Assembly (NCBI RefSeq): GCF_055900595.2
Contig: NZ_CM148325.1
Reading direction: 5' to 3' (one strand)
DNA: 64,000 nt
Notes under the pieces: generated by a model
What the model saw: only the letters and a program-made list of their open reading frames with translations
What the model was told of the DNA's origin: nothing
The model's database searches: none
Shown here: in pieces, positions 1 to 64,000 of the stretch
Position numbering within the stretch: the stretch's first letter is position 1
How the letters are laid out: each line of letters opens with the position of its first letter
Position numbers and translations under genes: made by a program

Positions 1-171
1 CGGTGCCATAGACTGGAAACTCACGCCAGCAGCACAATCCACCATTGGCGCATAGCCGTGGCAACCTTCTTCTTTCAGTACGGTTGGAACGATTTTAGCA
101 AACTGATCCAACACTGCCTGACGGTGATGTTGACCAGGACGAGTACGGATTTCTGCGATTACTGTAATCAT
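1..171 (-). CDS. ygiN: Quinol monooxygenase YgiN, N-terminal part (3' end lies outside the window)
   Basis: Minus-strand translation from ATG at 169-171 gives MITVIAEIRTRPGQHHRQAVLDQFAKIVPTVLKEEGCHGYAPMVDCAAGVSFQSMAP, recognised as YgiN; sits directly upstream of mdaB as in E. coli. Confidence 0.8.
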   Translation of the reverse strand, partial: MITVIAEIRTRPGQHHRQAVLDQFAKIVPTVLKEEGCHGYAPMVDCAAGVSFQSMAP

Positions 172-201
172 GGTTAACTCCTTCTAAAGCCAGAGCTCTA
201 G

Positions 202-783
202 TTAACCAAAAATTTCCACAAGATGCTTGCGATATTCTTCAGTATAGCGGGGAACATCAGGCATTTTTATCACGTCATTAGCGATAAATGTCGGCAGCGG
301 TTCCATACCAAGGAATTGGTTTGCTTTATGGAATGGTAGATACACACCGTCAACGCCAACCCCGTGGAAGAACTGATCTTTTTCGGTGAAAGCTTCCATT
401 GGTGCGTTCCAGGTCAGGGAAAGCATATATTTTTTACCTTGTACCAGACCGCCAGAACCGTATTTTTTCGACGGATCTTTGCGGGTACGACCATCGCTGG
501 CATACAGCGTACCGTGACCTTCGGTGAATACATCATCAATGTATTTTTTCACCGTCCACGGCGCGCCCATCCACCAGCCTGGCATCTGCCAGATCACCAC
601 ATCAGCCCAGAGAAAGTTTTGTACTTCCGCTTTGACATCGTAGTCGCTGTCGGCGCGAACGATGCGGACATCATGCCCGAGGTCGCGCAGCGTGCCATCC
701 GCGACTTCGGTCAGGGTGTCGTTCAGTTGACCATTGGAGTGGGCGAATTTTTTCGCGCCGTTGATAATCAGGATGTTGCTCAT
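202..783 (-). CDS. mdaB: NADPH:quinone oxidoreductase MdaB
   Basis: 193-aa ORF starting MSNILIINGAKKFAHSNGQLN, flavodoxin-like quinone reductase recognised as MdaB. Confidence 0.93.
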   Translation of the reverse strand: MSNILIINGAKKFAHSNGQLNDTLTEVADGTLRDLGHDVRIVRADSDYDVKAEVQNFLWADVVIWQMPGWWMGAPWTVKKYIDDVFTEGHGTLYASDGRTRKDPSKKYGSGGLVQGKKYMLSLTWNAPMEAFTEKDQFFHGVGVDGVYLPFHKANQFLGMEPLPTFIANDVIKMPDVPRYTEEYRKHLVEIFG

Positions 784-1099
784 TTTTTAACCTCAAGGTG
801 AGACGTTTGCCGACTATAGTACGTCACAGAGCGGTACGGTGAAATTAGCAAAATGTGCAAACTCTTTTGCGAATTTAGCAAAAGTCTGATCTTGCTCCGA
901 TTCACCGATGCAGGATAAATATTTTCTGAAAATGACAATACTGATAGCCATTCCTCATAATTCCTACTCGCACCGGATTAATTTACAGGTTTGGTTCGGT
1001 TTTTTGGGGATTAAAAATATGGCGTTGGATAAGTAAAAATGAAAATATCAACGCGTCACGTTGATAATTATAAATGGATTTTTATGAGCGTGCTAACAT

Positions 1100-1432
1100 A
1101 TGTTAAAGCATAAAATTCAAACAATATTTGAAGCTCTGTTATATATAATGCTTACTTATTGGTTAATAGATGCTTTTTTTGCATTCAATAAGTATGACTG
1201 GATGCTTGAGTCGGGAGACAATATTTGCAGTATACCTTCCGTTTCAGGCGAAGATCGTATATTGCAAACAATGATTGCAGCATTTTTTCTTCTGACGCCA
1301 CTTATTATTATTATCTTAAGAAAACTCTTTGTGCGAGAAATGTTTGAGTTTTGGTTATATGTAATCTCGCTCGTTATTTGTTTGGTTTGTGGTTGGTGGC
1401 TTTTTTGGGGACGGTTTATATTTTGCTATTAA
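1100..1432 (+). CDS. ygiZ: Small inner-membrane protein YgiZ
   Basis: 110-aa hydrophobic ORF in the expected position between mdaB and qseC; AT-rich, several predicted TM segments. Confidence 0.7.
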   Translation: MLKHKIQTIFEALLYIMLTYWLIDAFFAFNKYDWMLESGDNICSIPSVSGEDRILQTMIAAFFLLTPLIIIILRKLFVREMFEFWLYVISLVICLVCGWWLFWGRFIFCY

Positions 1433-1477
1433 TAAAATCTATGAGAGTCGTTTTAACGGCTCTCATAGACAGAGAAG

Positions 1478-2827
1478 TTACCAGCTTACTTTCGCCTCAA
1501 ATCCACCTTGTTCCGCATTCCCAAACTCAACATTCATGCCATGCAGCTTGGCGATTCGCTGGACAATTGAAAGCCCAAGTCCACTGCCGGTAGCGGTTTG
1601 TCCGGGTGGGCGATAGAAGCGTTCGCCAATTCTCGCCAGTGCCTCTGGTGTCACACCGGGGCCGTTATCCCTCACGATGAAATTATCGGCATTCAGCGTG
1701 ACGTCCACCACGCTACCTTGTGGACTGTAGCGCACGGCGTTATCCAGCAAATTTCGCACCAACAAACTTAGCAATAGCGGTTGTCCGGTGCGTTTGATGC
1801 CGTGGGCATTGAGTGTCAGTCGCACGTCAATTTTCGCCTGCTGCGCCGTGTGGTAAATATCCATCACCGACGATTGCAGGAGATCTTCAAGCGGGATCTC
1901 CGCGACGTCCTGAAGGTTATCCAGTGAGTCCAGCCGCGATAGCGTGAGCAGTTGATCAACCAGACGAGTAGCACGATCGATTCCGGAATGTAATTGAAGC
2001 AGCGCTTTTTTCCGCGCCTGCGGATCATCGTCAGAGAGCTGCGCAACTTCGGTTTGCACTTTCAGCGCCGTTAACGGGCTACGAAGTTCGTGAGCTGCGT
2101 CGGAGGTAAAGCGTCGTTCACGAACCATCATCGCATGTGTGCGGGCGAACAGTTGATTCAACGACTCAACCAGTGGACGCACTTCGCTGGGTACGCCCGT
2201 CGCGTTTAGTGGTTTTTCCGAGTCAGGGTCACGCATACGTAGTGCCAGCGCCAGTTTGTTCAGCGGCGCGAGTTCACGACCCAGTAGTACCATCATGATG
2301 ATTAACATAATCGGCAGTGCGACAAGCCACGGGATCAATTGCCCGGCAACAATTGCCAGCGCCATGTCTTCGCGGTATTCCCATTCCTGACCAACAACGA
2401 TGCGATATTTGCCATCAGGTGAGGTCATCCAGACAAAACGCCAGGGATCGTCTTCACCGACCAGTTGCCCGTCAGCAAAACCTTCCCGTTGATAGCTATA
2501 GGGAATATCTTCTCCGTTATCGCCATCGTTAAGGACCATTCTGCCGTCGTGGGTAAAGATGGCAAAGGTCAGCGCATCGTCATCAACATGACCGTGTTTT
2601 AATTTATTTGGCGTCTGTGCCATGCGATCCGCCGCGTTGATTTCGTTGAGATCGAGCGTACTTAACCGTTTGGCAAACAGCATCAGTTGGGTGTCGAACA
2701 ACTCATCGACGTTATCCGTTGTTTGTTTCCAGGCGACAAAGCTGGAAAGCAGCCAGGTCACCGAGGCCAGAATTAAAAAGATTAGCGTCAGCCTGACTCG
2801 CAGACTAAGACGTTGGGTAAATTTCAT
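1478..2827 (-). CDS. qseC: Quorum-sensing/adrenergic sensor histidine kinase QseC
   Basis: 449-aa ORF with two TM segments, H-box (AAHELRSPL) and ATPase G-boxes; overlaps qseB stop by 4 nt. Confidence 0.95.
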
Positions 2828-3483
2828 TTCTCACCTAATGTGTAGCCAATACCATGCACGGTACGAATAAAATCACTACCGAGTTTGCGTCGCAGATGAT
2901 GCACATGCACTTCAACGGCATTACTGGTGACCTCTTCGTCCCAGGTATACAGTTTCTCTTCAATCAGTTTGCGCGGCAGTACTCGACCAGCGTTACGCAT
3001 CAGTAATTCCAGCAGGGCAAATTCTTTTGGTTTCAGCGTTAAGGGTTCGCCAGCCAGCGTGGCGATACGTTTGCCGGGGTCGAGCATGACGTTGCCGTGG
3101 CGCAGCTCGTTGCTGGCCTGGCCGTTGGTTCGGCGCATCAGAGCTTCCAGCCTGGCGGCGACTTCTATCAACGCAAAAGGTTTACACAGATAATCGTCAG
3201 CTCCCAGACGCAGCCCTTCTACACGTTCCGCCAGCGCATCGCGCGCAGTCAGGATTAATACCGGCTCACGCTGACCTTTTTCTCGCCATTCGCGCAAAAT
3301 ATCGCGACCATCCATGCCCGGTAAGGTTAAATCCAGGATCACCGCATCATAAGGTGCGCTATATAGCGCCTCTTTTCCCTGACGACCTTGTGTAAACCAG
3401 TCGACGCTAAAACCCATTTTACTAAGGCCCGTTTTGATGCCGTCGCCAATCAGCATGTCATCTTCTATCAGTAAAATTCGCAT
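2824..3483 (-). CDS. qseB: OmpR-family response regulator QseB
   Basis: 219-aa ORF starting [20 protein letters not shown] with receiver and winged-helix domains; coupled to qseC. Confidence 0.95.
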
Positions 3484-3634
3484 TTTTTCATCCCTGCGAT
3501 AACCATATTTGCTGCCAGTAAACCGTGTTGTAACGCGCTCTGTACAGCACTAAATTTTATTTTTTTCCCTTAAGAAGTTGTTAAGGACTATCTTGTTAAA
3601 TGCTCGAAAACAGACATTAAAGGGAGTAATAAAC

Positions 3635-4027
3635 ATGAAAAAATTCGCAGCAGTAATCGCAGTAATGGCCCTGTGCAGTGCACCGGTGATGGCAGCAGAG
3701 CAGGGCGGTTTTTCTGGTCCATCGGCAACACAAAGTCAGGCCGGAGGATTCCAGGGGCCGAATGGCAGCGTAACGACCGTAGAAAGCGCAAAATCCCTGC
3801 GTGATGACACTTGGGTCACCCTGCGCGGCAATATCGTTGAACGTATCTCTGACGATCTCTACGTGTTCAAAGATGCCAGCGGTACTATCAATGTTGATAT
3901 CGACCACAAACGCTGGAACGGCGTGACGGTGACCCCGAAAGATACCGTTGAGATTCAGGGTGAAGTCGATAAAGACTGGAACTCTGTTGAAATTGACGTC
4001 AAACAGATCCGCAAAGTAAATCCGTAA
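3635..4027 (+). CDS. ygiW: Periplasmic OB-fold (BOF) stress protein YgiW/VisP
   Basis: ATG at 3635 with upstream AGGGAG; signal peptide MKKFAAVIAVMALCSAPVMA; 130 aa. Confidence 0.85.
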   Translation: MKKFAAVIAVMALCSAPVMAAEQGGFSGPSATQSQAGGFQGPNGSVTTVESAKSLRDDTWVTLRGNIVERISDDLYVFKDASGTINVDIDHKRWNGVTVTPKDTVEIQGEVDKDWNSVEIDVKQIRKVNP

Positions 4028-4079
4028 TTGTTAGCGCTCCCGGGACACGTTCCCGGGAATAATTTCGCAGGGAGGCAAA

Positions 4080-4562
4080 ATGAAAAACCTGACACTGGAT
4101 GTAAATATTATCGATTTCCCATCAATCCCTGTGGCGATGTTGCCACATCGCTGTAGCCCTGAATTGCTCAACTACAGCGTGGCGAAATTTATCATGTGGC
4201 GTAAAGAAACGGGGCTTTCTCCTGTTAACCAAAGCCAGACTTTTGGTGTCGCCTGGGATGACCCTGCCACCACCGTACCGGAAGCGTTTCGCTTTGATAT
4301 CTGCGGCAGCGTTAACGAACCGATTCCCGATAATCGTTATGGCGTGAGTAATGGTGAACTTACCGGTGGACGTTATGCCGTGGCCCGCCACGTTGGCGAG
4401 CTGGACGATATTTCACATACGGTATGGGGCATCATTCGCCACTGGCTGCCTGCAAGCGGCGAGAAAATGCGTAAAGCACCGATTCTGTTTCACTACACCA
4501 ATCTTGCCGAAGGGGTAACAGAGCAGCGACTGGAAACGGATGTTTATGTGCCGTTGGCGTGA
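4080..4562 (+). CDS. ygiV: GyrI-like small-molecule-binding protein YgiV
   Basis: 160-aa ORF in the expected position next to ygiW; GyrI-like effector-binding fold by sequence character. Confidence 0.8.
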   Translation: MKNLTLDVNIIDFPSIPVAMLPHRCSPELLNYSVAKFIMWRKETGLSPVNQSQTFGVAWDDPATTVPEAFRFDICGSVNEPIPDNRYGVSNGELTGGRYAVARHVGELDDISHTVWGIIRHWLPASGEKMRKAPILFHYTNLAEGVTEQRLETDVYVPLA

Positions 4563-4899
4563 TGAAGAATCTTTACCGGAGTGTGAGTCAAATCACTCGC
4601 TATCAGTTTAAGTTAACGATGCCACAGGCGTAATGTTGTCCGCTCAGACTCTGACGGCACAGGATTTTGTCCTTCCACACAGAAACCGCCATTGGCGGTT
4701 TTCCGCTGCATAATCCTCAGGATTATGTCTATAGCAAAGAGTTGTATATAAAGGCACATTGGTGCCTTTATCGCCGTCGGAGCACGTCCGGCGGCGCTAT
4801 TCACGCTGATCTCCTGTGACTCGACGCGGCAGATAATGTAGTATCTCCGGCAATATTGCCCCTTTGAAGGCTGGCGAATAAGTTGAGGAATCAGAATTA

Positions 4900-7158
4900 A
4901 TGAGCGATATGGCAGAGCGCCTTGCGCTACATGAATTTACGGAAAACGCCTACTTAAATTACTCCATGTACGTAATCATGGACCGTGCGTTGCCGTTTAT
5001 TGGTGATGGTCTGAAACCTGTTCAGCGCCGCATTGTGTATGCGATGTCTGAACTGGGACTAAATGCCAGCGCCAAATTTAAAAAATCGGCCCGTACCGTC
5101 GGTGACGTACTGGGTAAATACCATCCGCACGGTGATAGCGCCTGTTATGAAGCGATGGTCCTGATGGCACAGCCGTTCTCTTACCGTTATCCGCTGGTTG
5201 ATGGTCAGGGGAACTGGGGCGCGCCGGACGATCCGAAATCGTTCGCAGCAATGCGTTACACCGAATCCCGGTTGTCGAAATATTCCGAGCTGCTATTGAG
5301 CGAGCTGGGGCAGGGGACGGCTGACTGGGTGCCAAACTTCGACGGCACTTTGCAGGAGCCGAAAATGCTGCCTGCCCGTCTGCCAAACATTTTGCTTAAC
5401 GGCACCACCGGTATTGCCGTCGGTATGGCGACCGATATTCCACCGCATAACCTGCGTGAAGTGGCTCAGGCAGCAATCGCATTAATCGACCAGCCGAAAA
5501 CCACGCTCGACCAGCTGCTGGATATCGTGCAGGGGCCGGATTATCCGACTGAAGCGGAAATCATCACTTCGCGCGCCGAGATCCGTAAAATTTACGAGAA
5601 CGGACGTGGTTCAGTGCGTATGCGCGCGGTGTGGAAGAAAGAAGATGGCGCGGTGGTTATCAGCGCATTGCCGCATCAGGTTTCAGGTGCGCGTGTACTG
5701 GAGCAAATTGCTGCGCAAATGCGCAACAAAAAGCTGCCGATGGTTGACGATCTGCGCGATGAATCTGACCACGAGAATCCGACCCGTCTGGTGATTGTGC
5801 CGCGTTCCAACCGTGTGGATATGGATCAGGTGATGAACCACCTCTTCGCAACCACCGATCTGGAAAAGAGCTATCGTATTAACCTCAATATGATCGGTCT
5901 GGATGGGCGTCCGGCGGTGAAAAACCTGCTGGAAATCCTTTCCGAATGGCTGGTGTTCCGCCGTGATACCGTGCGCCGCCGTCTGAACTATCGTCTGGAG
6001 AAAGTCCTCAAGCGCCTGCATATTCTGGAAGGTTTGCTGGTGGCGTTTCTCAATATCGACGAAGTGATTGAGATCATTCGCAATGAAGATGAACCGAAAC
6101 CGGCGCTGATGTCGCGCTTTGGCCTCACGGAAACTCAGGCGGAAGCGATCCTCGAACTGAAACTGCGTCATCTCGCCAAACTGGAAGAGATGAAGATTCG
6201 CGGTGAGCAGAGTGAGCTGGAAAAAGAGCGCGACCAGTTGCAAGGCATTCTGGCGTCCGAGCGTAAAATGAATAACCTGCTGAAGAAAGAACTGCAGGCA
6301 GACGCGCAAGCCTATGGTGACGATCGTCGTTCGCCGTTGCAGGAACGCGAAGAAGCGAAAGCGATGAGCGAGCACGACATGTTGCCGTCTGAACCTGTCA
6401 CCATTGTGCTGTCGCAGATGGGCTGGGTACGCAGCGCTAAAGGCCATGACATCGACGCGCCGGGCCTGAATTATAAAGCGGGTGATAGTTTCAAAGCAGC
6501 GGTGAAAGGTAAGAGCAACCAACCGGTAGTGTTTGTTGACTCCACCGGTCGTAGCTATGCTATCGACCCGATTACGCTGCCGTCGGCACGTGGTCAGGGC
6601 GAGCCGCTCACCGGCAAATTGACGTTGCCGCCTGGGGCGACCGTTGACCATATGCTGATGGAAAGCGACGATCAGAAACTGTTGATGGCTTCCGATGCGG
6701 GTTACGGTTTCGTCTGCACCTTTAACGATCTGGTGGCGCGTAACCGTGCAGGTAAGGCCTTAATCACTTTACCGGAAAATGCCCATGTTATGCCGCCTGT
6801 GGTGATTGAGGACGCTTCTGATATGCTGCTGGCAATCACTCAGGCAGGCCGTATGTTGATGTTCCCGGTAAGCGATCTGCCGCAGCTGTCGAAGGGCAAA
6901 GGCAACAAGATTATCAACATTCCATCGGCAGAAGCCGCGCGTGGAGAAGATGGTCTGGCGCAACTGTACGTTCTGCCGCCGCAAAGCACGCTGACCATTC
7001 ATGTTGGGAAACGCAAAATTAAACTGCGTCCGGAAGAGCTACAGAAAGTCACTGGCGAACGTGGACGCCGCGGTACGTTGATGCGCGGTTTGCAGCGTAT
7101 CGATCGTGTCGAGATCGACTCTCCTCGCCGCGCCAGCAGCGGCGATAGCGAAGAGTAG
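4900..7158 (+). CDS. parC: DNA topoisomerase IV subunit A
   Basis: 752-aa ORF with GyrA/ParC N-terminal breakage-reunion domain (active-site region [10 protein letters not shown]) and C-terminal beta-pinwheel. Confidence 0.97.
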
Positions 7159-7391
7159 TATGCCGGGGAGGGTATTGCTTCCTCCCGCTTGCAAGGAACG
7201 CCGGATGAAACGTTAAGTCGTCATCCGGCAGCATATTCAACCCCCGGAAACGATAAAAATTCCCTTGAAACCGTTGTTTATTCATGCGTTGCGATTAACA
7301 ATACGCTTTTCCAGAGAGCGGCTTTTAACAATGCCCTAACCTGATTTCAGGTGACGTACAATGCCAGTCTCTCAGACCTTCAGAGGGTGTT

Positions 7392-8129
7392 ATGCTATAT
7401 ATCTTTCGTCTTATTATTACCGTGATTTACAGCATCTTAGTCTGTGTATTCGGCTCCATTTACTGCCTTTTCAGCCCGCGTAACCCGAAACATGTAGCCA
7501 CCTTTGGGCATATGTTTGGTCGTCTTGCGCCGCTGTTCGGCCTGAAAGTTGAGTGTCGCAAACCTGCAGATGCTGAAAGCTACGGCAATGCTATTTATAT
7601 TGCTAACCACCAGAACAACTATGACATGGTGACAGCATCGAACATTGTGCAACCGCCGACGGTGACGGTAGGTAAAAAGAGTTTGCTGTGGATCCCCTTC
7701 TTTGGTCAGTTGTACTGGCTAACCGGCAACTTATTGATCGACAGAAATAACCGCACTAAAGCTCACGGCACCATTGCAGAAGTAGTGAATCACTTCAAAA
7801 AACGCCGTATTTCCATCTGGATGTTCCCGGAAGGTACCCGCAGCCGTGGTCGCGGCCTGCTGCCGTTCAAGACCGGAGCATTTCACGCGGCAATTGCGGC
7901 GGGCGTCCCGATTATTCCCGTGTGCGTCTCTACAACTTCGAATAAGATTAATCTTAATCGGCTACACAACGGTCTGGTGATTGTCGAAATGCTGCCGCCA
8001 ATTGACGTCAGTCAGTATGGCAAAGATCAGGTTCGCGAGTTGGCTGCCCATTGTCGTTCGATAATGGAACAAAAAATCGCTGAGCTCGATAAAGAAGTCG
8101 CAGAACGCGAAGCCGCCGGAAGAGTTTAA
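7392..8129 (+). CDS. plsC: 1-acyl-sn-glycerol-3-phosphate acyltransferase
   Basis: 245-aa ORF with acyltransferase HX4D motif (ANHQNNYD) and FPEGTR motif. Confidence 0.95.
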   Translation: MLYIFRLIITVIYSILVCVFGSIYCLFSPRNPKHVATFGHMFGRLAPLFGLKVECRKPADAESYGNAIYIANHQNNYDMVTASNIVQPPTVTVGKKSLLWIPFFGQLYWLTGNLLIDRNNRTKAHGTIAEVVNHFKKRRISIWMFPEGTRSRGRGLLPFKTGAFHAAIAAGVPIIPVCVSTTSNKINLNRLHNGLVIVEMLPPIDVSQYGKDQVRELAAHCRSIMEQKIAELDKEVAEREAAGRV

Positions 8130-8202
8130 GTCGGCAATCTGTATTTTTGCGGGAACACTTTCCTGCACGGTATTACTTTAGCCAGTTTTACATGGAGCAA
8201 AT

Positions 8203-9615
8203 ATGTCACTCAGTCGGCGTCAGTTCATTCAGGCATCGGGGATTGCACTTTGTGCAGGCGCTGTTCCCCTGAAGGCCAGCGCAGCCGGGCAACAGCAACC
8301 GCTACCCGTTCCGCCGCTGCTTGAATCTCGCCGTGGGCAACCGCTGTTTATGACTGTACAACGTGCGCACTGGTCATTTACGCCAGGAACGCGCGCATCG
8401 GTCTGGGGAATCAATGGTCGTTACCTGGGGCCGACTATCCGCGTCTGGAAGGGCGATGATGTTAAGCTGATCTACAGTAACCGCCTGACAGAAAATGTCT
8501 CAATGACGGTGTCTGGTTTACAGGTGCCTGGCCCGCTGATGGGCGGTCCGGCACGGATGATGTCGCCAAACGCTGACTGGGCACCCGTATTACCCATTCG
8601 CCAGAACGCAGCGACATTGTGGTATCACGCTAATACCCCCAATCGCACGGCTCAGCAGGTCTATAATGGCCTTGCCGGAATGTGGCTGGTGGAAGATGAA
8701 GTCAGCAAGTCGCTGCCTATCCCCAACCATTATGGTGTGGATGATTTTCCGGTCATTATCCAGGATAAACGGCTGGATAATTTTGGTACGCCAGAATACA
8801 ACGAACCGGGAAGCGGCGGCTTTGTTGGAGATACGCTGCTGGTCAACGGTGTACAAAGCCCGTACGTTGAAGTCTCGCGTGGCTGGGTGCGCTTGCGTCT
8901 GTTGAACGCGTCGAACTCTCGTCGCTATCAACTACAGATGAGCGATGGTCGCCCGTTACATGTGATTTCTGGCGATCAGGGATTCTTGCCTGCTCCTGTA
9001 TCGGTGAAGCAACTTTCGCTGGCACCGGGCGAGCGCCGCGAGATTCTGGTGGATATGAGCAACGGTGATGAAGTGTCGATCACCTGTGGCGAAGCGGCGA
9101 GCATTGTTGATCGTATTCGTGGCTTCTTTGAGCCATCCAGCATTCTGGTTTCTACGCTGGTGCTCACGTTGCGCCCGACCGGGCTACTGCCGCTGGTTAC
9201 TGACAGCCTGCCGATGCGCCTGCTGCCAACTGAAATTATGGCCGGTTCGCCGATTCGCAGTCGCGATATCAGTCTGGGTGATGACCCGGGTATCAATGGG
9301 CAGCTGTGGGACGTCAACCGTATTGATGTCACCGCGCAGCAAGGAACGTGGGAACGCTGGACGGTACGCGCGGACGAGCCGCAAGCGTTCCATATTGAAG
9401 GCGTGATGTTCCAGATCCGTAACGTGAATGGCGCGATGCCGTTCCCGGAAGACAGAGGCTGGAAAGATACCGTTTGGGTTGACGGACAAGTGGAGCTGCT
9501 TGTTTATTTCGGTCAGCCTTCCTGGGCGCACTTCCCGTTCTACTTCAACAGTCAGACGCTGGAAATGGCGGACCGTGGCTCGATTGGGCAATTGTTGGTC
9601 AATCCGGTACCGTAA
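8203..9615 (+). CDS. ftsP: Cell-division protein FtsP (SufI), multicopper-oxidase fold, Tat-exported
   Basis: 470-aa ORF with twin-arginine signal SRRQFIQASGIALCAGA and cupredoxin-like domains. Confidence 0.95.
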   Translation: MSLSRRQFIQASGIALCAGAVPLKASAAGQQQPLPVPPLLESRRGQPLFMTVQRAHWSFTPGTRASVWGINGRYLGPTIRVWKGDDVKLIYSNRLTENVSMTVSGLQVPGPLMGGPARMMSPNADWAPVLPIRQNAATLWYHANTPNRTAQQVYNGLAGMWLVEDEVSKSLPIPNHYGVDDFPVIIQDKRLDNFGTPEYNEPGSGGFVGDTLLVNGVQSPYVEVSRGWVRLRLLNASNSRRYQLQMSDGRPLHVISGDQGFLPAPVSVKQLSLAPGERREILVDMSNGDEVSITCGEAASIVDRIRGFFEPSSILVSTLVLTLRPTGLLPLVTDSLPMRLLPTEIMAGSPIRSRDISLGDDPGINGQLWDVNRIDVTAQQGTWERWTVRADEPQAFHIEGVMFQIRNVNGAMPFPEDRGWKDTVWVDGQVELLVYFGQPSWAHFPFYFNSQTLEMADRGSIGQLLVNPVP

Positions 9616-9618
9616 TCG

Positions 9619-9656
9619 CCATACTCGCCCGAGAGGGCGAGTATGGAATACTTTTC
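9619..9656 (+). terminator. Rho-independent terminator after ftsP
   Basis: 12-bp perfect stem CCATACTCGCCC/GGGCGAGTATGG with GAGA loop followed by a T-rich tract. Confidence 0.55.
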
Positions 9657-9724
9657 GATTTCTCTTTCGTTCCGGCTTATAATCCCCGGCCTTTGATTAT
9701 TTTTTTATCATTTCTGGAAGCAAA

Positions 9725-11944
9725 ATGAGCTCTATCTCCCTGATCCAACCGGATCGCGACCTGTTCTCCTGGCCGCAGTACTGGGCCGCCTGTTTTGGAC
9801 CGGCACCGTTTTTGCCGATGTCTCGTGAAGAGATGGATCAACTTGGCTGGGATAGCTGCGACATCATTTTGGTTACTGGCGACGCGTATGTCGATCACCC
9901 CAGCTTTGGGATGGCGATTTGCGGTCGTATGCTTGAAGCGCAGGGCTTTCGTGTCGGGATCATCGCCCAGCCAGACTGGAGCAGCAAAGACGACTTTATG
10001 CGTCTGGGCAAACCGAATCTGTTTTTCGGCGTTACCGCAGGCAACATGGACTCGATGATCAACCGTTACACTGCCGATCGCCGTTTGCGTCATGACGATG
10101 CCTACACGCCAGATAACGTCGCGGGTAAGCGCCCGGATCGCGCCACCCTGGTTTATACCCAACGCTGTAAAGAGGCGTGGAAAGATGTGCCGGTGATCCT
10201 CGGCGGTATTGAGGCTAGTTTGCGTCGTACCGCGCATTATGATTACTGGTCTGATACCGTGCGCCGTTCCGTGCTGGTGGATTCCAAAGCCGACATGCTG
10301 ATGTTCGGTAACGGTGAGCGTCCGCTGGTGGAAGTGGCGCATCGTCTGGCGATGGGTGAGCCGATTAGTGAAATCCGCGATGTGCGTAATACCGCGATTA
10401 TCGTAAAAGAGGCGTTGCCAGGCTGGAGCGGTGTGGATTCCACCCGTCTTGATACTCCTGGGAAAATCGACCCGATCCCGCATCCGTATGGTGAAGATTT
10501 GCCGTGCGCGGATAACAAACCGGTGGCCCCGAAAAAGCAGGAAGCGAAAGCCGTAACCGTGCAGCCACCGCGCCCGAAACCGTGGGAAAAAACTTACGTA
10601 TTGCTGCCTTCTTTCGAGAAAGTGAAGGGCGATAAAGTGCTGTACGCTCATGCTTCGCGTATTCTGCACCATGAAACCAACCCAGGCTGCGCGCGTGCGC
10701 TGATGCAAAAACATGGCGACCGCTATGTATGGATCAACCCGCCTGCCATCCCGCTTTCTACCGAAGAGATGGACAGCGTCTTTGCGCTGCCGTACAAGCG
10801 CGTGCCGCATCCGGCTTACGGTAATGCCCGAATTCCGGCTTACGAAATGATCCGTTTCTCTGTCAACATTATGCGCGGCTGCTTTGGCGGCTGCTCTTTC
10901 TGCTCTATTACCGAGCATGAAGGTCGCATTATTCAGAGCCGTTCGGAAGATTCGATCATCAACGAGATTGAAGCGATCCGCGACACCGTGCCAGGCTTTA
11001 CGGGCGTGATTTCCGATCTCGGTGGGCCAACTGCCAACATGTATATGTTGCGCTGCAAATCGCCGCGCGCCGAGCAGACTTGCCGCCGTTTATCGTGCGT
11101 TTACCCGGATATTTGTCCTCATATGGACACTAACCACGAACCGACGATCAACCTCTATCGCCGCGCGCGTGATCTGAAAGGCATTAAAAAGATCCTCATC
11201 GCTTCCGGCGTGCGTTATGACATCGCCGTGGAAGATCCGCGCTATATCAAAGAGCTGGCGACCCATCACGTTGGCGGTTATCTGAAGATTGCCCCGGAAC
11301 ATACCGAAGAAGGGCCGTTGTCGAAGATGATGAAGCCGGGCATGGGCAGCTATGACCGCTTTAAAGAGCTGTTCGATACCTACTCGAAACAGGCAGGTAA
11401 AGAGCAATATCTGATCCCGTATTTCATCTCGGCACACCCCGGTACGCGTGATGAAGATATGGTGAATCTGGCGCTGTGGCTGAAAAAGCATCGCTTCCGT
11501 CTCGACCAGGTACAGAACTTCTACCCGTCGCCGTTGGCTAACTCCACCACCATGTATTACACCGGGAAAAACCCGCTGGCGAAGATCGGTTACAAGAGTG
11601 AAGACGTCTTCGTACCGAAGGGCGACAAACAGCGTCGTTTGCATAAAGCGTTGTTGCGTTACCACGATCCGGCAAACTGGCCGTTAATCCGTCAGGCGCT
11701 GGAAGCGATGGGTAAAAAGCATCTGATTGGCAGCCGTCGTGATTGCTTAGTGCCTGCGCCAACCATTGAAGAGATGCGCGAAGCCCGCCGTCAGAACCGC
11801 AATACCCGTCCGGCGTTGACTAAACATACGCCGATGGCGACCCAGCGTCAGACGCCTGCTACGGCAAAAAAAGCGTCGTCTACGCCATCTCGCCCGGTGA
11901 ATGCTGGTGCAAAGAAACGGCCTAAAGCGGCGGTTGGTCGTTAA
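9725..11944 (+). CDS. ygiQ: Radical SAM protein YgiQ (UPF0313)
   Basis: 739-aa ORF with radical-SAM cysteine cluster (CFGGCSFC) and basic Lys/Arg-rich C-terminal tail. Confidence 0.9.
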
Positions 11945-11954
11945 GTGAAATGTG

Positions 11955-11978
11955 CCCGGCAGCAATGATACTGCCGGG
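11955..11978. terminator. Hairpin between convergent ygiQ and the Lpp-like gene (possible bidirectional terminator)
   Basis: 8-bp stem CCCGGCAG/CTGCCGGG with 8-nt loop; flanking T-run is weak on both strands. Confidence 0.35.
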
Positions 11979-11982
11979 AAAT

Positions 11983-12213
11983 TTATAACCTTGGTTTATA
12001 AGGACTGTTACGAACGTCTAAGCGGTAATGCGCTCTTGCTGTTTCGTCTTTAACTTGCTGAATTTCCGGACGCAGGGCGTCAATATCCTGTTGCAGTTGA
12101 TTAATTTTGTTATTCAATGCCTGAATATCATGTTCCAGGTGTTCAATTTTGGCATTGCTGGTACAGCCAACAAGATACAGCGCCAGCGGAATGGATAAGA
12201 TAAGTTTGTTCAT
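11983..12213 (-). CDS. Lpp-like coiled-coil lipoprotein (76 aa)
   Basis: ATG at 12213; signal peptide plus lipobox (LVGCTSN); heptad-repeat alpha-helical body resembling Braun lipoprotein. Confidence 0.6.
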   Translation of the reverse strand: MNKLILSIPLALYLVGCTSNAKIEHLEHDIQALNNKINQLQQDIDALRPEIQQVKDETARAHYRLDVRNSPYKPRL

Positions 12214-12230
12214 TATGAATTCCAGAACCG

Positions 12231-12488
12231 TCATTCCGCATACATACGCAAGCAGCGCAGGCAATCAAAATAGTCCTGAGCATCAAGACGCGTATTGGCT
12301 CTGTTAGCTTCGGATTTTGCCGCATAGATTTGCGGGCGTAATGCTTTCATATCCTGCTCAAGCCGGGCGATTTTGGCATTTAATGTTTGCACATTGCTCG
12401 CCAGCTGATTGACCTTTTGCTCATTGACGCAGCCGCTGAGCAAGCAGGTTGCCAGAACAACAGCCCCCACGGTGAAAATCGTTTTCAT
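12231..12488 (-). CDS. yqhH: Lpp-like outer-membrane lipoprotein YqhH
   Basis: 85-aa ORF with lipobox LSGCVNE and coiled-coil body; position matches yqhH next to yqhG. Confidence 0.75.
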
Positions 12489-12538
12489 ATAGTATTCCCT
12501 TTTATTTATTGTTCCGGCTAATTGTTATTTAATTCAGC

Positions 12539-13465
12539 TCATTGCTTTAATCTGGCGGCGGTTTTCACCTCAATCTGTTTAAGTAGGCTGCCGCTGTTCG
12601 GGCGGATAAAATCAGCGATTTCCCACTTACCTTCGCGCCGCTGTAAAACCAGTTCTTGCTCTTCGTTGTTGCCATTGGTCAGCGTAAAACGAACATGAAT
12701 GCGGGCGGAATCGGTGGTTTTCTCCAGGACACGGATTTCATCAACGCGTGAAAATAGCGACTCTTCGCCAAAACAGATCGGATTGTCGTAAATAAATTGC
12801 CGTTCTATTTGCATATCTTCATCGGGATTGTTGGCAGTCTTGAAGGTGGTTTTATAGAAGGCATTGACCGCCTGGCGGTAAGAGTCGGAAACCACCCACG
12901 TCCACGGCCAGCTATAATCAGCAATATGTTCAAAGAGTTCGGCAACAAAGGCTTCCGGCTGTTCTTTTTGCAACGAAGCTACAGCGGCCAGCGTTTTTTC
13001 ATTCTCGCTATTAACTGCTTGTAAGACGCTGCCATGATTGCTGACAATATCGTCAATGACCCAACGACCATTTTCCGCCACCATTTTCAGTGTCTGCGTG
13101 GTCTTTTCTTTATCGTCTTTAAAGATACGAAAGCGCACAACGGCATCGGCATGATCGGCGTCAGGTTGGGTTATCGCTACGCTTTCTAACACCAGATCGC
13201 CAAAATCCTGACAATCACAAACCGGATCATAATCCAGCCAGCCAATATTGCCCGGCAGCGTAAGATTGTCGTTCAGGGTAAGCGCCTGTTGAATACGCGC
13301 AGAAGTTATCGCTCGCTCTCCGGTTTCACCAAAATAAGGCGTACTGGCATCTGATTTATAGTTCTGATAAATCTGCCGGACTGTTTGTTCTACGGTCTGT
13401 GAAGGAGGCTGCGCGTGTACGGTAAAACTTGCCAGGGCTGCTAAAAACAGAAGTATTATTTTCAT
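12539..13465 (-). CDS. yqhG: Secreted DUF3828-type protein YqhG
   Basis: 308-aa ORF with N-terminal signal peptide (MKIILLFLAALASFTVHA). Confidence 0.8.
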   Translation of the reverse strand: MKIILLFLAALASFTVHAQPPSQTVEQTVRQIYQNYKSDASTPYFGETGERAITSARIQQALTLNDNLTLPGNIGWLDYDPVCDCQDFGDLVLESVAITQPDADHADAVVRFRIFKDDKEKTTQTLKMVAENGRWVIDDIVSNHGSVLQAVNSENEKTLAAVASLQKEQPEAFVAELFEHIADYSWPWTWVVSDSYRQAVNAFYKTTFKTANNPDEDMQIERQFIYDNPICFGEESLFSRVDEIRVLEKTTDSARIHVRFTLTNGNNEEQELVLQRREGKWEIADFIRPNSGSLLKQIEVKTAARLKQ

Positions 13466-13664
13466 CTGTTTTTCACCTCTCCGTTGCGTTTATCCCGGGT
13501 GTAGATGAATTGTTCCTTTAAGAGCTTCCTGCTCTGCATGATGATGTCCTTATATTTGGCATTCCTGAACAAGGAAGAGTAACAATGGGCAGGACGCGAG
13601 GGGAATAAATGATTTCTGAAAAGTCCGGTAGCGGAACATTACCGCCACCGGGAGAATTTGCGCG

Positions 13665-14492
13665 TTAGCCGCCGAACTGGTCGGGATCGGGGCCGAGGCG
13701 TTTGCCCTGGTCGAGTTTGGCAATTTCACCTAGCTCGTCTTTGTCGAGACGGAAATCCCAGACATCAAAGTTTTCGGCAATACGTGAAGGTGTTACCGAT
13801 TTCGGGATCACCACCAGGCCGTTATCCAGATGCCAGCGGATAACAATCTGCGCCGGGGTTTTGCCGTATTTATCTGCCAGATCGCGAATGACTTTCTGAT
13901 CGAAAACGCCTTTCCCACCTTGCGCTAATGGGCTCCAGGATTCGGTCTGGATTTTGTGTGTCGCGTTCCAGGCGTGAAGCTGGCGTTGCTGCATCAGCGG
14001 GTGGAGTTCAATCTGGTTTATCACCGGCGTCACGCCAGTTTCATCAATCAGGCGTTGCAGGTGGTGGATCTGGAAGTTGCACACGCCGATGCTTTTGATT
14101 AAGCCCTCTTTTTGCAATTCGATCATGCCCTTCCATGCTTCGACATAATGGTCAATAGCAGGAACGGGCCAGTGCATTAAGTAAAGGTCGACATAATCAA
14201 GCTGGAGTTTTTTCAGGCTGTCGAGCAGGGCTTCGCGGGGGCGCTTGTGGTCGTCGTTCCACAGTTTAGTGGTGATGAACAGTTCTTCTCTGTTAACTGA
14301 GGCATTTTTCAGGGCTTTGCCGACACCTTCTTCGTTCTTATAGGCCGCGGCGGTATCAATCGAGCGATAACCCACGTCTAACGCTTTTTGAATGGCAGTG
14401 ATTACTTCCTCATTACTTGCTTGCCAGACGCCCAGTCCCAACTGGGGCATGACATTGCCATCCTGTAGCTTAATAACGGTTGGATTAGCCAT
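13665..14492 (-). CDS. dkgA: Aldo-keto reductase DkgA (2,5-diketo-D-gluconate reductase A / methylglyoxal reductase)
   Basis: 275-aa ORF starting MANPTVIKLQDGNVMPQLGLGVWQ, AKR family signature. Confidence 0.95.
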   Translation of the reverse strand: MANPTVIKLQDGNVMPQLGLGVWQASNEEVITAIQKALDVGYRSIDTAAAYKNEEGVGKALKNASVNREELFITTKLWNDDHKRPREALLDSLKKLQLDYVDLYLMHWPVPAIDHYVEAWKGMIELQKEGLIKSIGVCNFQIHHLQRLIDETGVTPVINQIELHPLMQQRQLHAWNATHKIQTESWSPLAQGGKGVFDQKVIRDLADKYGKTPAQIVIRWHLDNGLVVIPKSVTPSRIAENFDVWDFRLDKDELGEIAKLDQGKRLGPDPDQFGG

Positions 14493-14596
14493 ACGTTCCT
14501 CCTTTATATGAACTCACCGGAGCAGGCTCCGGTGAGGTGTTGTGAACTTAAGTCTGGACGAAATGCCCGAAAACGAAAGTTTGAGGCGTAAAAAGC

Positions 14597-15760
14597 TTAG
14601 CGGGCGGCTTCGTATATGCGGCGGCTGACATCCAGCGTAATGTCATGATTTTCGCCCAGTTGGGTCATACCGTGCTCTTCCAGTTTTTTCAACAAAGCCG
14701 GGATGGAGCTGCCGTCCAGACCGTAGTCGGAGAGGTGGGTCGGCACGCCTAATTGCTCAAAGAAATTGCGGGTTGCGGCAATCGCGGCGTCAATACGCTC
14801 ATCGTCAGAACCTTCTGTGATGTTCCAGACGCGTTCAGCATATTGCAGCAGTTTAGCGCGTTTAGTGTCGCGTTTCTCATTCCACAGTGCAGGCAGGACG
14901 ATAGCCAGCGTTTGCGCGTGATCCAGACCGTGCATCGCAGTCAGTTCGTGGCCCAGCATATGCGTTGCCCAATCCTGGGGTACACCTGCGCCAATTAAAC
15001 CGTTCAGCGCCTGAGTCGCCGCCCACATAACGTTGGCGCGTACATCGTAGTTTTCTGGCTCTTTCAGGGCTTTCGGACCATCTTCGATCAGCGTCAGCAA
15101 AATGCCTTCTGCGAAACGGTCCTGAATTTTGGCATCAACCGGTTTGGTAACATACTGTTCCACGGTGTGCACAAAGGCATCCACTACACCGTTAGCCACC
15201 TGACGCGGCGGCAGAGTGTAGGTATAAACCGGATCGAGCACGGCAAATACCGGCTGAACATGGGCAGAATGGAACGCCTGCTTGTCGCCTGTAGTTTTAC
15301 GGGAGATGACCGCACCTGCGTTGGATTCTGAACCGGTTGCTGGCAGCGTCAGCACACAGCCCATCGGGATGGCGCTTTTAATCTCTTTACCGCCCGTTTG
15401 TAGAATGTGCCACGGATCGATATTTTCTGGATAGTTAGCCGCCGCAGCGATAAATTTGGTGCCGTCCAGTACAGAACCGCCGCCAACCGCCAGCAGGAAG
15501 GTTACTTTCTGTTCGCGAACCAGTTTCACGGCATTCATCAGCGTTTCATAAGCCGGGTTTGGCTCAATACCGCCAAATTCCAGCACGTCCATGCCTTTCA
15601 GGGCATCCAGAACTTGATCGAGAACGCCGGTTTTTTTCACGCTGCCGCCGCCGTAGGTAATCAATACGCGTGCATCGTGAGGAATTTGCTCGCGTAAACA
15701 AGCGATTGCGCCTTTACCAAACAGAATGCGGGTTGGGGTGTGCAGATTAAAGTTGTTCAT
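14597..15760 (-). CDS. yqhD: NADPH-dependent aldehyde reductase YqhD (iron-type alcohol dehydrogenase)
   Basis: Start set at internal ATG 15760 ([17 protein letters not shown]) matching the known YqhD N-terminus; Fe-ADH fold. Confidence 0.93.
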
Positions 15761-15896
15761 TACTTGCTCCCTTTGCTGGGTCAATATGAGGGCAGAGATC
15801 GGTCTGCCTGATGTTTTTCATTGTGGTCGCCAGCGCCGTACCTCTCAATGCTCATTTCTGCCAATGTCTTGCCTATTTCTCCAGAGTGCTGGAGAA

Positions 15897-16853
15897 ATGC
15901 TACAAAATTGCGCACAATCAAATTGCCGCATTATTCCTAAGAAATTACGCGATATGAAACGTGAAGAGATTTGCCGCTTGCTGGCGGGTAAAGTTAATAA
16001 ACTGAAAAATAAAGAAAATAGTTTGTCAGAGCTATTGCCCGATGTGCGTTTGTTGTATGGCGAGACGCCTTTCGCACGTACGCCGGTGATGTACGAGCCC
16101 GGCATCATAATTCTCTTTTCTGGGCATAAAATCGGTTATATCAATGAACGCGTGTTTCGTTATGATGCCAATGAATATCTGCTGCTGACGGTGCCGTTGC
16201 CGTTTGAGTGCGAAACTTATGCAACGTCAGAGGTACCGCTGGCAGGGTTGCGTCTCAATGTCGATGTTTTGCAGTTACAAGAGCTGTTGATGGACATTGG
16301 CGAAGATGAGCATTTTCGTCCGTCGATGGCAGCCAGCGGGATTAACTCTGCCACGTTATCAGAAGAGATTTTATGTGCGGCGGAGCGGTTACTCGACGTG
16401 ATGGAGCGACCGCTGGATGCGCGTATTCTCGGCAAACAGATCATCCGCGAAATTCTGTACTACGTGCTGACCGGACCTTGCGGTGGCGCGTTACTGGCGC
16501 TGGTCAGCCGTCAGACCCACTTCAGCCTGATTAGTCGTGTGCTGAAACGAATTGAGAATAAATACACCGAAAACCTGAGCGTCGAGCAACTGGCGGCAGA
16601 AGCCAACATGAGCGTATCGGCGTTCCACCATAATTTTAAGTCTGTCACTAGCACCTCGCCGTTGCAGTATTTGAAGAATTACCGTCTGCATAAGGCGCGG
16701 ATGATGATTATCCACGACGGCATGAAGGCCAGTGCAGCAGCGATGCGCGTCGGCTACGAAAGCGCGTCGCAATTTAGCCGTGAGTTTAAACGTTACTTTG
16801 GTGTGACACCGGGGGAGGATGCGGCAAGAATGCGGGCGATGCAGGGGAGTTAA
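15897..16853 (+). CDS. yqhC: AraC-family activator YqhC
   Basis: Start chosen at ATG 15897 (318 aa); C-terminal AraC HTH; divergent from yqhD-dkgA. Confidence 0.85.
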
Positions 16854-16857
16854 ATGC

Positions 16858-16881
16858 GTTCCCGGTACCGCAACCGGGAAC
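16858..16881. terminator. Hairpin between convergent yqhC and yghB
   Basis: Stem GTTCCCGG/CCGGGAAC with 8-nt loop just after the yqhC stop. Confidence 0.4.
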
Positions 16882-16892
16882 GGGGGAAATTG

Positions 16893-17552
16893 TCAGGCGT
16901 TACAGTATTTCTTTTTAATCACCACAAACAGCGTGCCTAACAAGCCTGCAGTTAACAAGGCAATCGGCAGGATCATCAGGAATGTCATTACCTGATCTTC
17001 ATGCCGTTTAACGAACGGAATCATGCTTAAGGCATAGCCGAAACTGGTTACTACGCTGACCCACAGCAATCCGCTTAGCCAGTTGAAAAACTGGAAGCGA
17101 CGGTTTGGTAGACCGGAAATACCCGCCATGGTTGGCAACAGCGTACGGACAAATGCGAGAAAACGTCCAGCCAGCAGCGCCAGCAGACCGTGACGGTCAA
17201 ACATACAGGTAGCACGCTGGTGATATTTGGCAGGAAGCTGTGCCAGCCAGCCTTTCACCGTTTTAGTATTCCCTAACCAGCGCCCCTGAATATAACTTAA
17301 CCAGCAGCCCAAACTTGCTGCGGCGGTCAGAATCGCAATCGTTGGCAGAAAATCCATAACCCCCTGGGCAATCAATGCGCCTGCCAGTATCAACAAGCTG
17401 TCGCCTGGCAAAAATGAGGCGGGCAGCAGGCCGTTTTCTAAAAACAGCGTGGCAAACATGACAAAGTAAACAACGCTAACAATATGAGGATCCGCCAGCG
17501 CGGCAAAGTCGTGTTGCCAGAGCGCAGCGATGATATCTTGAATAACAGCCAT
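16893..17552 (-). CDS. yghB: DedA-family inner-membrane protein YghB
   Basis: 219-aa multi-TM ORF with DedA/SNARE-associated character. Confidence 0.9.
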
Positions 17553-17690
17553 GGACTTTCCTGTGGAACAGCGTTTAAGCCTTTATCTGCCTATTGTACT
17601 CCTGAATCACCCGGGACGCCTTGATCCCGGACGCAACAATTTAAGACTTTTCACAATTAAATGTCTGCAAATTTGTCCAAACTGGCAACA

Positions 17691-18878
17691 TTACACAATT
17701 CGCGCAAAACCGGCGTCCAGATCGGCAATCAAATCGTCGACATCTTCCAGACCAATATGCAGGCGAATCAAGGTCCCGCTAAAATCGATCTCGCCTTGTG
17801 GACGAATGGCGGCGATATGTTCTGGTTGATTTGCCAGGATCAACGATTCATAACCGCCCCACGAGTAGGCCATGCTGAATAAACTGAAGTTATCCAGATA
17901 GTTCGCCAGCTCTTCATCATTGAGTTTTTTCTTAAGCACAAAGGAAAATAGCCCGCTGCTACCTGTAAAGTCTCGTTGCCAGAATTCGTGACCTTTACTG
18001 CCAGGCAGAGCAGGGTGGTTAACTCGTGCTACTTGCGGATGTTCCGCCAGCCATTTAGCTACTTTCAGGCTACTTTCGTGATGTTGACGCAGGCGAACAC
18101 CCAAAGTGCGCAGGCCACGGCTGGTTATATAGGCGGTATCGGCATCGACCATCTGCCCCATCAGATAGGCATTCTCCCGTAGCTGCTCCCAGCAACGGGC
18201 ATTGCATACGGCAGTACCAATCATCGCATCTGAATGCCCAACCAGATATTTGGTAGCGGCCTGAATGGAAACATCAATGCCAAAATCCAGCGCCTTAAAC
18301 AGCACGCCGGCCGCCCAGGTGTTATCGATCATAATGATGGCATCTGGCACTACACTGCGCACGGCGGCAACAATCGCCGGAACGTCGTGGACTTCCATGG
18401 TGATGGAGCCCGGCGATTCCAGAAATACAATTTTAGTGTTTGGCTGCACATGTTTAACAATATTCGCGCCAATCAGCGGATCAAACCACGATGTCGTTAC
18501 GCCCAGTTTGCTGAGGATTTTGCTACAGAAATCCTGACTCGGTTCATAGGCGGTGTTGGTCATCAACACATGATCGCCCTGTTCGACAAAAGCAAGAATG
18601 GAATTAGCAACCGCTGCTGCTCCGCAGGGGAACAGCACGCAGCCTGCGCCACCTTCCAGTTCGCACATCGCTTCTTGTAAGGAGAAATGGGTTAACGTTC
18701 CACGCCGTCCATAAAACAACTCGCCATTGGCGCGATTGCGTGTCGCGTGTTTTTTGGCTTCCACACTGTCAAAGACCAGCGAAGAAGCGCGCTGAATCAC
18801 GCTATTTACCGCGCCGAGAGTGTATTTTTTGCTGCGTCCTGCGTTGACCAGTTGAGTATCAAGCTTGTTTTCCGCCAT
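17691..18878 (-). CDS. metC: Cystathionine beta-lyase MetC
   Basis: Start set at ATG 18878 ([15 protein letters not shown]..., 395 aa); PLP-dependent Cys/Met-metabolism family. Confidence 0.95.
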
Positions 18879-18896
18879 GTCCGGATTCCTGTTTTT

Positions 18897-18920
18897 ATAC
18901 GTCTGGATGTCTAAACTAGC
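18897..18920. promoter_or_regulatory. Possible MetJ-box tandem upstream of metC
   Basis: ATACGTCTGGATGTCTAAACTAGC resembles tandem 8-bp met boxes (consensus AGACGTCT) and lies 19-42 bp upstream of the metC start; by-eye match only. Confidence 0.3.
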
Positions 18921-19129
18921 ATGAATATTCGCGGGCGCATCCTGAAGAATTGGCATAAAGCAGAAAATTTTTGCAAATGGCGTGCTGGTGACTTTTTTAC
19001 TGCGTAAACGCAAGGAAAAGAAAGCAAAGGTACGGCAGTATGCAAATAGTAATGAGAACGACTATCAATTCGACGCCGTTTTGATATTATTATGCGCAGA
19101 TTTTGTGACTTGCGTCCTGGAGATACACA

Positions 19130-19864
19130 GTGGGTAATAATTTAATGCAGACGGACCTTTCCGTCTGGGGTATGTATCAGCACGCCGATATTGTCGTTAA
19201 GTGCGTGATGATTGGGCTTATTTTGGCCTCCGTAGTCACTTGGGCAATCTTCTTCAGTAAGAGCGTTGAGTTCTTCAATCAGAAGCGTCGCCTGAAACGC
19301 GAACAGCAACTGCTGGCCCAAGCGCGTTCCTTGAACCAGGCCAACGATATCGCCGCTGATTTTGGTAGCAAAAGCTTAAGCCTGCATTTGCTCAATGAAG
19401 CGCAGGATGAGCTGGAACTGTCAGAAGGCAGCGACGATAACGAAGGTATTAAAGAACGTACCAGCTTCCGTCTGGAGCGTCGGGTCGCCGCCGTGGGGCG
19501 TCAAATGGGCCGCGGTAACGGCTACCTTGCAACCATCGGCGCGATTTCGCCGTTTGTGGGCCTCTTTGGTACGGTCTGGGGCATCATGAACAGCTTTATC
19601 GGTATTGCGCAAACGCAGACCACTAATCTGGCTGTCGTTGCGCCGGGTATCGCAGAAGCTCTGTTAGCAACGGCAATCGGCCTCGTGGCAGCGATTCCAG
19701 CGGTCGTTATCTATAACGTATTTGCACGTCAGATTGGCGGCTTTAAAGCGATGCTGGGTGATGTCGCAGCGCAGGTATTATTGCTGCAAAGTCGTGACCT
19801 GGATCTGGAAGCCAGCGCCGCTGCGCATCCGGTTCGTGTCGCCCAAAAATTACGCGCAGGATAA
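19130..19864 (+). CDS. exbB: TonB-system proton channel ExbB
   Basis: 244-aa ORF with three TM segments, MotA/TolQ/ExbB family. Confidence 0.95.
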   Translation: MGNNLMQTDLSVWGMYQHADIVVKCVMIGLILASVVTWAIFFSKSVEFFNQKRRLKREQQLLAQARSLNQANDIAADFGSKSLSLHLLNEAQDELELSEGSDDNEGIKERTSFRLERRVAAVGRQMGRGNGYLATIGAISPFVGLFGTVWGIMNSFIGIAQTQTTNLAVVAPGIAEALLATAIGLVAAIPAVVIYNVFARQIGGFKAMLGDVAAQVLLLQSRDLDLEASAAAHPVRVAQKLRAG

Positions 19865-19870
19865 TGTTCG

Positions 19871-20296
19871 ATGGCAATGCATCTTAACGAAAACCTCGAC
19901 GATAACGGCGAAATGCATGATATCAACGTGACGCCGTTTATCGACGTGATGTTGGTTCTGCTGATTATCTTTATGGTGGCAGCGCCGTTAGCGACGGTAG
20001 ATGTGAAGGTGAACTTGCCTGCTTCTACCAGCACGCCGCAGCCTCGTCCGGAAAAACCGGTTTATCTGTCGGTGAAGGCGGACAACTCGATGTTTATCGG
20101 TAACGATCCGGTCACCGATGAAACAATGGTTACAGCGCTGAATGCGTTAACCGAAGGTAAGAAAGATACCACTATCTTCTTCCGTGCGGATAAAACCGTC
20201 GATTACGAGACGTTGATGAAGGTAATGGATACGCTGCATCAGGCGGGTTACCTGAAGATAGGTCTGGTCGGCGAAGAAACTGCCAAAGCGAAGTAA
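19871..20296 (+). CDS. exbD: TonB-system protein ExbD
   Basis: 141-aa ORF with single TM (FIDVMLVLLIIFMV), ExbD/TolR family. Confidence 0.95.
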   Translation: MAMHLNENLDDNGEMHDINVTPFIDVMLVLLIIFMVAAPLATVDVKVNLPASTSTPQPRPEKPVYLSVKADNSMFIGNDPVTDETMVTALNALTEGKKDTTIFFRADKTVDYETLMKVMDTLHQAGYLKIGLVGEETAKAK

Positions 20297-20304
20297 AGAC
20301 AATT

Positions 20305-20403
20305 GCCTGATGCGCTACGCTTATCAGGCCTACAAAATATATTGCAACATATTGAATTTGCATGACATGTAGGCCGGATAAGGCGTTTAGACCGCATCCG
20401 GCA
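20305..20403. repeat. REP (repetitive extragenic palindromic) elements downstream of exbD
   Basis: Two inverted REP-like units (GCCTGATGCGCTACGCTTATCAGGCCTAC and GTAGGCCGGATAAGGCGTTTAGACCGCATCCGGCA). Confidence 0.6.
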
Positions 20404-20421
20404 AGAGTTAAATGCATAATG

Positions 20422-20457
20422 ATGCCCGGTTGCTTTTCGCAACCGGGCATTTTTTTA
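20422..20457 (+). terminator. Rho-independent terminator for exbBD
   Basis: 12-bp stem ATGCCCGGTTGC/GCAACCGGGCAT, 5-nt loop, followed by TTTTTT. Confidence 0.6.
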
Positions 20458-21339
20458 GCCTAAATGCTCGCCGCCGCACACGCCGTGCACTTCTGCGGTG
20501 ACATAGCTCGACTCCTGACTTGCTAGATAAACATATACAGGGGCCAGTTCCGCCGGTTGCCCCGCACGTTTCATTGGTGTTTGCTGACCAAACTGCGGGA
20601 TCTTATCCTGCGTTTGTCCACCGGAAATTTGCAGTGCTGTCCAGATAGGGCCTGGTGCGACAATGTTCACTCGAATGCCTTTTTCTGCGACCTGTTTTGC
20701 CAGGCCACGGCTGTAGTTCAGAATCGCCGCCTTCGTAGCCGCATAGTCCAGCAAATGTGGGCTTGGCTGGTACGCCTGGATTGACGAAGTGGTGATGATA
20801 CTGGCACCTTTCGGTAGCAGGGGGATCGCTTCCTGGGTGAGCCAGAACAGTGCGAAAACGTTAATGGCAAACGTCTTTTGAAACTGTTCGCTGGTGAGGT
20901 CTGCAATATCAGGAATAGCAACCTGTTTCCCGGCGACCAGCGCCATAATATCCAGCCCGCCTAACGCCTTATGCGCTTCGTGAACCAGCGAACGGGCAAA
21001 CTTCTCATCGCTTAAATCGCCAGGCAGCAGGACGGCTTTGCGTCCGCATTCTTCAATGATCTTTTTCACATCCTGAGCGTCTTCTTCTTCCACGGGAAGA
21101 TAACTGATCGCTACGTCAGCGCCTTCACGCGCGTAAGCGATGGCGGCAGCACGACCGATTCCGGAATCGCCCCCTGTCACCAGTGCTTTACGATCTTTCA
21201 GGCGACCGCTACCAACATAGGTTTTCTCGCCGCAATCCGGCACCGGTGTCATTTTCGCCTGGATGCCTGGCGTCGGTTGTTTCTGTTTGGGATATTCACC
21301 AGTGTAATACTGCGTGGTCGGGTCTTTTAAATGAGACAT
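20455..21339 (-). CDS. yghA: Short-chain dehydrogenase/reductase YghA
   Basis: 294-aa ORF with TGGxxGIG Rossmann motif ([10 protein letters not shown]) and SDR catalytic motif. Confidence 0.9.
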
Positions 21340-21460
21340 TGTTTTTCTCCCTTCAGGTTCAACGTCCTTTAAGGGTAGACGCTCTCGATGCGTTGATAAG
21401 GGAACCAGGAAGATCCCTAAACCTCGGATTTATGCGACAAAGGTTTAACGGATATGTTGA

Positions 21461-22024
<564 letters not shown>

Positions 22025-22063
22025 TCTGATTCGGGCGCGGTTCTCGCGCCCGTTATTAACAGG

Positions 22064-23104
22064 TCATTTATCGGAAGACGCCTGCCACAGATTCAGCTCG
22101 CCATCGGCGATATGCTGATCAATCTGCGCCAGCTCCTCGGTGCTAAATGTCAGATTATTTAGTGCCTGCACATTCTCTTCCAGTTGCTCCGCGCGGCTGG
22201 CACCAATCAATACCGACGTCACTCGCTCATCTTTCAGCAACCAGCTTAACGCCATTTGCGCCATTGATTGTCCACGCTGCTGTGCCATTTCATTCAATAA
22301 CCGCAGGCTGTTGAGGTTGGCTTCGGTGAGCATTTTCGGCGTCAGGCCACGAACTTTATTCCCTTCACGATGCATACGTGAATTTTCAGGAATACCGTTG
22401 AGATATTTGCCGGTCAGCAATCCCTGAGCCAGAGGAGTAAAGGCAATGCAGCCCACGCCGTTATGTTGCAGGGTATCCAGCAGGCCGCTTTTATCCACCC
22501 AGCGGTTCAGCAAATTGTACGAAGGTTGATGAATTAACAGCGGAATTTTCCACTCGCGCAGCAACTCGACCATTTTTTGCGTCCGCTCTGGCGAGTAAGA
22601 GGAGATCCCGACATAAAGCGCCTTACCGCTTTGTACCACATGAGCCAGCGCAGAGGCGGTTTCTTCCATCGGCGTATTTTCATCGACGCGATGAGAGTAA
22701 AAGATATCGACATACTCAAGCCCCATCCGCTTCAGGCTTTGGTCGAGGCTGGCGAGCAGGTATTTACGTGAGCCGCCAGAGCCGTACGGGCCGGGCCACA
22801 TATCGTATCCGGCTTTGGTAGAGATAATCAGTTCATCGCGATAAGCGGCAAAATCCTCCCGCAGCAGGCGACCAAAGTTCTCTTCTGCGCTTCCTGGAGG
22901 CGGCCCGTAATTGTTGGCTAAATCAAAGTGCGTAATGCCCAAATCAAACGCTTTGCGCAGGATCGCACGCTGTGATTCCAGTGCGTTAACGTGACCGAAA
23001 TTGTGCCATAAACCGAGCGATAACGCGGGCAGGCGTAAACCGCTTTTTCCGCAATAGCGGTATTGCATCTGCCCGTAACGTTCGGGATTCGCTAACCAGA
23101 CCAT
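22064..23104 (-). CDS. yghZ: Aldo-keto reductase YghZ
   Basis: Start at ATG 23104 (MVWLANPERYGQMQYRYCGKSGL, 346 aa); AKR family. Confidence 0.9.
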   Translation of the reverse strand: MVWLANPERYGQMQYRYCGKSGLRLPALSLGLWHNFGHVNALESQRAILRKAFDLGITHFDLANNYGPPPGSAEENFGRLLREDFAAYRDELIISTKAGYDMWPGPYGSGGSRKYLLASLDQSLKRMGLEYVDIFYSHRVDENTPMEETASALAHVVQSGKALYVGISSYSPERTQKMVELLREWKIPLLIHQPSYNLLNRWVDKSGLLDTLQHNGVGCIAFTPLAQGLLTGKYLNGIPENSRMHREGNKVRGLTPKMLTEANLNSLRLLNEMAQQRGQSMAQMALSWLLKDERVTSVLIGASRAEQLEENVQALNNLTFSTEELAQIDQHIADGELNLWQASSDK

Positions 23105-23257
23105 GACCTCTCCTTTCCACCATTCAATTTCGAAACAATGTTTCCAGTTTAGCGATTTACCAGGGGGGATCCCGTAGCATCGCTCACAGTGTGACGAAAA
23201 ACTGGGCAAAAACACGTGCTTATGCTTTGCTTAAAAAAACACCAATTAAGGAGTGCA

Positions 23258-23800
23258 ATGATGCCGCGTCTGACCGCTAAAGATTTCCCACAAGAGTTGC
23301 TGGATTACTACGACTATTACGCTCACGGGAAAATTTCGAAACGTGAGTTCCTCAACCTTGCGGCGAAGTATGCGGTGGGCGGGATGACGGCATTAGCGTT
23401 GTTTGATTTGCTCAAGCCAAATTATGCGCTGGCGACTCAGGTAGAGTTTACCGACCCGGAAATTGTTGCTGAGTACATCACGTATTCTTCGCCAAATGGT
23501 CACGGCGAGGTACGGGGTTATCTGGTGAAGCCCGCAAAGATGAGCGGCAAAACGCCAGCCGTGGTGGTGGTGCATGAGAATCGTGGACTGAATCCGTATA
23601 TCGAAGATGTGGCACGGCGAGTAGCGAAGGCGGGGTATATCGCCCTGGCACCTGACGGCTTAAGTTCCGTTGGAGGTTATCCGGGTAATGATGATAAAGG
23701 TCGTGAGCTGCAACAGCAGGTTGATCCAACCAAACTGATGAATGATTTCTTTGCCGCAATTGAGTTTATGCAACGCTATCCGCAAGCGACAGGCAAAGTG
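23258..23800 (+). pseudogene. yghX: yghX 5' segment (dienelactone-hydrolase-family protein) interrupted by IS10
   Basis: ORF from ATG 23258 (MMPRLTAKDFPQELLDYYDYY...) reads in frame into the IS10 end at 23801. Confidence 0.8.
23792..23800. repeat. IS10 target-site duplication, left copy (GGCAAAGTG)
   Basis: Identical 9-bp GGCAAAGTG directly flanks both IS10 ends (23792-23800 and 25130-25138). Confidence 0.9.
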
Positions 23801-25129
23801 CTGAGAGATCCCCTCATAATTTCCCCAAAACGTAACCATGTGTGAATAGATTTTGAGTAAGCAGGGTTGCAGCCACGAGTGAGTCTTCCCTTGTTATTGT
23901 GTAGCCAGAATGCCGCAAAACTTCCATGCCTAAGCGAACTGTTGAGAGTACGTTTCGATTTCTGACTGTGTTAGCCTGGAAGTGCTTGTCCCAACCTTGT
24001 TTCTGAGCATGAACGCCCGCAAGCCAACATGTTAGTTGAAGCATCAGGGCGATTAGCAGCATGATATCAAAACGCTCTGAGCTGCTCGTTCGGCTATGGC
24101 GTAGGCCTAGTCCGTAGGCAGGACTTTTCAAGTCTCGGAAGGTTTCTTCAATCTGCATTCGCTTCGAATAGATATTAACAAGTTGTTTGGGTGTTCGAAT
24201 TTCAACAGGTAAGTTAGTTGCTAGAATCCATGGCTCCTTTGCCGACGCTGAGTAGATTTTAGGTGACGGGTGGTGACAATGAGTCCGTGTCGAGCGCTGA
24301 TTTTTTCGGCCTTTAGAGCGAGATTTATACAATAGAATTTGGCATGAGATTGGATTGCTTTTAGTCAGCCTCTTATAGCCTAAAGTCTTTGAGTGACTAG
24401 ATGACATATCATGTAAGTTGCTGATAGGTTTCCAGTTTTCCGCTCCTAGGTCTGCATATTGTACTTTTCCTCTTACTCGACTTAACCAGTACCAACCCAG
24501 CTTCTCAACGGATTTATACCATGGCACTTTAAAGCCAGCATCACTGACAATGAGCGGTGTGGTGTTACTCGGTAGAATGCTCGCAAGGTCGGCTAGAAAT
24601 TGGTCATGAGCTTTCTTTGAACATTGCTCTGAAAGCGGGAACGCTTTCTCATAAAGAGTAACAGAACGACCGTGTAGTGCGACTGAAGCTCGCAATACCA
24701 TAAGCCGTTTTTGCTCACGGATATCAGACCAGTCAACAAGTACAATGGGCATCGTATTGCCCGAACAGATAAAGCTAGCATGCCAACGGTATACAGCGAG
24801 TCGCTCTTTGTGGAGGTGACGATTACCTAACAATCGGTCGATTCGTTTGATGTTATGTTTTGTTCTCGCTTTGGTTGGCAGGTTACGGCCAAGTTCGGTA
24901 AGAGTGAGAGTTTTACAGTCAAGTAAGGCGTGGCAAGCCAACGTTAAGCTGTTGAGTCGTTTTAAGTGTAATTCGGGGCAGAATTGGTAAAGAGAGTCGT
25001 GTAAAATATCGAGTTCGCACATTTTGTTGTCTGATTATTGATTTTTGGCGAAACCATTTGATCATATGACAAGATGTGTATCCACCTTAACTTAATGATT
25101 TTTACCAAAATCATTAGGGGATTCATCAG
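23801..25129 (-). mobile_element. IS10 (IS4 family), complete 1329-bp copy
   Basis: Ends CTGAGAGATCCCCTCATAATTTCCCC (inside end, 23801) and CTGATGAATCCCCTAATGATTTTGG (outside end, reverse at 25129); contains the 402-aa transposase; 9-bp direct repeats flank it. Confidence 0.95.
23814..25022 (-). CDS. IS10 transposase
   Basis: 402-aa ORF MCELDILHDSLYQFCPELHLKRLNSLTLACHALLDCKTLTLTELGRNLPTK... recognised as IS10/Tn10 transposase. Confidence 0.95.
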   Translation of the reverse strand: MCELDILHDSLYQFCPELHLKRLNSLTLACHALLDCKTLTLTELGRNLPTKARTKHNIKRIDRLLGNRHLHKERLAVYRWHASFICSGNTMPIVLVDWSDIREQKRLMVLRASVALHGRSVTLYEKAFPLSEQCSKKAHDQFLADLASILPSNTTPLIVSDAGFKVPWYKSVEKLGWYWLSRVRGKVQYADLGAENWKPISNLHDMSSSHSKTLGYKRLTKSNPISCQILLYKSRSKGRKNQRSTRTHCHHPSPKIYSASAKEPWILATNLPVEIRTPKQLVNIYSKRMQIEETFRDLKSPAYGLGLRHSRTSSSERFDIMLLIALMLQLTCWLAGVHAQKQGWDKHFQANTVRNRNVLSTVRLGMEVLRHSGYTITREDSLVAATLLTQNLFTHGYVLGKL

Positions 25130-25138
25130 GGCAAAGTG
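25130..25138. repeat. IS10 target-site duplication, right copy (GGCAAAGTG)
   Basis: Direct repeat of 23792-23800. Confidence 0.9.
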
Positions 25139-25486
25139 GGTATTACCGGATTTTGCTATGGCGGTGGTGTATCGAACGCGGCGGCTGTCGCGTATCCGGA
25201 ACTGGCCTGCGCGGTGCCGTTTTATGGTCGTCAGGCACCCACTGCCGATGTGGCGAAGATTGAAGCGCCTTTACTGCTCCACTACGCGGAACTGGATACC
25301 CGAATCAACGAGGGCTGGCCCGCTTACGAGGCGGCGTTGAAAGCCAATAATAAGGTCTATGAGGCGTATATCTATCCGGGGGTTAATCACGGATTCCATA
25401 ATGATTCCACGCCCCGTTATGACAAATCTGCCGCCGATCTTGCCTGGCAAAGGACGCTGAAATGGTTCGATAAATATCTCTCCTGA
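25130..25486 (+). pseudogene. yghX: yghX 3' segment (dienelactone hydrolase C-terminal part)
   Basis: Continues the yghX frame after the IS10/TSD (...GKV|[15 protein letters not shown]...). The IS plus one TSD copy is 1338 bp, which is divisible by 3, so the two segments are in phase. Confidence 0.78.
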
Positions 25487-25604
25487 TAGGTTTATCTCTT
25501 ACGGGATTACGTCTTAAACAAGCATGAAAAAATAGCGTGCGCAAAAGTCGTTCTTTGCCTAAAATATCGCTATATATGACAATATATAGCGAATGAGGTG
25601 AACG

Positions 25605-25892
25605 ATGAATAACCATTTTGGTAAAGGCTTAATGGCGGGATTAAAAGCAACGCATGCCGACAGTGCGGTTAATGTGACAAAATACTGTGCCGGTTATAAA
25701 CGCGGTTTTGTATTAGGCTACTCACACCGGATGTACGAAAAGACCGGAGATCGCCAGCTTAGCGCCTGGGAAGCGGGGATTCTGACGCGCCGCTATGGAC
25801 TGGATAAAGAGATGGTAATGGATTTCTTTCGTGAGAATAATTCCTGTTCTACGTTGCGCTTTTTTATGGCCGGTTATCGCCTCGAAAATTGA
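25605..25892 (+). CDS. yghW: DUF2623 protein YghW
   Basis: 95-aa [27 protein letters not shown]... immediately upstream of hybO. Confidence 0.75.
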
Positions 25893-26080
25893 TCAAACAT
25901 ACGTATTATCTTGCTTTAATTAATTACACTAATGCTTATTCCCTTCGTTTTAGTGCCCCGCCGCAGTATCATGATATCGATAACCATAATAAATGTGTGG
26001 TAAATGGCGCATCGATCGCATTATTGATTTTGCGATTGAGGCAAAATATATGCCAGGTCTTCGCAACGGAATAACTATAA

Positions 26081-27199
26081 ATGACTGGAGATAACACCCT
26101 CATCCATTCTCACGGCATTAACCGTCGTGATTTCATGAAGCTTTGTGCAGCATTAGCCGCCACCATGGGGTTAAGTAGCAAAGCCGCTGCAGAGATGGCC
26201 GAATCGGTTACTAACCCGCAGCGTCCGCCAGTTATCTGGATTGGCGCGCAGGAGTGCACCGGTTGTACGGAATCTCTGCTTCGTGCAACGCATCCAACGG
26301 TAGAAAACCTCATGCTGGAGACGATCTCTCTGGAGTATCACGAAGTGCTTTCCGCCGCCTTCGGTCATCAGGTCGAAGAGAACAAACATAACGCTCTTGA
26401 GAAGTACAAAGGGCAGTATGTGTTAGTGGTAGATGGTTCCATCCCATTAAAAGATAATGGTATTTATTGCATGGTTGCTGGTGAGCCGATTGTGGATCAC
26501 ATCCGCAAAGCGGCGGAAGGCGCAGCAGCCATTATCGCTATCGGTTCCTGCTCTGCGTGGGGCGGTGTTGCTGCAGCTGGAGTTAACCCAACTGGCGCTG
26601 TCAGCCTGCAAGAAGTTCTGCCGGGCAAAACCGTTATCAACATTCCGGGCTGCCCACCGAACCCGCACAACTTCCTCGCGACCGTTGCGCACATCATCAC
26701 TTACGGCAAACCGCCGAAACTGGATGACAAAAACCGTCCGACTTTCGCCTATGGCCGTCTGATTCACGAACACTGCGAACGCCGCCCGCACTTCGATGCT
26801 GGTCGTTTTGCCAAAGAGTTCGGTGATGAAGGCCACCGCGAAGGCTGGTGCCTGTACCACCTCGGCTGTAAAGGGCCAGAAACTTACGGCAACTGCTCAA
26901 CGCTGCAATTCTGCGATGTTGGTGGTGTGTGGCCGGTGGCGATTGGTCACCCGTGCTATGGCTGTAACGAAGAAGGTATCGGCTTCCATAAAGGCATCCA
27001 TCAGCTTGCCAACGTCGAAAACCAGACTCCGCGTTCGCAGAAACCGGATGTTAACGCTAAAGAGGGCGGCAACGTCTCTGCGGGCGCTATCGGTTTGCTC
27101 GGCGGTGTGGTTGGGCTGGTTGCCGGTGTCAGCGTGATGGCGGTGCGTGAACTGGGTCGTCAGCAAAAGAAAGATAACGCTGACTCACGGGGAGAATAA
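26081..27199 (+). CDS. hybO: Hydrogenase-2 small subunit HybO
   Basis: 372-aa ORF with Tat signal ([13 protein letters not shown]), [NiFe]-hydrogenase small-subunit Cys clusters and C-terminal TM anchor. Confidence 0.95.
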
Positions 27200-27201
27200 C
27201 C

Positions 27202-28188
27202 GTGAACAGACGTAATTTTATTAAAGCAGCCTCCTGCGGGGCATTGCTGACGGGCGCGTTGCCGTCTGTCAGTCATGCGGCTGCTGAAAACCGCCCGCCA
27301 ATTCCGGGATCGCTGGGGATGTTGTATGACTCGACGCTGTGCGTAGGCTGCCAGGCTTGCGTCACTAAGTGTCAGGATATCAACTTCCCTGAACGTAACC
27401 CACAAGGGGAACAGACCTGGTCGAATAACGACAAACTGTCGCCGTACACCAATAACATTATCCAGGTGTGGACCAGCGGCACGGGAGTCAACAAAGACCA
27501 GGAAGAGAACGGCTATGCGTACATTAAGAAACAGTGTATGCACTGCGTCGATCCGAACTGTGTCTCCGTGTGCCCGGTCTCCGCGCTGAAAAAAGATCCG
27601 AAAACCGGCATTGTCCATTACGACAAAGATGTGTGCACCGGCTGCCGTTACTGCATGGTCGCCTGCCCGTACAACGTGCCGAAGTACGACTACAACAACC
27701 CGTTTGGTGCGCTGCATAAGTGCGAGCTGTGCAACCAGAAAGGTGTGGAACGTCTTGATAAAGGCGGTCTGCCTGGCTGCGTAGAAGTGTGCCCGGCGGG
27801 CGCGGTGATTTTTGGTACGCGTGAAGAGCTGATGGCGGAGGCGAAAAAACGTCTGGCGCTGAAGCCTGGCAGCGAATACCACTATCCGCGTCAGACGCTG
27901 AAATCTGGCGACACTTACCTGCATACGGTGCCGAAATATTATCCGCATCTGTACGGCGAGAAAGAGGGCGGCGGTACTCAGGTACTGGTACTGACGGGTG
28001 TGCCTTATGAAAATCTCGACCTGCCGAAACTGGACGATCTTTCTACTGGTGCGCGTTCCGAACATGTTCAACACACCCTGTATAAAGGCATGATGCTACC
28101 ACTGGCTGTGCTGGCGGGCTTAACCGTGCTGGTTCGTCGCAACACCAAAAACGACCATCACGACGGAGGAGACGATCATGAGTCATGA
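27202..28188 (+). CDS. hybA: Hydrogenase-2 ferredoxin-type subunit HybA
   Basis: GTG start; Tat-like signal RRNFIKAAS; multiple 4Fe-4S CxxCxxCxxxCP motifs. Confidence 0.93.
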
Positions 28189-29356
28189 TCCACAACCGCT
28201 GGGCGGCAAAATCATCAGTAAACCGGTCATGATTTTTGGACCGTTAATCGTCATCTGTATGCTCCTGATTGTGAAGCGTCTGGTGTTCGGTCTGGGCTCT
28301 GTCTCTGACCTGAACGGCGGCTTCCCGTGGGGCGTGTGGATCGCGTTTGACCTGTTGATCGGCACCGGCTTCGCCTGTGGCGGCTGGGCGCTGGCGTGGG
28401 CGGTATACGTCTTTAACCGTGGGCAATACCATCCGCTGGTACGTCCGGCACTGTTGGCAAGTCTGTTTGGTTACTCACTGGGTGGCTTGTCGATCACTAT
28501 CGACGTGGGGCGCTACTGGAACCTGCCGTACTTCTACATTCCGGGTCACTTCAACGTGAACTCGGTACTGTTCGAGACGGCGGTCTGTATGACCATCTAC
28601 ATCGGCGTGATGGCACTGGAGTTTGCTCCGGCACTGTTTGAACGTCTGGGCTGGAAAGTGTCGCTACAGCGTCTGAACAAGGTGATGTTCTTCATCATCG
28701 CGCTCGGCGCGCTGCTGCCAACTATGCACCAGTCTTCAATGGGGTCGCTGATGATCTCGGCGGGCTACAAGGTGCATCCGCTGTGGCAAAGCTATGAAAT
28801 GTTGCCGCTGTTCTCGCTGTTGACGGCGTTCATCATGGGCTTCTCGATTGTCATCTTTGAAGGTTCGCTGGTGCAGGCGGGTCTGCGTGGCAACGGTCCG
28901 GATGAAAAGAGCCTGTTCGTCAAACTGACCAACACCATCAGTGTGTTGCTGGCGATTTTCATCGTGTTGCGCTTTGGCGAGCTGATCTATCGCGACAAGC
29001 TGTCGTTAGCGTTTGCCGGTGACTTCTACTCCGTGATGTTCTGGATTGAAGTCCTGCTGATGCTCTTCCCGCTGGTTGTTCTGCGTGTGGCGAAGCTGCG
29101 TAATGATTCCCGCATGCTGTTCCTGTCAGCATTGAGCGCACTGTTAGGTTGTGCAACCTGGCGTCTGACCTATTCGCTGGTGGCATTCAACCCGGGCGGC
29201 GGTTACGCCTACTTCCCGACCTGGGAAGAACTGTTGATTTCTATTGGTTTTGTGGCTATTGAGATTTGCGCTTACATCGTACTCATTCGTCTACTGCCGA
29301 TACTTCCTCCTTTAAAACAAAACGATCATAATCGTCATGAGGCGAGCAAAGCATGA
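28178..29356 (+). CDS. hybB: Hydrogenase-2 membrane subunit HybB (NrfD/PsrC-like)
   Basis: 392-aa polytopic membrane protein; overlaps hybA by 11 nt and hybC by 4 nt. Confidence 0.95.
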
Positions 29357-31056
29357 GCCAGAGAATTACTATTGATCCGGTAACCCGAATTGAAGGGCAT
29401 TTACGCATCGATTGCGAAATCGAAAATGGCGTCGTTTCGAAAGCATGGGCTTCCGGTACCATGTGGCGCGGCATGGAAGAGATCGTGAAAAACCGCGATC
29501 CGCGCGATGCATGGATGATTGTGCAACGTATCTGTGGCGTATGTACTACCACTCACGCGCTGTCTTCTGTCCGTGTGGCAGAGAGCGCGCTGAATATCGA
29601 CGTTCCGGTTAACGCGCAATACATCCGTAACATCATTCTGGCTGCGCACACCACGCATGACCATATCGTTCATTTCTATCAGCTTTCAGCGCTGGACTGG
29701 GTGGACATCACTTCTGCACTGCAAGCTGACCCAACCAAAGCCTCGGAAATGCTGAAAGGCGTTTCGACCTGGCATCTGAACAGCCCGGAAGAGTTCACTA
29801 AAGTTCAGAACAAGATCAAAGATCTGGTTGCCAGCGGTCAGTTGGGTATTTTCGCTAATGGCTACTGGGGGCACCCGGCAATGAAACTGCCGCCGGAAGT
29901 GAACCTGATTGCGGTAGCGCACTACCTGCAGGCGCTGGAGTGCCAGCGTGACGCTAACCGCGTCGTGGCGCTGCTGGGCGGTAAAACGCCGCACATTCAG
30001 AACCTGGCGGTAGGTGGTGTCGCGAACCCGATCAACCTCGACGGTCTGGGTGTGCTGAACCTTGAGCGCCTGATGTACATCAAGTCTTTCATCGACAAAC
30101 TGAGCGACTTTGTTGAGCAGGTTTACAAGGTTGATACCGCGGTTATCGCCGCGTTCTATCCGGAATGGCTGACGCGCGGCAAAGGTGCGGTGAACTACCT
30201 GAGCGTGCCGGAATTCCCGACCGACAGCAAAAACGGCAGCTTCCTGTTCCCGGGCGGCTACATTGAGAATGCGGATCTGTCCTCGTATCGCCCGATCACT
30301 TCCCACTCCGATGAATACCTGATCAAAGGCATTCAGGAAAGCGCGAAGCACTCCTGGTATAAAGACGAAGCGCCGCAGGCACCGTGGGAAGGTACCACCA
30401 TTCCGGCTTATGATGGTTGGTCTGACGACGGGAAATATTCCTGGGTGAAATCACCGACTTTCTACGGCAAAACGGTAGAAGTGGGTCCGCTGGCTAATAT
30501 GCTGGTGAAACTGGCGGCAGGTCGCGAATCTACCCAGAATAAACTGAATGAAATCGTTGCGATTTATCAGAAACTGACTGGCAACACGCTGGAAGTGGCG
30601 CAGCTGCACTCCACGCTGGGCCGTATTATTGGTCGTACCGTTCACTGCTGCGAATTGCAGGATATCCTGCAAAACCAATACAGTGCACTGATCACCAATA
30701 TCGGCAAAGGCGATCACACCACCTTCGTGAAACCGAACATTCCGGCAACGGGTGAGTTCAAAGGTGTTGGCTTCCTCGAAGCGCCGCGCGGTATGCTCTC
30801 TCACTGGATGGTTATTAAAGACGGTATCATCAGCAACTACCAGGCGGTTGTTCCATCAACCTGGAACTCTGGCCCGCGTAACTTCAATGATGACGTCGGT
30901 CCTTACGAGCAGTCGCTGGTGGGTACGCCGGTTGCCGATCCGAATAAACCGCTGGAAGTGGTGCGTACCATTCACTCCTTCGACCCGTGCATGGCCTGTG
31001 CGGTACACGTAGTGGATGCCGACGGCAACGAAGTGGTTTCAGTGAAGGTTCTGTAA
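29353..31056 (+). CDS. hybC: Hydrogenase-2 large subunit HybC
   Basis: 567-aa ORF with N-terminal RICGVC and C-terminal DPCMACAVH Ni-Fe ligand motifs. Confidence 0.97.
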   Translation: MSQRITIDPVTRIEGHLRIDCEIENGVVSKAWASGTMWRGMEEIVKNRDPRDAWMIVQRICGVCTTTHALSSVRVAESALNIDVPVNAQYIRNIILAAHTTHDHIVHFYQLSALDWVDITSALQADPTKASEMLKGVSTWHLNSPEEFTKVQNKIKDLVASGQLGIFANGYWGHPAMKLPPEVNLIAVAHYLQALECQRDANRVVALLGGKTPHIQNLAVGGVANPINLDGLGVLNLERLMYIKSFIDKLSDFVEQVYKVDTAVIAAFYPEWLTRGKGAVNYLSVPEFPTDSKNGSFLFPGGYIENADLSSYRPITSHSDEYLIKGIQESAKHSWYKDEAPQAPWEGTTIPAYDGWSDDGKYSWVKSPTFYGKTVEVGPLANMLVKLAAGRESTQNKLNEIVAIYQKLTGNTLEVAQLHSTLGRIIGRTVHCCELQDILQNQYSALITNIGKGDHTTFVKPNIPATGEFKGVGFLEAPRGMLSHWMVIKDGIISNYQAVVPSTWNSGPRNFNDDVGPYEQSLVGTPVADPNKPLEVVRTIHSFDPCMACAVHVVDADGNEVVSVKVL

Positions 31057-31550
31057 TGCGTATTTTAGTCTTAGGGGTTGGCAATATTTTGCTGACCGAT
31101 GAAGCCATCGGTGTGCGGATTGTCGAAGCGTTAGAGCAACGATATATTCTGCCAGATTATGTTGAGATCCTCGATGGCGGCACGGCGGGAATGGAGCTGC
31201 TTGGCGACATGGCAAATCGTGATCATCTGATCATTGCGGATGCCATTGTGTCGAAGAAGAGCGCGCCGGGAACGATGATGATCCTGCGGGATGAAGAAGT
31301 TCCGGCGTTGTTTACCAACAAAATCTCTCCGCATCAGCTTGGCCTGGCCGACGTATTGTCGGCCCTGCGCTTCACCGGTGAGTTTCCGAAAAAGCTGACC
31401 CTGGTCGGCGTGATCCCGGAATCGCTGGAGCCACACATCGGCTTAACGCCGACGGTTGAAGCAATGATTGAACCTGCGCTTGAGCATGTTCTGGCTGCGC
31501 TGCGCGAATCAGGCGTGGAAGCCATCCCACGGGAGGCGATTCATGACTGA
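31056..31550 (+). CDS. hybD: Hydrogenase-2 maturation endopeptidase HybD
   Basis: ATG overlaps the hybC stop (TAATG); MRILVLGVGNILLTDEAIG... 164 aa. Confidence 0.9.
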   Translation: MRILVLGVGNILLTDEAIGVRIVEALEQRYILPDYVEILDGGTAGMELLGDMANRDHLIIADAIVSKKSAPGTMMILRDEEVPALFTNKISPHQLGLADVLSALRFTGEFPKKLTLVGVIPESLEPHIGLTPTVEAMIEPALEHVLAALRESGVEAIPREAIHD

Positions 31551-32031
31551 AGAGATAGCAGGTTTCCAGACCTCCCCGAAGGCGCAAGTACAGGCAGCGT
31601 TTGAAGAAATTGCCCGGCGTTCGATGCACGATCTCTCTTTTCTGCATCCTTCAATGCCGGTGTATGTTTCTGACTTTACGCTGTTCGAAGGTCAGTGGAC
31701 GGGGTGTGTGATCACCCCGTGGATGCTGAGTGCGGTTATCTTCCCCGGCCCGGATCAACTCTGGCCACTGCGCAAAGTGAGTGAAAAAATTGGTCTGCAA
31801 CTGCCGTATGGCACCATGACCTTTACCGTTGGCGAACTGGACGGTGTTTCGCAATACCTCTCCTGCTCGCTGATGTCGCCGCTTTCGCACAGCATGTCGA
31901 TTGAAGAGGGCCAACGCCTGACGGATGACTGCGCACGAATGATCCTTTCGCTGCCAGTCACGAATCCGGATGTACCACACGCAGGGCGTCGCGCCCTGCT
32001 GTTTGGCCGCAGGAGTGGCGAAAATGCATGA
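31543..32031 (+). CDS. hybE: Hydrogenase-2 operon chaperone HybE
   Basis: ATG at 31543 (MTEEIAGFQTSPKAQ..., 162 aa), overlaps the hybD stop. Confidence 0.85.
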   Translation: MTEEIAGFQTSPKAQVQAAFEEIARRSMHDLSFLHPSMPVYVSDFTLFEGQWTGCVITPWMLSAVIFPGPDQLWPLRKVSEKIGLQLPYGTMTFTVGELDGVSQYLSCSLMSPLSHSMSIEEGQRLTDDCARMILSLPVTNPDVPHAGRRALLFGRRSGENA

Positions 32032-32365
32032 GTTGTCGCTTTGCCAGAGCGCCGTTGAAATTATCCAACGGCAGGCGGAGCAGCACGATGTTAAGCGCGT
32101 CACCGCCGTGTGGCTGGAAATTGGCGCGCTCTCCTGCGTTGAGGAGAGCGCCGTCCGTTTTAGTTTTGAAATTGTCTGCCACGGAACGGTGGCGCAAGGG
32201 TGCGATTTACATATCGTCTATAAACCCGCCCAGGCCTGGTGCTGGGATTGCAGCCAGGTGGTGGAGATTCATCAGCACGATGCGCAGTGTCCGCTCTGTC
32301 ATGGCGAGCGGTTGCGTGTCGATACCGGCGATTCGCTGATCGTCAAAAGTATTGAAGTTGAATAA
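32024..32365 (+). CDS. hybF: Hydrogenase nickel-insertion protein HybF (HypA paralogue)
   Basis: MHELSLCQSAVEII... with CxxC...CPxC zinc motif, 113 aa. Confidence 0.9.
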   Translation: MHELSLCQSAVEIIQRQAEQHDVKRVTAVWLEIGALSCVEESAVRFSFEIVCHGTVAQGCDLHIVYKPAQAWCWDCSQVVEIHQHDAQCPLCHGERLRVDTGDSLIVKSIEVE

Positions 32366-32377
32366 CCGGAGTTAACA

Positions 32378-32626
32378 ATGTGTATTGGCGTTCCAGGCCA
32401 GGTGCTGGCTGTCGGTGAAGATATTCACCAGCTTGCGCAGGTTGAAGTATGTGGTATCAAGCGCGACGTGAATATCGCCCTGATTTGTGAAGGTAACCCT
32501 GCCGATCTGCTGGGCCAGTGGGTGCTGGTACACGTCGGATTTGCCATGAGCATCATCGACGAAGATGAAGCCAAAGCCACATTAGACGCGCTGCGCCAAA
32601 TGGATTACGACATTACCAGCGCGTGA
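32378..32626 (+). CDS. hybG: Hydrogenase maturation factor HybG (HypC family)
   Basis: 82-aa ORF starting MCIGVPGQV (HypC N-terminal Cys2 motif). Confidence 0.9.
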
Positions 32627-32635
32627 TGATTAGCT

Positions 32636-32822
32636 TTCGTAGGCCTGATAAGACGCGACAGCGTCGCATCAGGCATTGTGCACGATTGCCGGATGCGGCG
32701 TGAACGCCTTATCCGGCCTACCGTTCGGGTGCCGATTGTAGGCCTGATAAGACGCGGCAGCGTCGCATCAGGCATTATGCACGATTGCCGGATGCGGCGT
32801 GAACGCCTTTTCCGGCCTACCT
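32636..32822. repeat. Tandem REP/BIME elements between convergent hybG and yghU
   Basis: Two near-identical ~85-bp units (GTAGGCCTGATAAGACGCG.CAGCGTCGCATCAGGCATT.TGCACGATTGCCGGATGCGGCGTGAACGCCTT.TCCGGCCTAC). Confidence 0.7.
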
Positions 32823-32857
32823 CGGCCTGGATGGCTTGCTGCGACGAACACCAACCC

Positions 32858-33724
32858 TTACCCCTGACGCTTATCTTCCGTATTCGTCTCGAAATCACTG
32901 GCGTCATGGCGTTCATGCAACTGCTCGTTCAGCGGTCCGTTGGTGCGGTTAACAATACGCCCACGCTTCACCGCCGGACGTTCGCCCACTTCTTTCGCCC
33001 AGCGTTGCACATGTTTATAACTTCCCGCATCCAGAAACTCTGCGGCATCATACACGCCGCCGAGCACCACGTTGCCAAACCACGGCCAAATCGCCATATC
33101 CGCAATGGTGTACTCATCGCCCGCAACAAACTTATGCTGCGCCAGTTGCTTATCCAGCACGTCGAGCAGGCGCTTGGCTTCCATAGTAAAGCGGTTGATG
33201 GCGTACTCAATTTTCACCGGCGCGTAATGGTAAAAGTGACCAAAACCACCGCCGAGGAACGGCGCGGCACCCTGTAACCAGAACAGCCAGTTCAGCGTTT
33301 CAGTCCGTTTTGCCAGATCCTGCGGCAGGAAGTAGCCAAATTTCTCCGCCAGATAAAGCAGAATCGATCCAGACTCAAACACGCGGATCGGCGGAGTATG
33401 GGTATGGTCGCGCAGCGCCGGGATCTTCGAGTTTGGGTTCACTTCGACAAAGCCGCTGGAGAATTGATCGCCATCGCCAATACGAATCAGCCAGGCGTCG
33501 TACTCTGCACCAGTAACGCCCAGCGCCAGCAGCTCCTCAAGCATAATCGTTACTTTCTGACCGTTCGGCGTTCCCAGTGAATAGAGTTGCAGCGGATGTT
33601 TGCCCACCGGCAGCGTTTTTTCATGCGTCGGACCAGAAACCGGGCGATTGATATTGGCGAACGCGCCGCCAGCGGATTTATCCCACGTCCAGACTTTCGC
33701 GGGCTGATAAGTATTGTCTGTCAT
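32858..33724 (-). CDS. yghU: Nu-class glutathione S-transferase-like protein YghU
   Basis: Start at ATG 33724 (MTDNTYQPAKVWTWDKSAGG..., 288 aa). Confidence 0.9.
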   Translation of the reverse strand: MTDNTYQPAKVWTWDKSAGGAFANINRPVSGPTHEKTLPVGKHPLQLYSLGTPNGQKVTIMLEELLALGVTGAEYDAWLIRIGDGDQFSSGFVEVNPNSKIPALRDHTHTPPIRVFESGSILLYLAEKFGYFLPQDLAKRTETLNWLFWLQGAAPFLGGGFGHFYHYAPVKIEYAINRFTMEAKRLLDVLDKQLAQHKFVAGDEYTIADMAIWPWFGNVVLGGVYDAAEFLDAGSYKHVQRWAKEVGERPAVKRGRIVNRTNGPLNEQLHERHDASDFETNTEDKRQG

Positions 33725-33928
33725 AGTGAGTTGCCTTCTCAGTGGTAGTGTTGAAGCAGTGTAGCAGGTCACTTGCTGTACAGAATGTGAATTTTTTAAC
33801 CCTTTGCGCCAGCCGCTGCGATGAGGTGTATGATTAGTCTGACCTCTGTCCGGTTAATGTCGCTGAGCAGGTAATCAGAGCACAACAATTACGCCAACTG
33901 CTTAGGTTGTATTGTTAAAGGTAAAGTG

Positions 33929-35788
33929 ATGAGCAAAGGAACGACCAGCCAGGATGCCCCGTTCGGGACATTATTGGGCTACGCCCCAGGTGGGGTAGCA
34001 ATCTACTCTTCAGATTACAGTTCTCTCGATCCGCAGGAATACGAAGATGACGCCGTATTCCGTAGCTATATCGACGACGAATATATGGGCCACAAATGGC
34101 AATGCGTTGAATTTGCTCGCCGTTTTCTCTTTCTGAATTACGGTGTGGTCTTCACTGACGTGGGTATGGCGTGGGAGATTTTCTCGCTGCGCTTCCTGCG
34201 TGAAGTGGTTAATGACAACATCCTGCCATTGCAGGCATTTCCTAATGGCTCGCCGCGTGCACCGGTCGCGGGCGCGCTTCTTATCTGGGATAAAGGCGGT
34301 GAATTTAAAGACACTGGCCATGTCGCCATCATTACCCAATTGCATGGCAACAAAGTCCGTATTGCGGAACAGAACGTGATTCATTCCCCGTTACCGCAAG
34401 GGCAACAGTGGACACGCGAGCTGGAGATGGTGGTCGAAAACGGCTGCTATACCCTTAAAGACACGTTTGATGACACCACCATTCTGGGCTGGATGATCCA
34501 GACGGAAGATACTGAATACAGCTTACCGCAGCCGGAAATTGCAGGCGAGCTGCTGAAAATCAGCGGAGCGCGCCTGGAAAACAAAGGTCAGTTTGACGGT
34601 AAATGGCTGGATGAAAAAGATCCGCTACAAAACGCCTATGTGCAGGCCAACGGTCAGGTGATCAATCAGGATCCGTATCATTACTACACCATTACCGAGA
34701 GTGCCGAGCAGGAGCTGATTAAAGCCACCAACGAACTGCACCTGATGTATCTTCACGCCACCGACAAGGTGCTGAAAGATGACAACCTGCTGGCGCTGTT
34801 CGACATTCCGAAAATCCTCTGGCCACGTTTGCGTCTCTCCTGGCAGCGTCGCCGTCACCATATGATCACCGGTCGTATGGATTTCTGTATGGACGAACGT
34901 GGCCTGAAGGTCTACGAATACAACGCCGATTCCGCCTCCTGTCATACCGAAGCGGGCTTGATCCTCGAACGTTGGGCGGAGCAGGGCTATAAAGGCAACG
35001 GCTTCAATCCGGCGGAAGGGCTGATTAACGAACTGGCTGGTGCCTGGAAACACAGTCGTGCACGTCCGTTTGTCCATATCATGCAGGACAAAGATATCGA
35101 GGAAAACTATCACGCGCAGTTTATGGAGCAGGCGCTGCACCAGGCGGGCTTTGAAACGCGTATCTTGCGCGGGCTGGATGAACTGGGCTGGGATGCTGCC
35201 GGGCAACTGATTGATGGGGAAGGGCGACTGGTTAACTGCGTGTGGAAAACCTGGGCGTGGGAAACCGCGTTTGATCAGATTCGTGAAGTTAGCGACCGTG
35301 AGTTTGCTGCGGTGCCGATCCGTACCGGTCATCCGCAAAATGAAGTGCGTCTTATCGACGTATTGCTGCGCCCGGAAGTGCTGGTCTTTGAACCTCTGTG
35401 GACAGTGATCCCCGGCAACAAAGCGATTCTGCCGATCCTCTGGTCGCTGTTCCCGCACCATCGTTACCTGCTGGATACCGATTTCACTGTTAATGATGAA
35501 CTGGTAAAAACAGGTTACGCAGTGAAACCGATCGCCGGTCGCTGTGGCAGTAACATCGACCTCGTCAGCCATCATGAAGAGGTGCTGGACAAAACCAGCG
35601 GTAAATTTGCCGAGCAGAAAAACATCTATCAGCAACTGTGGTGTTTGCCGAAAGTGGACGGTAAATACATTCAGGTATGTACCTTCACCGTTGGCGGCAA
35701 CTACGGTGGGACGTGTTTGCGCGGTGATGAATCACTGGTCATTAAAAAAGAGAGTGATATTGAACCGTTAATTGTGGTGAAAGAGTAA
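33929..35788 (+). CDS. gss: Bifunctional glutathionylspermidine synthetase/amidase
   Basis: 619-aa ORF MSKGTTSQDAPFGTLLGYAPGG... with N-terminal CHAP amidase and C-terminal ATP-grasp synthetase. Confidence 0.95.
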   Translation: MSKGTTSQDAPFGTLLGYAPGGVAIYSSDYSSLDPQEYEDDAVFRSYIDDEYMGHKWQCVEFARRFLFLNYGVVFTDVGMAWEIFSLRFLREVVNDNILPLQAFPNGSPRAPVAGALLIWDKGGEFKDTGHVAIITQLHGNKVRIAEQNVIHSPLPQGQQWTRELEMVVENGCYTLKDTFDDTTILGWMIQTEDTEYSLPQPEIAGELLKISGARLENKGQFDGKWLDEKDPLQNAYVQANGQVINQDPYHYYTITESAEQELIKATNELHLMYLHATDKVLKDDNLLALFDIPKILWPRLRLSWQRRRHHMITGRMDFCMDERGLKVYEYNADSASCHTEAGLILERWAEQGYKGNGFNPAEGLINELAGAWKHSRARPFVHIMQDKDIEENYHAQFMEQALHQAGFETRILRGLDELGWDAAGQLIDGEGRLVNCVWKTWAWETAFDQIREVSDREFAAVPIRTGHPQNEVRLIDVLLRPEVLVFEPLWTVIPGNKAILPILWSLFPHHRYLLDTDFTVNDELVKTGYAVKPIAGRCGSNIDLVSHHEEVLDKTSGKFAEQKNIYQQLWCLPKVDGKYIQVCTFTVGGNYGGTCLRGDESLVIKKESDIEPLIVVKE

Positions 35789-35803
35789 TACATGTTGTAG
35801 CAA

Positions 35804-35838
35804 CCCCGCACTGATTATGAAGAATAATCAGTGCGGGG
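35804..35838 (+). terminator. Hairpin terminator after gss
   Basis: 15-bp stem CCCCGCACTGATTAT/ATAATCAGTGCGGGG with 5-nt loop, followed by an A/T-rich tract. Confidence 0.5.
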
Positions 35839-36079
35839 ATTAATCAAAATATTCAATATTTATATATTCAAATATTTATTCATTTCATGTGTGAATGTAT
35901 TAACCAGTGGAATGCCTGTGTTTTGATTATTTCTAAAGGTTTTGAATGAATGCTTATTATCTGATACACAAGAAATAACACTCTTTTTATCGTTAAAAAA
36001 TGATATTTCACTTTGCCCACGCCGTTAAAGTCACTGATAATGCGTCCGTTCGTAAATTCAAAATGGCGTAATCTAATAT

Positions 36080-37579
36080 ATGCTAAATTTATTTGTTGGC
36101 CTTGATATATACACAGGGCTTTTGTTATTACTTGCTCTGGCATTTGTGTTGTTCTACGAAGCAATCAATGGTTTTCATGACACGGCGAATGCGGTGGCAA
36201 CCGTTATTTATACTCGTGCCATGCAACCACAACTTGCTGTGGTGATGGCGGCATTTTTTAACTTTTTTGGCGTATTGCTAGGCGGACTTAGCGTTGCCTA
36301 TGCCATTGTCCATATGTTACCAACCGATTTGCTATTGAATATGGGGTCAACCCACGGTCTGGCGATGGTCTTTTCCATGCTGCTGGCGGCGATTATCTGG
36401 AACCTGGGAACGTGGTTCTTTGGTTTACCTGCTTCCAGTTCGCACACCTTGATTGGCGCGATTATCGGCATCGGTTTAACCAACGCGCTGTTAACCGGCT
36501 CATCGGTGATGGATGCGTTAAACCTGCGTGAAGTGACCAAGATTTTCTCCTCGCTGATTGTCTCCCCCATCGTCGGCCTGGTCATTGCAGGAGGACTGAT
36601 TTTCCTGCTGCGCCGTTTCTGGAGCGGGACGAAAAAGCGTGACCGCATTCACCGTATTCCTGAAGATCGCAAAAAGAAAAAGGGCAAACGTAAGCCGCCA
36701 TTCTGGACGCGTATTGCCCTCATTGTTTCCGCTGCGGGCGTGGCATTTTCGCACGGTGCGAATGACGGGCAGAAAGGGATCGGTCTGGTGATGCTGGTAC
36801 TGGTGGGGATTGCCCCTGCTGGTTTCGTCGTCAATATGAATGCGTCTGGCTATGAAATTACCCGTACCCGCGATGCAGTGACTAACTTCGAACACTATCT
36901 GCAACAGCATCCTGAACTGCCGCAGAAGTTGATCGCGATGGAACCGCCATTGCCTGCGGCATCGACTGATGGCACGCAAGCGACGGAGTTTCACTGTCAT
37001 CCGGCAAATACCTTTGATGCGATTGCGCGCGTTAAAACGATGCTGCCAGGCAATATGGAAAGTTACGAGCCGTTAAGCGTGAGTCAGCGCAGCCAGCTGC
37101 GCCGCATTATGCTGTGCATCTCTGATACCTCCGCGAAGCTGGCGAAACTGCCAGGCGTCAGTAAAGAAGACCAGAACCTGCTGAAAAAACTGCGCAGCGA
37201 TATGTTAAGCACCATTGAGTACGCTCCGGTGTGGATCATCATGGCAGTAGCTCTGGCGCTCGGCATTGGCACCATGATTGGCTGGCGTCGTGTAGCGATG
37301 ACCATCGGTGAGAAGATTGGTAAGCGCGGCATGACGTATGCGCAAGGCATGGCGGCACAAATGACGGCGGCAGTGTCTATCGGCCTTGCCAGTTATATTG
37401 GGATGCCCGTCTCCACAACACACGTACTCTCATCTGCCGTAGCAGGGACGATGGTGGTGGACGGCGGTGGGTTACAGCGTAAAACGGTAACCAGCATCCT
37501 GATGGCGTGGGTATTTACTTTACCGGCGGCGATTTTTCTTTCTGGTGGGTTGTACTGGATAGCATTGCAGTTGATTTAA
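36080..37579 (+). CDS. pitB: Low-affinity inorganic phosphate transporter PitB
   Basis: 499-aa polytopic ORF of the PiT family; the gss-adjacent paralogue in E. coli is pitB. Confidence 0.88.
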
Positions 37580-37590
37580 CCTTCCTGAAA

Positions 37591-37626
37591 ATGCCCGGTC
37601 CTGGCGATCGGGCATTTCCATTTTTG
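37591..37626. terminator. Hairpin between convergent pitB and yghT
   Basis: ATGCCCG...CGGGCAT stem followed by TTCCATTTTT. Confidence 0.4.
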
Positions 37627-37627
37627 A

Positions 37628-38320
37628 CTAGTGATAACCACGCGCGGTCATAAAATCCGTAATCGCTTTTTCTGCATCAACCAGCACCTTTTCCAGTGGC
37701 TGATTAGCATCGATATCAACCAGTTGTGCACCGCCAAAGGTTAACTGTGGCGTTATGGCAATCTTCCTCGCCAGCGATTCCCGTTTATGGTCGGGTTTAC
37801 GCGCGCAGGCAACTTCAAGGTCAACATTGAGTTTGATGACCAGATCAGGTTTATGGCTCGCCATCCAGTGAAACGCTTTACGTTCCTGGCTTGCCAGCCA
37901 TGAGACAAACCGGCCGCCTTCAACGTTAGGCGGGAACACTGTACCATCGTAAGCGCCAGGAATTTGGTCCTGAGGATAACGGTCGGTTAGAACAATTAAC
38001 CCGCGACGACGACAGGCAAGCATATGACGAAAGCGCAGTAAGCGACGGGCGACAAACGCTGTAATTACCAGCGCCGGAACTGGCCCAGGCAATTTTTTTG
38101 CTGTTTTCACCTGATTTCGTTCAATTGTTTTATGTAAGGATTTTCCCATCAACGGTAATTTTGTCACTGCACGACCGACATTTCCGGCCTGTTTTCCTAA
38201 ATGAACTCTTTCGGCAGCACCATATTTTTCGACAACGGTAATGAGATGTTCACACACCGTTGACTTGCCTGAACCATCGCTACCAATAACGGCAATTAAT
38301 GGAGGTGTTATTGACTGCAT
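37628..38320 (-). CDS. yghT: P-loop kinase-like protein YghT (thymidylate-kinase-like fold)
   Basis: 230-aa ORF; Walker [13 protein letters not shown]-type motif (LTDRYPQ); paralogous to the next two genes. Confidence 0.8.
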
Positions 38321-38493
38321 GAATATATCCTTTAATTTAAATATCCATTAAAAATATTTATTTGGTTAATATGTTTTTATGAAAGCGTAATTCAGGTCAA
38401 TGTCACAATTAACCATTGTCACAATAAGGTTGAACGGATATTCTGAGCACGGACCACGTAATATTCAATACATTATTTGCTGCCGGGTTTTTC

Positions 38494-39207
38494 GTGAATC
38501 AACGTAATATGTCAATAATTAATTCCACGCCAGTGCGTGTTATTGCCATTGTAGGATGTGATGGTTCAGGTAAATCGACCCTCACGGCAAGCCTGGTAAA
38601 TGAACTGGCAGCAAGAATGCCAACAGAACACATTTATCTCGGGCAATCGTCCGGGCGAATTGGCGAATGGATTTCACAGCTCCCTGTTATTGGCGCACCT
38701 TTTGGGCGTTATTTGCGAAGTAAAGCGGCACATGTGCACGAAAAGCCCTTAACACCGCCTGGCAATATTACTGCGCTGGTTATCTATCTGCTTTCCTGCT
38801 GGCGGGCGTACAAGTTTCGCAAAATGTTGTGTAAAAGCCAGCAAGGCTATCTGCTCATCACCGACCGCTACCCGCAGGTTGAAGTGCCGGGTTTTCGCTT
38901 TGATGGCCCGCAATTGGCAAAAACCACGGGCGGTAACGGCTGGATAAAAATGTTAAGGCAGCGCGAGCTGAAGCTGTACCAATGGATGGCGTCTTATTTG
39001 CCCGTATTGTTGATTCGTCTTGGCATTGATGAACAAACCGCGTTTTCGCGTAAACCTGACCATCAACTGGCGGCGTTACAGGAAAAAATCGCCGTTACGC
39101 CGCAACTGACATTCAATGGCGCCGGGATCCTTGAACTGGATGGTCGGCAACCAGCCGATGAAATTATGCAAGCGTCACTACGCGCAATTCACGCCGCGCT
39201 TTCCTGA
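38494..39207 (+). CDS. yghS: P-loop kinase-like protein YghS
   Basis: 237-aa ORF; Walker A GCDGSGKST, ITDRYPQ; paralogue of YghT/YghR. Confidence 0.8.
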   Translation: MNQRNMSIINSTPVRVIAIVGCDGSGKSTLTASLVNELAARMPTEHIYLGQSSGRIGEWISQLPVIGAPFGRYLRSKAAHVHEKPLTPPGNITALVIYLLSCWRAYKFRKMLCKSQQGYLLITDRYPQVEVPGFRFDGPQLAKTTGGNGWIKMLRQRELKLYQWMASYLPVLLIRLGIDEQTAFSRKPDHQLAALQEKIAVTPQLTFNGAGILELDGRQPADEIMQASLRAIHAALS

Positions 39208-39238
39208 TCACCAAAATGGATAGGGGATGATTTAACGA

Positions 39239-39997
39239 ATGGATGCACTACAAACACAAACTGTTAATAGTACAACCGTGCCGCAGCCCAACTACATTCC
39301 GGGGCTGATTGCGGTGGTCGGGTGTGATGGCACCGGTAAATCCACGCTGACCACCGACCTGGTGAAATCGCTGCAACAACACTGGCAAACCGAGCGCCGC
39401 TATTTGGGGCTGCTCTCCGGCGAAGACGGCGACAAAATCAAACGATTGCCGTTGGTTGGCGTCTGGCTGGAACGGCGACTGGCGGCCAAATCCTCGAAAA
39501 CCCAAAGCATGAAAACCAAATCTCCAGCGCTATGGGCGGCGGTGATTATGTACTGCTTCTCGCTGCGAAGAATGGCGAATCTACGCAAGGTTCAGCGACT
39601 GGCGCAAAGTGGCGTTCTGGTGGTCAGCGATCGCTTCCCGCAGGCTGAAATTTCGGGCTTTTATTATGACGGACCGGGGATTGGCGTCGAGCGCGCGACC
39701 GGGAAAATCAACCAATTTCTGGCGCAGCGCGAGCGACAGTTATACCAACAAATGGCGCAGTATCGTCCTGAATTAATCATTCGTTTGGGGATTGATATTG
39801 ATACTGCCATCTCCCGCAAGCCTGACCATGACTATGCCGAGCTGCAGGACAAAATCGGCGTCATGTCGACGATTGGCTATAACGGCACAAAAATTCTTGA
39901 GATTGATTCCAGAGCGCCCTACAGCGAAGTGCTGGAACAGGCACAGAAGGCGGTTTCTCTGGTTGCCATCGTTTCTGACCGCCGAAGTTTAACTTAA
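39239..39997 (+). CDS. yghR: P-loop kinase-like protein YghR
   Basis: 252-aa ORF; Walker A GCDGTGKST, VSDRFPQ; paralogue of YghS/YghT. Confidence 0.8.
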   Translation: MDALQTQTVNSTTVPQPNYIPGLIAVVGCDGTGKSTLTTDLVKSLQQHWQTERRYLGLLSGEDGDKIKRLPLVGVWLERRLAAKSSKTQSMKTKSPALWAAVIMYCFSLRRMANLRKVQRLAQSGVLVVSDRFPQAEISGFYYDGPGIGVERATGKINQFLAQRERQLYQQMAQYRPELIIRLGIDIDTAISRKPDHDYAELQDKIGVMSTIGYNGTKILEIDSRAPYSEVLEQAQKAVSLVAIVSDRRSLT

Positions 39998-40042
39998 GGC
40001 TGGCGGGATACTTTTTACTATCAACGATAAGGTCAGGCTGAA

Positions 40043-41392
40043 TTGGCGGGTTTTAACATCAAACATTGGTTTGCAGATGGCGCGTTTCGCACCATTATTC
40101 GCAATAGCGCCTGGTTAGGCTCCAGTAATGTCGTGAGCGCTTTGCTGGGTCTGTTGGCGCTCTCGTGTGCCGGTAAAGGGATGACGCCCGCCATGTTTGG
40201 CGTACTGGTGATTGTGCAATCGTACGCCAAGTCGATCAGCGATTTTATTAAGTTTCAGACATGGCAGTTGGTGGTGCAGTACGGAACGCCAGCCTTGACC
40301 AACAATAATCCGCAGCAATTTCGCAATGTCGTCTCATTTTCCTTCTCGTTGGATATCGTCAGCGGCGCGGTGGCGATTGTCGGCGGCATTGCCTTACTCC
40401 CTTTTCTTTCCCATTCATTAGGTCTGGATGACCAAAGCTTTTGGCTGGCAGCGCTGTATTGCACGCTCATTCCTTCAATGGCTTCCTCCACGCCGACCGG
40501 CATTCTGCGTGCGGTAGATAGCTTCGACTTAATTGCTGTACAGCAGGCGACGAAACCTTTTCTGCGCGCAGCGGGGAGCGTCGTTGCCTGGTATTTTGAC
40601 TTTGGTTTTGCGGGTTTTGTTATTGCCTGGTACGCCTCGAATCTTGTTGGCGGCACCATGTACTGGTGGTTTGCCGCACGTGAATTACGCCGCAGAAATA
40701 TCCATAACGCGTTCAAATTGAATCTGTTTGAGTCTGCCCGACACATCAAAGGCGCGTGGAGTTTTGTCTGGTCAACCAACATTGCCCATTCCATCTGGTC
40801 GGCGCGTAATTCGTGCAGCACAGTGTTGGTGGGGATCGTGTTAGGACCCGCTGCCGCCGGGTTATTTAAAATCGCCATGACATTCTTCGACGCCGCCGGA
40901 ACGCCAGCGGGTTTACTAGGTAAAAGTTTTTACCCAGAGGTGATGCGTTTAGATCCGCGCACCACCAGACCGTGGTTGTTAGGCGTGAAGTCCGGTTTAC
41001 TGGCGGGCGGAATCGGTATTCTGGTGGCGCTCGCGGTGTTGATCGTCGGCAAGCCGCTCATTTCGCTGGTGTTTGGCGTTAAGTATCTCGAAGCGTATGA
41101 CCTGATTCAGGTGATGCTGGGCGCAATTGTGATTTCGATGCTGGGCTTCCCACAGGAGTCATTGCTATTGATGGCGGGAAAACAGCGTGCTTTTCTCGTG
41201 GCGCAAACCATCGCCTCAATCGGCTACATCGTATTGCTGTTCATGTTCTGTCATCTGTTTGGCGTGCTGGGGGCTGCATTTGCTTACTTCGCTGGGCAAT
41301 GTCTGGATGTGGTGCTCTCGCTAATTCCAACCTTAAAGGCATTTTTTCAGCGCCATTCCTTGCTTTATAACGCAGCCGGAGAGAAATCCTGA
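40043..41392 (+). CDS. yghQ: Polytopic membrane protein YghQ (MOP/Wzx-like flippase family), full length here
   Basis: 449-aa ORF with about 12 predicted TM helices; TTG start as given by the ORF track (true start uncertain); stop overlaps the next ORF (TGATG). Confidence 0.75.
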   Translation: MAGFNIKHWFADGAFRTIIRNSAWLGSSNVVSALLGLLALSCAGKGMTPAMFGVLVIVQSYAKSISDFIKFQTWQLVVQYGTPALTNNNPQQFRNVVSFSFSLDIVSGAVAIVGGIALLPFLSHSLGLDDQSFWLAALYCTLIPSMASSTPTGILRAVDSFDLIAVQQATKPFLRAAGSVVAWYFDFGFAGFVIAWYASNLVGGTMYWWFAARELRRRNIHNAFKLNLFESARHIKGAWSFVWSTNIAHSIWSARNSCSTVLVGIVLGPAAAGLFKIAMTFFDAAGTPAGLLGKSFYPEVMRLDPRTTRPWLLGVKSGLLAGGIGILVALAVLIVGKPLISLVFGVKYLEAYDLIQVMLGAIVISMLGFPQESLLLMAGKQRAFLVAQTIASIGYIVLLFMFCHLFGVLGAAFAYFAGQCLDVVLSLIPTLKAFFQRHSLLYNAAGEKS

Positions 41393-42228
41393 TGATGAGA
41401 AAATATTTCCCGCTTGAGGCTAGCGAGCGTCTATTTGTTGCGATTGAAGAAGATGATGTCGTTGATGCACAGGTCAGTTTGCCGCCGACTATCGCACTAA
41501 GTTGTACCACCGAAATCATCCATGATAATTACGCGTTATGCCTGAAATTCTGGCTGGATGGTGTTAATCGTCAGGAGCTACTGCGTTTAATCCGCAAACA
41601 GGCGAAAGGCGATGAGCTGACGACAGACGAGCGCAAAAAGTATAAATACATGCGAGCGCGCTACAAGCATCTGCGCTTTGCGCAACGGCTGTATTTAAAG
41701 AAGCATCAGGCCGGATTTTTATTCGGCAAAACGACCGTTTTTTTGGGGCGTTTTCAGGACGGCTTTCGTAACGGTAAGAAAAATATTGTGTCGTATTACG
41801 GCAACCTGTTACGGGTTTATTTAAGCTCTCCGGTCTGGTCGTTGGTGAACTATTCATTACGCCATAGCCAGTTAGAAAGCGTAAGCGGTTTTATTGCCTA
41901 TCGGCAAAAGCAAATGCATACCCTGAAAGAGATAATTGCCAAACCGCGACTAACTGGCAGGGAATTTCATGATGTGCGAAAAATCATCAGCCAGCAGGTT
42001 TCTTATTACGACACCCTAAGATCGCTTGATCCTGAAAATAAAGAGGCGTTACAGATTTCCCGCTTCCTCGCCGCCATTAATGGCCTGATGGGGGATAAAC
42101 ACGACGACATGGTGGCGGATGATATGGAAAACCGCCAGTCGTATGATGCACCGATGGCGCTGGATAGCGATATTCGTCAGCGCTTAGAACTGCTGATTTC
42201 GCGTTTCCCACTCTATCCGGAGCAATAA
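41392..42228 (+). CDS. Hypothetical soluble protein (278 aa), coupled to yghQ
   Basis: Start overlaps the yghQ stop; stop overlaps the next start (TAATG); no motif recognised by eye. Confidence 0.6.
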   Translation: MMRKYFPLEASERLFVAIEEDDVVDAQVSLPPTIALSCTTEIIHDNYALCLKFWLDGVNRQELLRLIRKQAKGDELTTDERKKYKYMRARYKHLRFAQRLYLKKHQAGFLFGKTTVFLGRFQDGFRNGKKNIVSYYGNLLRVYLSSPVWSLVNYSLRHSQLESVSGFIAYRQKQMHTLKEIIAKPRLTGREFHDVRKIISQQVSYYDTLRSLDPENKEALQISRFLAAINGLMGDKHDDMVADDMENRQSYDAPMALDSDIRQRLELLISRFPLYPEQ

Positions 42229-42788
42229 TGCCATCTCGTTGGATTTTCGCTCTGATCATCGCACTCTTAGCGCCAGGCGCGGTGGCACACAATTTCGTCA
42301 CTGGTAAAACGGTTACCCCTGTTTATATCCAGGAAGGCGGTGAGTTGCTTCTGAATAGCGACGACGAAATTCACTACCAAAAGTGGAACAGCACACAGCT
42401 GGCGGGAAAAGTCCGCATTATTCAGTATATCGCCGGGCGTAAGTCGGCGAAGAAAAAGAACTCACTGTTAATTAAAGCGGTTGAAGCGGCAAACTTTCCG
42501 CAGGATCGTTTTCAGCCCACCACCATTGTGAACACCGATGATGCCATCTTTGGTACCGACTATTTTGTCGTTGGCAAAATCGAAAAAAATAAACGCCGCT
42601 ATCCATGGGCGCAATTCGTTATTGACGGCAATGGACAGGGACGTGTTGCCTGGCGCTTGCCGGAGCAGAGTTCAACCATTCTGGTGCTGAATAAAAACGG
42701 GCAAATTCAGTGGGCAAAGGACGGCAGCCTGACGCCGGAAGAGGTAGATCATGTCATTGCGCTGGCGCAGAAGCTGATCAATGAATAA
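42228..42788 (+). CDS. Secreted/periplasmic protein (186 aa), possibly YtfJ-like
   Basis: Cleavable signal peptide MPSRWIFALIIALLAPGAVAHN; translationally coupled to the upstream ORF. Confidence 0.6.
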   Translation: MPSRWIFALIIALLAPGAVAHNFVTGKTVTPVYIQEGGELLLNSDDEIHYQKWNSTQLAGKVRIIQYIAGRKSAKKKNSLLIKAVEAANFPQDRFQPTTIVNTDDAIFGTDYFVVGKIEKNKRRYPWAQFVIDGNGQGRVAWRLPEQSSTILVLNKNGQIQWAKDGSLTPEEVDHVIALAQKLINE

Positions 42789-42818
42789 AAAACTCAAAGG
42801 ATTGAGGGCGTTAGTGAG

Positions 42819-43889
42819 ATGAAGCTGGTTGAACACTACATCATGCGTGGTACGCGCCGTCTGGTGCTGATTATCGTCGGTTTTCTGATCTTTATTTTCG
42901 CCAGCTACTCCGCACAGCGTTATCTGACCGAAGCGGCAAATGGGACATTAGCTCTTGATGTTGTGCTGGATATCGTTTTCTACAAAGTGCTGATTGCACT
43001 GGAGATGCTGTTACCTGTTGGACTATATGCTTCAGTTGGCGTGACGCTAGGGCAAATGTATACCGACTCGGAAATTACCGCTATCTCCGCGGCGGGGGGC
43101 AGTCCGGGACGCTTGTACAAAGCCGTTCTTTATCTGGCGATACCGCTAAGTATTTTTGTCACCCTTCTGTCGATGTATGGTCGTCCGTGGGCTTATGCGC
43201 AGATTTATCAACTGGAGCAACAGTCACAGTCGGAGCTGGATGTTCGCCAGTTGCGGGCAAAGAAATTTAACACTAACGATAACGGACGAATGATCCTTTC
43301 GCAGACGGTTGATCAGGATAATAATCGCCTGACTGACGCGCTGATTTATACTTCTACTGCCAATCGAACCCGCATTTTCCGCGCCCGTTCGGTTGATGTG
43401 GTTGACCCATCACCTGAGAAACCGACCGTTATGTTGCATAACGGGACCGCCTATCTTCTCGATCATCAGGGGCGTGACGACAACGAACAGATCTACCGTA
43501 ATCTGCAATTACATCTGAATCCGCTGGATCAAAGCCCTAACGTCAAACGCAAAGCAAAATCGGTCACGGAGCTGGCGCGCTCCGCCTTTCCTGCCGATCA
43601 TGCCGAACTGCAATGGCGACAAAGCCGTGGCCTGACAGCATTGTTGATGGCGCTGCTGGCCATTTCATTAAGTCGGGTAAAACCGCGGCAAGGGCGATTT
43701 TCAACGTTATTGCCACTGACGTTGCTGTTTATTGCCATTTTTTATGGCGGCGACGTCTGCCGTACGCTGGTGGCTAACGGCGCGATTCCCCTCATTCCTG
43801 GTTTGTGGTTAGTACCCGGACTCATGCTAATGGGCCTGCTGATGCTGGTCGCACGCGACTTCTCTTTGCTGCAGAAATTTTCCCGATGA
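42819..43889 (+). CDS. LptF/LptG-family (YjgP/YjgQ) permease paralogue, first of a pair
   Basis: 356-aa ORF with N-terminal MKLVEHYIMRGTRRLVLIIVGFLIFIF resembling LptF/LptG; predicted TM helices flanking a periplasmic domain. Confidence 0.7.
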   Translation: MKLVEHYIMRGTRRLVLIIVGFLIFIFASYSAQRYLTEAANGTLALDVVLDIVFYKVLIALEMLLPVGLYASVGVTLGQMYTDSEITAISAAGGSPGRLYKAVLYLAIPLSIFVTLLSMYGRPWAYAQIYQLEQQSQSELDVRQLRAKKFNTNDNGRMILSQTVDQDNNRLTDALIYTSTANRTRIFRARSVDVVDPSPEKPTVMLHNGTAYLLDHQGRDDNEQIYRNLQLHLNPLDQSPNVKRKAKSVTELARSAFPADHAELQWRQSRGLTALLMALLAISLSRVKPRQGRFSTLLPLTLLFIAIFYGGDVCRTLVANGAIPLIPGLWLVPGLMLMGLLMLVARDFSLLQKFSR

Positions 43890-44965
43890 ATGTTTTCAGC
43901 CGCTATTTAATCCGTCATCTCTTTCTCGGTTTTGCCGCCGCCGCAGGGCTATTGCTGCCGCTTTTTACCACCTTCAACCTGATTAACGAACTGGATGATG
44001 TCGGCCCGGGCGGTTATCGCTGGACCCAGGCGGTGCTGGTGGTGCTGATGACCTTACCGCGCACACTGGTCGAACTTTCGCCGTTTATCGCCTTATTGGG
44101 AGGGATTGTCGGCCTGGGGCAACTATCGAAAAACAGTGAGCTTACCGCCATTCGCAGCACGGGGTTTTCTATCTTCCGTATTGCACTGGTGGCGCTGGTT
44201 GCCGGGATATTGTGGACTGTTTCGTTAGGCGCGATAGATGAGTGGGTGGCGTCGCCATTGCAGCAACAGGCGCTGCAAATCAAATCGACTGCCACCGCGT
44301 TGGGGGAGGACGATGACATTACCGGCAATATGCTTTGGGCCAGGCGCGGTAATGAATTTGTGACGGTGAAATCGCTGAACGAGCAGGGCCAGCCTGTGGG
44401 CGTGGAGATATTTCATTATCGCGACGATCTCTCGCTCGAATCCTACATTTTTGCACGCAGTGCCTCCATTGAAGACGACAAAACATGGATCCTGCATGGT
44501 GTGAATCATAAAAAATGGTTGAATGGCAAAGAAACGCTGGAAACATCAGATAATCTTACCTGGCAATCGGCCTTCACCAGTATGAATCTTGAAGAGTTAT
44601 CGATGCCGGGAAATACTTTTTCTGTCCGTCAACTTAATCATTACATCCATTATTTGCAGGAAACTGGGCAACCCAGCAGCGAATACCGCCTTGCACTGTG
44701 GGAAAAACTGGGACAACCCATCCTGACCCTGGCGATGATTTTGCTGGCTGTGCCGTTTACCTTTAGTGCCCCGCGTTCGCCTGGGATGGGTAGCCGTCTC
44801 GCTGTAGGCGTCATCGTGGGCTTACTTACCTGGATCAGCTATCAAATCATGGTCAATCTGGGATTGCTATTTGCGTTGAGCGCACCTGTTACCGCGCTCG
44901 GTTTACCGGTAGCGTTTGTGCTGGTGGCGTTGAGCCTGGTGTATTGGTATGACAGACAACATTAA
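43886..44965 (+). CDS. LptF/LptG-family (YjgP/YjgQ) permease paralogue, second of a pair
   Basis: ATG at 43886 overlaps the upstream stop (ATGA); MNVFSRYLIRHLFLGFAAAAGLLLPLFT... typical LptG-like N-terminus; 359 aa. Confidence 0.7.
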   Translation: MNVFSRYLIRHLFLGFAAAAGLLLPLFTTFNLINELDDVGPGGYRWTQAVLVVLMTLPRTLVELSPFIALLGGIVGLGQLSKNSELTAIRSTGFSIFRIALVALVAGILWTVSLGAIDEWVASPLQQQALQIKSTATALGEDDDITGNMLWARRGNEFVTVKSLNEQGQPVGVEIFHYRDDLSLESYIFARSASIEDDKTWILHGVNHKKWLNGKETLETSDNLTWQSAFTSMNLEELSMPGNTFSVRQLNHYIHYLQETGQPSSEYRLALWEKLGQPILTLAMILLAVPFTFSAPRSPGMGSRLAVGVIVGLLTWISYQIMVNLGLLFALSAPVTALGLPVAFVLVALSLVYWYDRQH

Positions 44966-44999
44966 ACCCGCCGTGGCGCAACACCACAGCGGGCTCACA

Positions 45000-46172
45000 T
45001 TACTGCTTCAGAGTAGCGAACGCTTGAATGATGGCATCAATTTGCTCACGACTGTGGGCAGCGTTTACGCTACAGCGCAGCAGCGTGATGCCTGCAGGCG
45101 CGGCAGGTGGCAGGATAAGATTCACATAAACGCCCAGCGAAATAAGCTCGCGCCAGATGCGTAAACCTTCCTCTTTCGAACCGATTATTACTGGCACTAC
45201 CGGGCTAATATGTGAACTTAACTCATAATCCAGTTTTTGCAGACCGTCATACAGATGGTTGGCATTATCCATCAGCTTTTGCCGCAACTCTGGTTGTGAG
45301 GCAATGGTTCTTAACGACGAGCGCACGGTCGCAATGCAGGACGGAGAAGGAGAGGCGGTAAAAATATACGGGCGGCTGCCGTAGCGCAACACTTCCATCG
45401 CTTCCGAACCGACAGCAAAACCGCCAATCGAGGCCAGACTTTTACTGAAGGTACCAACGATAATATCCACATCATCTTCAACGCCAACGGCTTCAGCCAG
45501 TCCGCGCCCCGTTGCGCCTAACACGCCAAACGAATGCGCTTCATCGACAATCAAATAACCACCGAGACGACGTTTGATATCAACAATTTCCGCCAGCGGC
45601 GCAACGTCACCGAGCATACTGTAGATGCCTTCAACGATGATAATCGCCTCTTTTGCCCGTTCACCGAGGCGAACCATGCGCCGTTCCAGATCTTTAGCAT
45701 CGTTATGGCGGAAACGAATAATTTCCGCGCCACCGAGAGAACAGGCGTCATAAATACTGGCGTGGCTGTCGGCATCCAGTAACACCACGGCGTTATGGTC
45801 GGCAAGTGCGCTGATGACGCCTAAATTAGCGGTATAACCGGTTGAAAAAACGATAGCGGTAGGGCGATTAAAAAACTCGGCGATCTCTTTCTCTAACGCC
45901 AGATGCGGCGCATAACTGCCGTTTGCCATACGAGAACCGGTGGTGCCGGTGCCTTGGGCCGCTAACGCTGCCTGACCTTCGGCGATGGCATCATGATTAA
46001 AGGTTAAACCGAGATAATTATTGGTCCCGGCCAGAATCACTTTTTTATTGCCGATCCGACCTTCGGTGGCGGAATACACTTCATCAATACAGGTGCCAAA
46101 CGGTGTTAACCCGTTGTCACTAAATTGCAGTCGCTCGCCAGCAAGGCGCGCATATTTATCGTATAGCCCCAT
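45000..46172 (-). CDS. PLP-dependent alpha-oxoamine synthase, serine-palmitoyltransferase-like
   Basis: 390-aa ORF with PLP-lysine motif GTFSKSLASIGG and DEAHSFG motif characteristic of SPT/KBL/BioF enzymes. Confidence 0.8.
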   Translation of the reverse strand: MGLYDKYARLAGERLQFSDNGLTPFGTCIDEVYSATEGRIGNKKVILAGTNNYLGLTFNHDAIAEGQAALAAQGTGTTGSRMANGSYAPHLALEKEIAEFFNRPTAIVFSTGYTANLGVISALADHNAVVLLDADSHASIYDACSLGGAEIIRFRHNDAKDLERRMVRLGERAKEAIIIVEGIYSMLGDVAPLAEIVDIKRRLGGYLIVDEAHSFGVLGATGRGLAEAVGVEDDVDIIVGTFSKSLASIGGFAVGSEAMEVLRYGSRPYIFTASPSPSCIATVRSSLRTIASQPELRQKLMDNANHLYDGLQKLDYELSSHISPVVPVIIGSKEEGLRIWRELISLGVYVNLILPPAAPAGITLLRCSVNAAHSREQIDAIIQAFATLKQ

Positions 46173-46420
46173 TATTTATTCTCCAGCCATGGAAGTAGTG
46201 TTTCCATTAATTGCGCAGGGGTTTTGACATCCAGCAGAATATTAATAGGAATGGAAATATCGAATCTGTCTTCCAGCATCATTAAGAGATCCATCACTTT
46301 GATCGACTCCAGGCCAAGATCGTTGACGAGATCGCTGTCGGGCTTAATTTCCACACCGTTTTCGACCAAATCCTGTAAACAGGAAAGGATGTAATCCATT
46401 ACTATTTCACGATTTACCAT
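46172..46420 (-). CDS. Dedicated acyl carrier protein
   Basis: 82-aa acidic ORF with phosphopantetheine-site motif DLGLESI; stop overlaps the SPT-like gene start. Confidence 0.75.
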   Translation of the reverse strand: MVNREIVMDYILSCLQDLVENGVEIKPDSDLVNDLGLESIKVMDLLMMLEDRFDISIPINILLDVKTPAQLMETLLPWLENK

Positions 46421-46451
46421 AGAAACGTTAACACACCTTTAAACAAGACAA

Positions 46452-47366
46452 TCAAAATAGCCCGTTGCGTAATGCGTGTTCCAGGCTAATCCCGGGAAAC
46501 CAATTAATATCTTCAGAAATACGGTTATTACTTGCTGACCAGTCGGCGTGGGTTAATTCACGGATTTTCGAGCGGGTCAGCATAGGTTCTTTACCTGCCA
46601 GGCGACTCAACGCGGTACTGATATCCGCAAGGCAGGTGAGTACCGACAGAGGAATACCAACCATTCGAACGGAACCGCAACGGGCGTCGGCGGCAAGTTG
46701 CTGTACGCGTTGCCAGTCATAGCCGCCGGCGACGCCATCGCATAATTCATAGGTTTGCGTCTGTACAGTTTCGGCGCTTAACCACTGCCCCACGGCTTGC
46801 GCGAAATCGGTGACGTGCAGGAAAGAGAGCTGTGTATCTGGCGCACCAAGTCGTGGCAGCAGGCCGCGCAGCATCCAGTCAAACAGCGGTTTTAACTCTT
46901 TATCGCCGGGACCATACACGGCTGTCGGGCGAAAAATGCCCAGCGTAATTTCGTCAGCCATTGCGGTCAGTCGTTGTTCGGCGACGTGTTTGGAATTTGC
47001 GTACCAGGAGAGTTCGGGATGACGCGCCGCCAGCGAAGAGATAAACAGAAAACGTTGGCAAAAGCCGCTCTCTTTTGCCGCTTGCATCAGGCGCAGGCTG
47101 CCGTCAACGTTACAGCGGGTAAAAATCTCTTCTTTGTGTCCGCGCACTTGTCCGGCGCAATGGACCACCGCGCTGGCTCCGGCAACCAGTTCGCTAAGCG
47201 AATGTGTATCTTCCAGCGAACCGCGCACCCAGATGAGATTATCATTGACGTGAGCGCGGGCAGTACGCGTCAATGCGCGAACGTGAAAGCCGCGGGCGAG
47301 CAGGTTATCGATAATATATTTACCGATAAACCCGGTAGCGCCCGTCACCGCGACAGTTTGATTCAT
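46452..47366 (-). CDS. NAD(P)-dependent epimerase/dehydratase-family reductase (extended SDR)
   Basis: 304-aa ORF with Rossmann motif VTGATGFIGKYI and YxxxK motif (YANSK); start overlaps the FAAL stop (ATGA). Confidence 0.75.
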   Translation of the reverse strand: MNQTVAVTGATGFIGKYIIDNLLARGFHVRALTRTARAHVNDNLIWVRGSLEDTHSLSELVAGASAVVHCAGQVRGHKEEIFTRCNVDGSLRLMQAAKESGFCQRFLFISSLAARHPELSWYANSKHVAEQRLTAMADEITLGIFRPTAVYGPGDKELKPLFDWMLRGLLPRLGAPDTQLSFLHVTDFAQAVGQWLSAETVQTQTYELCDGVAGGYDWQRVQQLAADARCGSVRMVGIPLSVLTCLADISTALSRLAGKEPMLTRSKIRELTHADWSASNNRISEDINWFPGISLEHALRNGLF

Positions 47367-49084
47367 GCCAGGGATTCCTGCACATGAAGGCTTGCAGCAT
47401 AAGCCTTCTGATAACGTTTTTTCGCTTCCGCACGGGCAGGCTTGCCGGAGGACGTTCGGGGAATACTGTGGGGCGGCAACAGATCGATAGCCGCGGTTAC
47501 GCCAAATTCGCTTTGGATCCGTGCTGCCAGTGCGTGGATAAGCTGCCCACGACGTTCTTCGTCGCTGATCCTACACTGGATCTGCAGAATGATTTTTTCC
47601 TGGGCGGTAACAAAAGCAATCGCATCGCCAGAATGAATTTCCGGTTCCTGTTCCGCAATATATTCAATATCCTGCGGCCAGATATTACGGCCACGAATAA
47701 TAATCAGATCTTTAATGCGTCCGGTGACATACAGATAACCGTCCAGCAGATAACCGAGGTCGCCGGTATCTAACCAGCCCGTCGCGGCAATCTCGTCTTG
47801 CGAAACCTGGTCGCCAAAGTAACCGCTCATCAGGCTGGGGCCGGAGATGCAAATATGGCCTACCACACGTTCCGCGACCGGCATACCTGCTTCATTGCGG
47901 ATTTCAATGCCATGTTCCGGCAACGCTTTACCGCAGTTGACGAAAGTCGATACGGCGCGTGTTTCAGCACCCGGCGCGACGGCTTTGCCCTGATATTCAA
48001 GGATGTCGCGATCCACTTCGTTAACCACAACCCCGGAGGCTTCATCAGAGAAGCTGACAGCCAGCGCATTTTCTGCCAGTCCGTAGCACGGCATGAACGT
48101 TTTATCGTCAAAGTTAACCTGACGGAAACATTCAGCGAATTGATGGAGTTGTTCTGCGGAGATGGGTTCTGCACCAATACCAGCGACGCGCCAGCAGGAA
48201 AGATCCAGTTCAGCGAGATCTTTTTCATTCACGCGGCGCTGGCACAATTCATAGCCAAACGGCGGCGCAACGGAAACGGTGCCGCGATTTTTACTGATCA
48301 ATTTAAGCCATTGCAGAGGACGCATGGCAAAATCCTGAGTGCGCAAATAATCTACTGAAAGCTGCGTGGCGACGGGGGTCAGGAGAAAGCCGACCAGTCC
48401 CATATCATGGTAGAAAGGCAGCCAGGAGACGCAGCGGTCGCCAGGGCGTAATTTAATGCCATCGTGGCTTATAGCACGTAGATTAGCCATCACTTCGCGA
48501 TGGGTGATAATGACGCCACGGGGAAAACGGGTGCTGCCGGAGGTGTACTGGAGGTAGGCGATATCGTTCGGAACTGGATGCTGGAGTGCAACATCGGCTT
48601 CCGGTAATGCCTTAAACCAGGCGTGGCTTAAAACATGTAATTCGGGGTTGTTATGCGTAGCGGCATTGACCAGTGGCAACCACTCATCACCAGTGATAAT
48701 GGCTGCGGGCTGGCAACTTGCCAGTAAACCCTGCAGTTTGGCGCTCCAGGAATCCCGCTGACCGATGCCCATTGGAATCGCCAACGGGACGGCGACTAAG
48801 CCGGCATACTGGCAGGAAAAAAAAGCCTCTACGAACCCGCTACTGGTTTCGGCAATCAGCGCCACGCGATCGCCTTTTTTCAGGTTCAGCGATAACAACC
48901 GCTTCGCACCAGCTTCGGCACGCGCTTTTAACGTCTGATATTCCAGTTGATCTTCAAGTTGGCAACGTCTGTCATAAAAATTCATTCCGGCGCTACTCAG
49001 AGCGGCGTAGTCCAAAGCATCAACCAGCGTTGGAAAATCGGCATAGCGCATAGGTAGGGAATGCGTAAAGATTTTATTAGACAT
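47363..49084 (-). CDS. Fatty acyl-AMP ligase / acyl-ACP synthetase (FAAL-type adenylating enzyme)
   Basis: Start set at ATG 49084 (MSNKIFTHSLPMRYADFPTL...; the ORF track's 49111 start is TTG); AMP-binding motif YTSGSTRFPRGV resembling FadD32-type FAALs. Confidence 0.8.
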   Translation of the reverse strand: MSNKIFTHSLPMRYADFPTLVDALDYAALSSAGMNFYDRRCQLEDQLEYQTLKARAEAGAKRLLSLNLKKGDRVALIAETSSGFVEAFFSCQYAGLVAVPLAIPMGIGQRDSWSAKLQGLLASCQPAAIITGDEWLPLVNAATHNNPELHVLSHAWFKALPEADVALQHPVPNDIAYLQYTSGSTRFPRGVIITHREVMANLRAISHDGIKLRPGDRCVSWLPFYHDMGLVGFLLTPVATQLSVDYLRTQDFAMRPLQWLKLISKNRGTVSVAPPFGYELCQRRVNEKDLAELDLSCWRVAGIGAEPISAEQLHQFAECFRQVNFDDKTFMPCYGLAENALAVSFSDEASGVVVNEVDRDILEYQGKAVAPGAETRAVSTFVNCGKALPEHGIEIRNEAGMPVAERVVGHICISGPSLMSGYFGDQVSQDEIAATGWLDTGDLGYLLDGYLYVTGRIKDLIIIRGRNIWPQDIEYIAEQEPEIHSGDAIAFVTAQEKIILQIQCRISDEERRGQLIHALAARIQSEFGVTAAIDLLPPHSIPRTSSGKPARAEAKKRYQKAYAASLHVQESLA

Positions 49085-49454
49085 ATACACCACGAAAAAA
49101 TTGGATATCAAAAATAAAATGACAATAATGCGGTGGATTATATAGGCATAAAAGATAAATGAGATAGTATTTTCATCAGTGTGAAAATGAACATTGATTT
49201 AAATAATGAGTTTGAGTTTTTTGTTTTTATTGTGAATGATATTTAATTTATGAATGTATTAAGAAGAAGCCTTGTCCGGTCGCCTTAAATCGACAAAAGG
49301 CATTGTGGCGCTTCTGTGTAGTCTCTGACCTTATCGTAATCATTAATAAATGCTATTTATTCGTCGTTTGTATTCATTGGGTTGATTATTAAGGTGCCGT
49401 TCGTTGCTGTTGCAACCTGTTTGTCACCGTTAATTATTTGTTACCCACAGAACT
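49085..49454. promoter_or_regulatory. AT-rich divergent intergenic region (probable promoters for the FAAL operon and yghO)
   Basis: 370 bp of strongly AT-rich sequence with poly-A/T tracts between divergent genes; no individual promoter element is called. Confidence 0.4.
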
Positions 49455-50597
49455 ATGGAATGCGATCTGCTGATGATTAAAATTGAAAAAGTAATTAATA
49501 AAAATGACCTTAAGGCATTTATCGCTTTTCCGTCATCACTTTATCCCGACGATCCAAACTGGATACCCCCTTTATTCATTGAACGCAACGAGCATTTGTC
49601 TGCGAAAAATCCGGGGACGGACCATATCATCTGGCAGGCGTGGGTGGCAAAAAAAGCCGGGCAGATAGTTGGGCGAATTACCGCGCAAATCGATACCTTG
49701 CACCGTGAGCGTTACGGTGAAGATACCGGTCATTTCGGCATGATTGACGCCATTGATGATCCGCAGGTTTTTGCCGCGTTGTTTGGCGCAGCGGAAGCGT
49801 GGTTGAAGTCACAAGGTGCAAGTAAGATCAGCGGTCCTTTCAGCCTGAATATCAATCAGGAAAGCGGATTACTGATTGAAGGTTTCGATACACCACCCTG
49901 TGCGATGATGCCGCACGGTAAACCGTGGTATGCCGCGCATATTGAACAATTGGGTTATCACAAAGGCATTGATTTACTAGCGTGGTGGATGCAGCGAACC
50001 GATCTCACTTTCTCTCCGGCGCTAAAAAAACTGATGGATCAGGTGCGTAAGAAGGTGACCATTCGCTGCATCAATCGCCAGCGGTTTGCCGAAGAGATGC
50101 AGATCCTGCGTGAGATTTTCAACTCTGGCTGGCAGCACAACTGGGGATTTGTGCCGTTTACCGAACATGAATTCGCGACTATGGGCGATCAACTTAAATA
50201 TCTGGTGCCGGACGATATGATCTACATCGCTGAGATTGATTCTGCACCCTGCGCGTTTATTGTTGGCTTGCCAAACATCAACGAGGCGATTGCCGATCTG
50301 AACGGATCGCTCTTTCCCTTCGGCTGGGCAAAATTGCTGTGGCGTTTAAAAGTCAGCGGTGTGCGAACTGCGCGAGTACCGCTGATGGGCGTGCGGGACG
50401 AGTATCAGTTTAGCCGCATCGGCCCGGTGATTGCGCTGTTATTGATTGAAGCCTTACGCGATCCGTTTGCCCGCCGGAAGATCGATGCGCTGGAAATGTC
50501 ATGGATCCTCGAAACCAATACAGGCATGAATAACATGCTGGAACGCATTGGGGCAGAGCCGTACAAGCGTTACCGATTGTATGAAAAGCAGATTTGA
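49455..50597 (+). CDS. yghO: YghO, acyl-CoA N-acyltransferase-like protein, apparently full length
   Basis: 380-aa ORF (alternative start at ATG 49473); recognised as the full-length counterpart of the K-12 yghO remnant. Confidence 0.7.
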   Translation: MECDLLMIKIEKVINKNDLKAFIAFPSSLYPDDPNWIPPLFIERNEHLSAKNPGTDHIIWQAWVAKKAGQIVGRITAQIDTLHRERYGEDTGHFGMIDAIDDPQVFAALFGAAEAWLKSQGASKISGPFSLNINQESGLLIEGFDTPPCAMMPHGKPWYAAHIEQLGYHKGIDLLAWWMQRTDLTFSPALKKLMDQVRKKVTIRCINRQRFAEEMQILREIFNSGWQHNWGFVPFTEHEFATMGDQLKYLVPDDMIYIAEIDSAPCAFIVGLPNINEAIADLNGSLFPFGWAKLLWRLKVSGVRTARVPLMGVRDEYQFSRIGPVIALLLIEALRDPFARRKIDALEMSWILETNTGMNNMLERIGAEPYKRYRLYEKQI

Positions 50598-50603
50598 TGG
50601 CAG

Positions 50604-51368
50604 TCACCCCTGCTTCATCTCCAGCGGCACCGCCGAGCGAATCAAATGGTGGCCTTCCAGCTCGATATCGTGGAGATTCTTTTTCACGGTCCGCACATGA
50701 TCGCGTGCTGCGCGCTGGGCGACGTGCGGCAGCCGCTGCAACACCGCGTTGTAGATCCGCGCATGCTGGCGATCGATCTGCTTTTTTTGCTGTGGTCGAT
50801 GGTAGAGATTATTTACGCTGGCAAACACTGAATTAAACATCAGATCGGTCAATGATTGCAGCGTAAACACCAACACCTGATTGTGAGAAGCCTGACAAAT
50901 GGCGAGATGGAAAGCGTGATCCAACTGCGCATGTTCGATCAGCGAAATCTCTTTGTTGTTCTCACTGGCGGCGAGCATTTTTTCATAACAGCGGGTTATC
51001 ACAACAAAATCAGCCTGGGTTCCCAGCGTTGCCGCAAGCCTTGCCGATTCCCCCTCCAGCAATGCGCGAACGTCGAGCAGATCGTACAGCGTTCGCGGCT
51101 GCGTGCTGAACAGATGAATTAGCGGGCTGGTATCCTGCACCCGATTAAGCCGTGCGACACGAGAATCGCGACCCTGCGCTGTTTCAATAATCCCGCGCCC
51201 GCGCAGCACGGTCAGCCCTTCACGCAGTGCGGAGCGTGAGAAGCCGAGCTTTTCACACAGTCGACGTTCCGAGGGAAGCGGCTGACCGACCTTCAGTACG
51301 CCGTCGATAATTAACCGTTCGATACTCTCTGCAACCACTTCGCAAATAGGGCGACGTTCATCTTTCAT
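50604..51368 (-). CDS. glcC: GntR/FadR-family glycolate operon activator GlcC
   Basis: Start at ATG 51368 (MKDERRPICEVVAESIERLII..., 254 aa). Confidence 0.95.
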   Translation of the reverse strand: MKDERRPICEVVAESIERLIIDGVLKVGQPLPSERRLCEKLGFSRSALREGLTVLRGRGIIETAQGRDSRVARLNRVQDTSPLIHLFSTQPRTLYDLLDVRALLEGESARLAATLGTQADFVVITRCYEKMLAASENNKEISLIEHAQLDHAFHLAICQASHNQVLVFTLQSLTDLMFNSVFASVNNLYHRPQQKKQIDRQHARIYNAVLQRLPHVAQRAARDHVRTVKKNLHDIELEGHHLIRSAVPLEMKQG

Positions 51369-51618
51369 TCCCGGACCTCGTGCACAGGTAGGACCAATTT
51401 TTCTGTTCTTAACTCGCAAAACACGCACATCACGTAAGTGATTATGTTACATCAATTTAACATTAAGTTAACCAAGGCAAGGTCACAGAGCTGGAAAAAA
51501 AATGGTCTGACCGGTAGCTAAAGAGATAGACGAAAACGAAAAGCCCGCTTAATAACTGTTCACAGAAGCAGCGCGCAAAAATCAGCTGCCACACAACACA
51601 ACAAAGCGAAGCCTACTC

Positions 51619-53118
51619 ATGAGCATCTTGTACGAAGAGCGTCTTGATGGCGCTTTACCCGATGTCGACCGCACATCGGTACTGATGGCACTGCGTGAGC
51701 ATGTCCCTGGACTTGAGATCCTGCATACCGATGAGGAGATCATTCCTTACGAGTGTGACGGGTTGAGCGCGTATCGCACGCGTCCATTACTGGTTGTTCT
51801 GCCTAAGCAAATGGAACAGGTGACAGCGATTCTGGCTGTTTGTCACCGCCTGCGTGTATCGGTGGTGACCCGTGGTGCAGGCACCGGGCTTTCTGGTGGC
51901 GCGCTGCCGCTGGAAAAAGGTGTGTTGTTGGTGATGGCGCGCTTTAAAGAGATCCTCGACATTAACCCCATTGGTCGCCGCGCGCGCGTGCAGCCGGGCG
52001 TGCGTAACCTGGCGATCTCCCAGGCCGTTGCGTCGCATAATCTCTATTACGCTCCGGATCCTTCCTCACAAATCGCCTGTTCGATTGGCGGCAACGTGGC
52101 GGAAAATGCCGGTGGCGTTCACTGCCTGAAATATGGTCTGACCGTACATAACCTGCTGAAAATTGAAGTGCAAACGCTGGACGGCGAGGCGCTGACGCTG
52201 GGATCGGATGCGCTGGATTCGCCTGGTTTTGACCTGCTGGCGCTGTTCACCGGATCGGAAGGTATGCTCGGCGTGACCACCGAAGTGACGGTAAAACTGC
52301 TGCCGAAGCCGCCCGTGGCGCGGGTTCTGTTAGCCAGCTTTGACTCGGTAGAAAAAGCCGGACTTGCGGTTGGTGACATCATCGCCAATGGCATTATCCC
52401 CGGCGGGCTGGAGATGATGGATAACCTGTCGATCCGCGCAGCGGAAGATTTTATACATGCCGGTTATCCCGTCGACGCCGAAGCGATTTTGTTATGCGAG
52501 CTGGACGGCGTGGAGTCTGACGTACAGGAAGACTGCGAGCGGGTTAACGACATCTTGTTGAAAGCGGGCGCGACTGACGTCCGGCTGGCACAGGACGAAG
52601 CAGAGCGCGTACGTTTCTGGGCCGGTCGCAAAAATGCGTTCCCTGCGGTAGGACGAATCTCCCCGGATTACTACTGCATGGATGGCACCATCCCGCGCCG
52701 TGCCCTGCCTGGCGTACTGGAAGGCATTGCCCGTTTATCGCAGCAATATGATTTACGTGTTGCTAACGTCTTTCATGCCGGAGACGGCAACATGCACCCG
52801 TTAATCCTTTTCGATGCCAACGAACCCGGTGAATTTGCCCGCGCGGAAGAGCTGGGCGGGAAGATCCTCGAACTCTGCGTTGAAGTTGGCGGCAGCATCA
52901 GTGGGGAACATGGCATCGGGCGCGAAAAAATCAATCAAATGTGCGCCCAGTTCAACAGCGATGAAATCACGACCTTCCATGCGGTCAAGGCGGCGTTTGA
53001 TCCCGATGGTTTGCTGAACCCTGGGAAAAACATTCCCACGCTACACCGCTGTGCTGAATTTGGTGCCATGCATGTGCATCACGGTCATTTACCTTTCCCT
53101 GAACTGGAGCGTTTCTGA
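51619..53118 (+). CDS. glcD: Glycolate oxidase FAD-binding subunit GlcD
   Basis: 499-aa ORF with FAD-binding PCMH domain. Confidence 0.95.
   Translation: MSILYEERLDGALPDVDRTSVLMALREHVPGLEILHTDEEIIPYECDGLSAYRTRPLLVVLPKQMEQVTAILAVCHRLRVSVVTRGAGTGLSGGALPLEKGVLLVMARFKEILDINPIGRRARVQPGVRNLAISQAVASHNLYYAPDPSSQIACSIGGNVAENAGGVHCLKYGLTVHNLLKIEVQTLDGEALTLGSDALDSPGFDLLALFTGSEGMLGVTTEVTVKLLPKPPVARVLLASFDSVEKAGLAVGDIIANGIIPGGLEMMDNLSIRAAEDFIHAGYPVDAEAILLCELDGVESDVQEDCERVNDILLKAGATDVRLAQDEAERVRFWAGRKNAFPAVGRISPDYYCMDGTIPRRALPGVLEGIARLSQQYDLRVANVFHAGDGNMHPLILFDANEPGEFARAEELGGKILELCVEVGGSISGEHGIGREKINQMCAQFNSDEITTFHAVKAAFDPDGLLNPGKNIPTLHRCAEFGAMHVHHGHLPFPELERF

Positions 53119-64000: not shown

Follow-up and report, generated by a model that had tools for sequence, protein, structure and literature searches.

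The junction between ygiV and parC raises the question of how this site comes to lack three genes that stand side by side in Escherichia coli K-12. In the stretch analysed here (64,000 nucleotides of contig NZ_CM148325.1 from assembly GCF_055900595.2, hereafter the window) ygiV is followed by parC after 337 bp (4563–4899). A sequence-only reading of the window had drawn attention to this gap and had placed mqsR, mqsA and ygiS between the two genes in K-12, from which it concluded that the accessory content differs at this point. The coordinates and the flanking genes hold, the K-12 order it gave is right (in MG1655 the junction reads ygiV - 204 bp - mqsR - mqsA - 132 bp - ygiS - 137 bp - parC), and the window does lack mqsR, mqsA and an intact ygiS. 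The alignment with K-12 and other E. coli genomes for which that reading had called reveals a real difference in gene content. It had also allowed that mqsRA-ygiS might prove to be located elsewhere in reference genomes; mqsRA stands straight after ygiV in 2,289 of the 2,294 E. coli genomes carrying it, and the K-12 arrangement is real.

We consider that the 337-bp spacer is very probably a scar left by gene decay, at a locus for which several states are known, and not a functional novelty. This answer draws on four things that the analysis establishes: the anatomy of the junction, the direction in which it changed, the frequency of its states in the population and the lineage of the window. 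The two absences evidently have different histories: mqsRA would never have been inserted at this site, while ygiS would have been present and later deleted, leaving remnants. The features concerned are listed in Table 1.

Table 1. Features of the ygiV-parC junction (positions are those of the window).
Feature	Position	Strand	Description
ygiV (GyrI-like regulator), intact	4080–4562	+	160-aa ORF; Pfam GyrI-like, E 2e-36; 97% DNA identity to K-12 ygiV
Empty mqsRA site	4565–4570		AAGAAT where K-12 has the ~926-bp mqsR-mqsA module; alignment of the window and loci L002, L004 and L005 with K-12
ygiV-ygiS spacer / ygiS leader remnant	4571–4639	+	Ends 32 nt before the expected ygiS ATG; Shine-Dalgarno sequence and start codon gone
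Internal ygiS fragment	4640–4673	+	ygiS nt 314–347, peptide ..LTAQDFVL; blastn 33 nt at 91%, colinear; global alignment 30/34
Junction filler between the two ygiS fragments	4674–4682		4674–4680 without identifiable source
ygiS 3' remnant	4683–4762	+	Last ~80 nt, residues 510–535; blastn 97%; tblastn E 1e-14
Perfect 19-nt palindrome	4683–4701		AAACCGCCA-T-TGGCGGTTT, then T; 9-nt arms; second deletion junction
Palindrome in ygiS coding remnant (HNPQDY)	4709–4727		CATAATCCT-C-AGGATTATG; perfect 9-nt arms
Palindrome	4748–4771		ATAAAGGCAC-ATTG-GTGCCTTTAT; arms 4748–4757 and 4762–4771, 10 nt, 100% complementary; 4-nt loop
ygiS-parC intergenic region (presumed parC promoter and 5' UTR), intact	4763–4899	+	Alignment of 10 taxa including E. 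albertii
GC-rich hairpin	4772–4796		CGCCGTCGGA-GCACG-TCCGGCGGCG; directly after ygiS; kept across the genus; fold and alignment
Palindrome	4849–4860		GGCAATATTGCC; within the parC upstream region
parC (topoisomerase IV subunit A), intact	4900–7158	+	752-aa ORF; Pfam DNA_topoisoIV; annotated in the identical genome NZ_CP098223

Upstream of ygiV, which is annotated also in NZ_CP098223, lie ygiW, qseBC, ygiZ and mdaB, and downstream of parC lie plsC and ftsP; the order is that of K-12 on the opposite strand. The possibility that the junction sits in a locally divergent or recombinant patch was rejected, the whole 64 kb being 95.6–97.9% identical to K-12. It had been stated that the spacer holds no convincing ORF, and this is correct: the sole ORF (63 aa, minus strand, 4613–4804) was rejected as a gene, being antisense to scraps of ygiS and having no Pfam match. 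A search of the spacer for remnants, which had likewise been recommended, gave a divided result, with clear remnants of ygiS and none of mqsRA.

Nothing of the toxin-antitoxin pair was recovered from the window. When the whole 64 kb was searched by tblastn with the K-12 proteins, MqsR produced only a chance-level match (E 0.63) at 49.6 kb and MqsA no match, nor was there an antitoxin gene following a toxin gene. The MqsA operator palindromes (ACCT..AGGT), which in K-12 are found inside the ~926-bp module, are also missing from the window. The two spacer bases 4563–4564 are common to all E. coli after the ygiV stop codon, and it is here, 2 nt beyond that codon, that the match to K-12 ends in all mqsRA-free E. 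coli. Most other mqsRA-free Escherichia, including CFT073 and O55:H7, have GGGAAT at the empty site. Compared with the mqsRA (ygiU-ygiT) type II locus of K-12, the window thus occupies the same chromosomal site and presents the exact insertion point unoccupied; lacking toxin gene, antitoxin gene and operator palindromes, it is an empty allele and not a member of the family.

The pair is a later insertion in E. coli, and the site in the window is ancestral and was never filled, because the outgroups E. albertii and E. whittamii possess ygiV-ygiS-parC without mqsRA. The module has a G+C content of 41% against 52–55% in its neighbours, and identity is 99% or higher for every copy in the 2,294–2,298 carriers among 5,426 E. 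coli genomes. The module ends (L003, ~4821 and ~5747) showed neither direct nor inverted repeats of the sort expected from an integrase or a transposase, and the insertion replaced 6 bp and did not duplicate them. The low G+C content, the lack of flanking repeats and the near-identity of the copies would fit one recent insertion. In a section of PMC5120126 that cites Ramisetty and Santhosh (2016), chromosomal toxin-antitoxin modules of E. coli are described as horizontally transferred.

The history of ygiS is a different one. A tblastn search of the whole window with YgiS returned only the C-terminal 26 residues (4682–4759), while a search of the spacer alone (4541–4910) added a weak second match (residues 99–116, E 0.031) over the internal fragment. 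The leader stretch is recognizable as well. Counted from 4570, which still belongs to the empty site as its final base, to 4639, it matches the K-12 mqsA-ygiS spacer at 88.6% identity; a global alignment with O55:H7 gives 74 identities in 85 positions, and in the comparison with K-12, CFT073 and O55:H7 the identity of 4571–4639 is 88–90%. Bases 4681–4693 are an exact 13-mer of ygiS nt 896–908. Alignments place the former ygiS stop codon, TGA, at 4760–4762, where the window reads TGG, and in NZ_CP098223 PGAP marks 4691–4759 as a partial pseudogene. Missing are ygiS nt 1–313 and 348 to ~1528, or ~93% of the coding sequence. Three colinear blocks stand at the syntenic position with the start codon, most codons and the stop codon lost. 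Since what is left of ygiS lies in three or more separate colinear pieces, the spacer would record at least two deletions inside the gene, next to an unfilled mqsRA site. Intact ygiS specifies a periplasmic substrate-binding protein linked to deoxycholate import and is a variable gene of the pan-genome; the window retains its leader, an internal piece and the 3' end in colinear order, and differs from it in having no ribosome-binding site, start codon or stop codon.

Two peculiarities of the leader deserve mention. Within 20 nt of the dead leader (4601–4620) the window carries six substitutions relative to all other Escherichia and to the clade I strain MFDS1022581. This cluster may stem from recombination over a short patch or from one mutation that changed several bases; no second copy that could have served as donor was found anywhere in the window. 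The intact leader of O55:H7 (the ygiV-ygiS spacer, L004 1865–1972) folds with a z-score of -4.2, CTTTACCGGAG pairing with CTCCGGTAAGG, a stretch that contains the Shine-Dalgarno sequence of ygiS. The left arm of this fold corresponds to 4571–4581 of the window, and its start coincides with the point of mqsRA insertion; the window has lost the right arm.

The states of the junction were counted in 5,426 complete E. coli genomes, a gene being scored as present if at least 80% of the mqsRA pair, or at least 80% of ygiS, was found. On this basis mqsRA is present in 2,294–2,298 genomes (42%) and ygiS in 4,053; ygiV and parC lie close together with neither gene between them in 1,369 (~25%). The short junctions comprise 1,354 genomes with a scar of 545 bp and 13 (0.24%) with the 337-bp scar of the window. 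The resulting shares (~42% K-12-like, ~32% ygiV-ygiS-parC, ~25% 545-bp scar and 0.24% window scar) were obtained by subtraction of these totals. CFT073 and O55:H7 have ygiV-108 bp-ygiS-parC and no mqsRA. The 545-bp scar retains ygiS nt 1–22 and 1567–1608 around a 236-bp filler. This filler (L002 3614–3849; found in the 1,354 genomes, including O104:H4) has 60% GC, replaces ygiS and is absent from the window; its only other relatives are stretches of unannotated DNA beside the 3' end of plasmid-borne bcsC, to which nt 108–233 are ~84% identical. Because it begins with GTGCG it was considered as the end of a group II intron, for which a scan of the whole of L002 gave no Rfam support.

For the outgroups, one genome per species was searched with YgiV and the K-12 genes were mapped onto the loci returned. 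Intact ygiV-ygiS-parC without mqsRA is present in E. albertii, in E. whittamii and in SCPM-O-B-8794, a divergent 'E. coli'. MOD1-EC7003 and E1V33, which represent other Escherichia lineages, also have no mqsRA and contain wrecks of ygiS with break points unlike those of the window and unlike each other's (L006 5554–5925 and L008 3716–4143; both keep the last ~250 nt of ygiS). We take ygiV-ygiS-parC to be the ancestral Escherichia order because the first three genomes have it and none of the outgroups has mqsRA. The loss of ygiS is derived and happened at least four separate times, giving the clade I scar, the 545-bp scar and the wrecks of the two further lineages. In a pan-genome study mqsR, mqsA and ygiS are among the variable genes (PMC11390585). 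The scar in the window is consistent with these published data and is an already known kind of presence/absence polymorphism, seen in public annotated genomes.

Eight genomes match the first 23.8 kb of the window at 100% identity. Of the five remaining carriers of the 337-bp scar, four are among the matches listed (2017-02-2CC is not) and reach 98.6–98.9%, and other E. coli reach only about 96.5%. Strains 100117, E200086, E400634, E500002 and E600003 are given as 'Cryptic' or 'Cryptic I' (four as Cryptic I), ST485, OND:H45 in Table 1 of PMC13064198. The window belongs to Escherichia cryptic clade I, because these five are among the eight identical genomes; they are the five of the 13 carriers for which clade typing is published. 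The rarity of the 337-bp scar in the database follows from the rarity of cryptic clade I there. In an alignment of five carriers the deletion architecture was the same in all five, and the deletions therefore predate their divergence.

The spacer is rich in inverted repeats. The sequence-only reading had noted a palindrome with an 8-bp stem at about 4751–4770; it is real, and longer than was claimed, with a perfect 10-bp stem. By our own estimate the chance of such a stem in 337 bp is ~0.002. This palindrome spans the former ygiS stop codon. Its ancestral form, ATCAAGGCAC-ATTG-ATGCCTTTAT, occurs in every other Escherichia examined, and since the TGA in it is the ygiS stop codon the structure is a hairpin which normally overlaps the end of ygiS. 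Two substitutions, C>A at 4750 and A>G at 4762, made both mismatched positions pair and at the same time removed the stop codon. They are confined to the lineage of the window and strain N96, being absent from three other clade I strains and from all other Escherichia examined, and they double the predicted stability of the RNA hairpin (-13.1 kcal/mol versus -6.6 for the ancestral form).

The 4683–4701 palindrome is invariant and present in all five clade I carriers examined; its RNA hairpin is predicted at -12.5 kcal/mol versus -5.1 for the ancestral form, AAACCTACGTTGGCGGTTT. The left arm can be read in two ways, either as ygiS nt 1529–1537 (ancestral AAACCTACGTTGGCGGTTT) with three clustered substitutions, or as the exact 13-mer of nt 896–908 joined to nt ~1540 through a TT microhomology. 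The 4709–4727 palindrome is ancestral and is present too where ygiS is intact. Together the segment 4676–4810 folds into five tandem hairpins with a minimum free energy of -58.7 kcal/mol (z -6.5), the ancestral values being -49.9 and -4.3. Further downstream, the 137 bp of 4763–4899 are nearly invariant from E. coli to E. albertii, against an identity of only ~90% for the parC coding sequence, which points to strong constraint on a promoter, leader or binding site. A consensus promoter scan of 4400–5000 found none.

Stable stem-loops in the intergenic region downstream of a gene call to mind rho-independent terminators and REP sequences. A REP/BIME element was rejected, since such elements occur in many copies per genome and the spacer, across 5,425 genomes, has a median of one match in each. 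A scan for the terminator consensus (a GC-rich stem followed by at least five T in eight) found no site in 4400–5000, the hairpin tails being TTTTCC, CGCCGT and CTATTC, and Rfam had no match to 4000–5200 of the window at E values up to 1. Template-switch mutation (Ripley-type templated mutation) perfects quasi-palindromes without any selection. The clustered or paired substitutions that perfect the inverted repeats at 4683–4701 and 4748–4771 resemble such correction, with the difference that the deletion itself may have put one of these palindromes together. We infer that the palindromes were perfected by template-switch mutation or by weak selection.

Could the window have arisen more simply, from a K-12-like ancestor that lost the whole mqsR-mqsA-ygiS block in a single clean deletion? 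The K-12 arrangement is found in 42% of genomes and the window is without all three genes, as such an event would leave it. It is nevertheless highly improbable. The ygiS leader, which lies downstream of mqsA in K-12, directly follows ygiV in the window and is joined to it through the same 6-bp empty site as in the genomes with ygiS and without mqsRA. A clean deletion does not leave ygiS in three or more colinear pieces, no outgroup carries mqsRA, and the near-identity of its copies fits a recent acquisition. That the junction is an assembly or sequencing artefact, namely a collapsed region, has next to no credibility. Apart from the shortness of the spacer nothing speaks for it, and the same 337-bp junction recurs with 97.3–100% identity in 13 independently assembled complete genomes. 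These come from dog, pig, cattle, food and humans, and from South Korea, China, Thailand, Viet Nam and the African and South Asian sites of the GEMS study; where they differ from one another, the pattern follows lineage.

A functional alternative concerns what the spacer retains: the hairpin array at 4683–4796 would be a terminator or insulator which, once ygiS was lost, shields the parC promoter from ygiV transcription, its stems having been perfected by selection. The fold of five tandem hairpins, more stable than its ancestral counterpart, is in its favour, as are the substitutions specific to the window in the ygiS 3' remnant, all of which raise complementarity. The sequence at 4683–4701, with an A-tract, a GC stem and TTTT, resembles a bidirectional terminator; in each of the four independent ygiS wrecks the final 42–255 nt of the gene survive together with the downstream hairpins; and the parC upstream region hardly varies within the genus. 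Even so we regard this explanation as unlikely. The terminator scan came up empty, none of the hairpins has a real U-tract behind it, Rfam offers no match, and three of the five clade I carriers do well with an imperfect stem. The palindrome at 4683–4701 may simply have come about with the deletion junction, and template switching perfects quasi-palindromes without selection.

The decay of ygiS at a site which mqsRA never entered probably proceeded as follows. The mqsR-mqsA module would have inserted once, in a subset of E. coli including K-12. In the ancestry of the window one deletion would have taken the ygiS ribosome-binding site, the start codon and the first ~104 codons, and another most of the remaining gene, with the parC upstream region and the hairpin-rich 3' end of ygiS retained. 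In the sub-lineage of the window two substitutions, harmless once ygiS was dead, would then have perfected the stop-codon hairpin and abolished the stop. The deletions were presumably illegitimate events of the microhomology type, and the retained hairpins may terminate or insulate transcription coming from ygiV. A bolder proposal, that loss of this bile-salt-import-associated binding protein has been repeatedly selected in the gut and that the hairpin array, here strengthened, has been kept as an insulator for the promoter of the essential parC, strikes us as unlikely.

The junction provides a clean worked example of two routes by which a gene comes to be absent from one locus, having never been gained or having been lost. 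It also indicates that possession of mqsRA, as in K-12, is a minority and derived state, which bears on the disputed claims that MqsRA has core physiological roles and is connected with ygiS and bile tolerance (PMC6918082). As a sequence marker the 337-bp scar is handy for recognizing the clade I carriers described here. Small leads for the specialist are that ygiS was lost repeatedly and independently, that substitutions perfected palindromes, and that the region upstream of parC is nearly invariant.

Elsewhere in the window, a 402-aa DDE transposase of an insertion sequence is encoded on the minus strand at 23814–25022, where the match to K-12 and to the eight otherwise identical clade I genomes stops. 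An 8.4-kb block at 41111–49495 is absent from K-12, whose yghQ and yghO are separated there by IS5; the block has genes for a YtfJ-like protein, two LptF/LptG-like permeases, an aminotransferase, an NAD-dependent epimerase and an AMP-binding enzyme.

Follow-up and report, generated by a model that had tools for sequence, protein, structure and literature searches.

Lpp, the Braun lipoprotein, is the most abundant protein of E. coli, and both the spacing of the outer membrane from the cell wall and their tethering depend on it. Work on minor paralogs such as YqhH and LppB as possible modulators has begun only recently. Both Lpp and OutB are attached to peptidoglycan through a C-terminal lysine (PMC12274547; bioRxiv 10.1101/2025.11.13.688167), and for OutB the attachment residue must be C-terminal (PMC12274547). 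Salmonella LppB, a minor paralog whose gene stands in tandem with that of a second family member, has been proposed to form mixed trimers that tune outer membrane-peptidoglycan tethering (bioRxiv 10.1101/2025.11.13.688167). The same idea has been put forward for YqhH, which without that lysine cannot be cross-linked and may complex with Lpp (bioRxiv 10.1101/2025.11.13.688167). In K-12, yqhG and yqhH are treated as a single BglJ-RcsB-activated unit (PMC3950696).

The locus described here lies in a window of 64,000 nucleotides (contig NZ_CM148325.1 of assembly GCF_055900595.2) and contains yqhH followed by a second, smaller gene of the same family, here called lpp76 (Table 1). A first-pass annotation made from the sequence alone had described two tandem genes 17 bp apart, each with a signal peptide, a lipobox and a heptad-repeat body, and had likened both to Braun lipoprotein. 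This description is borne out in every part. There are two adjacent minus-strand ORFs, one of 85 aa (12488..12231) and one of 76 aa (12213..11983), and the gap between the TGA of yqhH and the ATG of lpp76 is exactly 12230..12214. Both proteins begin with a positively charged N-terminus and a hydrophobic stretch that leads into a lipobox, which reads L-S-G-C in the longer protein and L-V-G-C in the shorter one. In both bodies isoleucine, leucine, methionine and valine are concentrated in two heptad registers out of seven, which are also those used by Lpp. Both also match Pfam PF04728 (LPP), at 47.9 bits (85 aa) and 42.1 bits (76 aa) against a gathering score of 29.1. With lpp76 the Lpp family gains a true third member. 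It seems likely that these genes form the tail of a yqhG-yqhH-lpp76 operon, and that lpp76 encodes a non-cross-linked outer membrane rod, is ancestral at this locus and was lost by E. coli sensu stricto.

Table 1. Positions of the tandem lipoprotein genes, their parts and their neighbours in the window.
Feature	Position	Strand	Basis or remark
yqhH, 85-aa Lpp paralog	12231..12488	minus	ORF, NCBIfam equivalog, PGAP
lpp76 (name used in this report), 76-aa Lpp-family lipoprotein gene	11983..12213	minus	ORF, Pfam, PGAP, synteny
Spacer from yqhH stop to lpp76 start, 17 nt	12214..12230	minus	weak GGA Shine-Dalgarno-like element only
Alternative in-frame ATG, overlapping the yqhH stop (ATGA)	12232..12234	minus	83-aa product, MTVLEFI + 76 aa
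lpp76 signal peptide and lipidated Cys17	12163..12213	minus	residues 1-16 are MNKLILSIPLALYLVG; read from translation
lpp76 coiled-coil body, residues 21-68	12010..12153	minus	heptad table, AlphaFold2, alignment
lpp76 C-terminal tail NSPYKPRL	11986..12009	minus	alignments; AlphaFold2 coil, residues 69-76
G+C-rich hairpin between convergent lpp76 and ygiQ	11955..11978	.	RNA fold, Salmonella alignment
yqhG (YbjP/YqhG/Tai3 family), 50 nt upstream of yqhH	12539..13465	minus	ORF, annotation
ygiQ (radical SAM), convergent neighbour; synteny anchor common to Salmonella	9725..11944	plus	ORF, annotation

The product of the 85-aa gene is YqhH, an Lpp paralog already known, and the protein is unchanged from that of K-12. 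It scores 197.7 bits against the NCBIfam YqhH equivalog NF007428 (cut-off 120). PGAP names it yqhH (WP_000848528.1), and the same accession is annotated in a K-12-type genome as well as in a genome whose sequence here is identical to that of the window. At the nucleotide level the window copy differs from that of K-12 by 8 synonymous and 0 non-synonymous changes. The lipobox of YqhH occupies residues 17-20, and its C-terminus contains two cysteines and no terminal lysine.

The first gene of the operon is probably yqhG. A promoter scan of 11850-13750 found no sigma-70-like site, although a promoter of yqhG has been published for K-12 (PMC3950696), and Rfam yielded nothing credible within 11500-13800. 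The hairpin that follows lpp76 has a predicted folding energy of -20.3 kcal/mol (z = -4.4), and its stem is kept in Salmonella but its loop is not. The hairpin is a probable bidirectional terminator; it was not called by a scan for consensus terminators because it has no T-run.

The 76-aa protein begins MNKLILSIPLALYLVGC and is already present in RefSeq as WP_001037462.1, where PGAP names it 'LPP leucine zipper domain-containing protein'. The exact protein of the window is recorded from 349 contigs and a common allele from 918. Its match to the Pfam LPP family has an E-value of 1.1e-10. However, it falls below the cut-offs of both of the more specific NCBIfam models, that for the major outer membrane lipoprotein (NF011925, 68.9 vs 108 bits) and that for YqhH (NF007428, 51.9 vs 120 bits), and by these NCBI cut-offs it is neither Lpp proper nor YqhH. 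An alignment of the two proteins to each other and to Lpp, which the first-pass annotation had proposed as a check, gives the 76-aa protein 45% identity to E. coli Lpp and 45% to YqhH (over 56 residues). Against the solved Lpp chains (PDB 1EQ7 and 9RLD) it aligns without gaps over 57 residues from the lipidated cysteine (E = 3.7e-13). The likeness of the 76-aa protein to the Lpp family is far beyond chance. Literature searches on YqhH and Lpp paralogs found no publication on the 76-aa gene, and lpp76 is best described as an annotated but uncharacterised small gene of a well-known family. The Salmonella locus tags STM3166-3171 were considered as the lpp76 locus and rejected, as these tags belong to a TRAP transporter.

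The signal peptide of the 76-aa protein is composed of a short n-terminal portion (MNK), a hydrophobic portion (LILSIPLALY) and the lipobox (LVG before the cysteine), and Cys17 aligns with Cys1 of mature Lpp. The lipobox is LAGC or LVGC depending on the allele, and the allelic changes Y13C and V15A both fall inside the signal peptide. The residue at +2 is Thr rather than Asp, with Ser in the Salmonella ortholog; absence of Asp at +2 is the sequence criterion for sorting to the outer membrane. The a/d core, I L I L I L I L I V T A L, keeps the register of Lpp and YqhH, and 11 of the 12 I/L/M/V residues fall in the two heptad registers favoured by Lpp. AlphaFold2, run on the monomer, predicts a single helix over residues 4-68, with pLDDT above 90 at residues 21-60, and coil for the last eight residues (69-76). 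The body carries an ALRP motif in common with YqhH. The protein ends NSPYKPRL and so does not have the C-terminal lysine of the Lpp box, although an internal lysine is present in the tail (YKPRL). No cysteine occurs after Cys1.

These features set lpp76 apart from each of its described relatives. It shares with Lpp the lipobox and Cys1, a +2 residue other than Asp, the same 3-4 heptad register and almost the same mature length (60 residues in lpp76 vs 58 in Lpp). However, Lpp ends in YRK, with the C-terminal lysine of the Lpp box, and has AMRS where the 76-aa protein has the proline-containing ALRP. In addition, lpp76 lies in a minor operon, whereas lpp is a highly expressed gene. With YqhH (P65298) it shares the locus, the strand, the ALRP motif, the heptad register and the absence of a C-terminal lysine. 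YqhH differs in its longer tail with two cysteines and in its presence in essentially all E. coli; lpp76 lacks cysteines after Cys1, has PRL at its end and occurs only in a rare lineage. It resembles Salmonella LppB in being a minor Lpp paralog in tandem with a family member (bioRxiv 10.1101/2025.11.13.688167). However, the combination of C-terminal cysteine and lysine that characterises LppB, which has Lys58 and a redox-active Cys57, is absent from lpp76, while YqhH has its two C-terminal cysteines.

[quoted passage not shown] There it would form an Lpp-type coiled coil of ~50 residues, which may be a parallel homotrimer as in the Lpp family. Covalent attachment to peptidoglycan by L,D-transpeptidases is not expected, because the protein ends in YKPRL and not in a C-terminal lysine, and it would thus stand as a free Lpp-like rod. 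Conceivably, it might co-assemble with YqhH or Lpp and so dilute the cross-linkable subunits, or its tail might bind a partner.

Among complete E. coli genomes lpp76 is rare. It is found in 18 of 5,426, at nucleotide identities of 98.9-100% and intact in all 18, and sensitive blastn found no remnant of it in the other 5,408. The first-pass annotation had held that absence of the ORF from closely related genomes would speak against the gene. The absence is real, in 5,408 of 5,426 E. coli, but the consequence does not follow, since the loss is clean and the gene is intact both in its carriers and in Salmonella. The 18 carriers are among the 19 best of 5,425 matches for parC-plsC, ~5 kb away, and the 30 kb around the locus are 98.5-100% identical among carriers vs ~96-97% identical to K-12. 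A single lineage takes in all 18 carriers, among which 2013C-4282 and EC42405 are complete genomes of Escherichia cryptic clade I (PMC10100065). The gene also occurs at the corresponding locus of "Escherichia sp. 94.0001". Because ygiQ of this strain is ~94% identical to that of both clade I and K-12, it represents a second divergent Escherichia lineage with lpp76. The distance from the yqhH stop to the ygiQ stop is 42 nt in K-12, compared with 286 nt in the window. By eye, the K-12 spacer looks like the hairpin region of the window in which the stop codons of yqhH and lpp76 directly adjoin. Loss in E. coli sensu stricto may therefore be pictured as a deletion of ~245 nt that would have removed the 17-nt spacer and the 76 sense codons.

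Within clade I, yqhH of the window differs from the copies at three other loci (L009, L011 and L015) at 11 of 258 sites, all synonymous, while in the neighbouring lpp76 no more than 1-2 sites differ. The contrast suggests that recombination breakpoints lie within the yqhH-lpp76 pair in clade I, or that alleles have been exchanged there.

Outside Escherichia, a word-indexed protein search returned two clusters and missed Salmonella, which was recovered by an exhaustive search, by a frameshift-corrected query and by a profile query. The closest non-Escherichia relative in the exhaustive search is a 64-aa protein, and its contig carries two Lpp-like genes followed by a convergent ygiQ. Both YgiQ and the 82-aa protein on this contig are exact Salmonella enterica proteins. 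Over its full length the DNA of the 64-aa ORF aligns with lpp76 except for a 1-nt deletion, which is found in one Salmonella lineage, and the two have in common the TAA stop and the CCCGGCAG...CTGCCGGG stem of the hairpin. Intact 76-aa orthologs (P0107 and P0108) are each recorded from at least 1,000 contigs, P0108 in 7,337 collection blocks; they are 68-70% identical to lpp76 and have the same ALRPEIQ core. These orthologs, also uncharacterised, resemble lpp76 in length, in their place by ygiQ and in the hairpin. They differ in having an 87-nt spacer and a recognisable Shine-Dalgarno sequence, and in following an 82/83-aa paralog. In Salmonella a yqhG-like gene is followed by the 84-aa YqhH ortholog, a ~4-kb block, the 82/83-aa paralog, the 76-aa ortholog and ygiQ, so that the 82/83-aa and 76-aa pair is separated by the block from the true yqhH ortholog.

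The comparison with Salmonella also bears on selection. Between lpp76 and the frameshift-corrected Salmonella copy dN/dS is 0.21 (0.026 for ygiQ), and pN/pS is 0.163/0.47 upstream and 0.129/0.54 downstream of the frameshift. Nucleotide identity to Salmonella is 77% for lpp76 and 84.5% for ygiQ. To judge by these values, lpp76 is under purifying selection across Escherichia-Salmonella. The gene is intact in 18 carriers, syntenic and intact in Salmonella and under purifying selection, and for these reasons it is a real gene and not a chance ORF. It is old: the last ancestor that Escherichia shared with Salmonella already had it next to ygiQ, and it is still found in cryptic clade I and in one or more further Escherichia lineages that have diverged. 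It is also dispensable, since one Salmonella lineage is frameshifted and E. coli sensu stricto is without the gene.

Several further observations were made at related loci. The ~4-kb block in Salmonella (L019-L021, about 400..5231) holds an amidohydrolase gene, and the Salmonella locus carries three YqhH-type Lpp-like genes. One Salmonella protein of 77 aa (P0103) consists of the N-terminal half of the 82-aa paralog and the C-terminal half of the 76-aa gene, joined at DINALRP. This chimera suggests unequal recombination between the tandem paralogs. One enterobacterium has a single 80-aa gene with a PRL tail between the yqhG-like gene and ygiQ (2362..2604 and 1824..2066 of loci L017 and L018). 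A scan of 100,044 species representatives with 8-residue patterns gave a single match, a chance NQLQQDID in a Lachnospiraceae MAG (L003, 4001..4102). This match lies in the ORF of a 580-aa sensor histidine kinase and is excluded as an Lpp relative. The 8-residue patterns are too strict even for the Salmonella ortholog, and the scan is uninformative on other genera and other Escherichia species.

The strength of each Shine-Dalgarno sequence was taken as the pairing energy between the 20 nt upstream of a start and the 3' tail of 16S rRNA. For the lpp76 ATG at 12213 this energy is -3.3 kcal/mol, against a median of -3.7 for random 20-mers of the window. The earlier remark that the downstream copy has no obvious Shine-Dalgarno sequence is thus confirmed, the pairing being no better than that of random sequence. 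The corresponding values are -5.3 kcal/mol for yqhH, -5.5 for the median of the long ORFs of the window and -5.4 for the Salmonella ortholog, which has AAGGAAG in its 87-nt spacer. Because the Shine-Dalgarno sequence of lpp76 is nearly absent and its start lies 17 nt past the yqhH stop, translation of lpp76 is probably coupled to ribosomes terminating on yqhH.

The extent of the product and the nature of its C-terminus each allow another reading. An in-frame ATG at 12234..12232 is kept in every Escherichia locus seen, and several gene callers choose it (P0004, P0006 and P0014), so that the real product could be an 83-aa form whose start, at the ATGA overlapping the yqhH stop, would be coupled through a 4-nt overlap. 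This appears quite unlikely. The ATG in question is built from the last codon of yqhH, GAA, and its TGA, and is found also in K-12, which has no downstream gene; the MTVLEFI extension is absent from Salmonella, where the protein starts with MNK at the aligned position. The extension would also put a Glu into the n-region of the signal peptide, the pairing of this start is poor as well (-2.6 kcal/mol), and PGAP picks the 76-aa form. We favour the 12213 ATG on sequence grounds, because the upstream ATG is simply the GAA-TGA of yqhH and its extension has no Salmonella counterpart. The mature lipoprotein is identical from either start. At the other end of the protein, high overall similarity to Lpp and a tail of similar length containing Tyr-Lys might point to a true Braun-type tether, linked to peptidoglycan via the internal lysine of YKPRL or after C-terminal trimming, and the Lpp box is known to tolerate many substitutions (PMC12274547). 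Such a tether is very improbable. In every documented case the attached residue is a C-terminal lysine, and the NCBIfam score against the major outer membrane lipoprotein model is below its cut-off (68.9 vs 108). Moreover, what is kept between Escherichia and Salmonella is the tail RNSP[YF]xPRL, as RNSPYKPRL and RNSPFSPRL respectively, so that in Salmonella Ser takes the place of the lysine. A 76-aa homolog with 54% identity (P0122) ends in NPPRL, and the middle paralogs of Salmonella and Kluyvera end in HPRL, HPPRL and HPPRW. What these tails conserve is thus Pro-Arg-Leu, not lysine. The further proposal that lpp76, the 82/83-aa Salmonella paralogs and the 86-aa Kluyvera paralogs, with their P-R-[LW] ends, form a distinct 'PRL-tailed', non-cross-linkable class of Lpp-like proteins is doubtful. 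If it were true, the loss of lpp76 would rank among the few differences in gene content that set the envelope architecture of E. coli sensu stricto apart from that of clade I or Salmonella.

The history and present state of the gene can also be read differently. Its occurrence in just 0.33% of complete E. coli genomes, directly adjoining a paralog, would be expected if lpp76 had been newly inserted in clade I, by horizontal transfer or by local duplication of yqhH. A recent tandem duplication of yqhH was considered and rejected, given the protein identity of only 45% and DNA repeats between the two genes that are short and ~73% identical. Insertion of any kind is scarcely credible, as the Salmonella ortholog occupies the same position by ygiQ with the same stop and hairpin context, lpp76 (77% identity) and ygiQ (84.5%) have diverged to a comparable degree, and features of mobile elements are absent from the lpp76 flanks. 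A somewhat less remote reading, though still an unlikely one, accepts the ancestry of lpp76 and takes the clade I gene for a silent relic, intact by descent and no longer translated. [quoted passage not shown] Differences between lpp76 alleles within Escherichia are mostly non-synonymous (2 vs 0 synonymous in several pairs), in keeping with a relic, but these counts are too small to speak for or against selection. However, the 76-codon frame, the lipobox and the tail are intact in 18/18 carriers and in the other Escherichia loci examined, while the flanks diverge by 1.5-5%. The 17-nt distance from stop to start fits translational coupling, and dN/dS is 0.21 across the whole Escherichia-Salmonella distance. 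An ancestral gene, still translated from the operon tail, remains the preferred reading.

Elsewhere in the window, a 402-aa ORF on the minus strand (23814..25022) encodes an IS4-family transposase (NCBIfam NF033591, 402 bits), which we take to be that of an IS10-like element. It splits yghX into two parts on the plus strand (23216..23845 and 25136..25486), and neither the K-12-type locus nor two further clade I loci contain the ~1.3-kb transposase segment. At 4564..4692 of the window, between ygiV and parC, the mqsR-mqsA toxin-antitoxin pair and ygiS are absent relative to locus L008 (2892..5458); in the clade I loci L009 and L011 ygiS is retained and mqsRA is absent. Between ftsP and ygiQ, locus L009 (2013C-4282, 7290..9650) carries genes for a 474-aa hypothetical protein and an ankyrin-repeat protein, and in Salmonella a 473-aa DUF4459/YARHG/DUF4431 protein is encoded on the corresponding side of ygiQ. 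Strain Z0117EC0005 matches the window perfectly at 5-8 kb and at 11.9-12.6 kb. The glcB-glcA region (56000..59000) finds its 100% matches in ST69-type genomes and others that lack lpp76, and not in Z0117EC0005. The genome of the window may be a mosaic, or its exact match may be missing from the genome collection.

The pattern described here shows an extra Lpp paralog, without a linkable C-terminal lysine, in the ancestor of Escherichia and Salmonella, which was lost by the laboratory species and kept by clade I and Salmonella. As a small gene with this distribution, lpp76 may serve as a marker that separates clade I from E. coli proper. It also offers a natural contrast of presence and absence with which to test what the paralogs of Lpp do.

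Follow-up and report, generated by a model that had tools for sequence, protein, structure and literature searches.

A single complete IS10 interrupts an otherwise intact yghX next to yghW and the hyb operon

The window, by which we mean the whole 64-kb stretch of E. coli DNA analyzed here, contains yghX, which extends from an ATG at 23258 (PGAP places the start at 23261) to a stop at 25486 and is interrupted by an IS10 element whose transposase is encoded on the minus strand (Table 1). On one side lies gpr, which starts at ~23105 on the minus strand, and on the other lie yghW, the first intact gene downstream of the element's outside end, and the hyb operon, with hybO starting at 26081, 952 bp from that end. 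In a base-level script check, the element measured exactly 1329 bp, beginning with CTGAGAGATCCCC at the inside end and finishing with GGGGATTCATCAG at the outside end. No other IS10 copy lies in the window, where a single inside end and a single outside end were found.

Table 1. Features of the interrupted yghX locus, with positions counted from the first letter of the window
Feature	Position	Strand	Remarks
yghX 5′ fragment	23258..23800	+	codons 1–181, ends ...ATGKV; frame continues through 14 codons of the IS (LRDPLIISPKRNHV) and stops at 23843–23845
left TSD	23792..23800	.	GGCAAAGTG (script); boundary letters ...CGACA GGCAAAGTG / CTGAGAGATCCCCTCATAATTTCCCC... at 23792–23800/23801
IS10	23801..25129	-	inside end 23801, outside end 25129
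inside-end terminal repeat	23801..23823	.	CTGAGAGATCCCCTCATAATTTC; dam site GATC at 23807–23810; same as both R100 arms over IS nt 1301–1329
transposase gene	23814..25022	-	402 aa, uninterrupted (ORF list, Pfam, NCBIfam)
pIII/OUTIIp segment	23900..24130	-	IS10 nt 1000–1230; location and direction from PMC11481808; putatively active
probable pOUT −10 hexamer	25002..25007	+	TAAAAT, 7 nt ahead of where RNA-OUT starts; hexamer assignment read from sequence
RNA-OUT antisense RNA	25015..25084	+	IS10 nt 115 to 46; Rfam RF00240
pIN −10 region and RNA-IN start	25049..25063	-	RNA-IN +1 = IS nt 81 = 25049; GATC at 25060–25063 (nt 67–70)
outside-end terminal repeat	25107..25129	.	CTGATGAATCCCCTAATGATTTT read inward; IS nt 1–82 = IS10-Right
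right TSD	25130..25138	.	GGCAAAGTG (script); boundary letters ...AATCATTAGGGGATTCATCAG / GGCAAAGTG GGTATTACC... at 25129/25130–25138
junction 31-mers of the insertion			ACAGGCAAAGTG/CTGAGAGATCCCC and GGATTCATCAG/GGCAAAGTGGG
yghX 3′ fragment	25139..25486	+	codons 182–296; GFCYGG nucleophile motif follows 5 codons past the break
yghW (DUF2623)	25605..25892	+	nearest intact gene beyond the outside end, at a distance of 476 bp

A direct repeat flanking the element, already remarked on in an earlier note on this DNA, is a perfect target-site duplication (TSD): the two copies of GGCAAAGTG match at 9/9 positions, for which the chance probability is ~4e-6. The duplicated sequence agrees with 4/6 core positions of the IS10 target consensus NGCTNAGCN and fits the relaxed form NRCNNNGYN in full (PMC4574204). 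Within yghX there are 19 relaxed IS10 target sites and no perfect ones. The site preference of IS10 is strong, as 19 of 21 independent otsB insertions occurred at one position (PMC2744996).

When the element and one copy of the TSD are removed, so that 23258–23800 is joined to 25139–25486, the result is an 891-nt gene encoding 296 amino acids with no stop. Over all 891 nt the reconstructed yghX is 100% identical to intact genes annotated as 'YghX family hydrolase' in 9 complete genomes, and its product matches NCBIfam NF041440 at 586.3 bits (cutoff 460) over positions 1–292 of 292, as well as dienelactone hydrolase (DLH; Pfam PF01738, E = 3e-48) and Pfam YqhI-like. These matches bear out the view that yghX was otherwise intact before the insertion. 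The earlier note's statement that K-12 yghX is a frameshift pseudogene also proved correct, as the MG1655 gene, which is annotated as a pseudogene, carries 2-bp and 1-bp frameshifting deletions relative to the reconstructed gene; its IS10 target site is intact. Among 5,426 complete E. coli genomes, yghX is uninterrupted in 5,416.

Since insertion at codons 179–181 splits the α/β-hydrolase fold 5 codons ahead of its GFCYGG nucleophile motif, the interrupted gene is a null allele of yghX. To judge from that fold, neither fragment would be able to form an active hydrolase. The 3′ fragment can be called as a 116-aa ORF that starts at a GTG at 25136. The earlier note had described the insertion as in-frame, with the two halves of yghX staying in phase across it. 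The arithmetic stands, as the element plus one TSD is 1338 bp and both 1329 and 9 are multiples of 3, but the phase has no bearing on the outcome, since translation in the yghX frame encounters 27 stop codons within the element, the first of them at 23843. We therefore do not regard 'in-frame' as biologically meaningful here.

The only long ORF of the element is the transposase gene, which reads without interruption from 25022 to 23814 and has its ATG at nt 108 from the outside end, as in IS10. The encoded protein matches Pfam DDE_Tnp_1 (PF01609; E = 1.5e-24) and the NCBIfam IS4-family transposase model NF033591 (402 bits). Matches to the element occur in 3,173 plasmid records, with 99.7% identity to one Tn10 arm on R100, and we compared both R100 arms with the window copy base by base. 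Identity is 99.17% to the tetD-side arm, IS10-Right, and 99.70% to the other arm, which adjoins a gltS-like gene and which we take to be IS10-Left from the Tn10 map; its protein also differs from IS10-Right at the C terminus. From IS10-Right the window copy differs by 11 substitutions (nt 83, 107, 410, 425, 903, 1249, 1268, 1271, 1272, 1281, and 1300), and from the gltS-side arm by 4 differences, all at the outside end (nt 24, 25, 27, and 47). Having no private changes relative to the two arms, it is their exact midpoint.

IS databases treat copies as isoforms when their nucleotide identity to the reference, here IS10R, is 95% or more, and the values of 99.17% and 99.70% lie well within this limit. 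In its length and ends, 402-aa DDE transposase, nucleotide identity, 9-bp TSD, RNA-OUT, and dam sites, the element has the properties of IS10. Both of its terminal repeats, which form the imperfect inverted repeats of IS10 (CTGATGAATCCCCTAATGATTTT at the outside end and CTGAGAGATCCCCTCATAATTT at the inside end), are identical to the R100 IS10-Right ends. The claim of a complete IS10 with an intact transposase is thus upheld, but alignment with the reference shows that the element is not canonical IS10-Right, given its 11 nucleotide differences. All 1329 bp recur with 100% identity in E. coli 55989 (230607–231935), in which the copy is flanked by its own 9-bp TSD, GGCTTAATC, and 1,967 of the 5,426 complete E. 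coli genomes contain IS10-like sequence. Judged by these comparisons, the element is an ordinary wild chromosomal variant of IS10, neither textbook IS10-Right nor decayed. PGAP labels wild chromosomal IS10 copies 'ISVsa5 family'.

Is the transposase of this variant likely to function? The protein is WP_001352368.1, which is also encoded by R100 IS10-Left, 55989, APEC O2-211, and O177:H21, and which differs from that of IS10R by four amino acid changes (V266I, L388S, A392T, and A398V, given as IS10R to window). Among the copies compared, the IS10-Right coding changes were seen only in Tn10. The IS10-Left transposase is described as inactive or weak in the Tn10 literature (PMC11148124). Strains with WP_001352368.1 have multiple matching places, 9 in 55989, 16 in APEC O2-211, and 37 in O177:H21, and such multi-copy wild strains argue for a protein that would work in its natural context. 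Because the same protein has so many copies in wild strains, the element may be able to transpose again.

The sequences that control IS10 are also in place. RNA-OUT scores 97.3 bits with RF00240 (gathering score 41) over model positions 1–70 of 70, and its coordinates fit the published start and the published end, as RNA-OUT terminates at nt 47 (PMC5006887). The stem-loop is kept despite the substitutions at nt 83 and 107, with a predicted energy of −21.3 kcal/mol versus −23.9 kcal/mol for IS10R. The element contains only two GATC sites, at nt 67–70, over pIN, and at nt 1320–1323, in the inside end; the dam site overlapping pIN and the nt 81 coordinate of the RNA-IN start follow PMC5006887. 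Since a simple sigma-70 scan flagged neither pOUT nor pIN, the promoter calls were made from the agreement with IS10-Right together with the Rfam hit to RNA-OUT. Specifically, IS10 nt 108–409, which cover the pOUT promoter, its probable −10 hexamer included, are the same as in IS10-Right, as are nt 904–1248, which hold pIII and OUTIIp, two outward promoters that PMC11481808 assigns to the inside end.

Consistent with the earlier note, the outside end at 25129, where the plus strand encodes RNA-OUT, is directed toward the 3′ yghX fragment, yghW, and hybO. Read-out from pOUT into adjacent DNA can activate neighboring genes (PMC2744996), and the majority of transcripts from pOUT finish as RNA-OUT, which is 69 nt long (PMC5006887). 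Between 25130 and 26200, the plus strand showed no site resembling an intrinsic terminator. From the layout of the locus, outward pOUT transcription into the yghX 3′ remnant, yghW, and hyb is plausible. Studies of Tn10 polarity have established that untranslated RNA favors Rho-dependent termination, and since the 476 bp from the outside end to yghW would be mostly untranslated, such termination would be favored here. Any effect of pOUT on hyb is probably small, because hybO lies ~950 bp away and hyb keeps its own promoter region. In the other direction, pIII and OUTIIp would send weak transcripts leftward, antisense via the yghX 5′ fragment toward gpr. These gpr-facing promoters had been overlooked in the earlier note.

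If the insertion disrupted an intact gene, how long ago did this occur? With a 401-bp probe, the left junction was found in 0 of 5,426 complete E. coli genomes. E200086 (Mali), one of the nearest relatives with an empty site, differs from the window by 1 mismatch and 1 indel over the upstream 7.8 kb and by 2 mismatches over the first 5.1 kb downstream. We considered whether the IS is linked to the change in identity relative to E200086 and rejected this, since the mosaic boundary is at ~30237 in hybC, 5 kb from the IS. For the downstream 7.9 kb of the window, the best identity among complete RefSeq E. coli genomes was 98.7%. Given that the TSD copies are identical, that near-identical relatives have an empty site, and that the junction is absent from the complete genomes, the insertion is, on these sequence comparisons, recent and clone-specific, in agreement with the relatively recent transposition proposed earlier.

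Exact-protein look-ups of the 116-aa 3′ ORF were carried out in public assemblies (Logan). In SRR27886137, one contig opens with 30 bp of the IS10 outside end, crosses into yghX at the junction seen here, and matches the window at 100% identity over 7,569 bp, which marks this run as evidently the same clone. Short-read contigs extend only ~30 bp into the IS. The outside-end junction also occurs in SRR35371900, but there the flanks match the window at only 97.5% identity, the first difference lying 16 bp from the junction, and are 100% identical to chicken strain 104; the left junction, ...GGCAAAGTG/CTGAGAGATCC..., was recovered on a separate contig of the same run. By its flanking sequence, SRR35371900 evidently represents an independent IS10 insertion at the identical site and in the identical orientation in another lineage. 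One further 3′-ORF contig was set aside as an artefact, as it begins with Tn5 mosaic-end/Nextera sequence. Look-ups of the full-length yghX-IS fusion ORF, made with 3 start choices and also with the strain-104 allele, gave no exact-protein match. Among the end-truncated yghX-IS forms, only the 190-aa strain-104 form found a match; neither the 189-aa strain-104 form nor the window allele with the MPRL start did so.

Other lesions in yghX were also found. In SRR30938118 an IS1 end lies 12 bp upstream of the IS10 site, and in DRR389171 a CAA codon is changed to the nonsense codon TAA. Together with the frameshifts of K-12, these show that yghX has been inactivated repeatedly by unrelated lesions, which fits a dispensable gene.

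Our findings are very probably explained by a single complete IS10 of the wild chromosomal variant that inserted into an intact yghX in a recent event confined to one clone. IS10 would have transposed by its usual cut-and-paste route into codons 179–181 of yghX, duplicating the 9-bp target GGCAAAGTG. Its sequence shows that the element retains both ends, the transposase, pIN/RNA-IN, pOUT/RNA-OUT, and both dam sites, which are the parts required for further movement and self-regulation. Loss of YghX would be neutral or nearly so. Transcripts from pOUT would mostly end inside the element as the 69–70 nt RNA-OUT, and a minority may read into the yghX remnant and yghW.

Could the insertion instead have been selected? 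One possibility is that IS10 lands recurrently at GGCAAAGTG in yghX and that its presence there in this orientation is favored, either because pOUT alters the expression of yghW and/or the hyb hydrogenase-2 genes or because loss of YghX is beneficial in some gut niche. Such selection would account for the recurrence in SRR35371900, where both junctions of another, independent IS10 were recovered with site and orientation unchanged. There is also a precedent for activation by pOUT in the otsB up-mutants, 19/21 of which had IS10 at one site (PMC2744996), and the plus strand up to hybO showed nothing resembling a terminator. We nevertheless consider selection improbable. Recurrence needs no selection, because the target preference of IS10 is strong and the read archive searched is very large, with very numerous E. 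coli runs, and agreement in orientation in two of two cases is a 50% event. Moreover, the insertion is absent from all of the complete genomes, yghX is also broken by lesions that bring no promoter (frameshifts, the nonsense codon, and IS1), and hybO is distant from the outside end and has its own promoter region. If selection had been at work, the locus would offer a modest example from natural E. coli of regulatory evolution driven in parallel by an IS.

It is less probable still, indeed very unlikely, that the insertion is a laboratory or assembly artefact, in which IS10 from a Tn10-derived cloning host entered the clone or was misplaced by the assembler. IS10 from laboratory hosts is a known contaminant of cloned DNA (PMC4574204), and K-12 cloning strains carry IS10R and IS10L copies (PMC11148124). 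However, the window copy is neither Tn10 arm, as it combines an IS10R-type outside end with an IS10L-type body, as in 55989 and APEC O2-211. The junctions are exact to the base, with a perfect TSD, and SRR27886137, which is a separate short-read assembly, breaks at the same junction with flanks that are 100% identical. The host background is also not K-12, as yghX is without the K-12 frameshifts. Finally, although IS10 is most familiar from Tn10, in which it forms the arms, the chance that the element is not a solo IS but belongs to a composite transposon, either Tn10 or a unit resembling it, is negligible, since the 64-kb window contains one inside end and one outside end only, with no second arm and no tet genes, the 9-bp duplication directly borders a single 1329-bp unit, and both sides are the normal chromosomal neighbors, gpr and yghW-hyb.

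Returning to the solo insertion, we note that it is a textbook case of already known biology, routine in nature and of no new kind. For annotation, the locus should be described as yghX::IS10, a pseudogene in two pieces, together with a mobile element that includes RNA-OUT. The junction, absent from 5,426 complete genomes, is a clone-specific marker usable for strain tracking. Two minor points may concern IS specialists. One is the same-site hit in another lineage; the other is that the chromosomal IS10 of the 3 wild strains checked encodes the protein that the Tn10 literature labels 'defective' IS10-Left.

How does this insertion compare with known IS10 systems? A parallel for its orientation is otsBA activation in rpoS-null evolution lines (PMC2744996), in which the outside end with pOUT likewise points at downstream genes. 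In those cases the IS lies within a few tens of bp of the start of the activated gene, whereas the distance in the present case is 476 bp to yghW and 952 bp to hybO.

With IS10-Right of Tn10 (R100/NR1; IS4 family), the window copy shares its 1329-bp length, its ends (nt 1–82 and 1301–1329), and identical pOUT and pIII/OUTIIp regions, as well as a 402-aa DDE transposase, a 9-bp TSD, RNA-IN/RNA-OUT control, and two dam sites. It differs from IS10-Right by G83C, at RNA-IN +3 and in the RNA-OUT loop, by G107A, the base preceding the AUG, which leaves a G-U instead of a G-C pair in the RNA-OUT stem, and by the other 9 substitutions, which fall in the coding region and result in 4 amino acid changes. 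With IS10-Left of Tn10 (R100), it shares nt 48–1329 and the protein WP_001352368.1, but it is without the 4 private outside-end changes of that arm (nt 24, 25, 27, and 47). The copy in E. coli 55989 is the same over 100% of the 1329 bp, and only the insertion site differs.

The site at which IS10 splits yghX in the window is also occupied by IS10 in a second E. coli lineage, with the same target-site duplication and the same orientation, in Logan contigs of the public run SRR35371900. This second insertion lies in flanking DNA that shares 97.5% identity with the window and matches the E. coli chicken strain 104 at 100%. The yghX IS10 of SRR35371900 is an independent recurrence. Other lesions of the gene were found in two further public runs and in K-12 (see table), and yghX is repeatedly lost in E. 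coli.

Positions of features in the window and in fetched comparison sequences (L-numbers)
Feature	Window position	Comparison sequence	Source
IS10 junctions in yghX	23792-23830 and 25102-25138	L006 1-40 and L010 3520-3570	SRR35371900
IS1 insertion in yghX, 12 bp 5' to the IS10 site		L007 1-50	SRR30938118
CAA-to-TAA nonsense codon in yghX		L004 ~9970-9980	DRR389171
2-bp and 1-bp deletions in yghX		L003 3357-4192	K-12
Near-perfect 26-bp palindrome, 11-bp arms, TCGCTATATAT GACA ATATATAGCGA	25567-25592		
naRNA4 (REP-type), two tandem copies, past the hyb operon	32642-32817		Rfam
sRNA C0719	58061-58282		Rfam
sRNA ES173	14531-14594		Rfam

The N terminus of YghX (residues 1-57, window 23258-23430) contains a twin-arginine-like motif of the KR type (SKREFLNLAAKYAVGGMTALALF); this motif hints that the protein is exported by the Tat pathway. 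Because the Pfam family 'YqhI-like' matches YghX residues 2-37, the K-12 small protein YqhI would be the orphaned N terminus of the frameshifted YghX. To the right of yghX, the palindrome lies directly upstream of the yghW ribosome-binding site and may be an operator.

Strain E200086, in which the yghX site is empty, is near-identical to the window except for an abrupt shift in identity at window 30237: only 2 mismatches fall in 25130-30236, followed by 82 in the next 2.4 kb (30237-32590, hybC to hybG). No complete E. coli genome was found to match 25139-33000 at >98.7%. The shift looks like a recombination mosaic boundary within hybC that has no connection to IS10. E200086 carries IS1A between yqhD and yqhC (L002 11931-12698), where the window has none (15955-15963), and a poly-G run in the gpr-yghX divergent promoter region (window ~23140-23150) differs between the two by 1 bp in length. 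Reciprocal private IS insertions distinguish the window from E200086.

When the window IS10 (23801-25129) was compared with L001, L011, L012, and L013, it had no private changes relative to the two arms of Tn10, IS10-Left and IS10-Right. The nine coding-region changes of IS10-Right were confined, among the copies compared, to Tn10. WP_001352368.1, the protein of the 'defective' IS10-Left of Tn10, is encoded by wild chromosomal IS10 copies of 55989, APEC O2-211, and O177:H21.

Follow-up and report, generated by a model that had tools for sequence, protein, structure and literature searches.

REP and BIME sequences are the most abundant repeats in the intergenic DNA of E. coli. They are used as targets by IS621, an IS110-family element with a bridge-RNA-guided recombinase. 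Its natural bridge-RNA target is the 11-nt sequence ATCAGGCCTAC, with a CT core (PMC11208160). The definition of BIME-2 followed here is that of the Gilson/Bachellier classification as given by Ton-Hoang et al. (2012; PMC3333891). BIME-2 copy number differs between strains, and TnpA-REP (RAYT) recombines BIMEs in vitro, cleavage and rejoining at CT sites being offered as a route to amplification (PMC3333891). The closest described array is REP325, in the yjdM-yjdN spacer of K-12, whose y-linker-z2 unit is the naRNA4 of the literature. In K-12 we found REP325 to have a period of 100 and 5.8 copies, with 13-nt inner linkers and 17-nt linkers between the units. As to function, Rho-dependent 3' ends are described as carrying protective stem-loops after exonuclease trimming, and a 2026 preprint presents REPs as partly Rho-dependent terminators and as stabilisers, working both ways between convergent genes. 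According to the same preprint, genes that end in a REP show no general gain in mRNA half-life and REP effects depend on context.

The BIME-2 family has long been described and its variation in copy number from strain to strain has itself been published, as have roles in 3'-UTRs, gyrase binding and targeting by IS621, and the locus analysed here matters little beyond its annotation. What is new is only local, namely the allele frequencies, a two-unit allele that belongs to a single haplotype, and the occupancy of the hybG-yghU site by IS621.

A BIME-2 array between hybG and yghU

We analysed a stretch of 64,000 nt, referred to below as the window. An earlier note on this DNA had described two near-identical palindromic units of about 85 bp in tandem at 32636-32822, lying between convergent genes. 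A repeat search of the window recovered them with coordinates that agree within 3 nt: two copies of 84 nt (32639-32722 and 32738-32821), 96% identical with 3 mismatches and spaced by 99 nt. Tandem Repeats Finder gave for the same array a period of 99, 1.8 copies, 96% matches and a score of 345. The convergent setting likewise holds, with hybG on the + strand and yghU on the - strand, both from the open reading frames and from an annotated genome, that of strain EcPF15, which is 100% identical to the window over 681 bp and whose annotation names both flanking genes. The features of the region are as follows.

32378-32626 (+): hybG coding sequence, last gene of the hyb operon, TGA stop at 32624-32626; open reading frame, annotated in EcPF15 and K-12
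32639-32722 (no strand assigned): BIME-2 unit 1, from repeat and palindrome search, folding and the Rfam naRNA4 match
32639-32642: GTAG of unit 1
32643-32674: z2 REP hairpin of unit 1
32675-32687: 13-nt linker of unit 1, ATTGTGCACGATT
32688-32717: y REP hairpin of unit 1
32718-32721: CTAC of unit 1
32722-32737 (no strand assigned): head-to-head linker between the units, 16 nt, CGTTCGGGTGCCGATT
32738-32821 (no strand assigned): BIME-2 unit 2, from the same four sources as unit 1
32738-32741: GTAG of unit 2
32742-32773: z2 REP hairpin of unit 2
32774-32786: linker of unit 2, ATTATGCACGATT
32787-32816: y REP hairpin of unit 2, in which an A-to-T change at 32810 opens one stem pair
32817-32820: CTAC of unit 2
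32858-33724 (-): yghU coding sequence, 867 nt, glutathione-dependent disulfide-bond oxidoreductase; open reading frame and annotation

The spacer between the two genes measures 231 bp and the array lies entirely inside it, in extragenic DNA that serves as 3' untranslated region to both genes. The GTAG of the first REP starts 12 nt past the hybG stop, the base of its stem stands 16 nt past it, and at the other end 37 nt separate the array from the stop codon of yghU. Along the + strand the array runs GTAG-z2, 13 nt, y-CTAC, 16 nt, GTAG-z2, 13 nt, y-CTAC, and its period is 99. The two units differ at 32658/32757 (A/G), 32678/32777 (G/A) and 32711/32810 (A/T). In both of them the z2 palindrome is imperfect and 32 nt long (GCCTGATAAGACGCG..CGTCGCATCAGGC), and the y palindrome is imperfect and 30 nt long (GCCGGATGCGGCGTGAACGCCTTATCCGGC). 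Arm complementarity is 86% throughout the four REP units, and the stems contain an internal bubble.

Folded alone, each hairpin reaches -18 to -22 kcal/mol whichever strand is taken; the z scores are -3.5 to -6.1, and none of 200 shuffled sequences was as stable. On the + strand the hairpins of unit 1 gave -21.9 and -21.3 kcal/mol. Least stable is the y REP of unit 2 (-18.1 kcal/mol), as the A-to-T change at 32810 leaves one of its stem pairs open. For the spacer as a whole the folding energy is -122 kcal/mol on each strand (z = -5.3 on + and -5.9 on -), and its predicted minimum-energy structure is in part one long hairpin in which unit 1 is paired to unit 2. Inside unit 2 there is also a sigma-70-like match on the - strand (32803-32774; TTCACG, 18 nt, CATAAT; 9 of 12 positions), at chance level, with one found and 0.6 expected.

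The element is a BIME-2 made of four REP units in alternating orientation, z2-y-z2-y. The units (32639-32674, 32688-32721, 32738-32773 and 32787-32820) have the attributes of REPs, that is, imperfect palindromes of 30-40 nt with GTAG at the foot of the stem, a mismatch in the stem and an extragenic position in a 3' UTR. The z2 units agree with the z2 query GCCTGATGCGACGCTG..GCGTCTTATCAGGCCTAC, and the y units with the y query TGCCGGATGCGGCGT.AACGCCTTATCCGGCCTAC, of PMC11208160. Further, the array has z2 and y units and not z1, which alternate across a short linker and are repeated in tandem with linker motifs, and the number of units varies between strains while the copies within the locus stay alike. 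It thus shares with described BIME-2 elements the alternation of z2 and y, the GTAG and CTAC feet, the mismatch bubble, the short linker within the unit and the strain-variable copy number, and nothing essential sets it apart. Only the linkers are specific to the locus, ATT[G/A]TGCACGATT within units and CGTTCGGGTGCCGATT between them. An error in the class would need an error of sequencing or assembly, which is unlikely because the same junction occurs in 97 independent complete genomes. The K-12 MG1655 record that we used carries no annotated REP features, and in the K-12 strain J53 the REP unit (L001, 1760-1841) bears an NCBI pseudogene call that is an annotation artefact of translated REP sequence. 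Annotation pipelines sometimes put spurious hypothetical proteins on REP repeats.

Both units were also recognized by the Rfam model of naRNA4 (RF02564, gathering score 59.5) on the - strand, unit 1 at 32642-32718 with 93.2 bits and unit 2 at 32741-32817 with 86.9 bits and one non-standard pair flagged. All 77 model positions are spanned in each case, and on the + strand the match is weaker (60.3 bits for unit 1). Judged by sequence, this match is a statement about class and not evidence of a functional small RNA at hybG-yghU.

Two other arrays are close enough to be compared in detail. REP325 has the same y-linker-z2 unit at 89-93% identity, the same 13-nt inner linker, a period of 100 as against 99 here, and a GCACCC/GGGTGC core in the linkers between units that is common to both arrays. 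It differs in having six units and not two, and in lying inside a tandem operon and not between convergent genes. The BIME-2 array of the purK-ybcF spacer aligns at about 90% with the whole two-unit hybG-yghU array, linker included, has a period of 100 and is likewise placed between convergent genes. It differs in its number of units (at least four), in its linkers (CGTTCCGACACCGCCT and ATGGTGTGCCGATT) and in the lower identity of its units (91-95%).

Spacer alleles, the second unit and IS621

The earlier note had suggested that REP copy number at this site be compared across strains, and the comparison revealed a highly polymorphic spacer, with anything from half a unit to two units. We used a set of 5,426 complete E. 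coli genomes, the allele shares being taken from evenly sampled rows. K-12 and most strains have one unit at hybG-yghU, and some have only the y REP (about 15% of the sampled genomes). Spacers of 69, 122, 123, 132, 141 and 231 bp were found among the sampled strains, of which four illustrate the range.

69 bp: only a y REP (strain AZ162)
122 bp: one unit that has lost 10 bp between GGCCT repeats (K-12 J53, KO11FL)
132 bp: one complete unit (SCU-108)
231 bp: two units (the window)

The two-unit allele less one period has exactly the length of the one-unit allele (231 - 99 = 132). For a census of the two-unit state, coverage of a long query was uninformative, as BLAST joins overlapping pieces, and a 37-nt query across the inter-unit linker was used instead, which matches only where the linker is present. 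This junction was found in 97 of the 5,426 genomes (1.8%), in one place each, always chromosomal and at 100% identity. Arrays of three or more units with this linker were absent from the 97 junction-positive genomes, and the exact junction occurred at no other locus in the 5,426. Since 96 records are at least 99% identical across the whole 270-bp spacer query, the two-unit allele is essentially one haplotype. One of the carrier records is labelled ST69, a hint of lineage and nothing further.

Unit 1 and unit 2 share 96.4% identity. Each matches the orthologous single units of other strains at 95-98%, while against the units of purK-ybcF or REP325 the values are 89-95%. Because each unit has its nearest relatives within the locus, in the other unit and in the orthologous one, the array appears to have arisen by local amplification. 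Of the three variable positions, the K-12 unit disagrees with unit 1 at one and with unit 2 at two, and for this reason it resembles a sequence from which both could have descended. The identities (96-98% within the locus, 89-95% elsewhere), together with the junction being found nowhere else, exclude that a unit was brought in from a different BIME-2 array. Plain tandem duplication of the local sequence is ruled out as well, since the sequences on either side of the single unit in one-unit strains do not yield the 16-nt linker.

Exact copies of the IS621 target ATCAGGCCTAC number three in the window, with none expected by chance.

20323-20333 (+): exact IS621 target in the z1 REP behind exbD
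32639-32649 (-): exact IS621 target in unit 1
32738-32748 (-): exact IS621 target in unit 2

The same target therefore opens each unit of the array on the - strand, and other strains are occupied precisely there. In about 12-13% of the sampled rows (5 of 40 and 7 of 60) the alignment with the hybG side stops exactly at the GTAG of the REP. In two such strains, UMB200201_11 (L008 and L013) and isolate 648 (L009), the gene of the IS110-family IS621 transposase was confirmed within the spacer. The element lies at the orthologue of window 32639-32642 (about 700-905 in L008, about 700-905 in L009 and 1323-2600 in L013). Its junctions read GTAG/ATACTG... on the left and ...ATACAAG/GCCTGAT on the right, which places them exactly at the CT/AG core in the foot of the z2 REP. 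Compared with these occupied sites, both targets of the array in the window are empty and its spacer is free of IS621. Strain 06_3288, with the 123-bp allele, reads GTAGATACTGATAAG in place of GTAGGCCTGATAAG (L010 560-575; window 32639-32653), and the IS621 copy of L013 has ATACTG at its left end. This allele may be the footprint of an IS621 that was imprecisely lost.

That REP arrays act as recombination hotspots had been put forward in general terms; at this very site the idea is borne out by the length alleles of the spacer and by IS621 insertions exactly in the REP. The locus offers a natural allelic series (y REP alone, one unit, two units, occupied by IS621) that could be used to test the effect of REP dosage on the 3' ends of two converging transcripts, and an example of a bridge-recombinase target that is occupied in some wild strains.

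Transcript ends and the possible roles of the array

Between 32300 and 33100 we found no terminator-like site (hairpin plus U-run) on either strand. In K-12, where the locus has one unit, Adams et al. (2021; Supplementary file 2) list two bicyclomycin-sensitive regions of Rho termination around it, one at 3139530(-), antisense to yghU (Rho score 3.34, p = 7.8e-7), and the other at 3139969(+), antisense to hybG/hybF (Rho score 4.19, p = 8.7e-6). Mapped through the K-12 locus, they correspond to about 32921(+) and about 32373(-) of the window, so that each lies past the array in its own direction of transcription, at the coarse resolution of the 800-nt comparison windows on which the K-12 regions rest. 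Each of the mapped points is preceded, on its own strand, by C-rich and G-poor RNA.

32820-32909 (+): C-rich, G-poor stretch 3' of the array, putative rut-like Rho loading region, GC skew -0.33 to -0.36
32400-32489 (-): antisense to hybG, C-rich in RNA of the yghU strand, putative rut-like, GC skew of the + strand +0.27 to +0.33

A dominant Term-seq 3' end is listed by Adams et al. (2021) for neither hybG nor yghU, which possibly reflects poor expression of hyb under aerobic conditions. The supplements of the 2026 preprint do not mention hybG or yghU, and the literature searched contained no paper naming the two genes together.

By analogy with the family, these data fit REPs that act here as two-way barriers and stabilisers of 3' ends, with Rho terminating downstream. 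Transcripts from the hyb operon and from yghU would both run into the array and would be ended by Rho shortly past it, within C-rich RNA that is antisense to the opposite gene. Exonucleases working 3' to 5' would then trim them back to the REP hairpins, which as two-way barriers would fix where the hybG-terminal and yghU mRNAs end and shield these 3' ends. The DNA of the array would be expected to bind gyrase and to be cleaved by it, as the y REPs of BIME-2 are, and to serve as substrate for REP-directed recombination, whether by RAYT/TnpA-REP, by slippage or unequal exchange, or by insertion of IS621. What the second unit contributes is most likely a further pair of barrier hairpins and another IS621 target, and no new function. 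From the family and from the one-unit locus of K-12, we consider it highly probable that the element, a z2-y-z2-y BIME-2 in a shared 3' spacer, is a two-way 3'-end barrier, an expected gyrase site and a recombination substrate. The stabilisation of upstream mRNA by REP arrays, also raised by the earlier note, agrees with the REP literature and with the Rho regions that K-12 has on both strands past the element, but at this site itself the stabilising role is putative.

Other readings of the array deserve to be weighed against this one. Its main role might be exerted on the DNA, as a fixed gyrase site where converging transcription piles up positive supercoils, with the second unit doubling the capacity. 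Sites of gyrase cleavage are over-represented in BIME-2 according to the literature, more in y than in z2 REPs, they persist or rise after rifampicin, and a spacer between convergent genes is a plausible place for gyrase. However, only a subset of BIME-2 is cleaved by gyrase, the study concerned does not name the hybG-yghU locus, and the z2-y unit must be dispensable, with some 15% of the sampled genomes keeping the y REP alone; nor would a role with gyrase preclude another at the level of RNA. We regard a primary role of this kind as possible, though rather doubtful. The closeness of the first REP to the end of hybG suggests an effect on translation instead, in which the hairpin would stall terminating ribosomes and lower HybG through tmRNA rescue and mRNA decay. 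REPs within 15 nt of a stop codon reportedly depress translation by ribosome stalling, as Liang, Rudd and Deutscher are said to have described in Mol Cell in 2015. Here the stop ends at 32626, the GTAG starts at 32639 (12 nt) and the stem at 32643, and the 2026 preprint names regulation of translation among the roles proposed for REPs. Measured to the base of the stem, however, the distance is 16 nt and borderline, and the one-unit alleles have an identical spacing from stop to REP, which leaves the duplication unexplained; we think this reading unlikely.

The match to naRNA4 raises the question of whether the units are genes of small RNAs of that type, each giving a yghU-strand RNA of about 77 nt that would bind HU, bridge cruciforms and condense the chromosome. 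Both - strand matches to RF02564 cover the full model and exceed its gathering score, the units would on that strand fall in the 3' UTR of yghU and be transcribed in the sense of naRNA4, and the original work on naRNA4 reported HU binding and a condensation of DNA dependent on two hairpins. Yet RF02564 in effect models any BIME-2 unit, so a match to it indicates class and not function. Besides, the 2026 preprint, which includes the original senior author, finds no measurable compaction of the nucleoid by REP325/naRNA4 and REP-REP contacts that do not depend on HU, and reassigns REP325 to local regulation in the 3'UTR. In view of this we hold the small-RNA reading to be very improbable. Protein-coding sequence in the repeat can be practically discounted. 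Open reading frames of 103 aa (32605-32916, -) and 199 aa (32678-33277, +) do run across the array, the 99-nt period keeps the frame, and PGAP placed a hypothetical-protein pseudogene on the REP of strain J53. Against this, neither of the REP-spanning frames has a Pfam match at E values up to 1, both either run antisense through yghU or overlap the end of hybG, the annotation marks the J53 feature as incomplete and frameshifted, and the site tolerates the loss of a whole unit and the insertion of an IS.

As for the carriers of two units, the haplotype might alter 3'-end processing, stability, read-through and antisense interference of the hyb and yghU mRNAs, as a regulatory allele specific to its lineage, besides doubling the IS621 targets. 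We would give this suggestion only a small chance of being right.

The exbD-yghA site and other features of the window

The earlier note had also pointed to a second REP pair with a terminator after exbD (20305-20457). The pair and the terminator are indeed there, but the pair is of another class, a z1 and a y REP in a BIME-1-like arrangement. The features are the following.

19130-20296: exbB and exbD, with exbD itself at 19871-20296
20305-20333 (+): z1-type REP, TGCCTGATGCGCTACGCTTATCAGGCCTAC, which holds an exact IS621 target
about 20369-20403 (-): y-type REP, inverted relative to the z1
20421-20457 (+): intrinsic terminator with a 13-bp stem, 8 G-C pairs and a T-run (hairpin and T-run at 20421-20451)
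20455-21339 (-): oxidoreductase open reading frame of 294 aa, yghA by position, converging on exbD

The linker between the z1 and the y is about 35 nt long and A+T-rich, and the pair is present in a single copy. On these features the exbD site is classed as BIME-1-like and not as BIME-2. A BIME-1 is a single-copy pair of z1 and y with a long L linker in which an IHF site lies. Like the hybG-yghU array, this BIME-1/RIP-type site is an inverted REP pair in a convergent spacer; it differs in its z1 in place of z2, in the A+T-rich linker of about 35 nt, in being single copy and in having a true terminator. The linker contains an IHF consensus with one mismatch (20345-20357, -), close to what chance provides, given 77 such matches in the window for 55 expected.

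Elsewhere in the window, the hairpins at 7200-7229 and 60053-60079 were considered as y REPs (GCCGGATG at the start, CATCCGGC at the end) and rejected, having neither the REP interior nor GTAG/CTAC feet. They are probably ordinary stem-loops of the terminator type. Two small RNAs of Rfam scored above their gathering scores on the - strand, C0719 at 58061-58282 (294 bits) and ES173 at 14531-14594 (99 bits). Finally, an IS10-like element occupies 23814-25130, with a DDE transposase frame of 402 aa at 23814-25022 (-; Pfam DDE_Tnp_1, E = 1.5e-24) and, within the element, a match to the antisense RNA-OUT of Rfam at 25015-25084 (+, 97 bits). This insertion is absent from the best-matching genomes, because their alignment starts only at about 25130 (yghX/yghW/hybO).

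Follow-up and report, generated by a model that had tools for sequence, protein, structure and literature searches.

YghT, YghS and YghR, three paralogous proteins encoded beside the sphingolipid genes of Escherichia coli, may well be kinases of the cytoplasm that give ceramide a phosphate head group before the lipid is exported, a reading of sequence and gene context that we hold with moderate confidence. The analysis covered a stretch of 64,000 nucleotides (the window), which is E. coli chromosome and matches at 100% identity FDAARGOS_448 and other strains, whose annotation supplies the names yghT, yghS and yghR. Together with yghQ, these are long-standing genes of unassigned function in the best-studied bacterium. 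In K-12, yghQ is truncated by IS5 according to the K-12 annotation, and because the IS5 element deleted the adjacent sphingolipid genes, K-12 hid the context of yghQ, yghR, yghS and yghT. In one published screen, survival of Keio knockouts of these four genes changed only slightly, if at all, a result that says little, since K-12 lacks the spt operon. The literature naming yghR, yghS or yghT consisted of gene lists, a knockout-survival table and an FlhDC SELEX site, and assigned a function nowhere. No literature joining 'sphingolipid' and 'thymidylate kinase' was found, and in the literature searched a native E. coli sphingolipid was nowhere reported. Recent work, chiefly in Caulobacter, has addressed the ceramide core genes and an Lpt-like exporter.

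Sequence and fold of the three paralogs

All three genes encode P-loop kinase paralogs of the thymidylate kinase fold. yghT (37628-38320, minus strand; 230 aa; T group) is divergent from yghS (38494-39207, plus strand; 237 aa; S group), and yghR (39239-39997, plus strand; 252 aa; R group) follows yghS. The AT-rich region between the divergent genes (38321-38493) contains a sigma-70-like site at 38416-38444 on the plus strand, a match to the consensus only, and the promoter scan found such matches no more numerous than in shuffled sequence. The paralogy proposed in the earlier note was confirmed well past chance level, with BLASTP identities of 36% for T and S (E 3e-52), 34% for T and R (E 1e-46) and 41% for S and R (E 1e-61). 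Its three motifs, G[SC]DG[ST]GKST (Walker A), DR[YF]PQ and [AS]RKPDH, are present in every protein and invariant in the three-way alignment. A motif check also agreed that an LSGGQ-like ABC signature is absent from YghT, YghS and YghR; a GGDG motif was looked for in them and not found, and no membrane anchor was predicted. The proteins are strongly basic (net charge +8 to +13), and their insert after strand 2 is cationic and mildly amphipathic.

The expectation of a kinase fold was likewise upheld, as the core fold superposes on solved members of the P-loop NMP-kinase/thymidylate-kinase-like group. Sequence-level matches were faint. PDB sequence-profile searches with two profiles returned weak thymidylate-kinase matches only (E 5e-4 to 1e-3), and Pfam gave P-loop-level noise with nothing significant for the three proteins, Thymidylate_kin (PF02223) reaching E 0.012 at best. 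Identity as an LptB-like ABC ATPase was considered and ruled out by the missing LSGGQ and the non-ABC fold.

By sequence comparison, T, S and R fall into three orthologous groups of ancient origin. Orthologs from beta-, gamma- and alphaproteobacterial loci share 50-58% identity with the E. coli proteins, compared with about 35% between paralogs, and the S-then-R gene order is fixed across related loci, an S-type gene always standing immediately before the R-type gene. Walker A, DR[YFW]PQ and RKPDH are retained in nearly all 197 sequences and in every group, DR[YFW]PQ being found in 67/67 R, 57/61 T and 69/69 S sequences. T orthologs, present in most related loci, keep Walker A in 61/61, DR[YF]PQ in 57/61 and RKPDH in 61/61. 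Because the groups are separate and the catalytic motifs are kept in each, the comparison suggests that T, S and R are old and non-redundant, with three separate jobs.

The sphingolipid locus and its conservation

That the kinases flank a lipid locus, as the earlier note held, proved correct: yghS and yghR are followed by yghQ, the gene of a 278-aa protein, a YtfJ-family gene, LptF and LptG paralogs, the convergent spt operon and yghO. The string headed by yghS runs through lptG2, its neighbouring genes either overlapping or standing 45 bp apart at most, and has a strong hairpin at its end. The yghQ-like gene (40043-41392, plus strand) encodes a MOP-family flippase of 449 aa, full length here, assigned by an NCBIfam MOP flippase match; its orthologs match Pfam Polysacc_synt_3. 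The YtfJ-family gene (42228-42788, plus strand; TIGR01626 at 210 bits, above the cutoff) was found in 37 related loci and 0 distant ones and is confined to the closer, mostly enterobacterial loci. The LptF paralog (42819-43889, plus strand; RefSeq annotation) and the LptG paralog (43886-44965, plus strand; RefSeq coordinates), whose orthologs carry Pfam LptF_LptG, are of the LptF2 and LptG2 types; the LptF2-type permease is part of a sphingolipid exporter in Caulobacter (bioRxiv 10.64898/2026.04.12.717747). Between the convergent lptG2 and spt lies a 16-pair hairpin (44963-44997) that is likely a two-way terminator for both.

On the minus strand are spt, encoding serine palmitoyltransferase (45000-46172), whose E. 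coli BL21 ortholog has been assayed (PMC9386255), acpR, encoding a specialised acyl carrier protein (46172-46420; RefSeq annotation, PMC9386255), an epi/cerR-type NAD-dependent reductase gene (46452-47366; annotation, PMC9386255) and aasR, encoding an acyl-ACP synthetase annotated as a fatty acyl-AMP ligase (47363-49051 from the RefSeq start; PMC9386255). The mechanical open reading frame of aasR extends past the RefSeq start to 49111. yghO (49455-50597, plus strand), called aca in PMC9386255 and cerS in PMC11324152, encodes the N-acyltransferase of dihydroceramide synthesis; the spt-acpR-epi-aasR operon together with yghO (ECD_02850), the fifth, constitutes the E. coli dihydroceramide genes (PMC9386255).

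The gene between yghQ and the YtfJ-family gene (41392-42228, plus strand) encodes an all-helical, His/Arg/Lys-rich 'hypothetical' protein of 278 aa that is kinase-linked. Its two helical bundles superpose on solved CHAD domains, and the model predicts a divergent CHAD-like (polyphosphate-binding) fold. The family gave no significant match to PF05235 (CHAD), with 1 of 11 homologs reaching E 0.089, and a PDB sequence-profile search with the 278-aa protein gave no match. Its derivation as a split-off N-terminal nucleotidyltransferase domain of fused relatives was rejected (hhalign probability 0.5%).

The earlier note had raised the question of whether the kinases are distributed independently of the spt-like operon, and among the loci compared they are not: in 45 of the 53 loci from other species that are fully flanked, spt is found no more than about 10 kb from the kinases. 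Of 80 related loci, 55 have spt in the flank, 62 contain yghQ and 57 contain the CHAD-like protein. The linkage persists though the spt operon sits on either side and in either orientation and the gene order is rearranged, and the linkage to spt, flippase and CHAD-like protein spans three proteobacterial classes. Counting against the link, 8 of 17 non-enterobacterial fully flanked loci have no spt within 10 kb. Complete E. coli genomes carry the spt operon in 4183 and the kinases in 4743 of 5426 cases. pitB was dismissed as a functional partner, as it adjoins yghT in only about 10 close relatives.

Proposed head-group pathway and rival explanations

Because T, S and R travel with genes that make and export sphingolipid in E. 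coli and many other proteobacteria, we consider sphingolipid their most likely substrate. The distant loci add LpxE-like PAP2 (14 loci), LpxF/UppP-like PAP2 (8), an LmtA-like lipid A 1-phosphate methyltransferase (8), an OlsC/LpxO-like acyl hydroxylase (18) and an LptA-like protein (5), and with these phosphatases, phosphate methyltransferase, hydroxylase and LptA-like protein the product looks like a phosphorylated lipid. Remote relatives of the kinases carry a fused MOP flippase or GT4 glycosyltransferase and lie beside Wzx/Wzy genes in polysaccharide loci, so that the acceptor looks membrane-linked; the genomic context of two fused relatives (P0165, P0174) was uninformative. In the proposed pathway, Spt, AcpR, AasR, the reductase and YghO supply the ceramide core. 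YghT, YghS and YghR, as distinct, soluble, basic and putatively catalytically competent phosphotransferases, would form a head-group module with the CHAD-like protein and, working on the cytoplasmic side of the inner membrane, would use ATP to place phosphate onto ceramide hydroxyls or onto a ceramide phosphate already there. The anionic phospho-sphingolipid so formed would be flipped by the MOP flippase YghQ, after which the LptF2/LptG2 paralogs would draw it toward the outer membrane. Kinase action in vivo, the lipid as acceptor, and the order and positions of phosphorylation are what we infer here.

A YegS/DAGK-type lipid kinase adjoins T, S and R in three loci, so T, S and R need not include the first ceramide kinase and the two kinds of kinase are not simple substitutes. 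Ceramide has two hydroxyls, or three with acyl hydroxylation, so few that three kinases require chained phosphates or another acceptor. An improbable extension is that T, S and R, held on a CHAD-like scaffold, extend a ceramide phosphate chain stepwise to the mono-, di- and triphosphate or longer. The transfer of phosphate onto phosphate would be chemistry typical of thymidylate kinases and PPK3, and the lipid-anchored oligophosphate would be flipped by the MOP flippase, likened here to MOP flippases that handle pyrophosphate-linked lipids, before passing by LptF2/G2 to the outer membrane.

It is possible, but rather unlikely, that the kinases phosphorylate a soluble head-group precursor, such as a small alcohol, an acid or a nucleotide-like compound, which is later joined to ceramide; they would then be pathway members and not lipid kinases. 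Enzymes of the thymidylate kinase fold usually act on soluble nucleotides, which counts against a lipid substrate, and the characterised enzymes of this fold in the structural match list all use small soluble substrates. Many remote relatives also bear an N-terminal NTP_transf_5 domain, recalling activation pairs of kinase and nucleotidyltransferase, and the Caulobacter head group is made from activated phosphoglycerate (PMC11324152). Against this, no recognisable transferase for attaching such a precursor to ceramide was found in the E. coli-type locus, whose annotation contains no glycosyltransferase, DAGK-type kinase, CDP-alcohol transferase or nucleotidyltransferase; a motif scan of the 80 loci found one CDP-alcohol-transferase-like ORF, outside the Escherichia loci. 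Furthermore, the MOP flippase fusions hold the kinase domain at the membrane. The species listed with the Caulobacter cpg pathway do not include E. coli (PMC11324152).

The archaeal polyphosphate kinase PPK3 (Saci_2019/Saci_2020; PMC12995831) is also encoded as several thymidylate-kinase-like paralogs with a CHAD-type protein. By analogy, the paralogs and the CHAD-like protein could be a hetero-oligomer that makes or uses a phosphate chain, as donor or lipid-borne, an alternative to which we assign a low probability. The cPPK3 homolog ST1543 (2plr/5h70) has the thymidylate kinase fold in common with the three proteins and is among the top structural matches, but its structural similarity is no better than that of ordinary thymidylate kinases; in PDB sequence searches the best scores go to canonical thymidylate kinases, and ST1543 falls outside the top 60. 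The regulatory subunit of PPK3 has lost the DRX arginine, whereas the catalytic arginine is intact in all three paralogs here. Neither ppx nor sixA occurs among the conserved neighbour families identified, which are part of the total, or in the E. coli locus annotations, and E. coli already has PPK1.

The head-group reading was also weighed against a non-kinase role, with the proteins acting as ATPases or regulatory subunits to power or gate either the flippase or the LptF2/G2 exporter. In favour of this, an LptB-type ATPase is missing from the locus, and S and R share a gene string with the flippase and permeases. However, the fold is that of nucleotide-monophosphate kinases, the top 60 structural matches include 0 ABC ATPases, and the phosphotransfer DRX and LID motifs are strictly retained. 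In addition, the kinases are found where lptF2/G2 are not nearby, for example in Xanthomonadales, and Caulobacter LptF2G2 bind the housekeeping LptB (bioRxiv 10.64898/2026.04.12.717747), which together make this role very unlikely. Finally, RefSeq names the yghS and yghT products 'dTMP kinase' and TIGR00041 matches all three proteins weakly (E 1e-5 to 1e-7), but the scores of 25.4, 24.9 and 31.8 bits are far under the curated cutoff of 83.25, the Pfam match is not significant, the linkage to the lipid genes crosses three classes, and the essential canonical tmk of E. coli lies elsewhere, yet yghR, yghS and yghT knockouts are viable; the proteins thus appear not to be true dTMP kinases, and it is extremely unlikely that they are these or other nucleotide kinases placed in the lipid locus by coincidence.

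If phosphorylation of ceramide by YghT, YghS and YghR is correct, they would represent a new class of lipid-phosphorylating enzymes with the thymidylate kinase fold, unrelated to CpgB and the eukaryotic ceramide kinases. Their product would be a new anionic lipid of the outer membrane, shared by E. coli (both pathogenic and commensal), Serratia, Erwinia, Pantoea and many environmental proteobacteria, and cationic peptides such as polymyxins could plausibly have it as a new target or receptor. Were the chain extended to an oligophosphate, it would be a previously unknown, highly anionic class of surface lipid in most E. coli strains and many proteobacteria. The analysis also probably corrects database over-annotation as 'dTMP kinase' and 'LPS export permease LptF/LptG'.

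Comparison with known kinases

In hhalign, the P-loop, DRX motif and LID region of the three proteins aligned with E. coli Tmk in canonical order (DRH; RKPDH facing RARGELDR). They differ from Tmk in an additional segment of some 20-30 residues that separates strand 2 from the long helix and where model confidence is low. The thymine-contacting segment after DRX (DLSTQAYQ) is not conserved: in a low-confidence stretch of the alignment, PQVEVPGFRFDG faces DLSTQAYQGG of Tmk with no residue conserved. Their context is lipid and envelope, not nucleotide metabolism. The deoxynucleoside kinases (dCK, dGK, dNK) show no sequence-level family match. Compared with PPK3, the three paralogs lie in a locus for sphingolipid synthesis and export and are not specifically close to ST1543 in sequence.

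LpxK, the lipid A 4'-kinase, offers a precedent for the role proposed for YghT, YghS and YghR: it is a P-loop kinase whose membrane lipid substrate is phosphorylated on the cytoplasmic side, ahead of Lpt-type export. It differs in its P-loop subfamily architecture and in being anchored in the membrane at its N terminus, and the top 60 structural matches of YghS do not include it. The Caulobacter ceramide kinase CpgB, with which the earlier note had suggested a comparison, is a soluble, cytoplasmic enzyme encoded in a sphingolipid locus that makes an anionic sphingolipid (PMC10331486). The role that we propose for YghT, YghS and YghR is the same, but the proteins turned out to be unrelated: CpgB has a fold of the GGDG/sphingosine-kinase/DAGK catalytic type, whereas the three kinases lack GGDG and have a P-loop fold instead.

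Kinase genes at a sphingolipid locus

The genes for YghT (37628-38320, minus strand, 230 aa), YghS (38494-39207, plus strand, 237 aa) and YghR (39239-39997, plus strand, 252 aa), three thymidylate-kinase-like P-loop proteins, lie exactly where an earlier note had placed them, and 5.3 kb of the window is 100% identical to E. coli strains such as FDAARGOS_448. yghT and yghS diverge from an AT-rich spacer of 173 bp. Downstream of yghS and yghR follow yghQ, which encodes a full-length MOP flippase (40043-41392), the gene for a 278-aa 'hypothetical', CHAD-like protein (41392-42228), a YtfJ-family gene and the lptF and lptG paralogs, lptF2 and lptG2 (42819-44965, plus strand), each at most 45 bp from the gene before it or overlapping it at stop and start codons. 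The string ends at a hairpin of 16 pairs (44963-44997) between convergent lptG2 and spt (serine palmitoyltransferase). The genes converging on it encode Spt, an acyl carrier protein, an NAD-dependent reductase and a fatty acyl-AMP ligase, and yghO (49455-50597, plus strand) lies beyond them. A second strong hairpin, of 12 pairs (37589-37617), separates convergent pitB and yghT; both hairpins are probably two-way terminators. Elsewhere, between hybG and yghU (32605-32916), ORF translations of both strands repeat near-identical peptide text (…RRIRQSCIMPDATL…RLIRPT…), which is typical of REP/BIME-type repeated extragenic elements.

Exactly the five genes from spt to yghO (ECD_02850 to ECD_02854) make up the dihydroceramide synthesis set of E. 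coli BL21, with yghO as the N-acyltransferase and with E. coli Spt, AcpR and AasR assayed (Padilla-Gomez et al., PMC9386255). LptF/LptG paralogs of such loci export sphingolipids in Caulobacter together with housekeeping LptB, as reported in a 2026 preprint that includes a drawing of the E. coli UTI89 locus (bioRxiv 10.64898/2026.04.12.717747). Thus, the 'lipid locus' that the earlier note had recognized beside the kinases serves sphingolipid synthesis and export. The yghO protein had no NCBIfam match, and its K-12 annotation (L089, the MG1655 locus, 5044-6216) reads 'putative DNA-binding transcriptional regulator'. The RefSeq label of the lptF2/lptG2 products, 'LPS export ABC transporter permease LptF/LptG', looks like over-annotation of paralogs.

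Fold and orthologous groups of the kinases

The proposed paralogy was confirmed by pairwise comparison: YghT is 36% identical to YghS (E 3e-52) and 34% to YghR (E 1e-46), and YghS is 41% identical to YghR (E 1e-61). The three motifs previously quoted, G[SC]DG[ST]GKST, DR[YF]PQ and [AS]RKPDH, are invariant columns of their alignment, and a motif check found neither an ABC signature, as had been noted, nor a GGDG motif in any of the three. They had no significant match in Pfam, and their NCBIfam dTMP-kinase matches were weak (25-32 bits against a cutoff of 83.25). A PDB profile search reached thymidylate kinases at E of about 1e-3. The decisive result was an AlphaFold model of YghS (14 homologs as input; pLDDT 79, pTM 0.75), which placed this protein inside the thymidylate-kinase-fold group. 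Deoxynucleoside kinases, the NadR kinase domain and adenylate kinases stood further down its structural matches, ABC ATPases and LpxK were absent among the top 60, and Foldseek agreed with this list. In a profile alignment with E. coli Tmk (90.7% probability, 191 columns), the P-loops coincide, DRY stands opposite DRH, and RKPDH falls on the Tmk LID segment, RARGELDR; just past DRX, where Tmk touches thymine, the alignment is of low confidence and shows no residue in common. The three thus have a thymidylate-kinase fold and are predicted to be phosphotransferases but not dTMP kinases. The RefSeq name 'dTMP kinase' carried by yghS and yghT is probably an over-annotation.

Across related loci, identity of each protein to the E. 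coli ortholog is 50-58%, and paralogs share about 35%. Nearly all loci have an S-type gene and after it an R-type gene, always in that order; most have a T-type gene as well. Walker A, DR[YFW]PQ and RKPDH are kept in essentially all members of each group (197 orthologs). The triplication is ancient and, judged by these motifs, each copy looks catalytically competent; this speaks for three distinct functions. All three proteins are strongly basic (net charge +8 to +13) and carry a cationic, mildly amphipathic insert after strand 2, which lends weak support to binding at an anionic membrane surface.

Linkage to spt and wider context

A scan at one genome per species yielded 80 loci, from Enterobacterales (Serratia, Erwinia, Pantoea, Citrobacter, Hafnia, Rosenbergiella and others), Xanthomonadales (Rhodanobacter, Luteibacter, Dyella), Carnimonas, several betaproteobacteria, Halioglobus, Sphingobium and Novosphingobium. 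Searched by tblastn with the window proteins, these contained yghQ in 62 loci, the 278-aa protein in 57 and spt, inside the fetched flank, in 55. The association of the kinases with spt drawn in the earlier note held in 45 of the 53 loci that had 7 kb or more of sequence on each side; the two enterobacterial exceptions are truncated contigs. Within 10 kb, 8 of 17 fully flanked non-enterobacterial loci lacked spt, including Sphingobium and Novosphingobium, a count that covers flanks only; in other Sphingomonadales related to these, for instance S. wittichii and Z. mobilis, sphingolipid genes are known to lie scattered (PMC11324152). The linkage has survived rearrangement, since the spt operon of Serratia is upstream of yghT and that of E. 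coli and Erwinia downstream of lptG2.

Among 5426 complete E. coli genomes, 4743 carry the kinases and 4183 the spt operon. Insertion sequences erode the locus in some lineages: in K-12 MG1655 (L089 6147-7341) IS5 replaces the yghQ 3' end to the yghO start, leaving the kinases orphaned, and in one clinical isolate (L001 18382-19079) IS1 cuts the LptF paralog and the remainder of the locus is missing. Records titled Martelella alba (L028) and Pseudomonas sp. MAG (L021) hold the full gene set at about 70% identity to the enterobacterial type, which suggests horizontal transfer, contamination or mis-binning.

The ORFs from all 80 loci were clustered. The more distant loci repeatedly add an OlsC/LpxO-like acyl 2-hydroxylase (18 loci), LpxE-like (14) and LpxF/UppP-like (8) PAP2 phosphatases, an LmtA-like lipid A 1-phosphate methyltransferase (8) and an LptA-like protein (5). 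Together these are the bacterial toolkit for remodelling lipid A phosphates and acyl chains, and their presence points to a phosphorylated lipid product. The additions in loci L054-L088 (for example L057 792-1340, 1515-2198 and 2905-3648; L051 11533-12291) also include a family of about 171 aa.

Remote relatives (2323 cluster representatives at E up to 1e-3) occur as C-terminal domains fused to an NTP_transf_5 nucleotidyltransferase, MOP flippase or GT4 glycosyltransferase (proteins P0165-P0267) in Wzx/Wzy-type polysaccharide loci (L090, L092, L093). Both the fusions and the loci link the broader family with MOP flippases and the membrane-linked envelope precursors that these handle. The fused genes are often followed by one for a second small P-loop protein.

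Candidate pathway and known systems

In the best-supported reading, YghT, YghS and YghR would phosphorylate ceramide or ceramide phosphate at the cytoplasmic face, YghQ would flip the product, and LptF2/G2, presumably with LptB, would extract it toward the outer membrane, giving an anionic phospho-sphingolipid. Fold, motifs, orthologous groups and linkage are shown by the data above, and we infer which acceptor is used, how many phosphates are added and in what order the steps run. Because no glycosyltransferase or CDP-alcohol transferase is annotated in E. coli-type loci and E. coli is not among the species listed with the Caulobacter cpg pathway (PMC11324152), a kinase-added phosphate would be the most economical head group.

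Ranked by confidence, the first rival is that the kinases act on a soluble head-group precursor. Second comes a role like that of PPK3, an archaeal polyphosphate kinase with thymidylate-kinase-like catalytic and regulatory subunits, CHAD being a polyphosphate-binding fold. This parallel is incomplete: the PPK3 regulatory subunit lacks the DRX arginine, whereas none of the three proteins has lost it; ppx and sixA were not seen among the conserved neighbours; and in neither sequence nor structure are the kinases closer to the PPK3 homolog ST1543 than to ordinary thymidylate kinases. The boldest reading, in which the kinases and the CHAD-like protein build a ceramide-anchored oligophosphate, seems improbable. 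Non-kinase ATPases serving transport and, last, true nucleotide kinases are both poorly supported.

The genes themselves have catalogue entries, and recent literature covers the sphingolipid core and Lpt paralogs of E. coli (PMC9386255; bioRxiv 10.64898/2026.04.12.717747); the literature searched assigns no role to YghR, YghS, YghT or the CHAD-like protein. What we rate as new is the probable recruitment of a thymidylate-kinase-fold family to lipid head-group chemistry. A YegS/DAGK-type (GGDG) lipid kinase sits directly beside the three genes in 3 of the 80 loci (L021 8816-9877, L063 2670-3809, L082 5378-6421); therefore both kinase types can coexist, and the three are not simple replacements of the CpgB type, the Caulobacter ceramide kinase, after which they may act. 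LpxK and CpgB would be their functional parallels, and the comparison with CpgB that the earlier note had proposed separates the three kinases from CpgB by fold as well as by the GGDG motif.

Follow-up and report, generated by a model that had tools for sequence, protein, structure and literature searches.

A thirteen-gene locus of Escherichia coli predicted to make and export a sphingolipid, and its partial deletion in K-12

Organization of the pitB–glcC interval

The window, i.e., the whole stretch of 64,000 nucleotides of DNA that was analyzed, is 100% identical to the corresponding region of E. coli KY 1497 (NZ_AP019803.1), and genes were called from the list of open reading frames (ORFs) together with the PGAP annotation of that strain. 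Positions 37628–50597 contain 13 intact genes, bordered by pitB to the left and by glcC to the right. Both sources support the initial annotation in placing kinase-like genes, a flippase gene, LptFG-like permease genes, a serine palmitoyltransferase (SPT) operon and yghO contiguously between these neighbors. The block is organized into four transcription units: yghT; yghS–yghR–yghQ–CHAD-like gene–ytfJ-like gene (ytfJ2)–lptF2–lptG2; aasR–cerR–acpR–spt; and yghO.

The left border is formed by pitB (36080–37579, plus strand), which encodes a low-affinity phosphate transporter and neighbors yghT in several genera. A hairpin with a 12-bp stem, a terminator-like site, is located between the convergent pitB and yghT genes (37589–37617). 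yghT (37628–38320, minus strand) encodes the first of three P-loop kinase paralogs, with a thymidylate-kinase fold (PGAP, profile match and AF2/Foldseek). The AT-rich region of 173 bp between the divergent yghT and yghS genes (38321–38493) is presumed from the gene arrangement to carry promoters, and includes one promoter-like match at 38416–38444. The numbers of promoter-like and terminator-like matches in the region do not exceed those in shuffled controls; the placement of the yghT and yghS promoters is therefore based solely on the gene arrangement. The two long hairpins at convergent junctions are the sole terminator-like sites of note.

The seven-gene operon, on the plus strand, opens with yghS (38494–39207) and yghR (39239–39997), encoding kinase paralogs 2 and 3 (PGAP, profile and motifs), followed by yghQ (40043–41392) for a MOP-family (Polysacc_synt) flippase, recognized by its profile and multiple hydrophobic segments. 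Next are the gene for a CHAD-fold helical protein, annotated as 'hypothetical' (41392–42228; probable start, 41404), and that for a YtfJ-family protein, whose signal-like hydrophobic N-terminal segment suggests a periplasmic location (42228–42788). The operon ends with lptF2 (42819–43889; TIGR04407, 317 bits) and lptG2 (43886–44965; TIGR04408, 307 bits), which encode second LptF-type and LptG-type ABC permeases, respectively. A hairpin with a 16-bp stem at the convergent lptG2/spt junction (44963–44997) is the strongest terminator-like site of the region.

The SPT operon is on the minus strand and consists, from its promoter-distal end, of spt for serine palmitoyltransferase (45000–46172), acpR for a specialized acyl carrier protein (46172–46420), cerR for an NAD(P)-dependent reductase of the SDR/epimerase family (46452–47366) and aasR for a fatty acyl-AMP ligase-type acyl-AcpR synthetase (47363–49051). 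An AT-rich intergenic region (49052–49454; GC about 0.42), which is absent from K-12, separates aasR from the divergent yghO (49455–50597, plus strand; probable start, 49473).

The GC content of the island genes ranges from 0.41 to 0.55, mostly 0.47 to 0.55, and is near the values of the flanks; in KY 1497, no transposase or integrase gene is annotated at the block. The term 'island' used in the initial annotation is loose, as there is neither a compositional anomaly nor a mobility gene in that strain; in Escherichia, the block is ancestral and has been repeatedly lost.

Features of the encoded proteins

Spt scores 595.8 bits against the SPT model NF047599 (equivalog cut-off, 500), the BioF and Kbl models remaining below their own cut-offs, and its sequence contains the PLP-site motifs TFSKS, DEAH and SHAS. 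The model that Spt matches best is of the betaproteobacterial type. acpR is directly upstream of spt in the same operon, with its stop codon overlapping the spt start at 46172, and its product has the same accession (WP_000248097.1) as in BL21(DE3). AasR scores 869 bits against NF006624 (cut-off, 600). aasR and cerR share the operon with acpR–spt; CerR has family-level matches only and is equated with Caulobacter crescentus CC_1164 in passages of PMC9386255. YghO has no match in Pfam, NCBIfam or PDB in searches with single sequences and profiles, the best being a GNAT chain at E = 1.1, and is always found within the locus in Enterobacterales. YghO is predicted to be a ceramide synthase (N-acyltransferase) from the literature, in which it is equated with bCerS/CC_1154 (passages of PMC9386255), and from gene context.

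According to passages of the published study, BL21 ECD_02850–02854 are five clustered ceramide genes including yghO, AcpR (ECD_02853) bears 4'-phosphopantetheine and is acylated by its cognate AasR, and Spt yields 3-oxo-sphinganine with a preference for acyl-AcpR; ceramide-like spots were seen in BL21 in work that relied on over-expression (Padilla-Gomez et al., 2022, PMC9386255). The reading of the block as a lipid locus in the initial annotation is thereby borne out and sharpened to that of a sphingolipid/ceramide locus. Its view that the function has gone unstudied does not apply to AasR, AcpR and Spt, which were assayed in 2022 with proteins of E. coli BL21(DE3), a strain with the intact block. 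The passages of PMC9386255 cover five genes, and the other eight (yghT, yghS, yghR, yghQ, the CHAD-like gene, ytfJ2, lptF2 and lptG2) do not appear in them.

The three kinases score 25.4, 24.9 and 31.8 bits against the thymidylate kinase model TIGR00041, far from its cut-off of 83.25 bits. The AF2 model of YghT (pLDDT, 80.7) has thymidylate kinases as its top Foldseek matches (TM about 0.6; 19–23% identity), relative to which it contains an extra 40-residue insert of low confidence. The Walker A, DR[YF]PQ and RKPDH motifs are invariant. The P-loop NMP-kinase fold, Walker A, DR[YF] and a basic lid-like motif are common to thymidylate kinase and YghT/S/R, whereas the latter are three conserved paralogs within a lipid operon. 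The PGAP name 'dTMP kinase' for YghS and YghT is almost certainly an over-annotation. A PPK2-like or LpxK-like identity was dropped, as the top profile and Foldseek matches are thymidylate and adenylate kinases only. Fusions of the kinase domain to MOP flippases exist and tie the kinase to the flippase; the family is also fused to GT4 glycosyltransferase and nucleotidyltransferase domains, and these latter fusions need not be related to sphingolipids.

YghQ and the flippase encoded in an alphaproteobacterial cassette share 49% identity; YghQ also belongs to the InterPro family IPR002797, as does Caulobacter CC_1166. The CHAD-like protein has no match in Pfam, even at E ≤ 10, or in NCBIfam, and was resolved by fold search alone as a two-bundle helical CHAD fold with conserved basic residues. 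CHAD domains are polyphosphate-binding helical bundles, and those of Ricinus (6qv5) and E. coli YgiF (5a61) are 8–18% identical to this protein, which differs in standing alone in a lipid operon and in having no Pfam CHAD match. The YtfJ-family protein scores 210.8 bits against TIGR01626 (cut-off, 151) and has a hydrophobic N-terminus; PF09695 is found in its orthologs. These five genes (for the three kinases, the CHAD-fold protein and the YtfJ-family protein) are conserved and uncharacterized, and their roles are deduced from fold and neighborhood only.

LptF2 and LptG2 pass the LptF/G equivalog cut-offs and retain the coupling-helix motifs SE(I/M)T and SEL, respectively. LptG2 matches PDB LptG entries at E of about 1e-43, and the score of LptF2 against the LptF of 6mhu is only 93 bits, indicating that LptF2 is a divergent paralog. 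No ABC ATPase gene is annotated from pitB to glcC. The names 'LptF/LptG' for these two proteins overstate what is known of them.

Conservation, loss and the K-12 deletion

The whole block is present in about 75% (75–80%) of 5426 complete E. coli genomes, including BL21(DE3), in which all 13 genes are intact, and the spt operon is kept by about 80% of complete genomes other than K-12 derivatives. The core is absent from about a quarter of the complete genomes, indicating that the locus is dispensable. Losses occurred independently in K-12, in O157:H7 and in at least four further truncation patterns. Carriage of the block on plasmids was rejected, as the matches proved to be mislabeled chromosomes, one non-mobilizable 354-kb record and one Rahnella megaplasmid.

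The statement in the initial annotation that K-12 carries a yghO remnant and a shorter yghQ split by IS5 is correct by comparison, except that yghO is no small remnant. K-12 retains yghT, yghS and yghR, and its yghQ ends after about 355 of 449 codons (last matching window position, 41110). A 1195-bp IS5 follows, and homology restarts 40 nucleotides into yghO, so that 8384 bp of the window (41111–49494) are absent from K-12. All that yghO itself has lost is its promoter and its first 13 codons; the start codon given by PGAP falls within IS5. Thus the intact gene set of the window is not shared by K-12: next to the IS5, nine genes have been lost together with the yghO promoter. As the IS5-associated deletion starts in the 3' end of yghQ and reaches into the first codons of yghO, K-12 would be unable to make the lipid. 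The identical junction is shared by 347 genomes, and those listed are without exception laboratory K-12 derivatives; the K-12 loss is an accident of the laboratory lineage, an 8.4-kb deletion beside IS5. In K-12 studies, the truncated yghQ and the IS5-started yghO are treated as ordinary genes.

E. albertii and E. whittamii carry the block at this same chromosomal position. In comparison with E. albertii, dN/dS is 0.03–0.10 for all 13 genes and dS is broadly uniform. These dN/dS values, for a block at a shared site, indicate that the 13-gene locus is maintained by selection. Within Enterobacterales, 20 named genera have the full set of 13 genes in one place, arranged in at least four different orders and with ORF lengths constant across genera. 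A recent mosaic of heterogeneous origin, considered from the outset as a counter-reading of the block, was rejected in view of this synteny, the uniform divergence and the location shared with E. albertii and E. whittamii. pitB adjoins yghT in Escherichia, Pseudocitrobacter, Hafnia, Citrobacter amalonaticus and C. youngae, and the genes further left differ; like the island genes, E. coli pitB shares about 84% identity with the Pseudocitrobacter copy and with the Hafnia copy. This equal identity suggests that an older transfer of the locus among Enterobacterales is likely, and pitB, by this association only, possibly belongs to the transferred unit.

Related gene strings are present beyond Enterobacterales. 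In Rhodanobacteraceae, a single string comprises the kinase genes, the spt operon, yghQ and the CHAD-like gene; the spt operon lies between the kinase genes and yghQ in Luteibacter, Rhodanobacter and Dyella. Sphingomonadales have a kinase–yghQ–CHAD cassette without spt inside 10 kb, and in two of these alphaproteobacterial loci the cassette lies beside genes for a CpgB-type DAGK and a PMT_2 protein. The idea of a constant set of three lipid kinases (a DAGK plus two P-loop kinases in Alphaproteobacteria, or three P-loop kinases in Enterobacterales) is not supported, as a DAGK gene is near the cassette in only these two loci (10-kb flanks).

Proposed pathway and comparison with known systems

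The block probably serves, as a chromosomal locus, to synthesize a sphingolipid and to bring it to the outer membrane (estimated probability, about 0.8). In the proposed pathway, AasR charges the dedicated carrier AcpR with a fatty acid, and Spt joins serine and acyl-AcpR to produce 3-oxo-sphinganine. YghO, predicted to be of the bacterial ceramide synthase type, would N-acylate this product, and CerR would reduce its keto group, resulting in dihydroceramide. Up to this point, the locus agrees with the pathway in the literature, of which AasR, AcpR and Spt were assayed with the BL21 proteins. The seven-gene operon and yghT would then serve in modification and export of the lipid: the three P-loop kinases and the basic CHAD-fold protein may act on the head group, most likely by phosphorylation, and YghQ may flip the lipid across the inner membrane. 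LptF2G2 would extract the lipid toward the outer membrane by borrowing the housekeeping LptB, since the locus contains no ATPase gene, and the periplasmic YtfJ-family protein might be an accessory factor. Points against the pathway are that the literature searched yielded no report of a sphingolipid from wild-type E. coli, that the BL21 work relied on over-expression, that YghO matches no known family in the databases searched and that the locus is dispensable.

Three other readings were weighed against this pathway. The ceramide genes might merely adjoin a separate LPS/polysaccharide module (yghTSR, yghQ, the CHAD-like gene, ytfJ2 and lptF2G2) that builds a glycolipid or LPS variant, as the PGAP names 'lipopolysaccharide biosynthesis protein' and 'LptF/LptG', the LptF/G cut-offs passed, the fusions of the kinase family to GT4 glycosyltransferases and nucleotidyltransferases and the spt-free cassette of Sphingomonadales would suggest. 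This is unlikely, because the 13 genes stay united through the different gene orders of the 20 genera and the spt operon is inserted within the supposed module in Luteibacter, Rhodanobacter and Dyella. Moreover, Sphingomonadales themselves produce sphingolipids, two of their loci including the CpgB-type DAGK and PMT_2 genes, and the Caulobacter sphingolipid cluster includes both LptF2G2 and a MOP flippase.

Somewhat less probable still is a silent, decaying relic that is unexpressed in E. coli and heading for the loss already seen in K-12 and O157:H7. The several independent deletions and the AT-rich divergent control regions, which could be silenced, are in keeping with such decay, and no report of a sphingolipid made by any wild-type E. 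coli, i.e., of a native product, was found in the literature searched. Decay is hard to reconcile with 13 ORFs that are intact in KY 1497 and BL21 and equal in length across genera, with dN/dS values (0.03–0.10) that at their lower end overlap those of flanking housekeeping genes, and with the retention of the spt operon in most genomes other than K-12 derivatives. That the locus makes and exports a soluble long-chain amino-alcohol or signaling metabolite instead of a membrane sphingolipid is highly improbable: the enzyme set would suit acyl-amino-acid condensation in general and Spt scores well against the BioF and Kbl models, yet only the SPT equivalog cut-off is passed, the passages on BL21 describe 3-oxo-sphinganine from Spt and ceramide-like spots, and Lpt-type permeases and MOP flippases handle membrane lipids.

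A bolder version of the sphingolipid pathway can be offered tentatively, with the odds against it. Most natural E. coli and many other Enterobacterales might make a new anionic sphingolipid distinct from the ceramide phosphoglycerate of Caulobacter. The three kinases would build its head group, for instance by phosphorylating ceramide stepwise to a mono-, di- or oligophosphate, with the help of the CHAD-fold protein as a binder of polyanions; the MOP flippase would flip the lipid and LptF2G2/LptB would place it in the outer membrane. MOP flippases flip pyrophosphate-linked lipids. E. coli is usually taught as sphingolipid-free, largely because K-12 lacks the pathway. If the proposal is true, envelope biology based on K-12 has overlooked a lipid of the cell surface that is likely to affect the binding of polymyxin, the barrier function and recognition by the host. 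BL21(DE3), with its intact locus, is a ready experimental host.

The closest known systems are the BL21(DE3) ceramide genes and the sphingolipid cluster of Caulobacter crescentus. ECD_02850–02854 are the same locus as that described here, having yghO, aasR, cerR, acpR and spt in the same order and an AcpR of the same accession (passages of PMC9386255); the main text of that paper nowhere uses the term 'K-12'. The identity of the locus core is thus already published, and the five conserved genes for the kinases, the CHAD-fold protein and the YtfJ-family protein have no known role. In the LPS extractor LptB2FG, the permeases belong to the same families, and the LptB-contacting coupling-helix glutamate motifs are common to LptF2G2, which differs in consisting of second, divergent copies encoded in a sphingolipid locus that has neither lptB nor lptC.

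The Caulobacter cluster CC_1152–CC_1168 has eight functions in common with the E. coli locus, i.e., aasR, cerR, acpR, spt, cerS (predicted for yghO), the MOP flippase (CC_1166), lptF2 and lptG2, and neither locus has its own LptB (Olea-Ozuna, 2024, PMC11324152; Uchendu, 2026 preprint). In Caulobacter, LptF2G2 binds the single LptB, is needed for sphingolipid transport and is indispensable whenever anionic sphingolipid is produced; the same preprint depicts the operons of E. coli UTI89 as homologs (Uchendu, Isom and Klein, 2026). Unlike Caulobacter, E. coli lacks LptC2 and the head-group genes for ceramide phosphoglycerate, i.e., those for the DAGK-type ceramide kinase CpgB, a Tam41-like protein, a CDP-alcohol transferase, two nucleotidyltransferases and a phosphoesterase. 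Profile searches found none of the CPG/CPG2 head-group families among the 13 genes, and a CpgB-like query had no match in any enterobacterial locus. Instead, the E. coli locus contains three thymidylate-kinase-fold kinases, a CHAD-fold protein and a YtfJ-family protein. As these five uncharacterized genes replace the Caulobacter head-group enzymes, the E. coli lipid probably differs from that of Caulobacter.

Gene content of the block and its truncation in K-12

The window matches E. coli KY 1497 with 100% identity. Thirteen intact genes lie between pitB (36080-37579) and glcC (50604-51368) in the annotation and ORFs of the window, and the contiguous block proposed in the initial annotation stands at precisely its coordinates (37628-50597). 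The gene yghT is on the minus strand; yghS, yghR, yghQ, a gene for a 278-aa 'hypothetical' (CHAD-like) protein, a YtfJ-family gene, and lptF- and lptG-like genes (lptF2 and lptG2) are on the plus strand, with junctions that overlap or span 30-45 nt; the genes for serine palmitoyltransferase (spt), acyl carrier protein (acpR), SDR/epimerase (cerR) and fatty acyl-AMP ligase (aasR) are on the minus strand with overlapping junctions; and yghO is on the plus strand. Long hairpins are located at both convergent junctions (37589-37617 and 44963-44997), and the layout of the block reads as four transcription units. Between gss and pitB (window 35500-36500), GC content dips to some 0.42, a possible left border of a unit comprising pitB and the locus.

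In a K-12 genome (L002), yghT, yghS and yghR are intact and are followed by yghQ, annotated as a pseudogene lacking its C-terminus, then IS5 and then yghO. K-12 corresponds to the window up to 41110, and homology resumes at 49495; a 1195-bp IS5 with terminal inverted repeats fills the junction. The absent segment (41111-49494; 8384 bp) comprises the 3'-terminal 94 codons of yghQ, the entire CHAD-like, ytfJ-like, lptF2, lptG2, spt, acpR, cerR and aasR genes, the AT-rich control region, and the first 13 codons of yghO. The target duplication of IS5 is 4 bp; the 4-mers on either side of the K-12 element are unlike (TTAG vs TTAA), which suggests that sequence beside the element was deleted, and not that IS5 simply inserted. 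The block is thus not intact in K-12, and the shorter yghQ and the IS5 given in the initial annotation are borne out by the junctions, whereas yghO, described there as a remnant, is nearly full length.

The annotated start codon of K-12 yghO falls within IS5, and the first 12 codons of YghO as annotated (L002 8273-9409) are read from the IS5 end. The yghQ-IS5 junction is present in 347 of 5426 complete E. coli genomes, and the matches listed are all laboratory K-12 derivatives. In K-12 studies, the truncated yghQ and the IS5-started yghO are handled as ordinary genes: a chlorhexidine-adaptation study gives many 'SNVs' for yghQ, and an IS5 study describes the element as 'inserted in yghO'. The remaining interest of the locus lies partly in this deletion from the reference strain.

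Distribution and losses in E. coli

With presence defined as coverage of at least 80% of a segment, the whole 14.5-kb query is found in 4045 of the 5426 genomes, the spt operon in 4067, the CHAD-like to lptG2 segment in 4103, yghO in 4529 and yghT, yghS and yghR in 4604, in a set skewed to laboratory and outbreak strains, such that these counts are not population frequencies. The spt operon is kept in about 80% once the 347 K-12-type genomes are excluded, and all 13 genes are intact in BL21(DE3).

Losses of the block in E. coli are independent. In O157:H7 JEONG-1266 (L003 8081-17605), pitB breaks off at nucleotide 1236; remnants of IS3, IS66 and IS1203 and a frameshifted TcdA/TcdB-type (toxin-like) glycosyltransferase pseudogene come next, and the entire locus and glcC are missing. 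In other genomes, the match ends at query position 8059, 5545 or 3931, or yghO-glcC alone is left, and in some, gsp genes are fused to yghT or the CHAD-like gene. A non-mobilisable E. coli record of 354 kb, which bears a plasmid label (NZ_MG591698.1), also contains the locus, and a 468-kb megaplasmid of Rahnella aquatilis (CP042359.1) bears a diverged spt-operon copy.

Conservation of the locus as a unit

E. albertii (L007) has the identical 13-gene order between gss-pitB and glcC-glcD, and E. whittamii and two further Escherichia lineages also match by tblastn. Each of the 13 genes has a dN/dS of 0.03-0.10 relative to E. albertii (flanks, 0.014-0.048). Values of dS range over 0.65-1.45 but are lower towards the right end (acpR 0.17; in window 49455-51368, yghO 0.32 and glcC 0.07), which suggests more recent recombination between the two species there.

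A recent mosaic of heterogeneous origin was the alternative to a single unit. One genome per species was scanned with the CHAD-like protein alignment, using two peptide patterns, and the resulting 67 loci were compared with all island proteins by tblastn. Within Enterobacterales, all 13 genes share a single locus in 20 named genera, among them Pseudocitrobacter, Hafnia, Citrobacter (C. amalonaticus, C. youngae), Serratia, Pantoea, Erwinia, Sodalis, Rosenbergiella, Tatumella, Mangrovibacter, Pluralibacter, Shimwellia, Cedecea, Klebsiella (K. indica) and Rahnella, in at least four distinct gene orders. Luteibacter, Rhodanobacter and Dyella have the arrangement yghT, yghS, yghR, aasR, cerR, acpR, spt, yghQ, CHAD-like, yghO, with the 'accessory' genes interleaved among those for ceramide; Sphingomonadales retain a cassette in which two kinase genes accompany yghQ (49% protein identity) and the CHAD-like gene (hhalign probability 100%). 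That these genes stay together despite rearrangement supports a single functional unit and speaks against a recent mosaic. The two-pattern scan returned no locus from Salmonella, Klebsiella pneumoniae, Enterobacter or Yersinia, which is an absence of detection only. Amino-acid identities to Pseudocitrobacter and to Hafnia are about equal (64-87%) for island genes and pitB alike, which fits older horizontal spread within the order.

The pitB gene (36080-37579) adjoins yghT in five genera (L005, L006, L007, L023 and L043), with different genes beyond, and shares about 84% identity with each of the Pseudocitrobacter and Hafnia copies, like the island genes; this phosphate transporter gene may travel with this gene order. 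In Hafnia paralvei (L006 19785-20513), a 4'-phosphopantetheinyl transferase gene (PF01648), which may serve AcpR, flanks yghO at the place of glcC in E. coli. Pluralibacter (L025, L032) has an extra solitary CHAD-like gene apart from the full locus, and Luteibacter loci have this gene in tandem duplicate. In Luteibacter sp. OK325 (L059 12394-20622), the position held by lptF2G2 in Enterobacterales is taken by an MdtABC-like RND pump operon, which follows the duplicated gene and meets yghO with a one-base end-to-start overlap; the pump may offer the lipid another export route. A PmrAB/QseBC-like two-component system is immediately upstream of the cassette in Novosphingobium barchaimii (L074 4869-6862).

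Sphingolipid synthesis and transport, and five further conserved genes

The locus is an already described sphingolipid synthesis-and-transport cluster, as follows from published work on its ceramide genes and on LptF2/G2 of Caulobacter and UTI89. In one study, E. coli B/BL21 ECD_02850 (yghO, N-acyltransferase) to ECD_02854 (spt) form a clustered five-gene dihydroceramide set, E. coli AcpR was shown experimentally to carry phosphopantetheine and is acylated by AasR, acyl-AcpR is preferred by Spt, and ceramide-like products appeared in BL21 (Padilla-Gomez et al., 2022, PMC9386255). The lipid interpretation in the initial annotation is thereby supported, its core being the ceramide set; the view that the function has gone unstudied needs correction, since three enzymes from BL21 were assayed. 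The Caulobacter cluster includes second LptC, LptF and LptG copies and an IPR002797 flippase (Olea-Ozuna et al., 2024, PMC11324152); its LptF2/G2 bind the single LptB and are undeletable while anionic sphingolipid is made, and UTI89 operons are drawn as homologous (Uchendu, Isom and Klein, 2026 preprint). The E. coli locus has no ATPase gene.

In family searches, Spt (595.8 bits; cut-off 500), AasR (869; 600), LptF2 (317; 230), LptG2 (307; 240) and the YtfJ-family protein (211; 151) exceed their models' cut-offs, YghQ weakly matches MOP flippases, and YghT, YghS and YghR are sub-threshold for dTMP kinase (25-32 bits; cut-off 83). LptF2 and LptG2 diverge from the solved housekeeping proteins (LptF2 scores 93 bits against LptF of PDB entry 6mhu), and both retain the coupling-helix glutamate motifs. 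PGAP labels the pair at 42819-44965 'LPS export ABC transporter permease LptF/LptG', since both clear the equivalog cut-offs, and calls YghS and YghT (37628-39207) 'dTMP kinase' although they reach 25 bits where 83 are required; these names are probably over-annotations propagating through thousands of genomes.

YghT, YghS and YghR are paralogues (32-35% identity), each orthologously conserved across genera, with invariant Walker A, DR[YF]PQ and RKPDH motifs; the YghT model (pLDDT 80.7) resembles thymidylate kinases (TM about 0.6; 19-23% identity). Their P-loop kinase family is large (2514 representatives at E ≤ 1e-3), and its kinase domain is fused in places to a GT4 glycosyltransferase, an uncharacterised nucleotidyltransferase domain or MOP flippases, the last supporting a functional link with the flippase. 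The CHAD-like protein has no Pfam match, and 15 of its Arg/Lys/His residues stay invariant as far as an alphaproteobacterial homologue of 33% identity. The N-terminus of the YtfJ-family protein is signal-like. Interest remains in these five conserved genes and in the E. coli lipid product itself. The Caulobacter head-group set consists of a DAGK-type ceramide kinase, a Tam41-like protein, a CDP-alcohol transferase, two nucleotidyltransferases and a phosphoesterase, and yghT, yghS, yghR, the CHAD-like gene and the YtfJ-family gene have no counterpart in it; the kinases, CHAD-like and YtfJ-family proteins would make or process a putative anionic, phosphorylated head group unlike ceramide phosphoglycerate.
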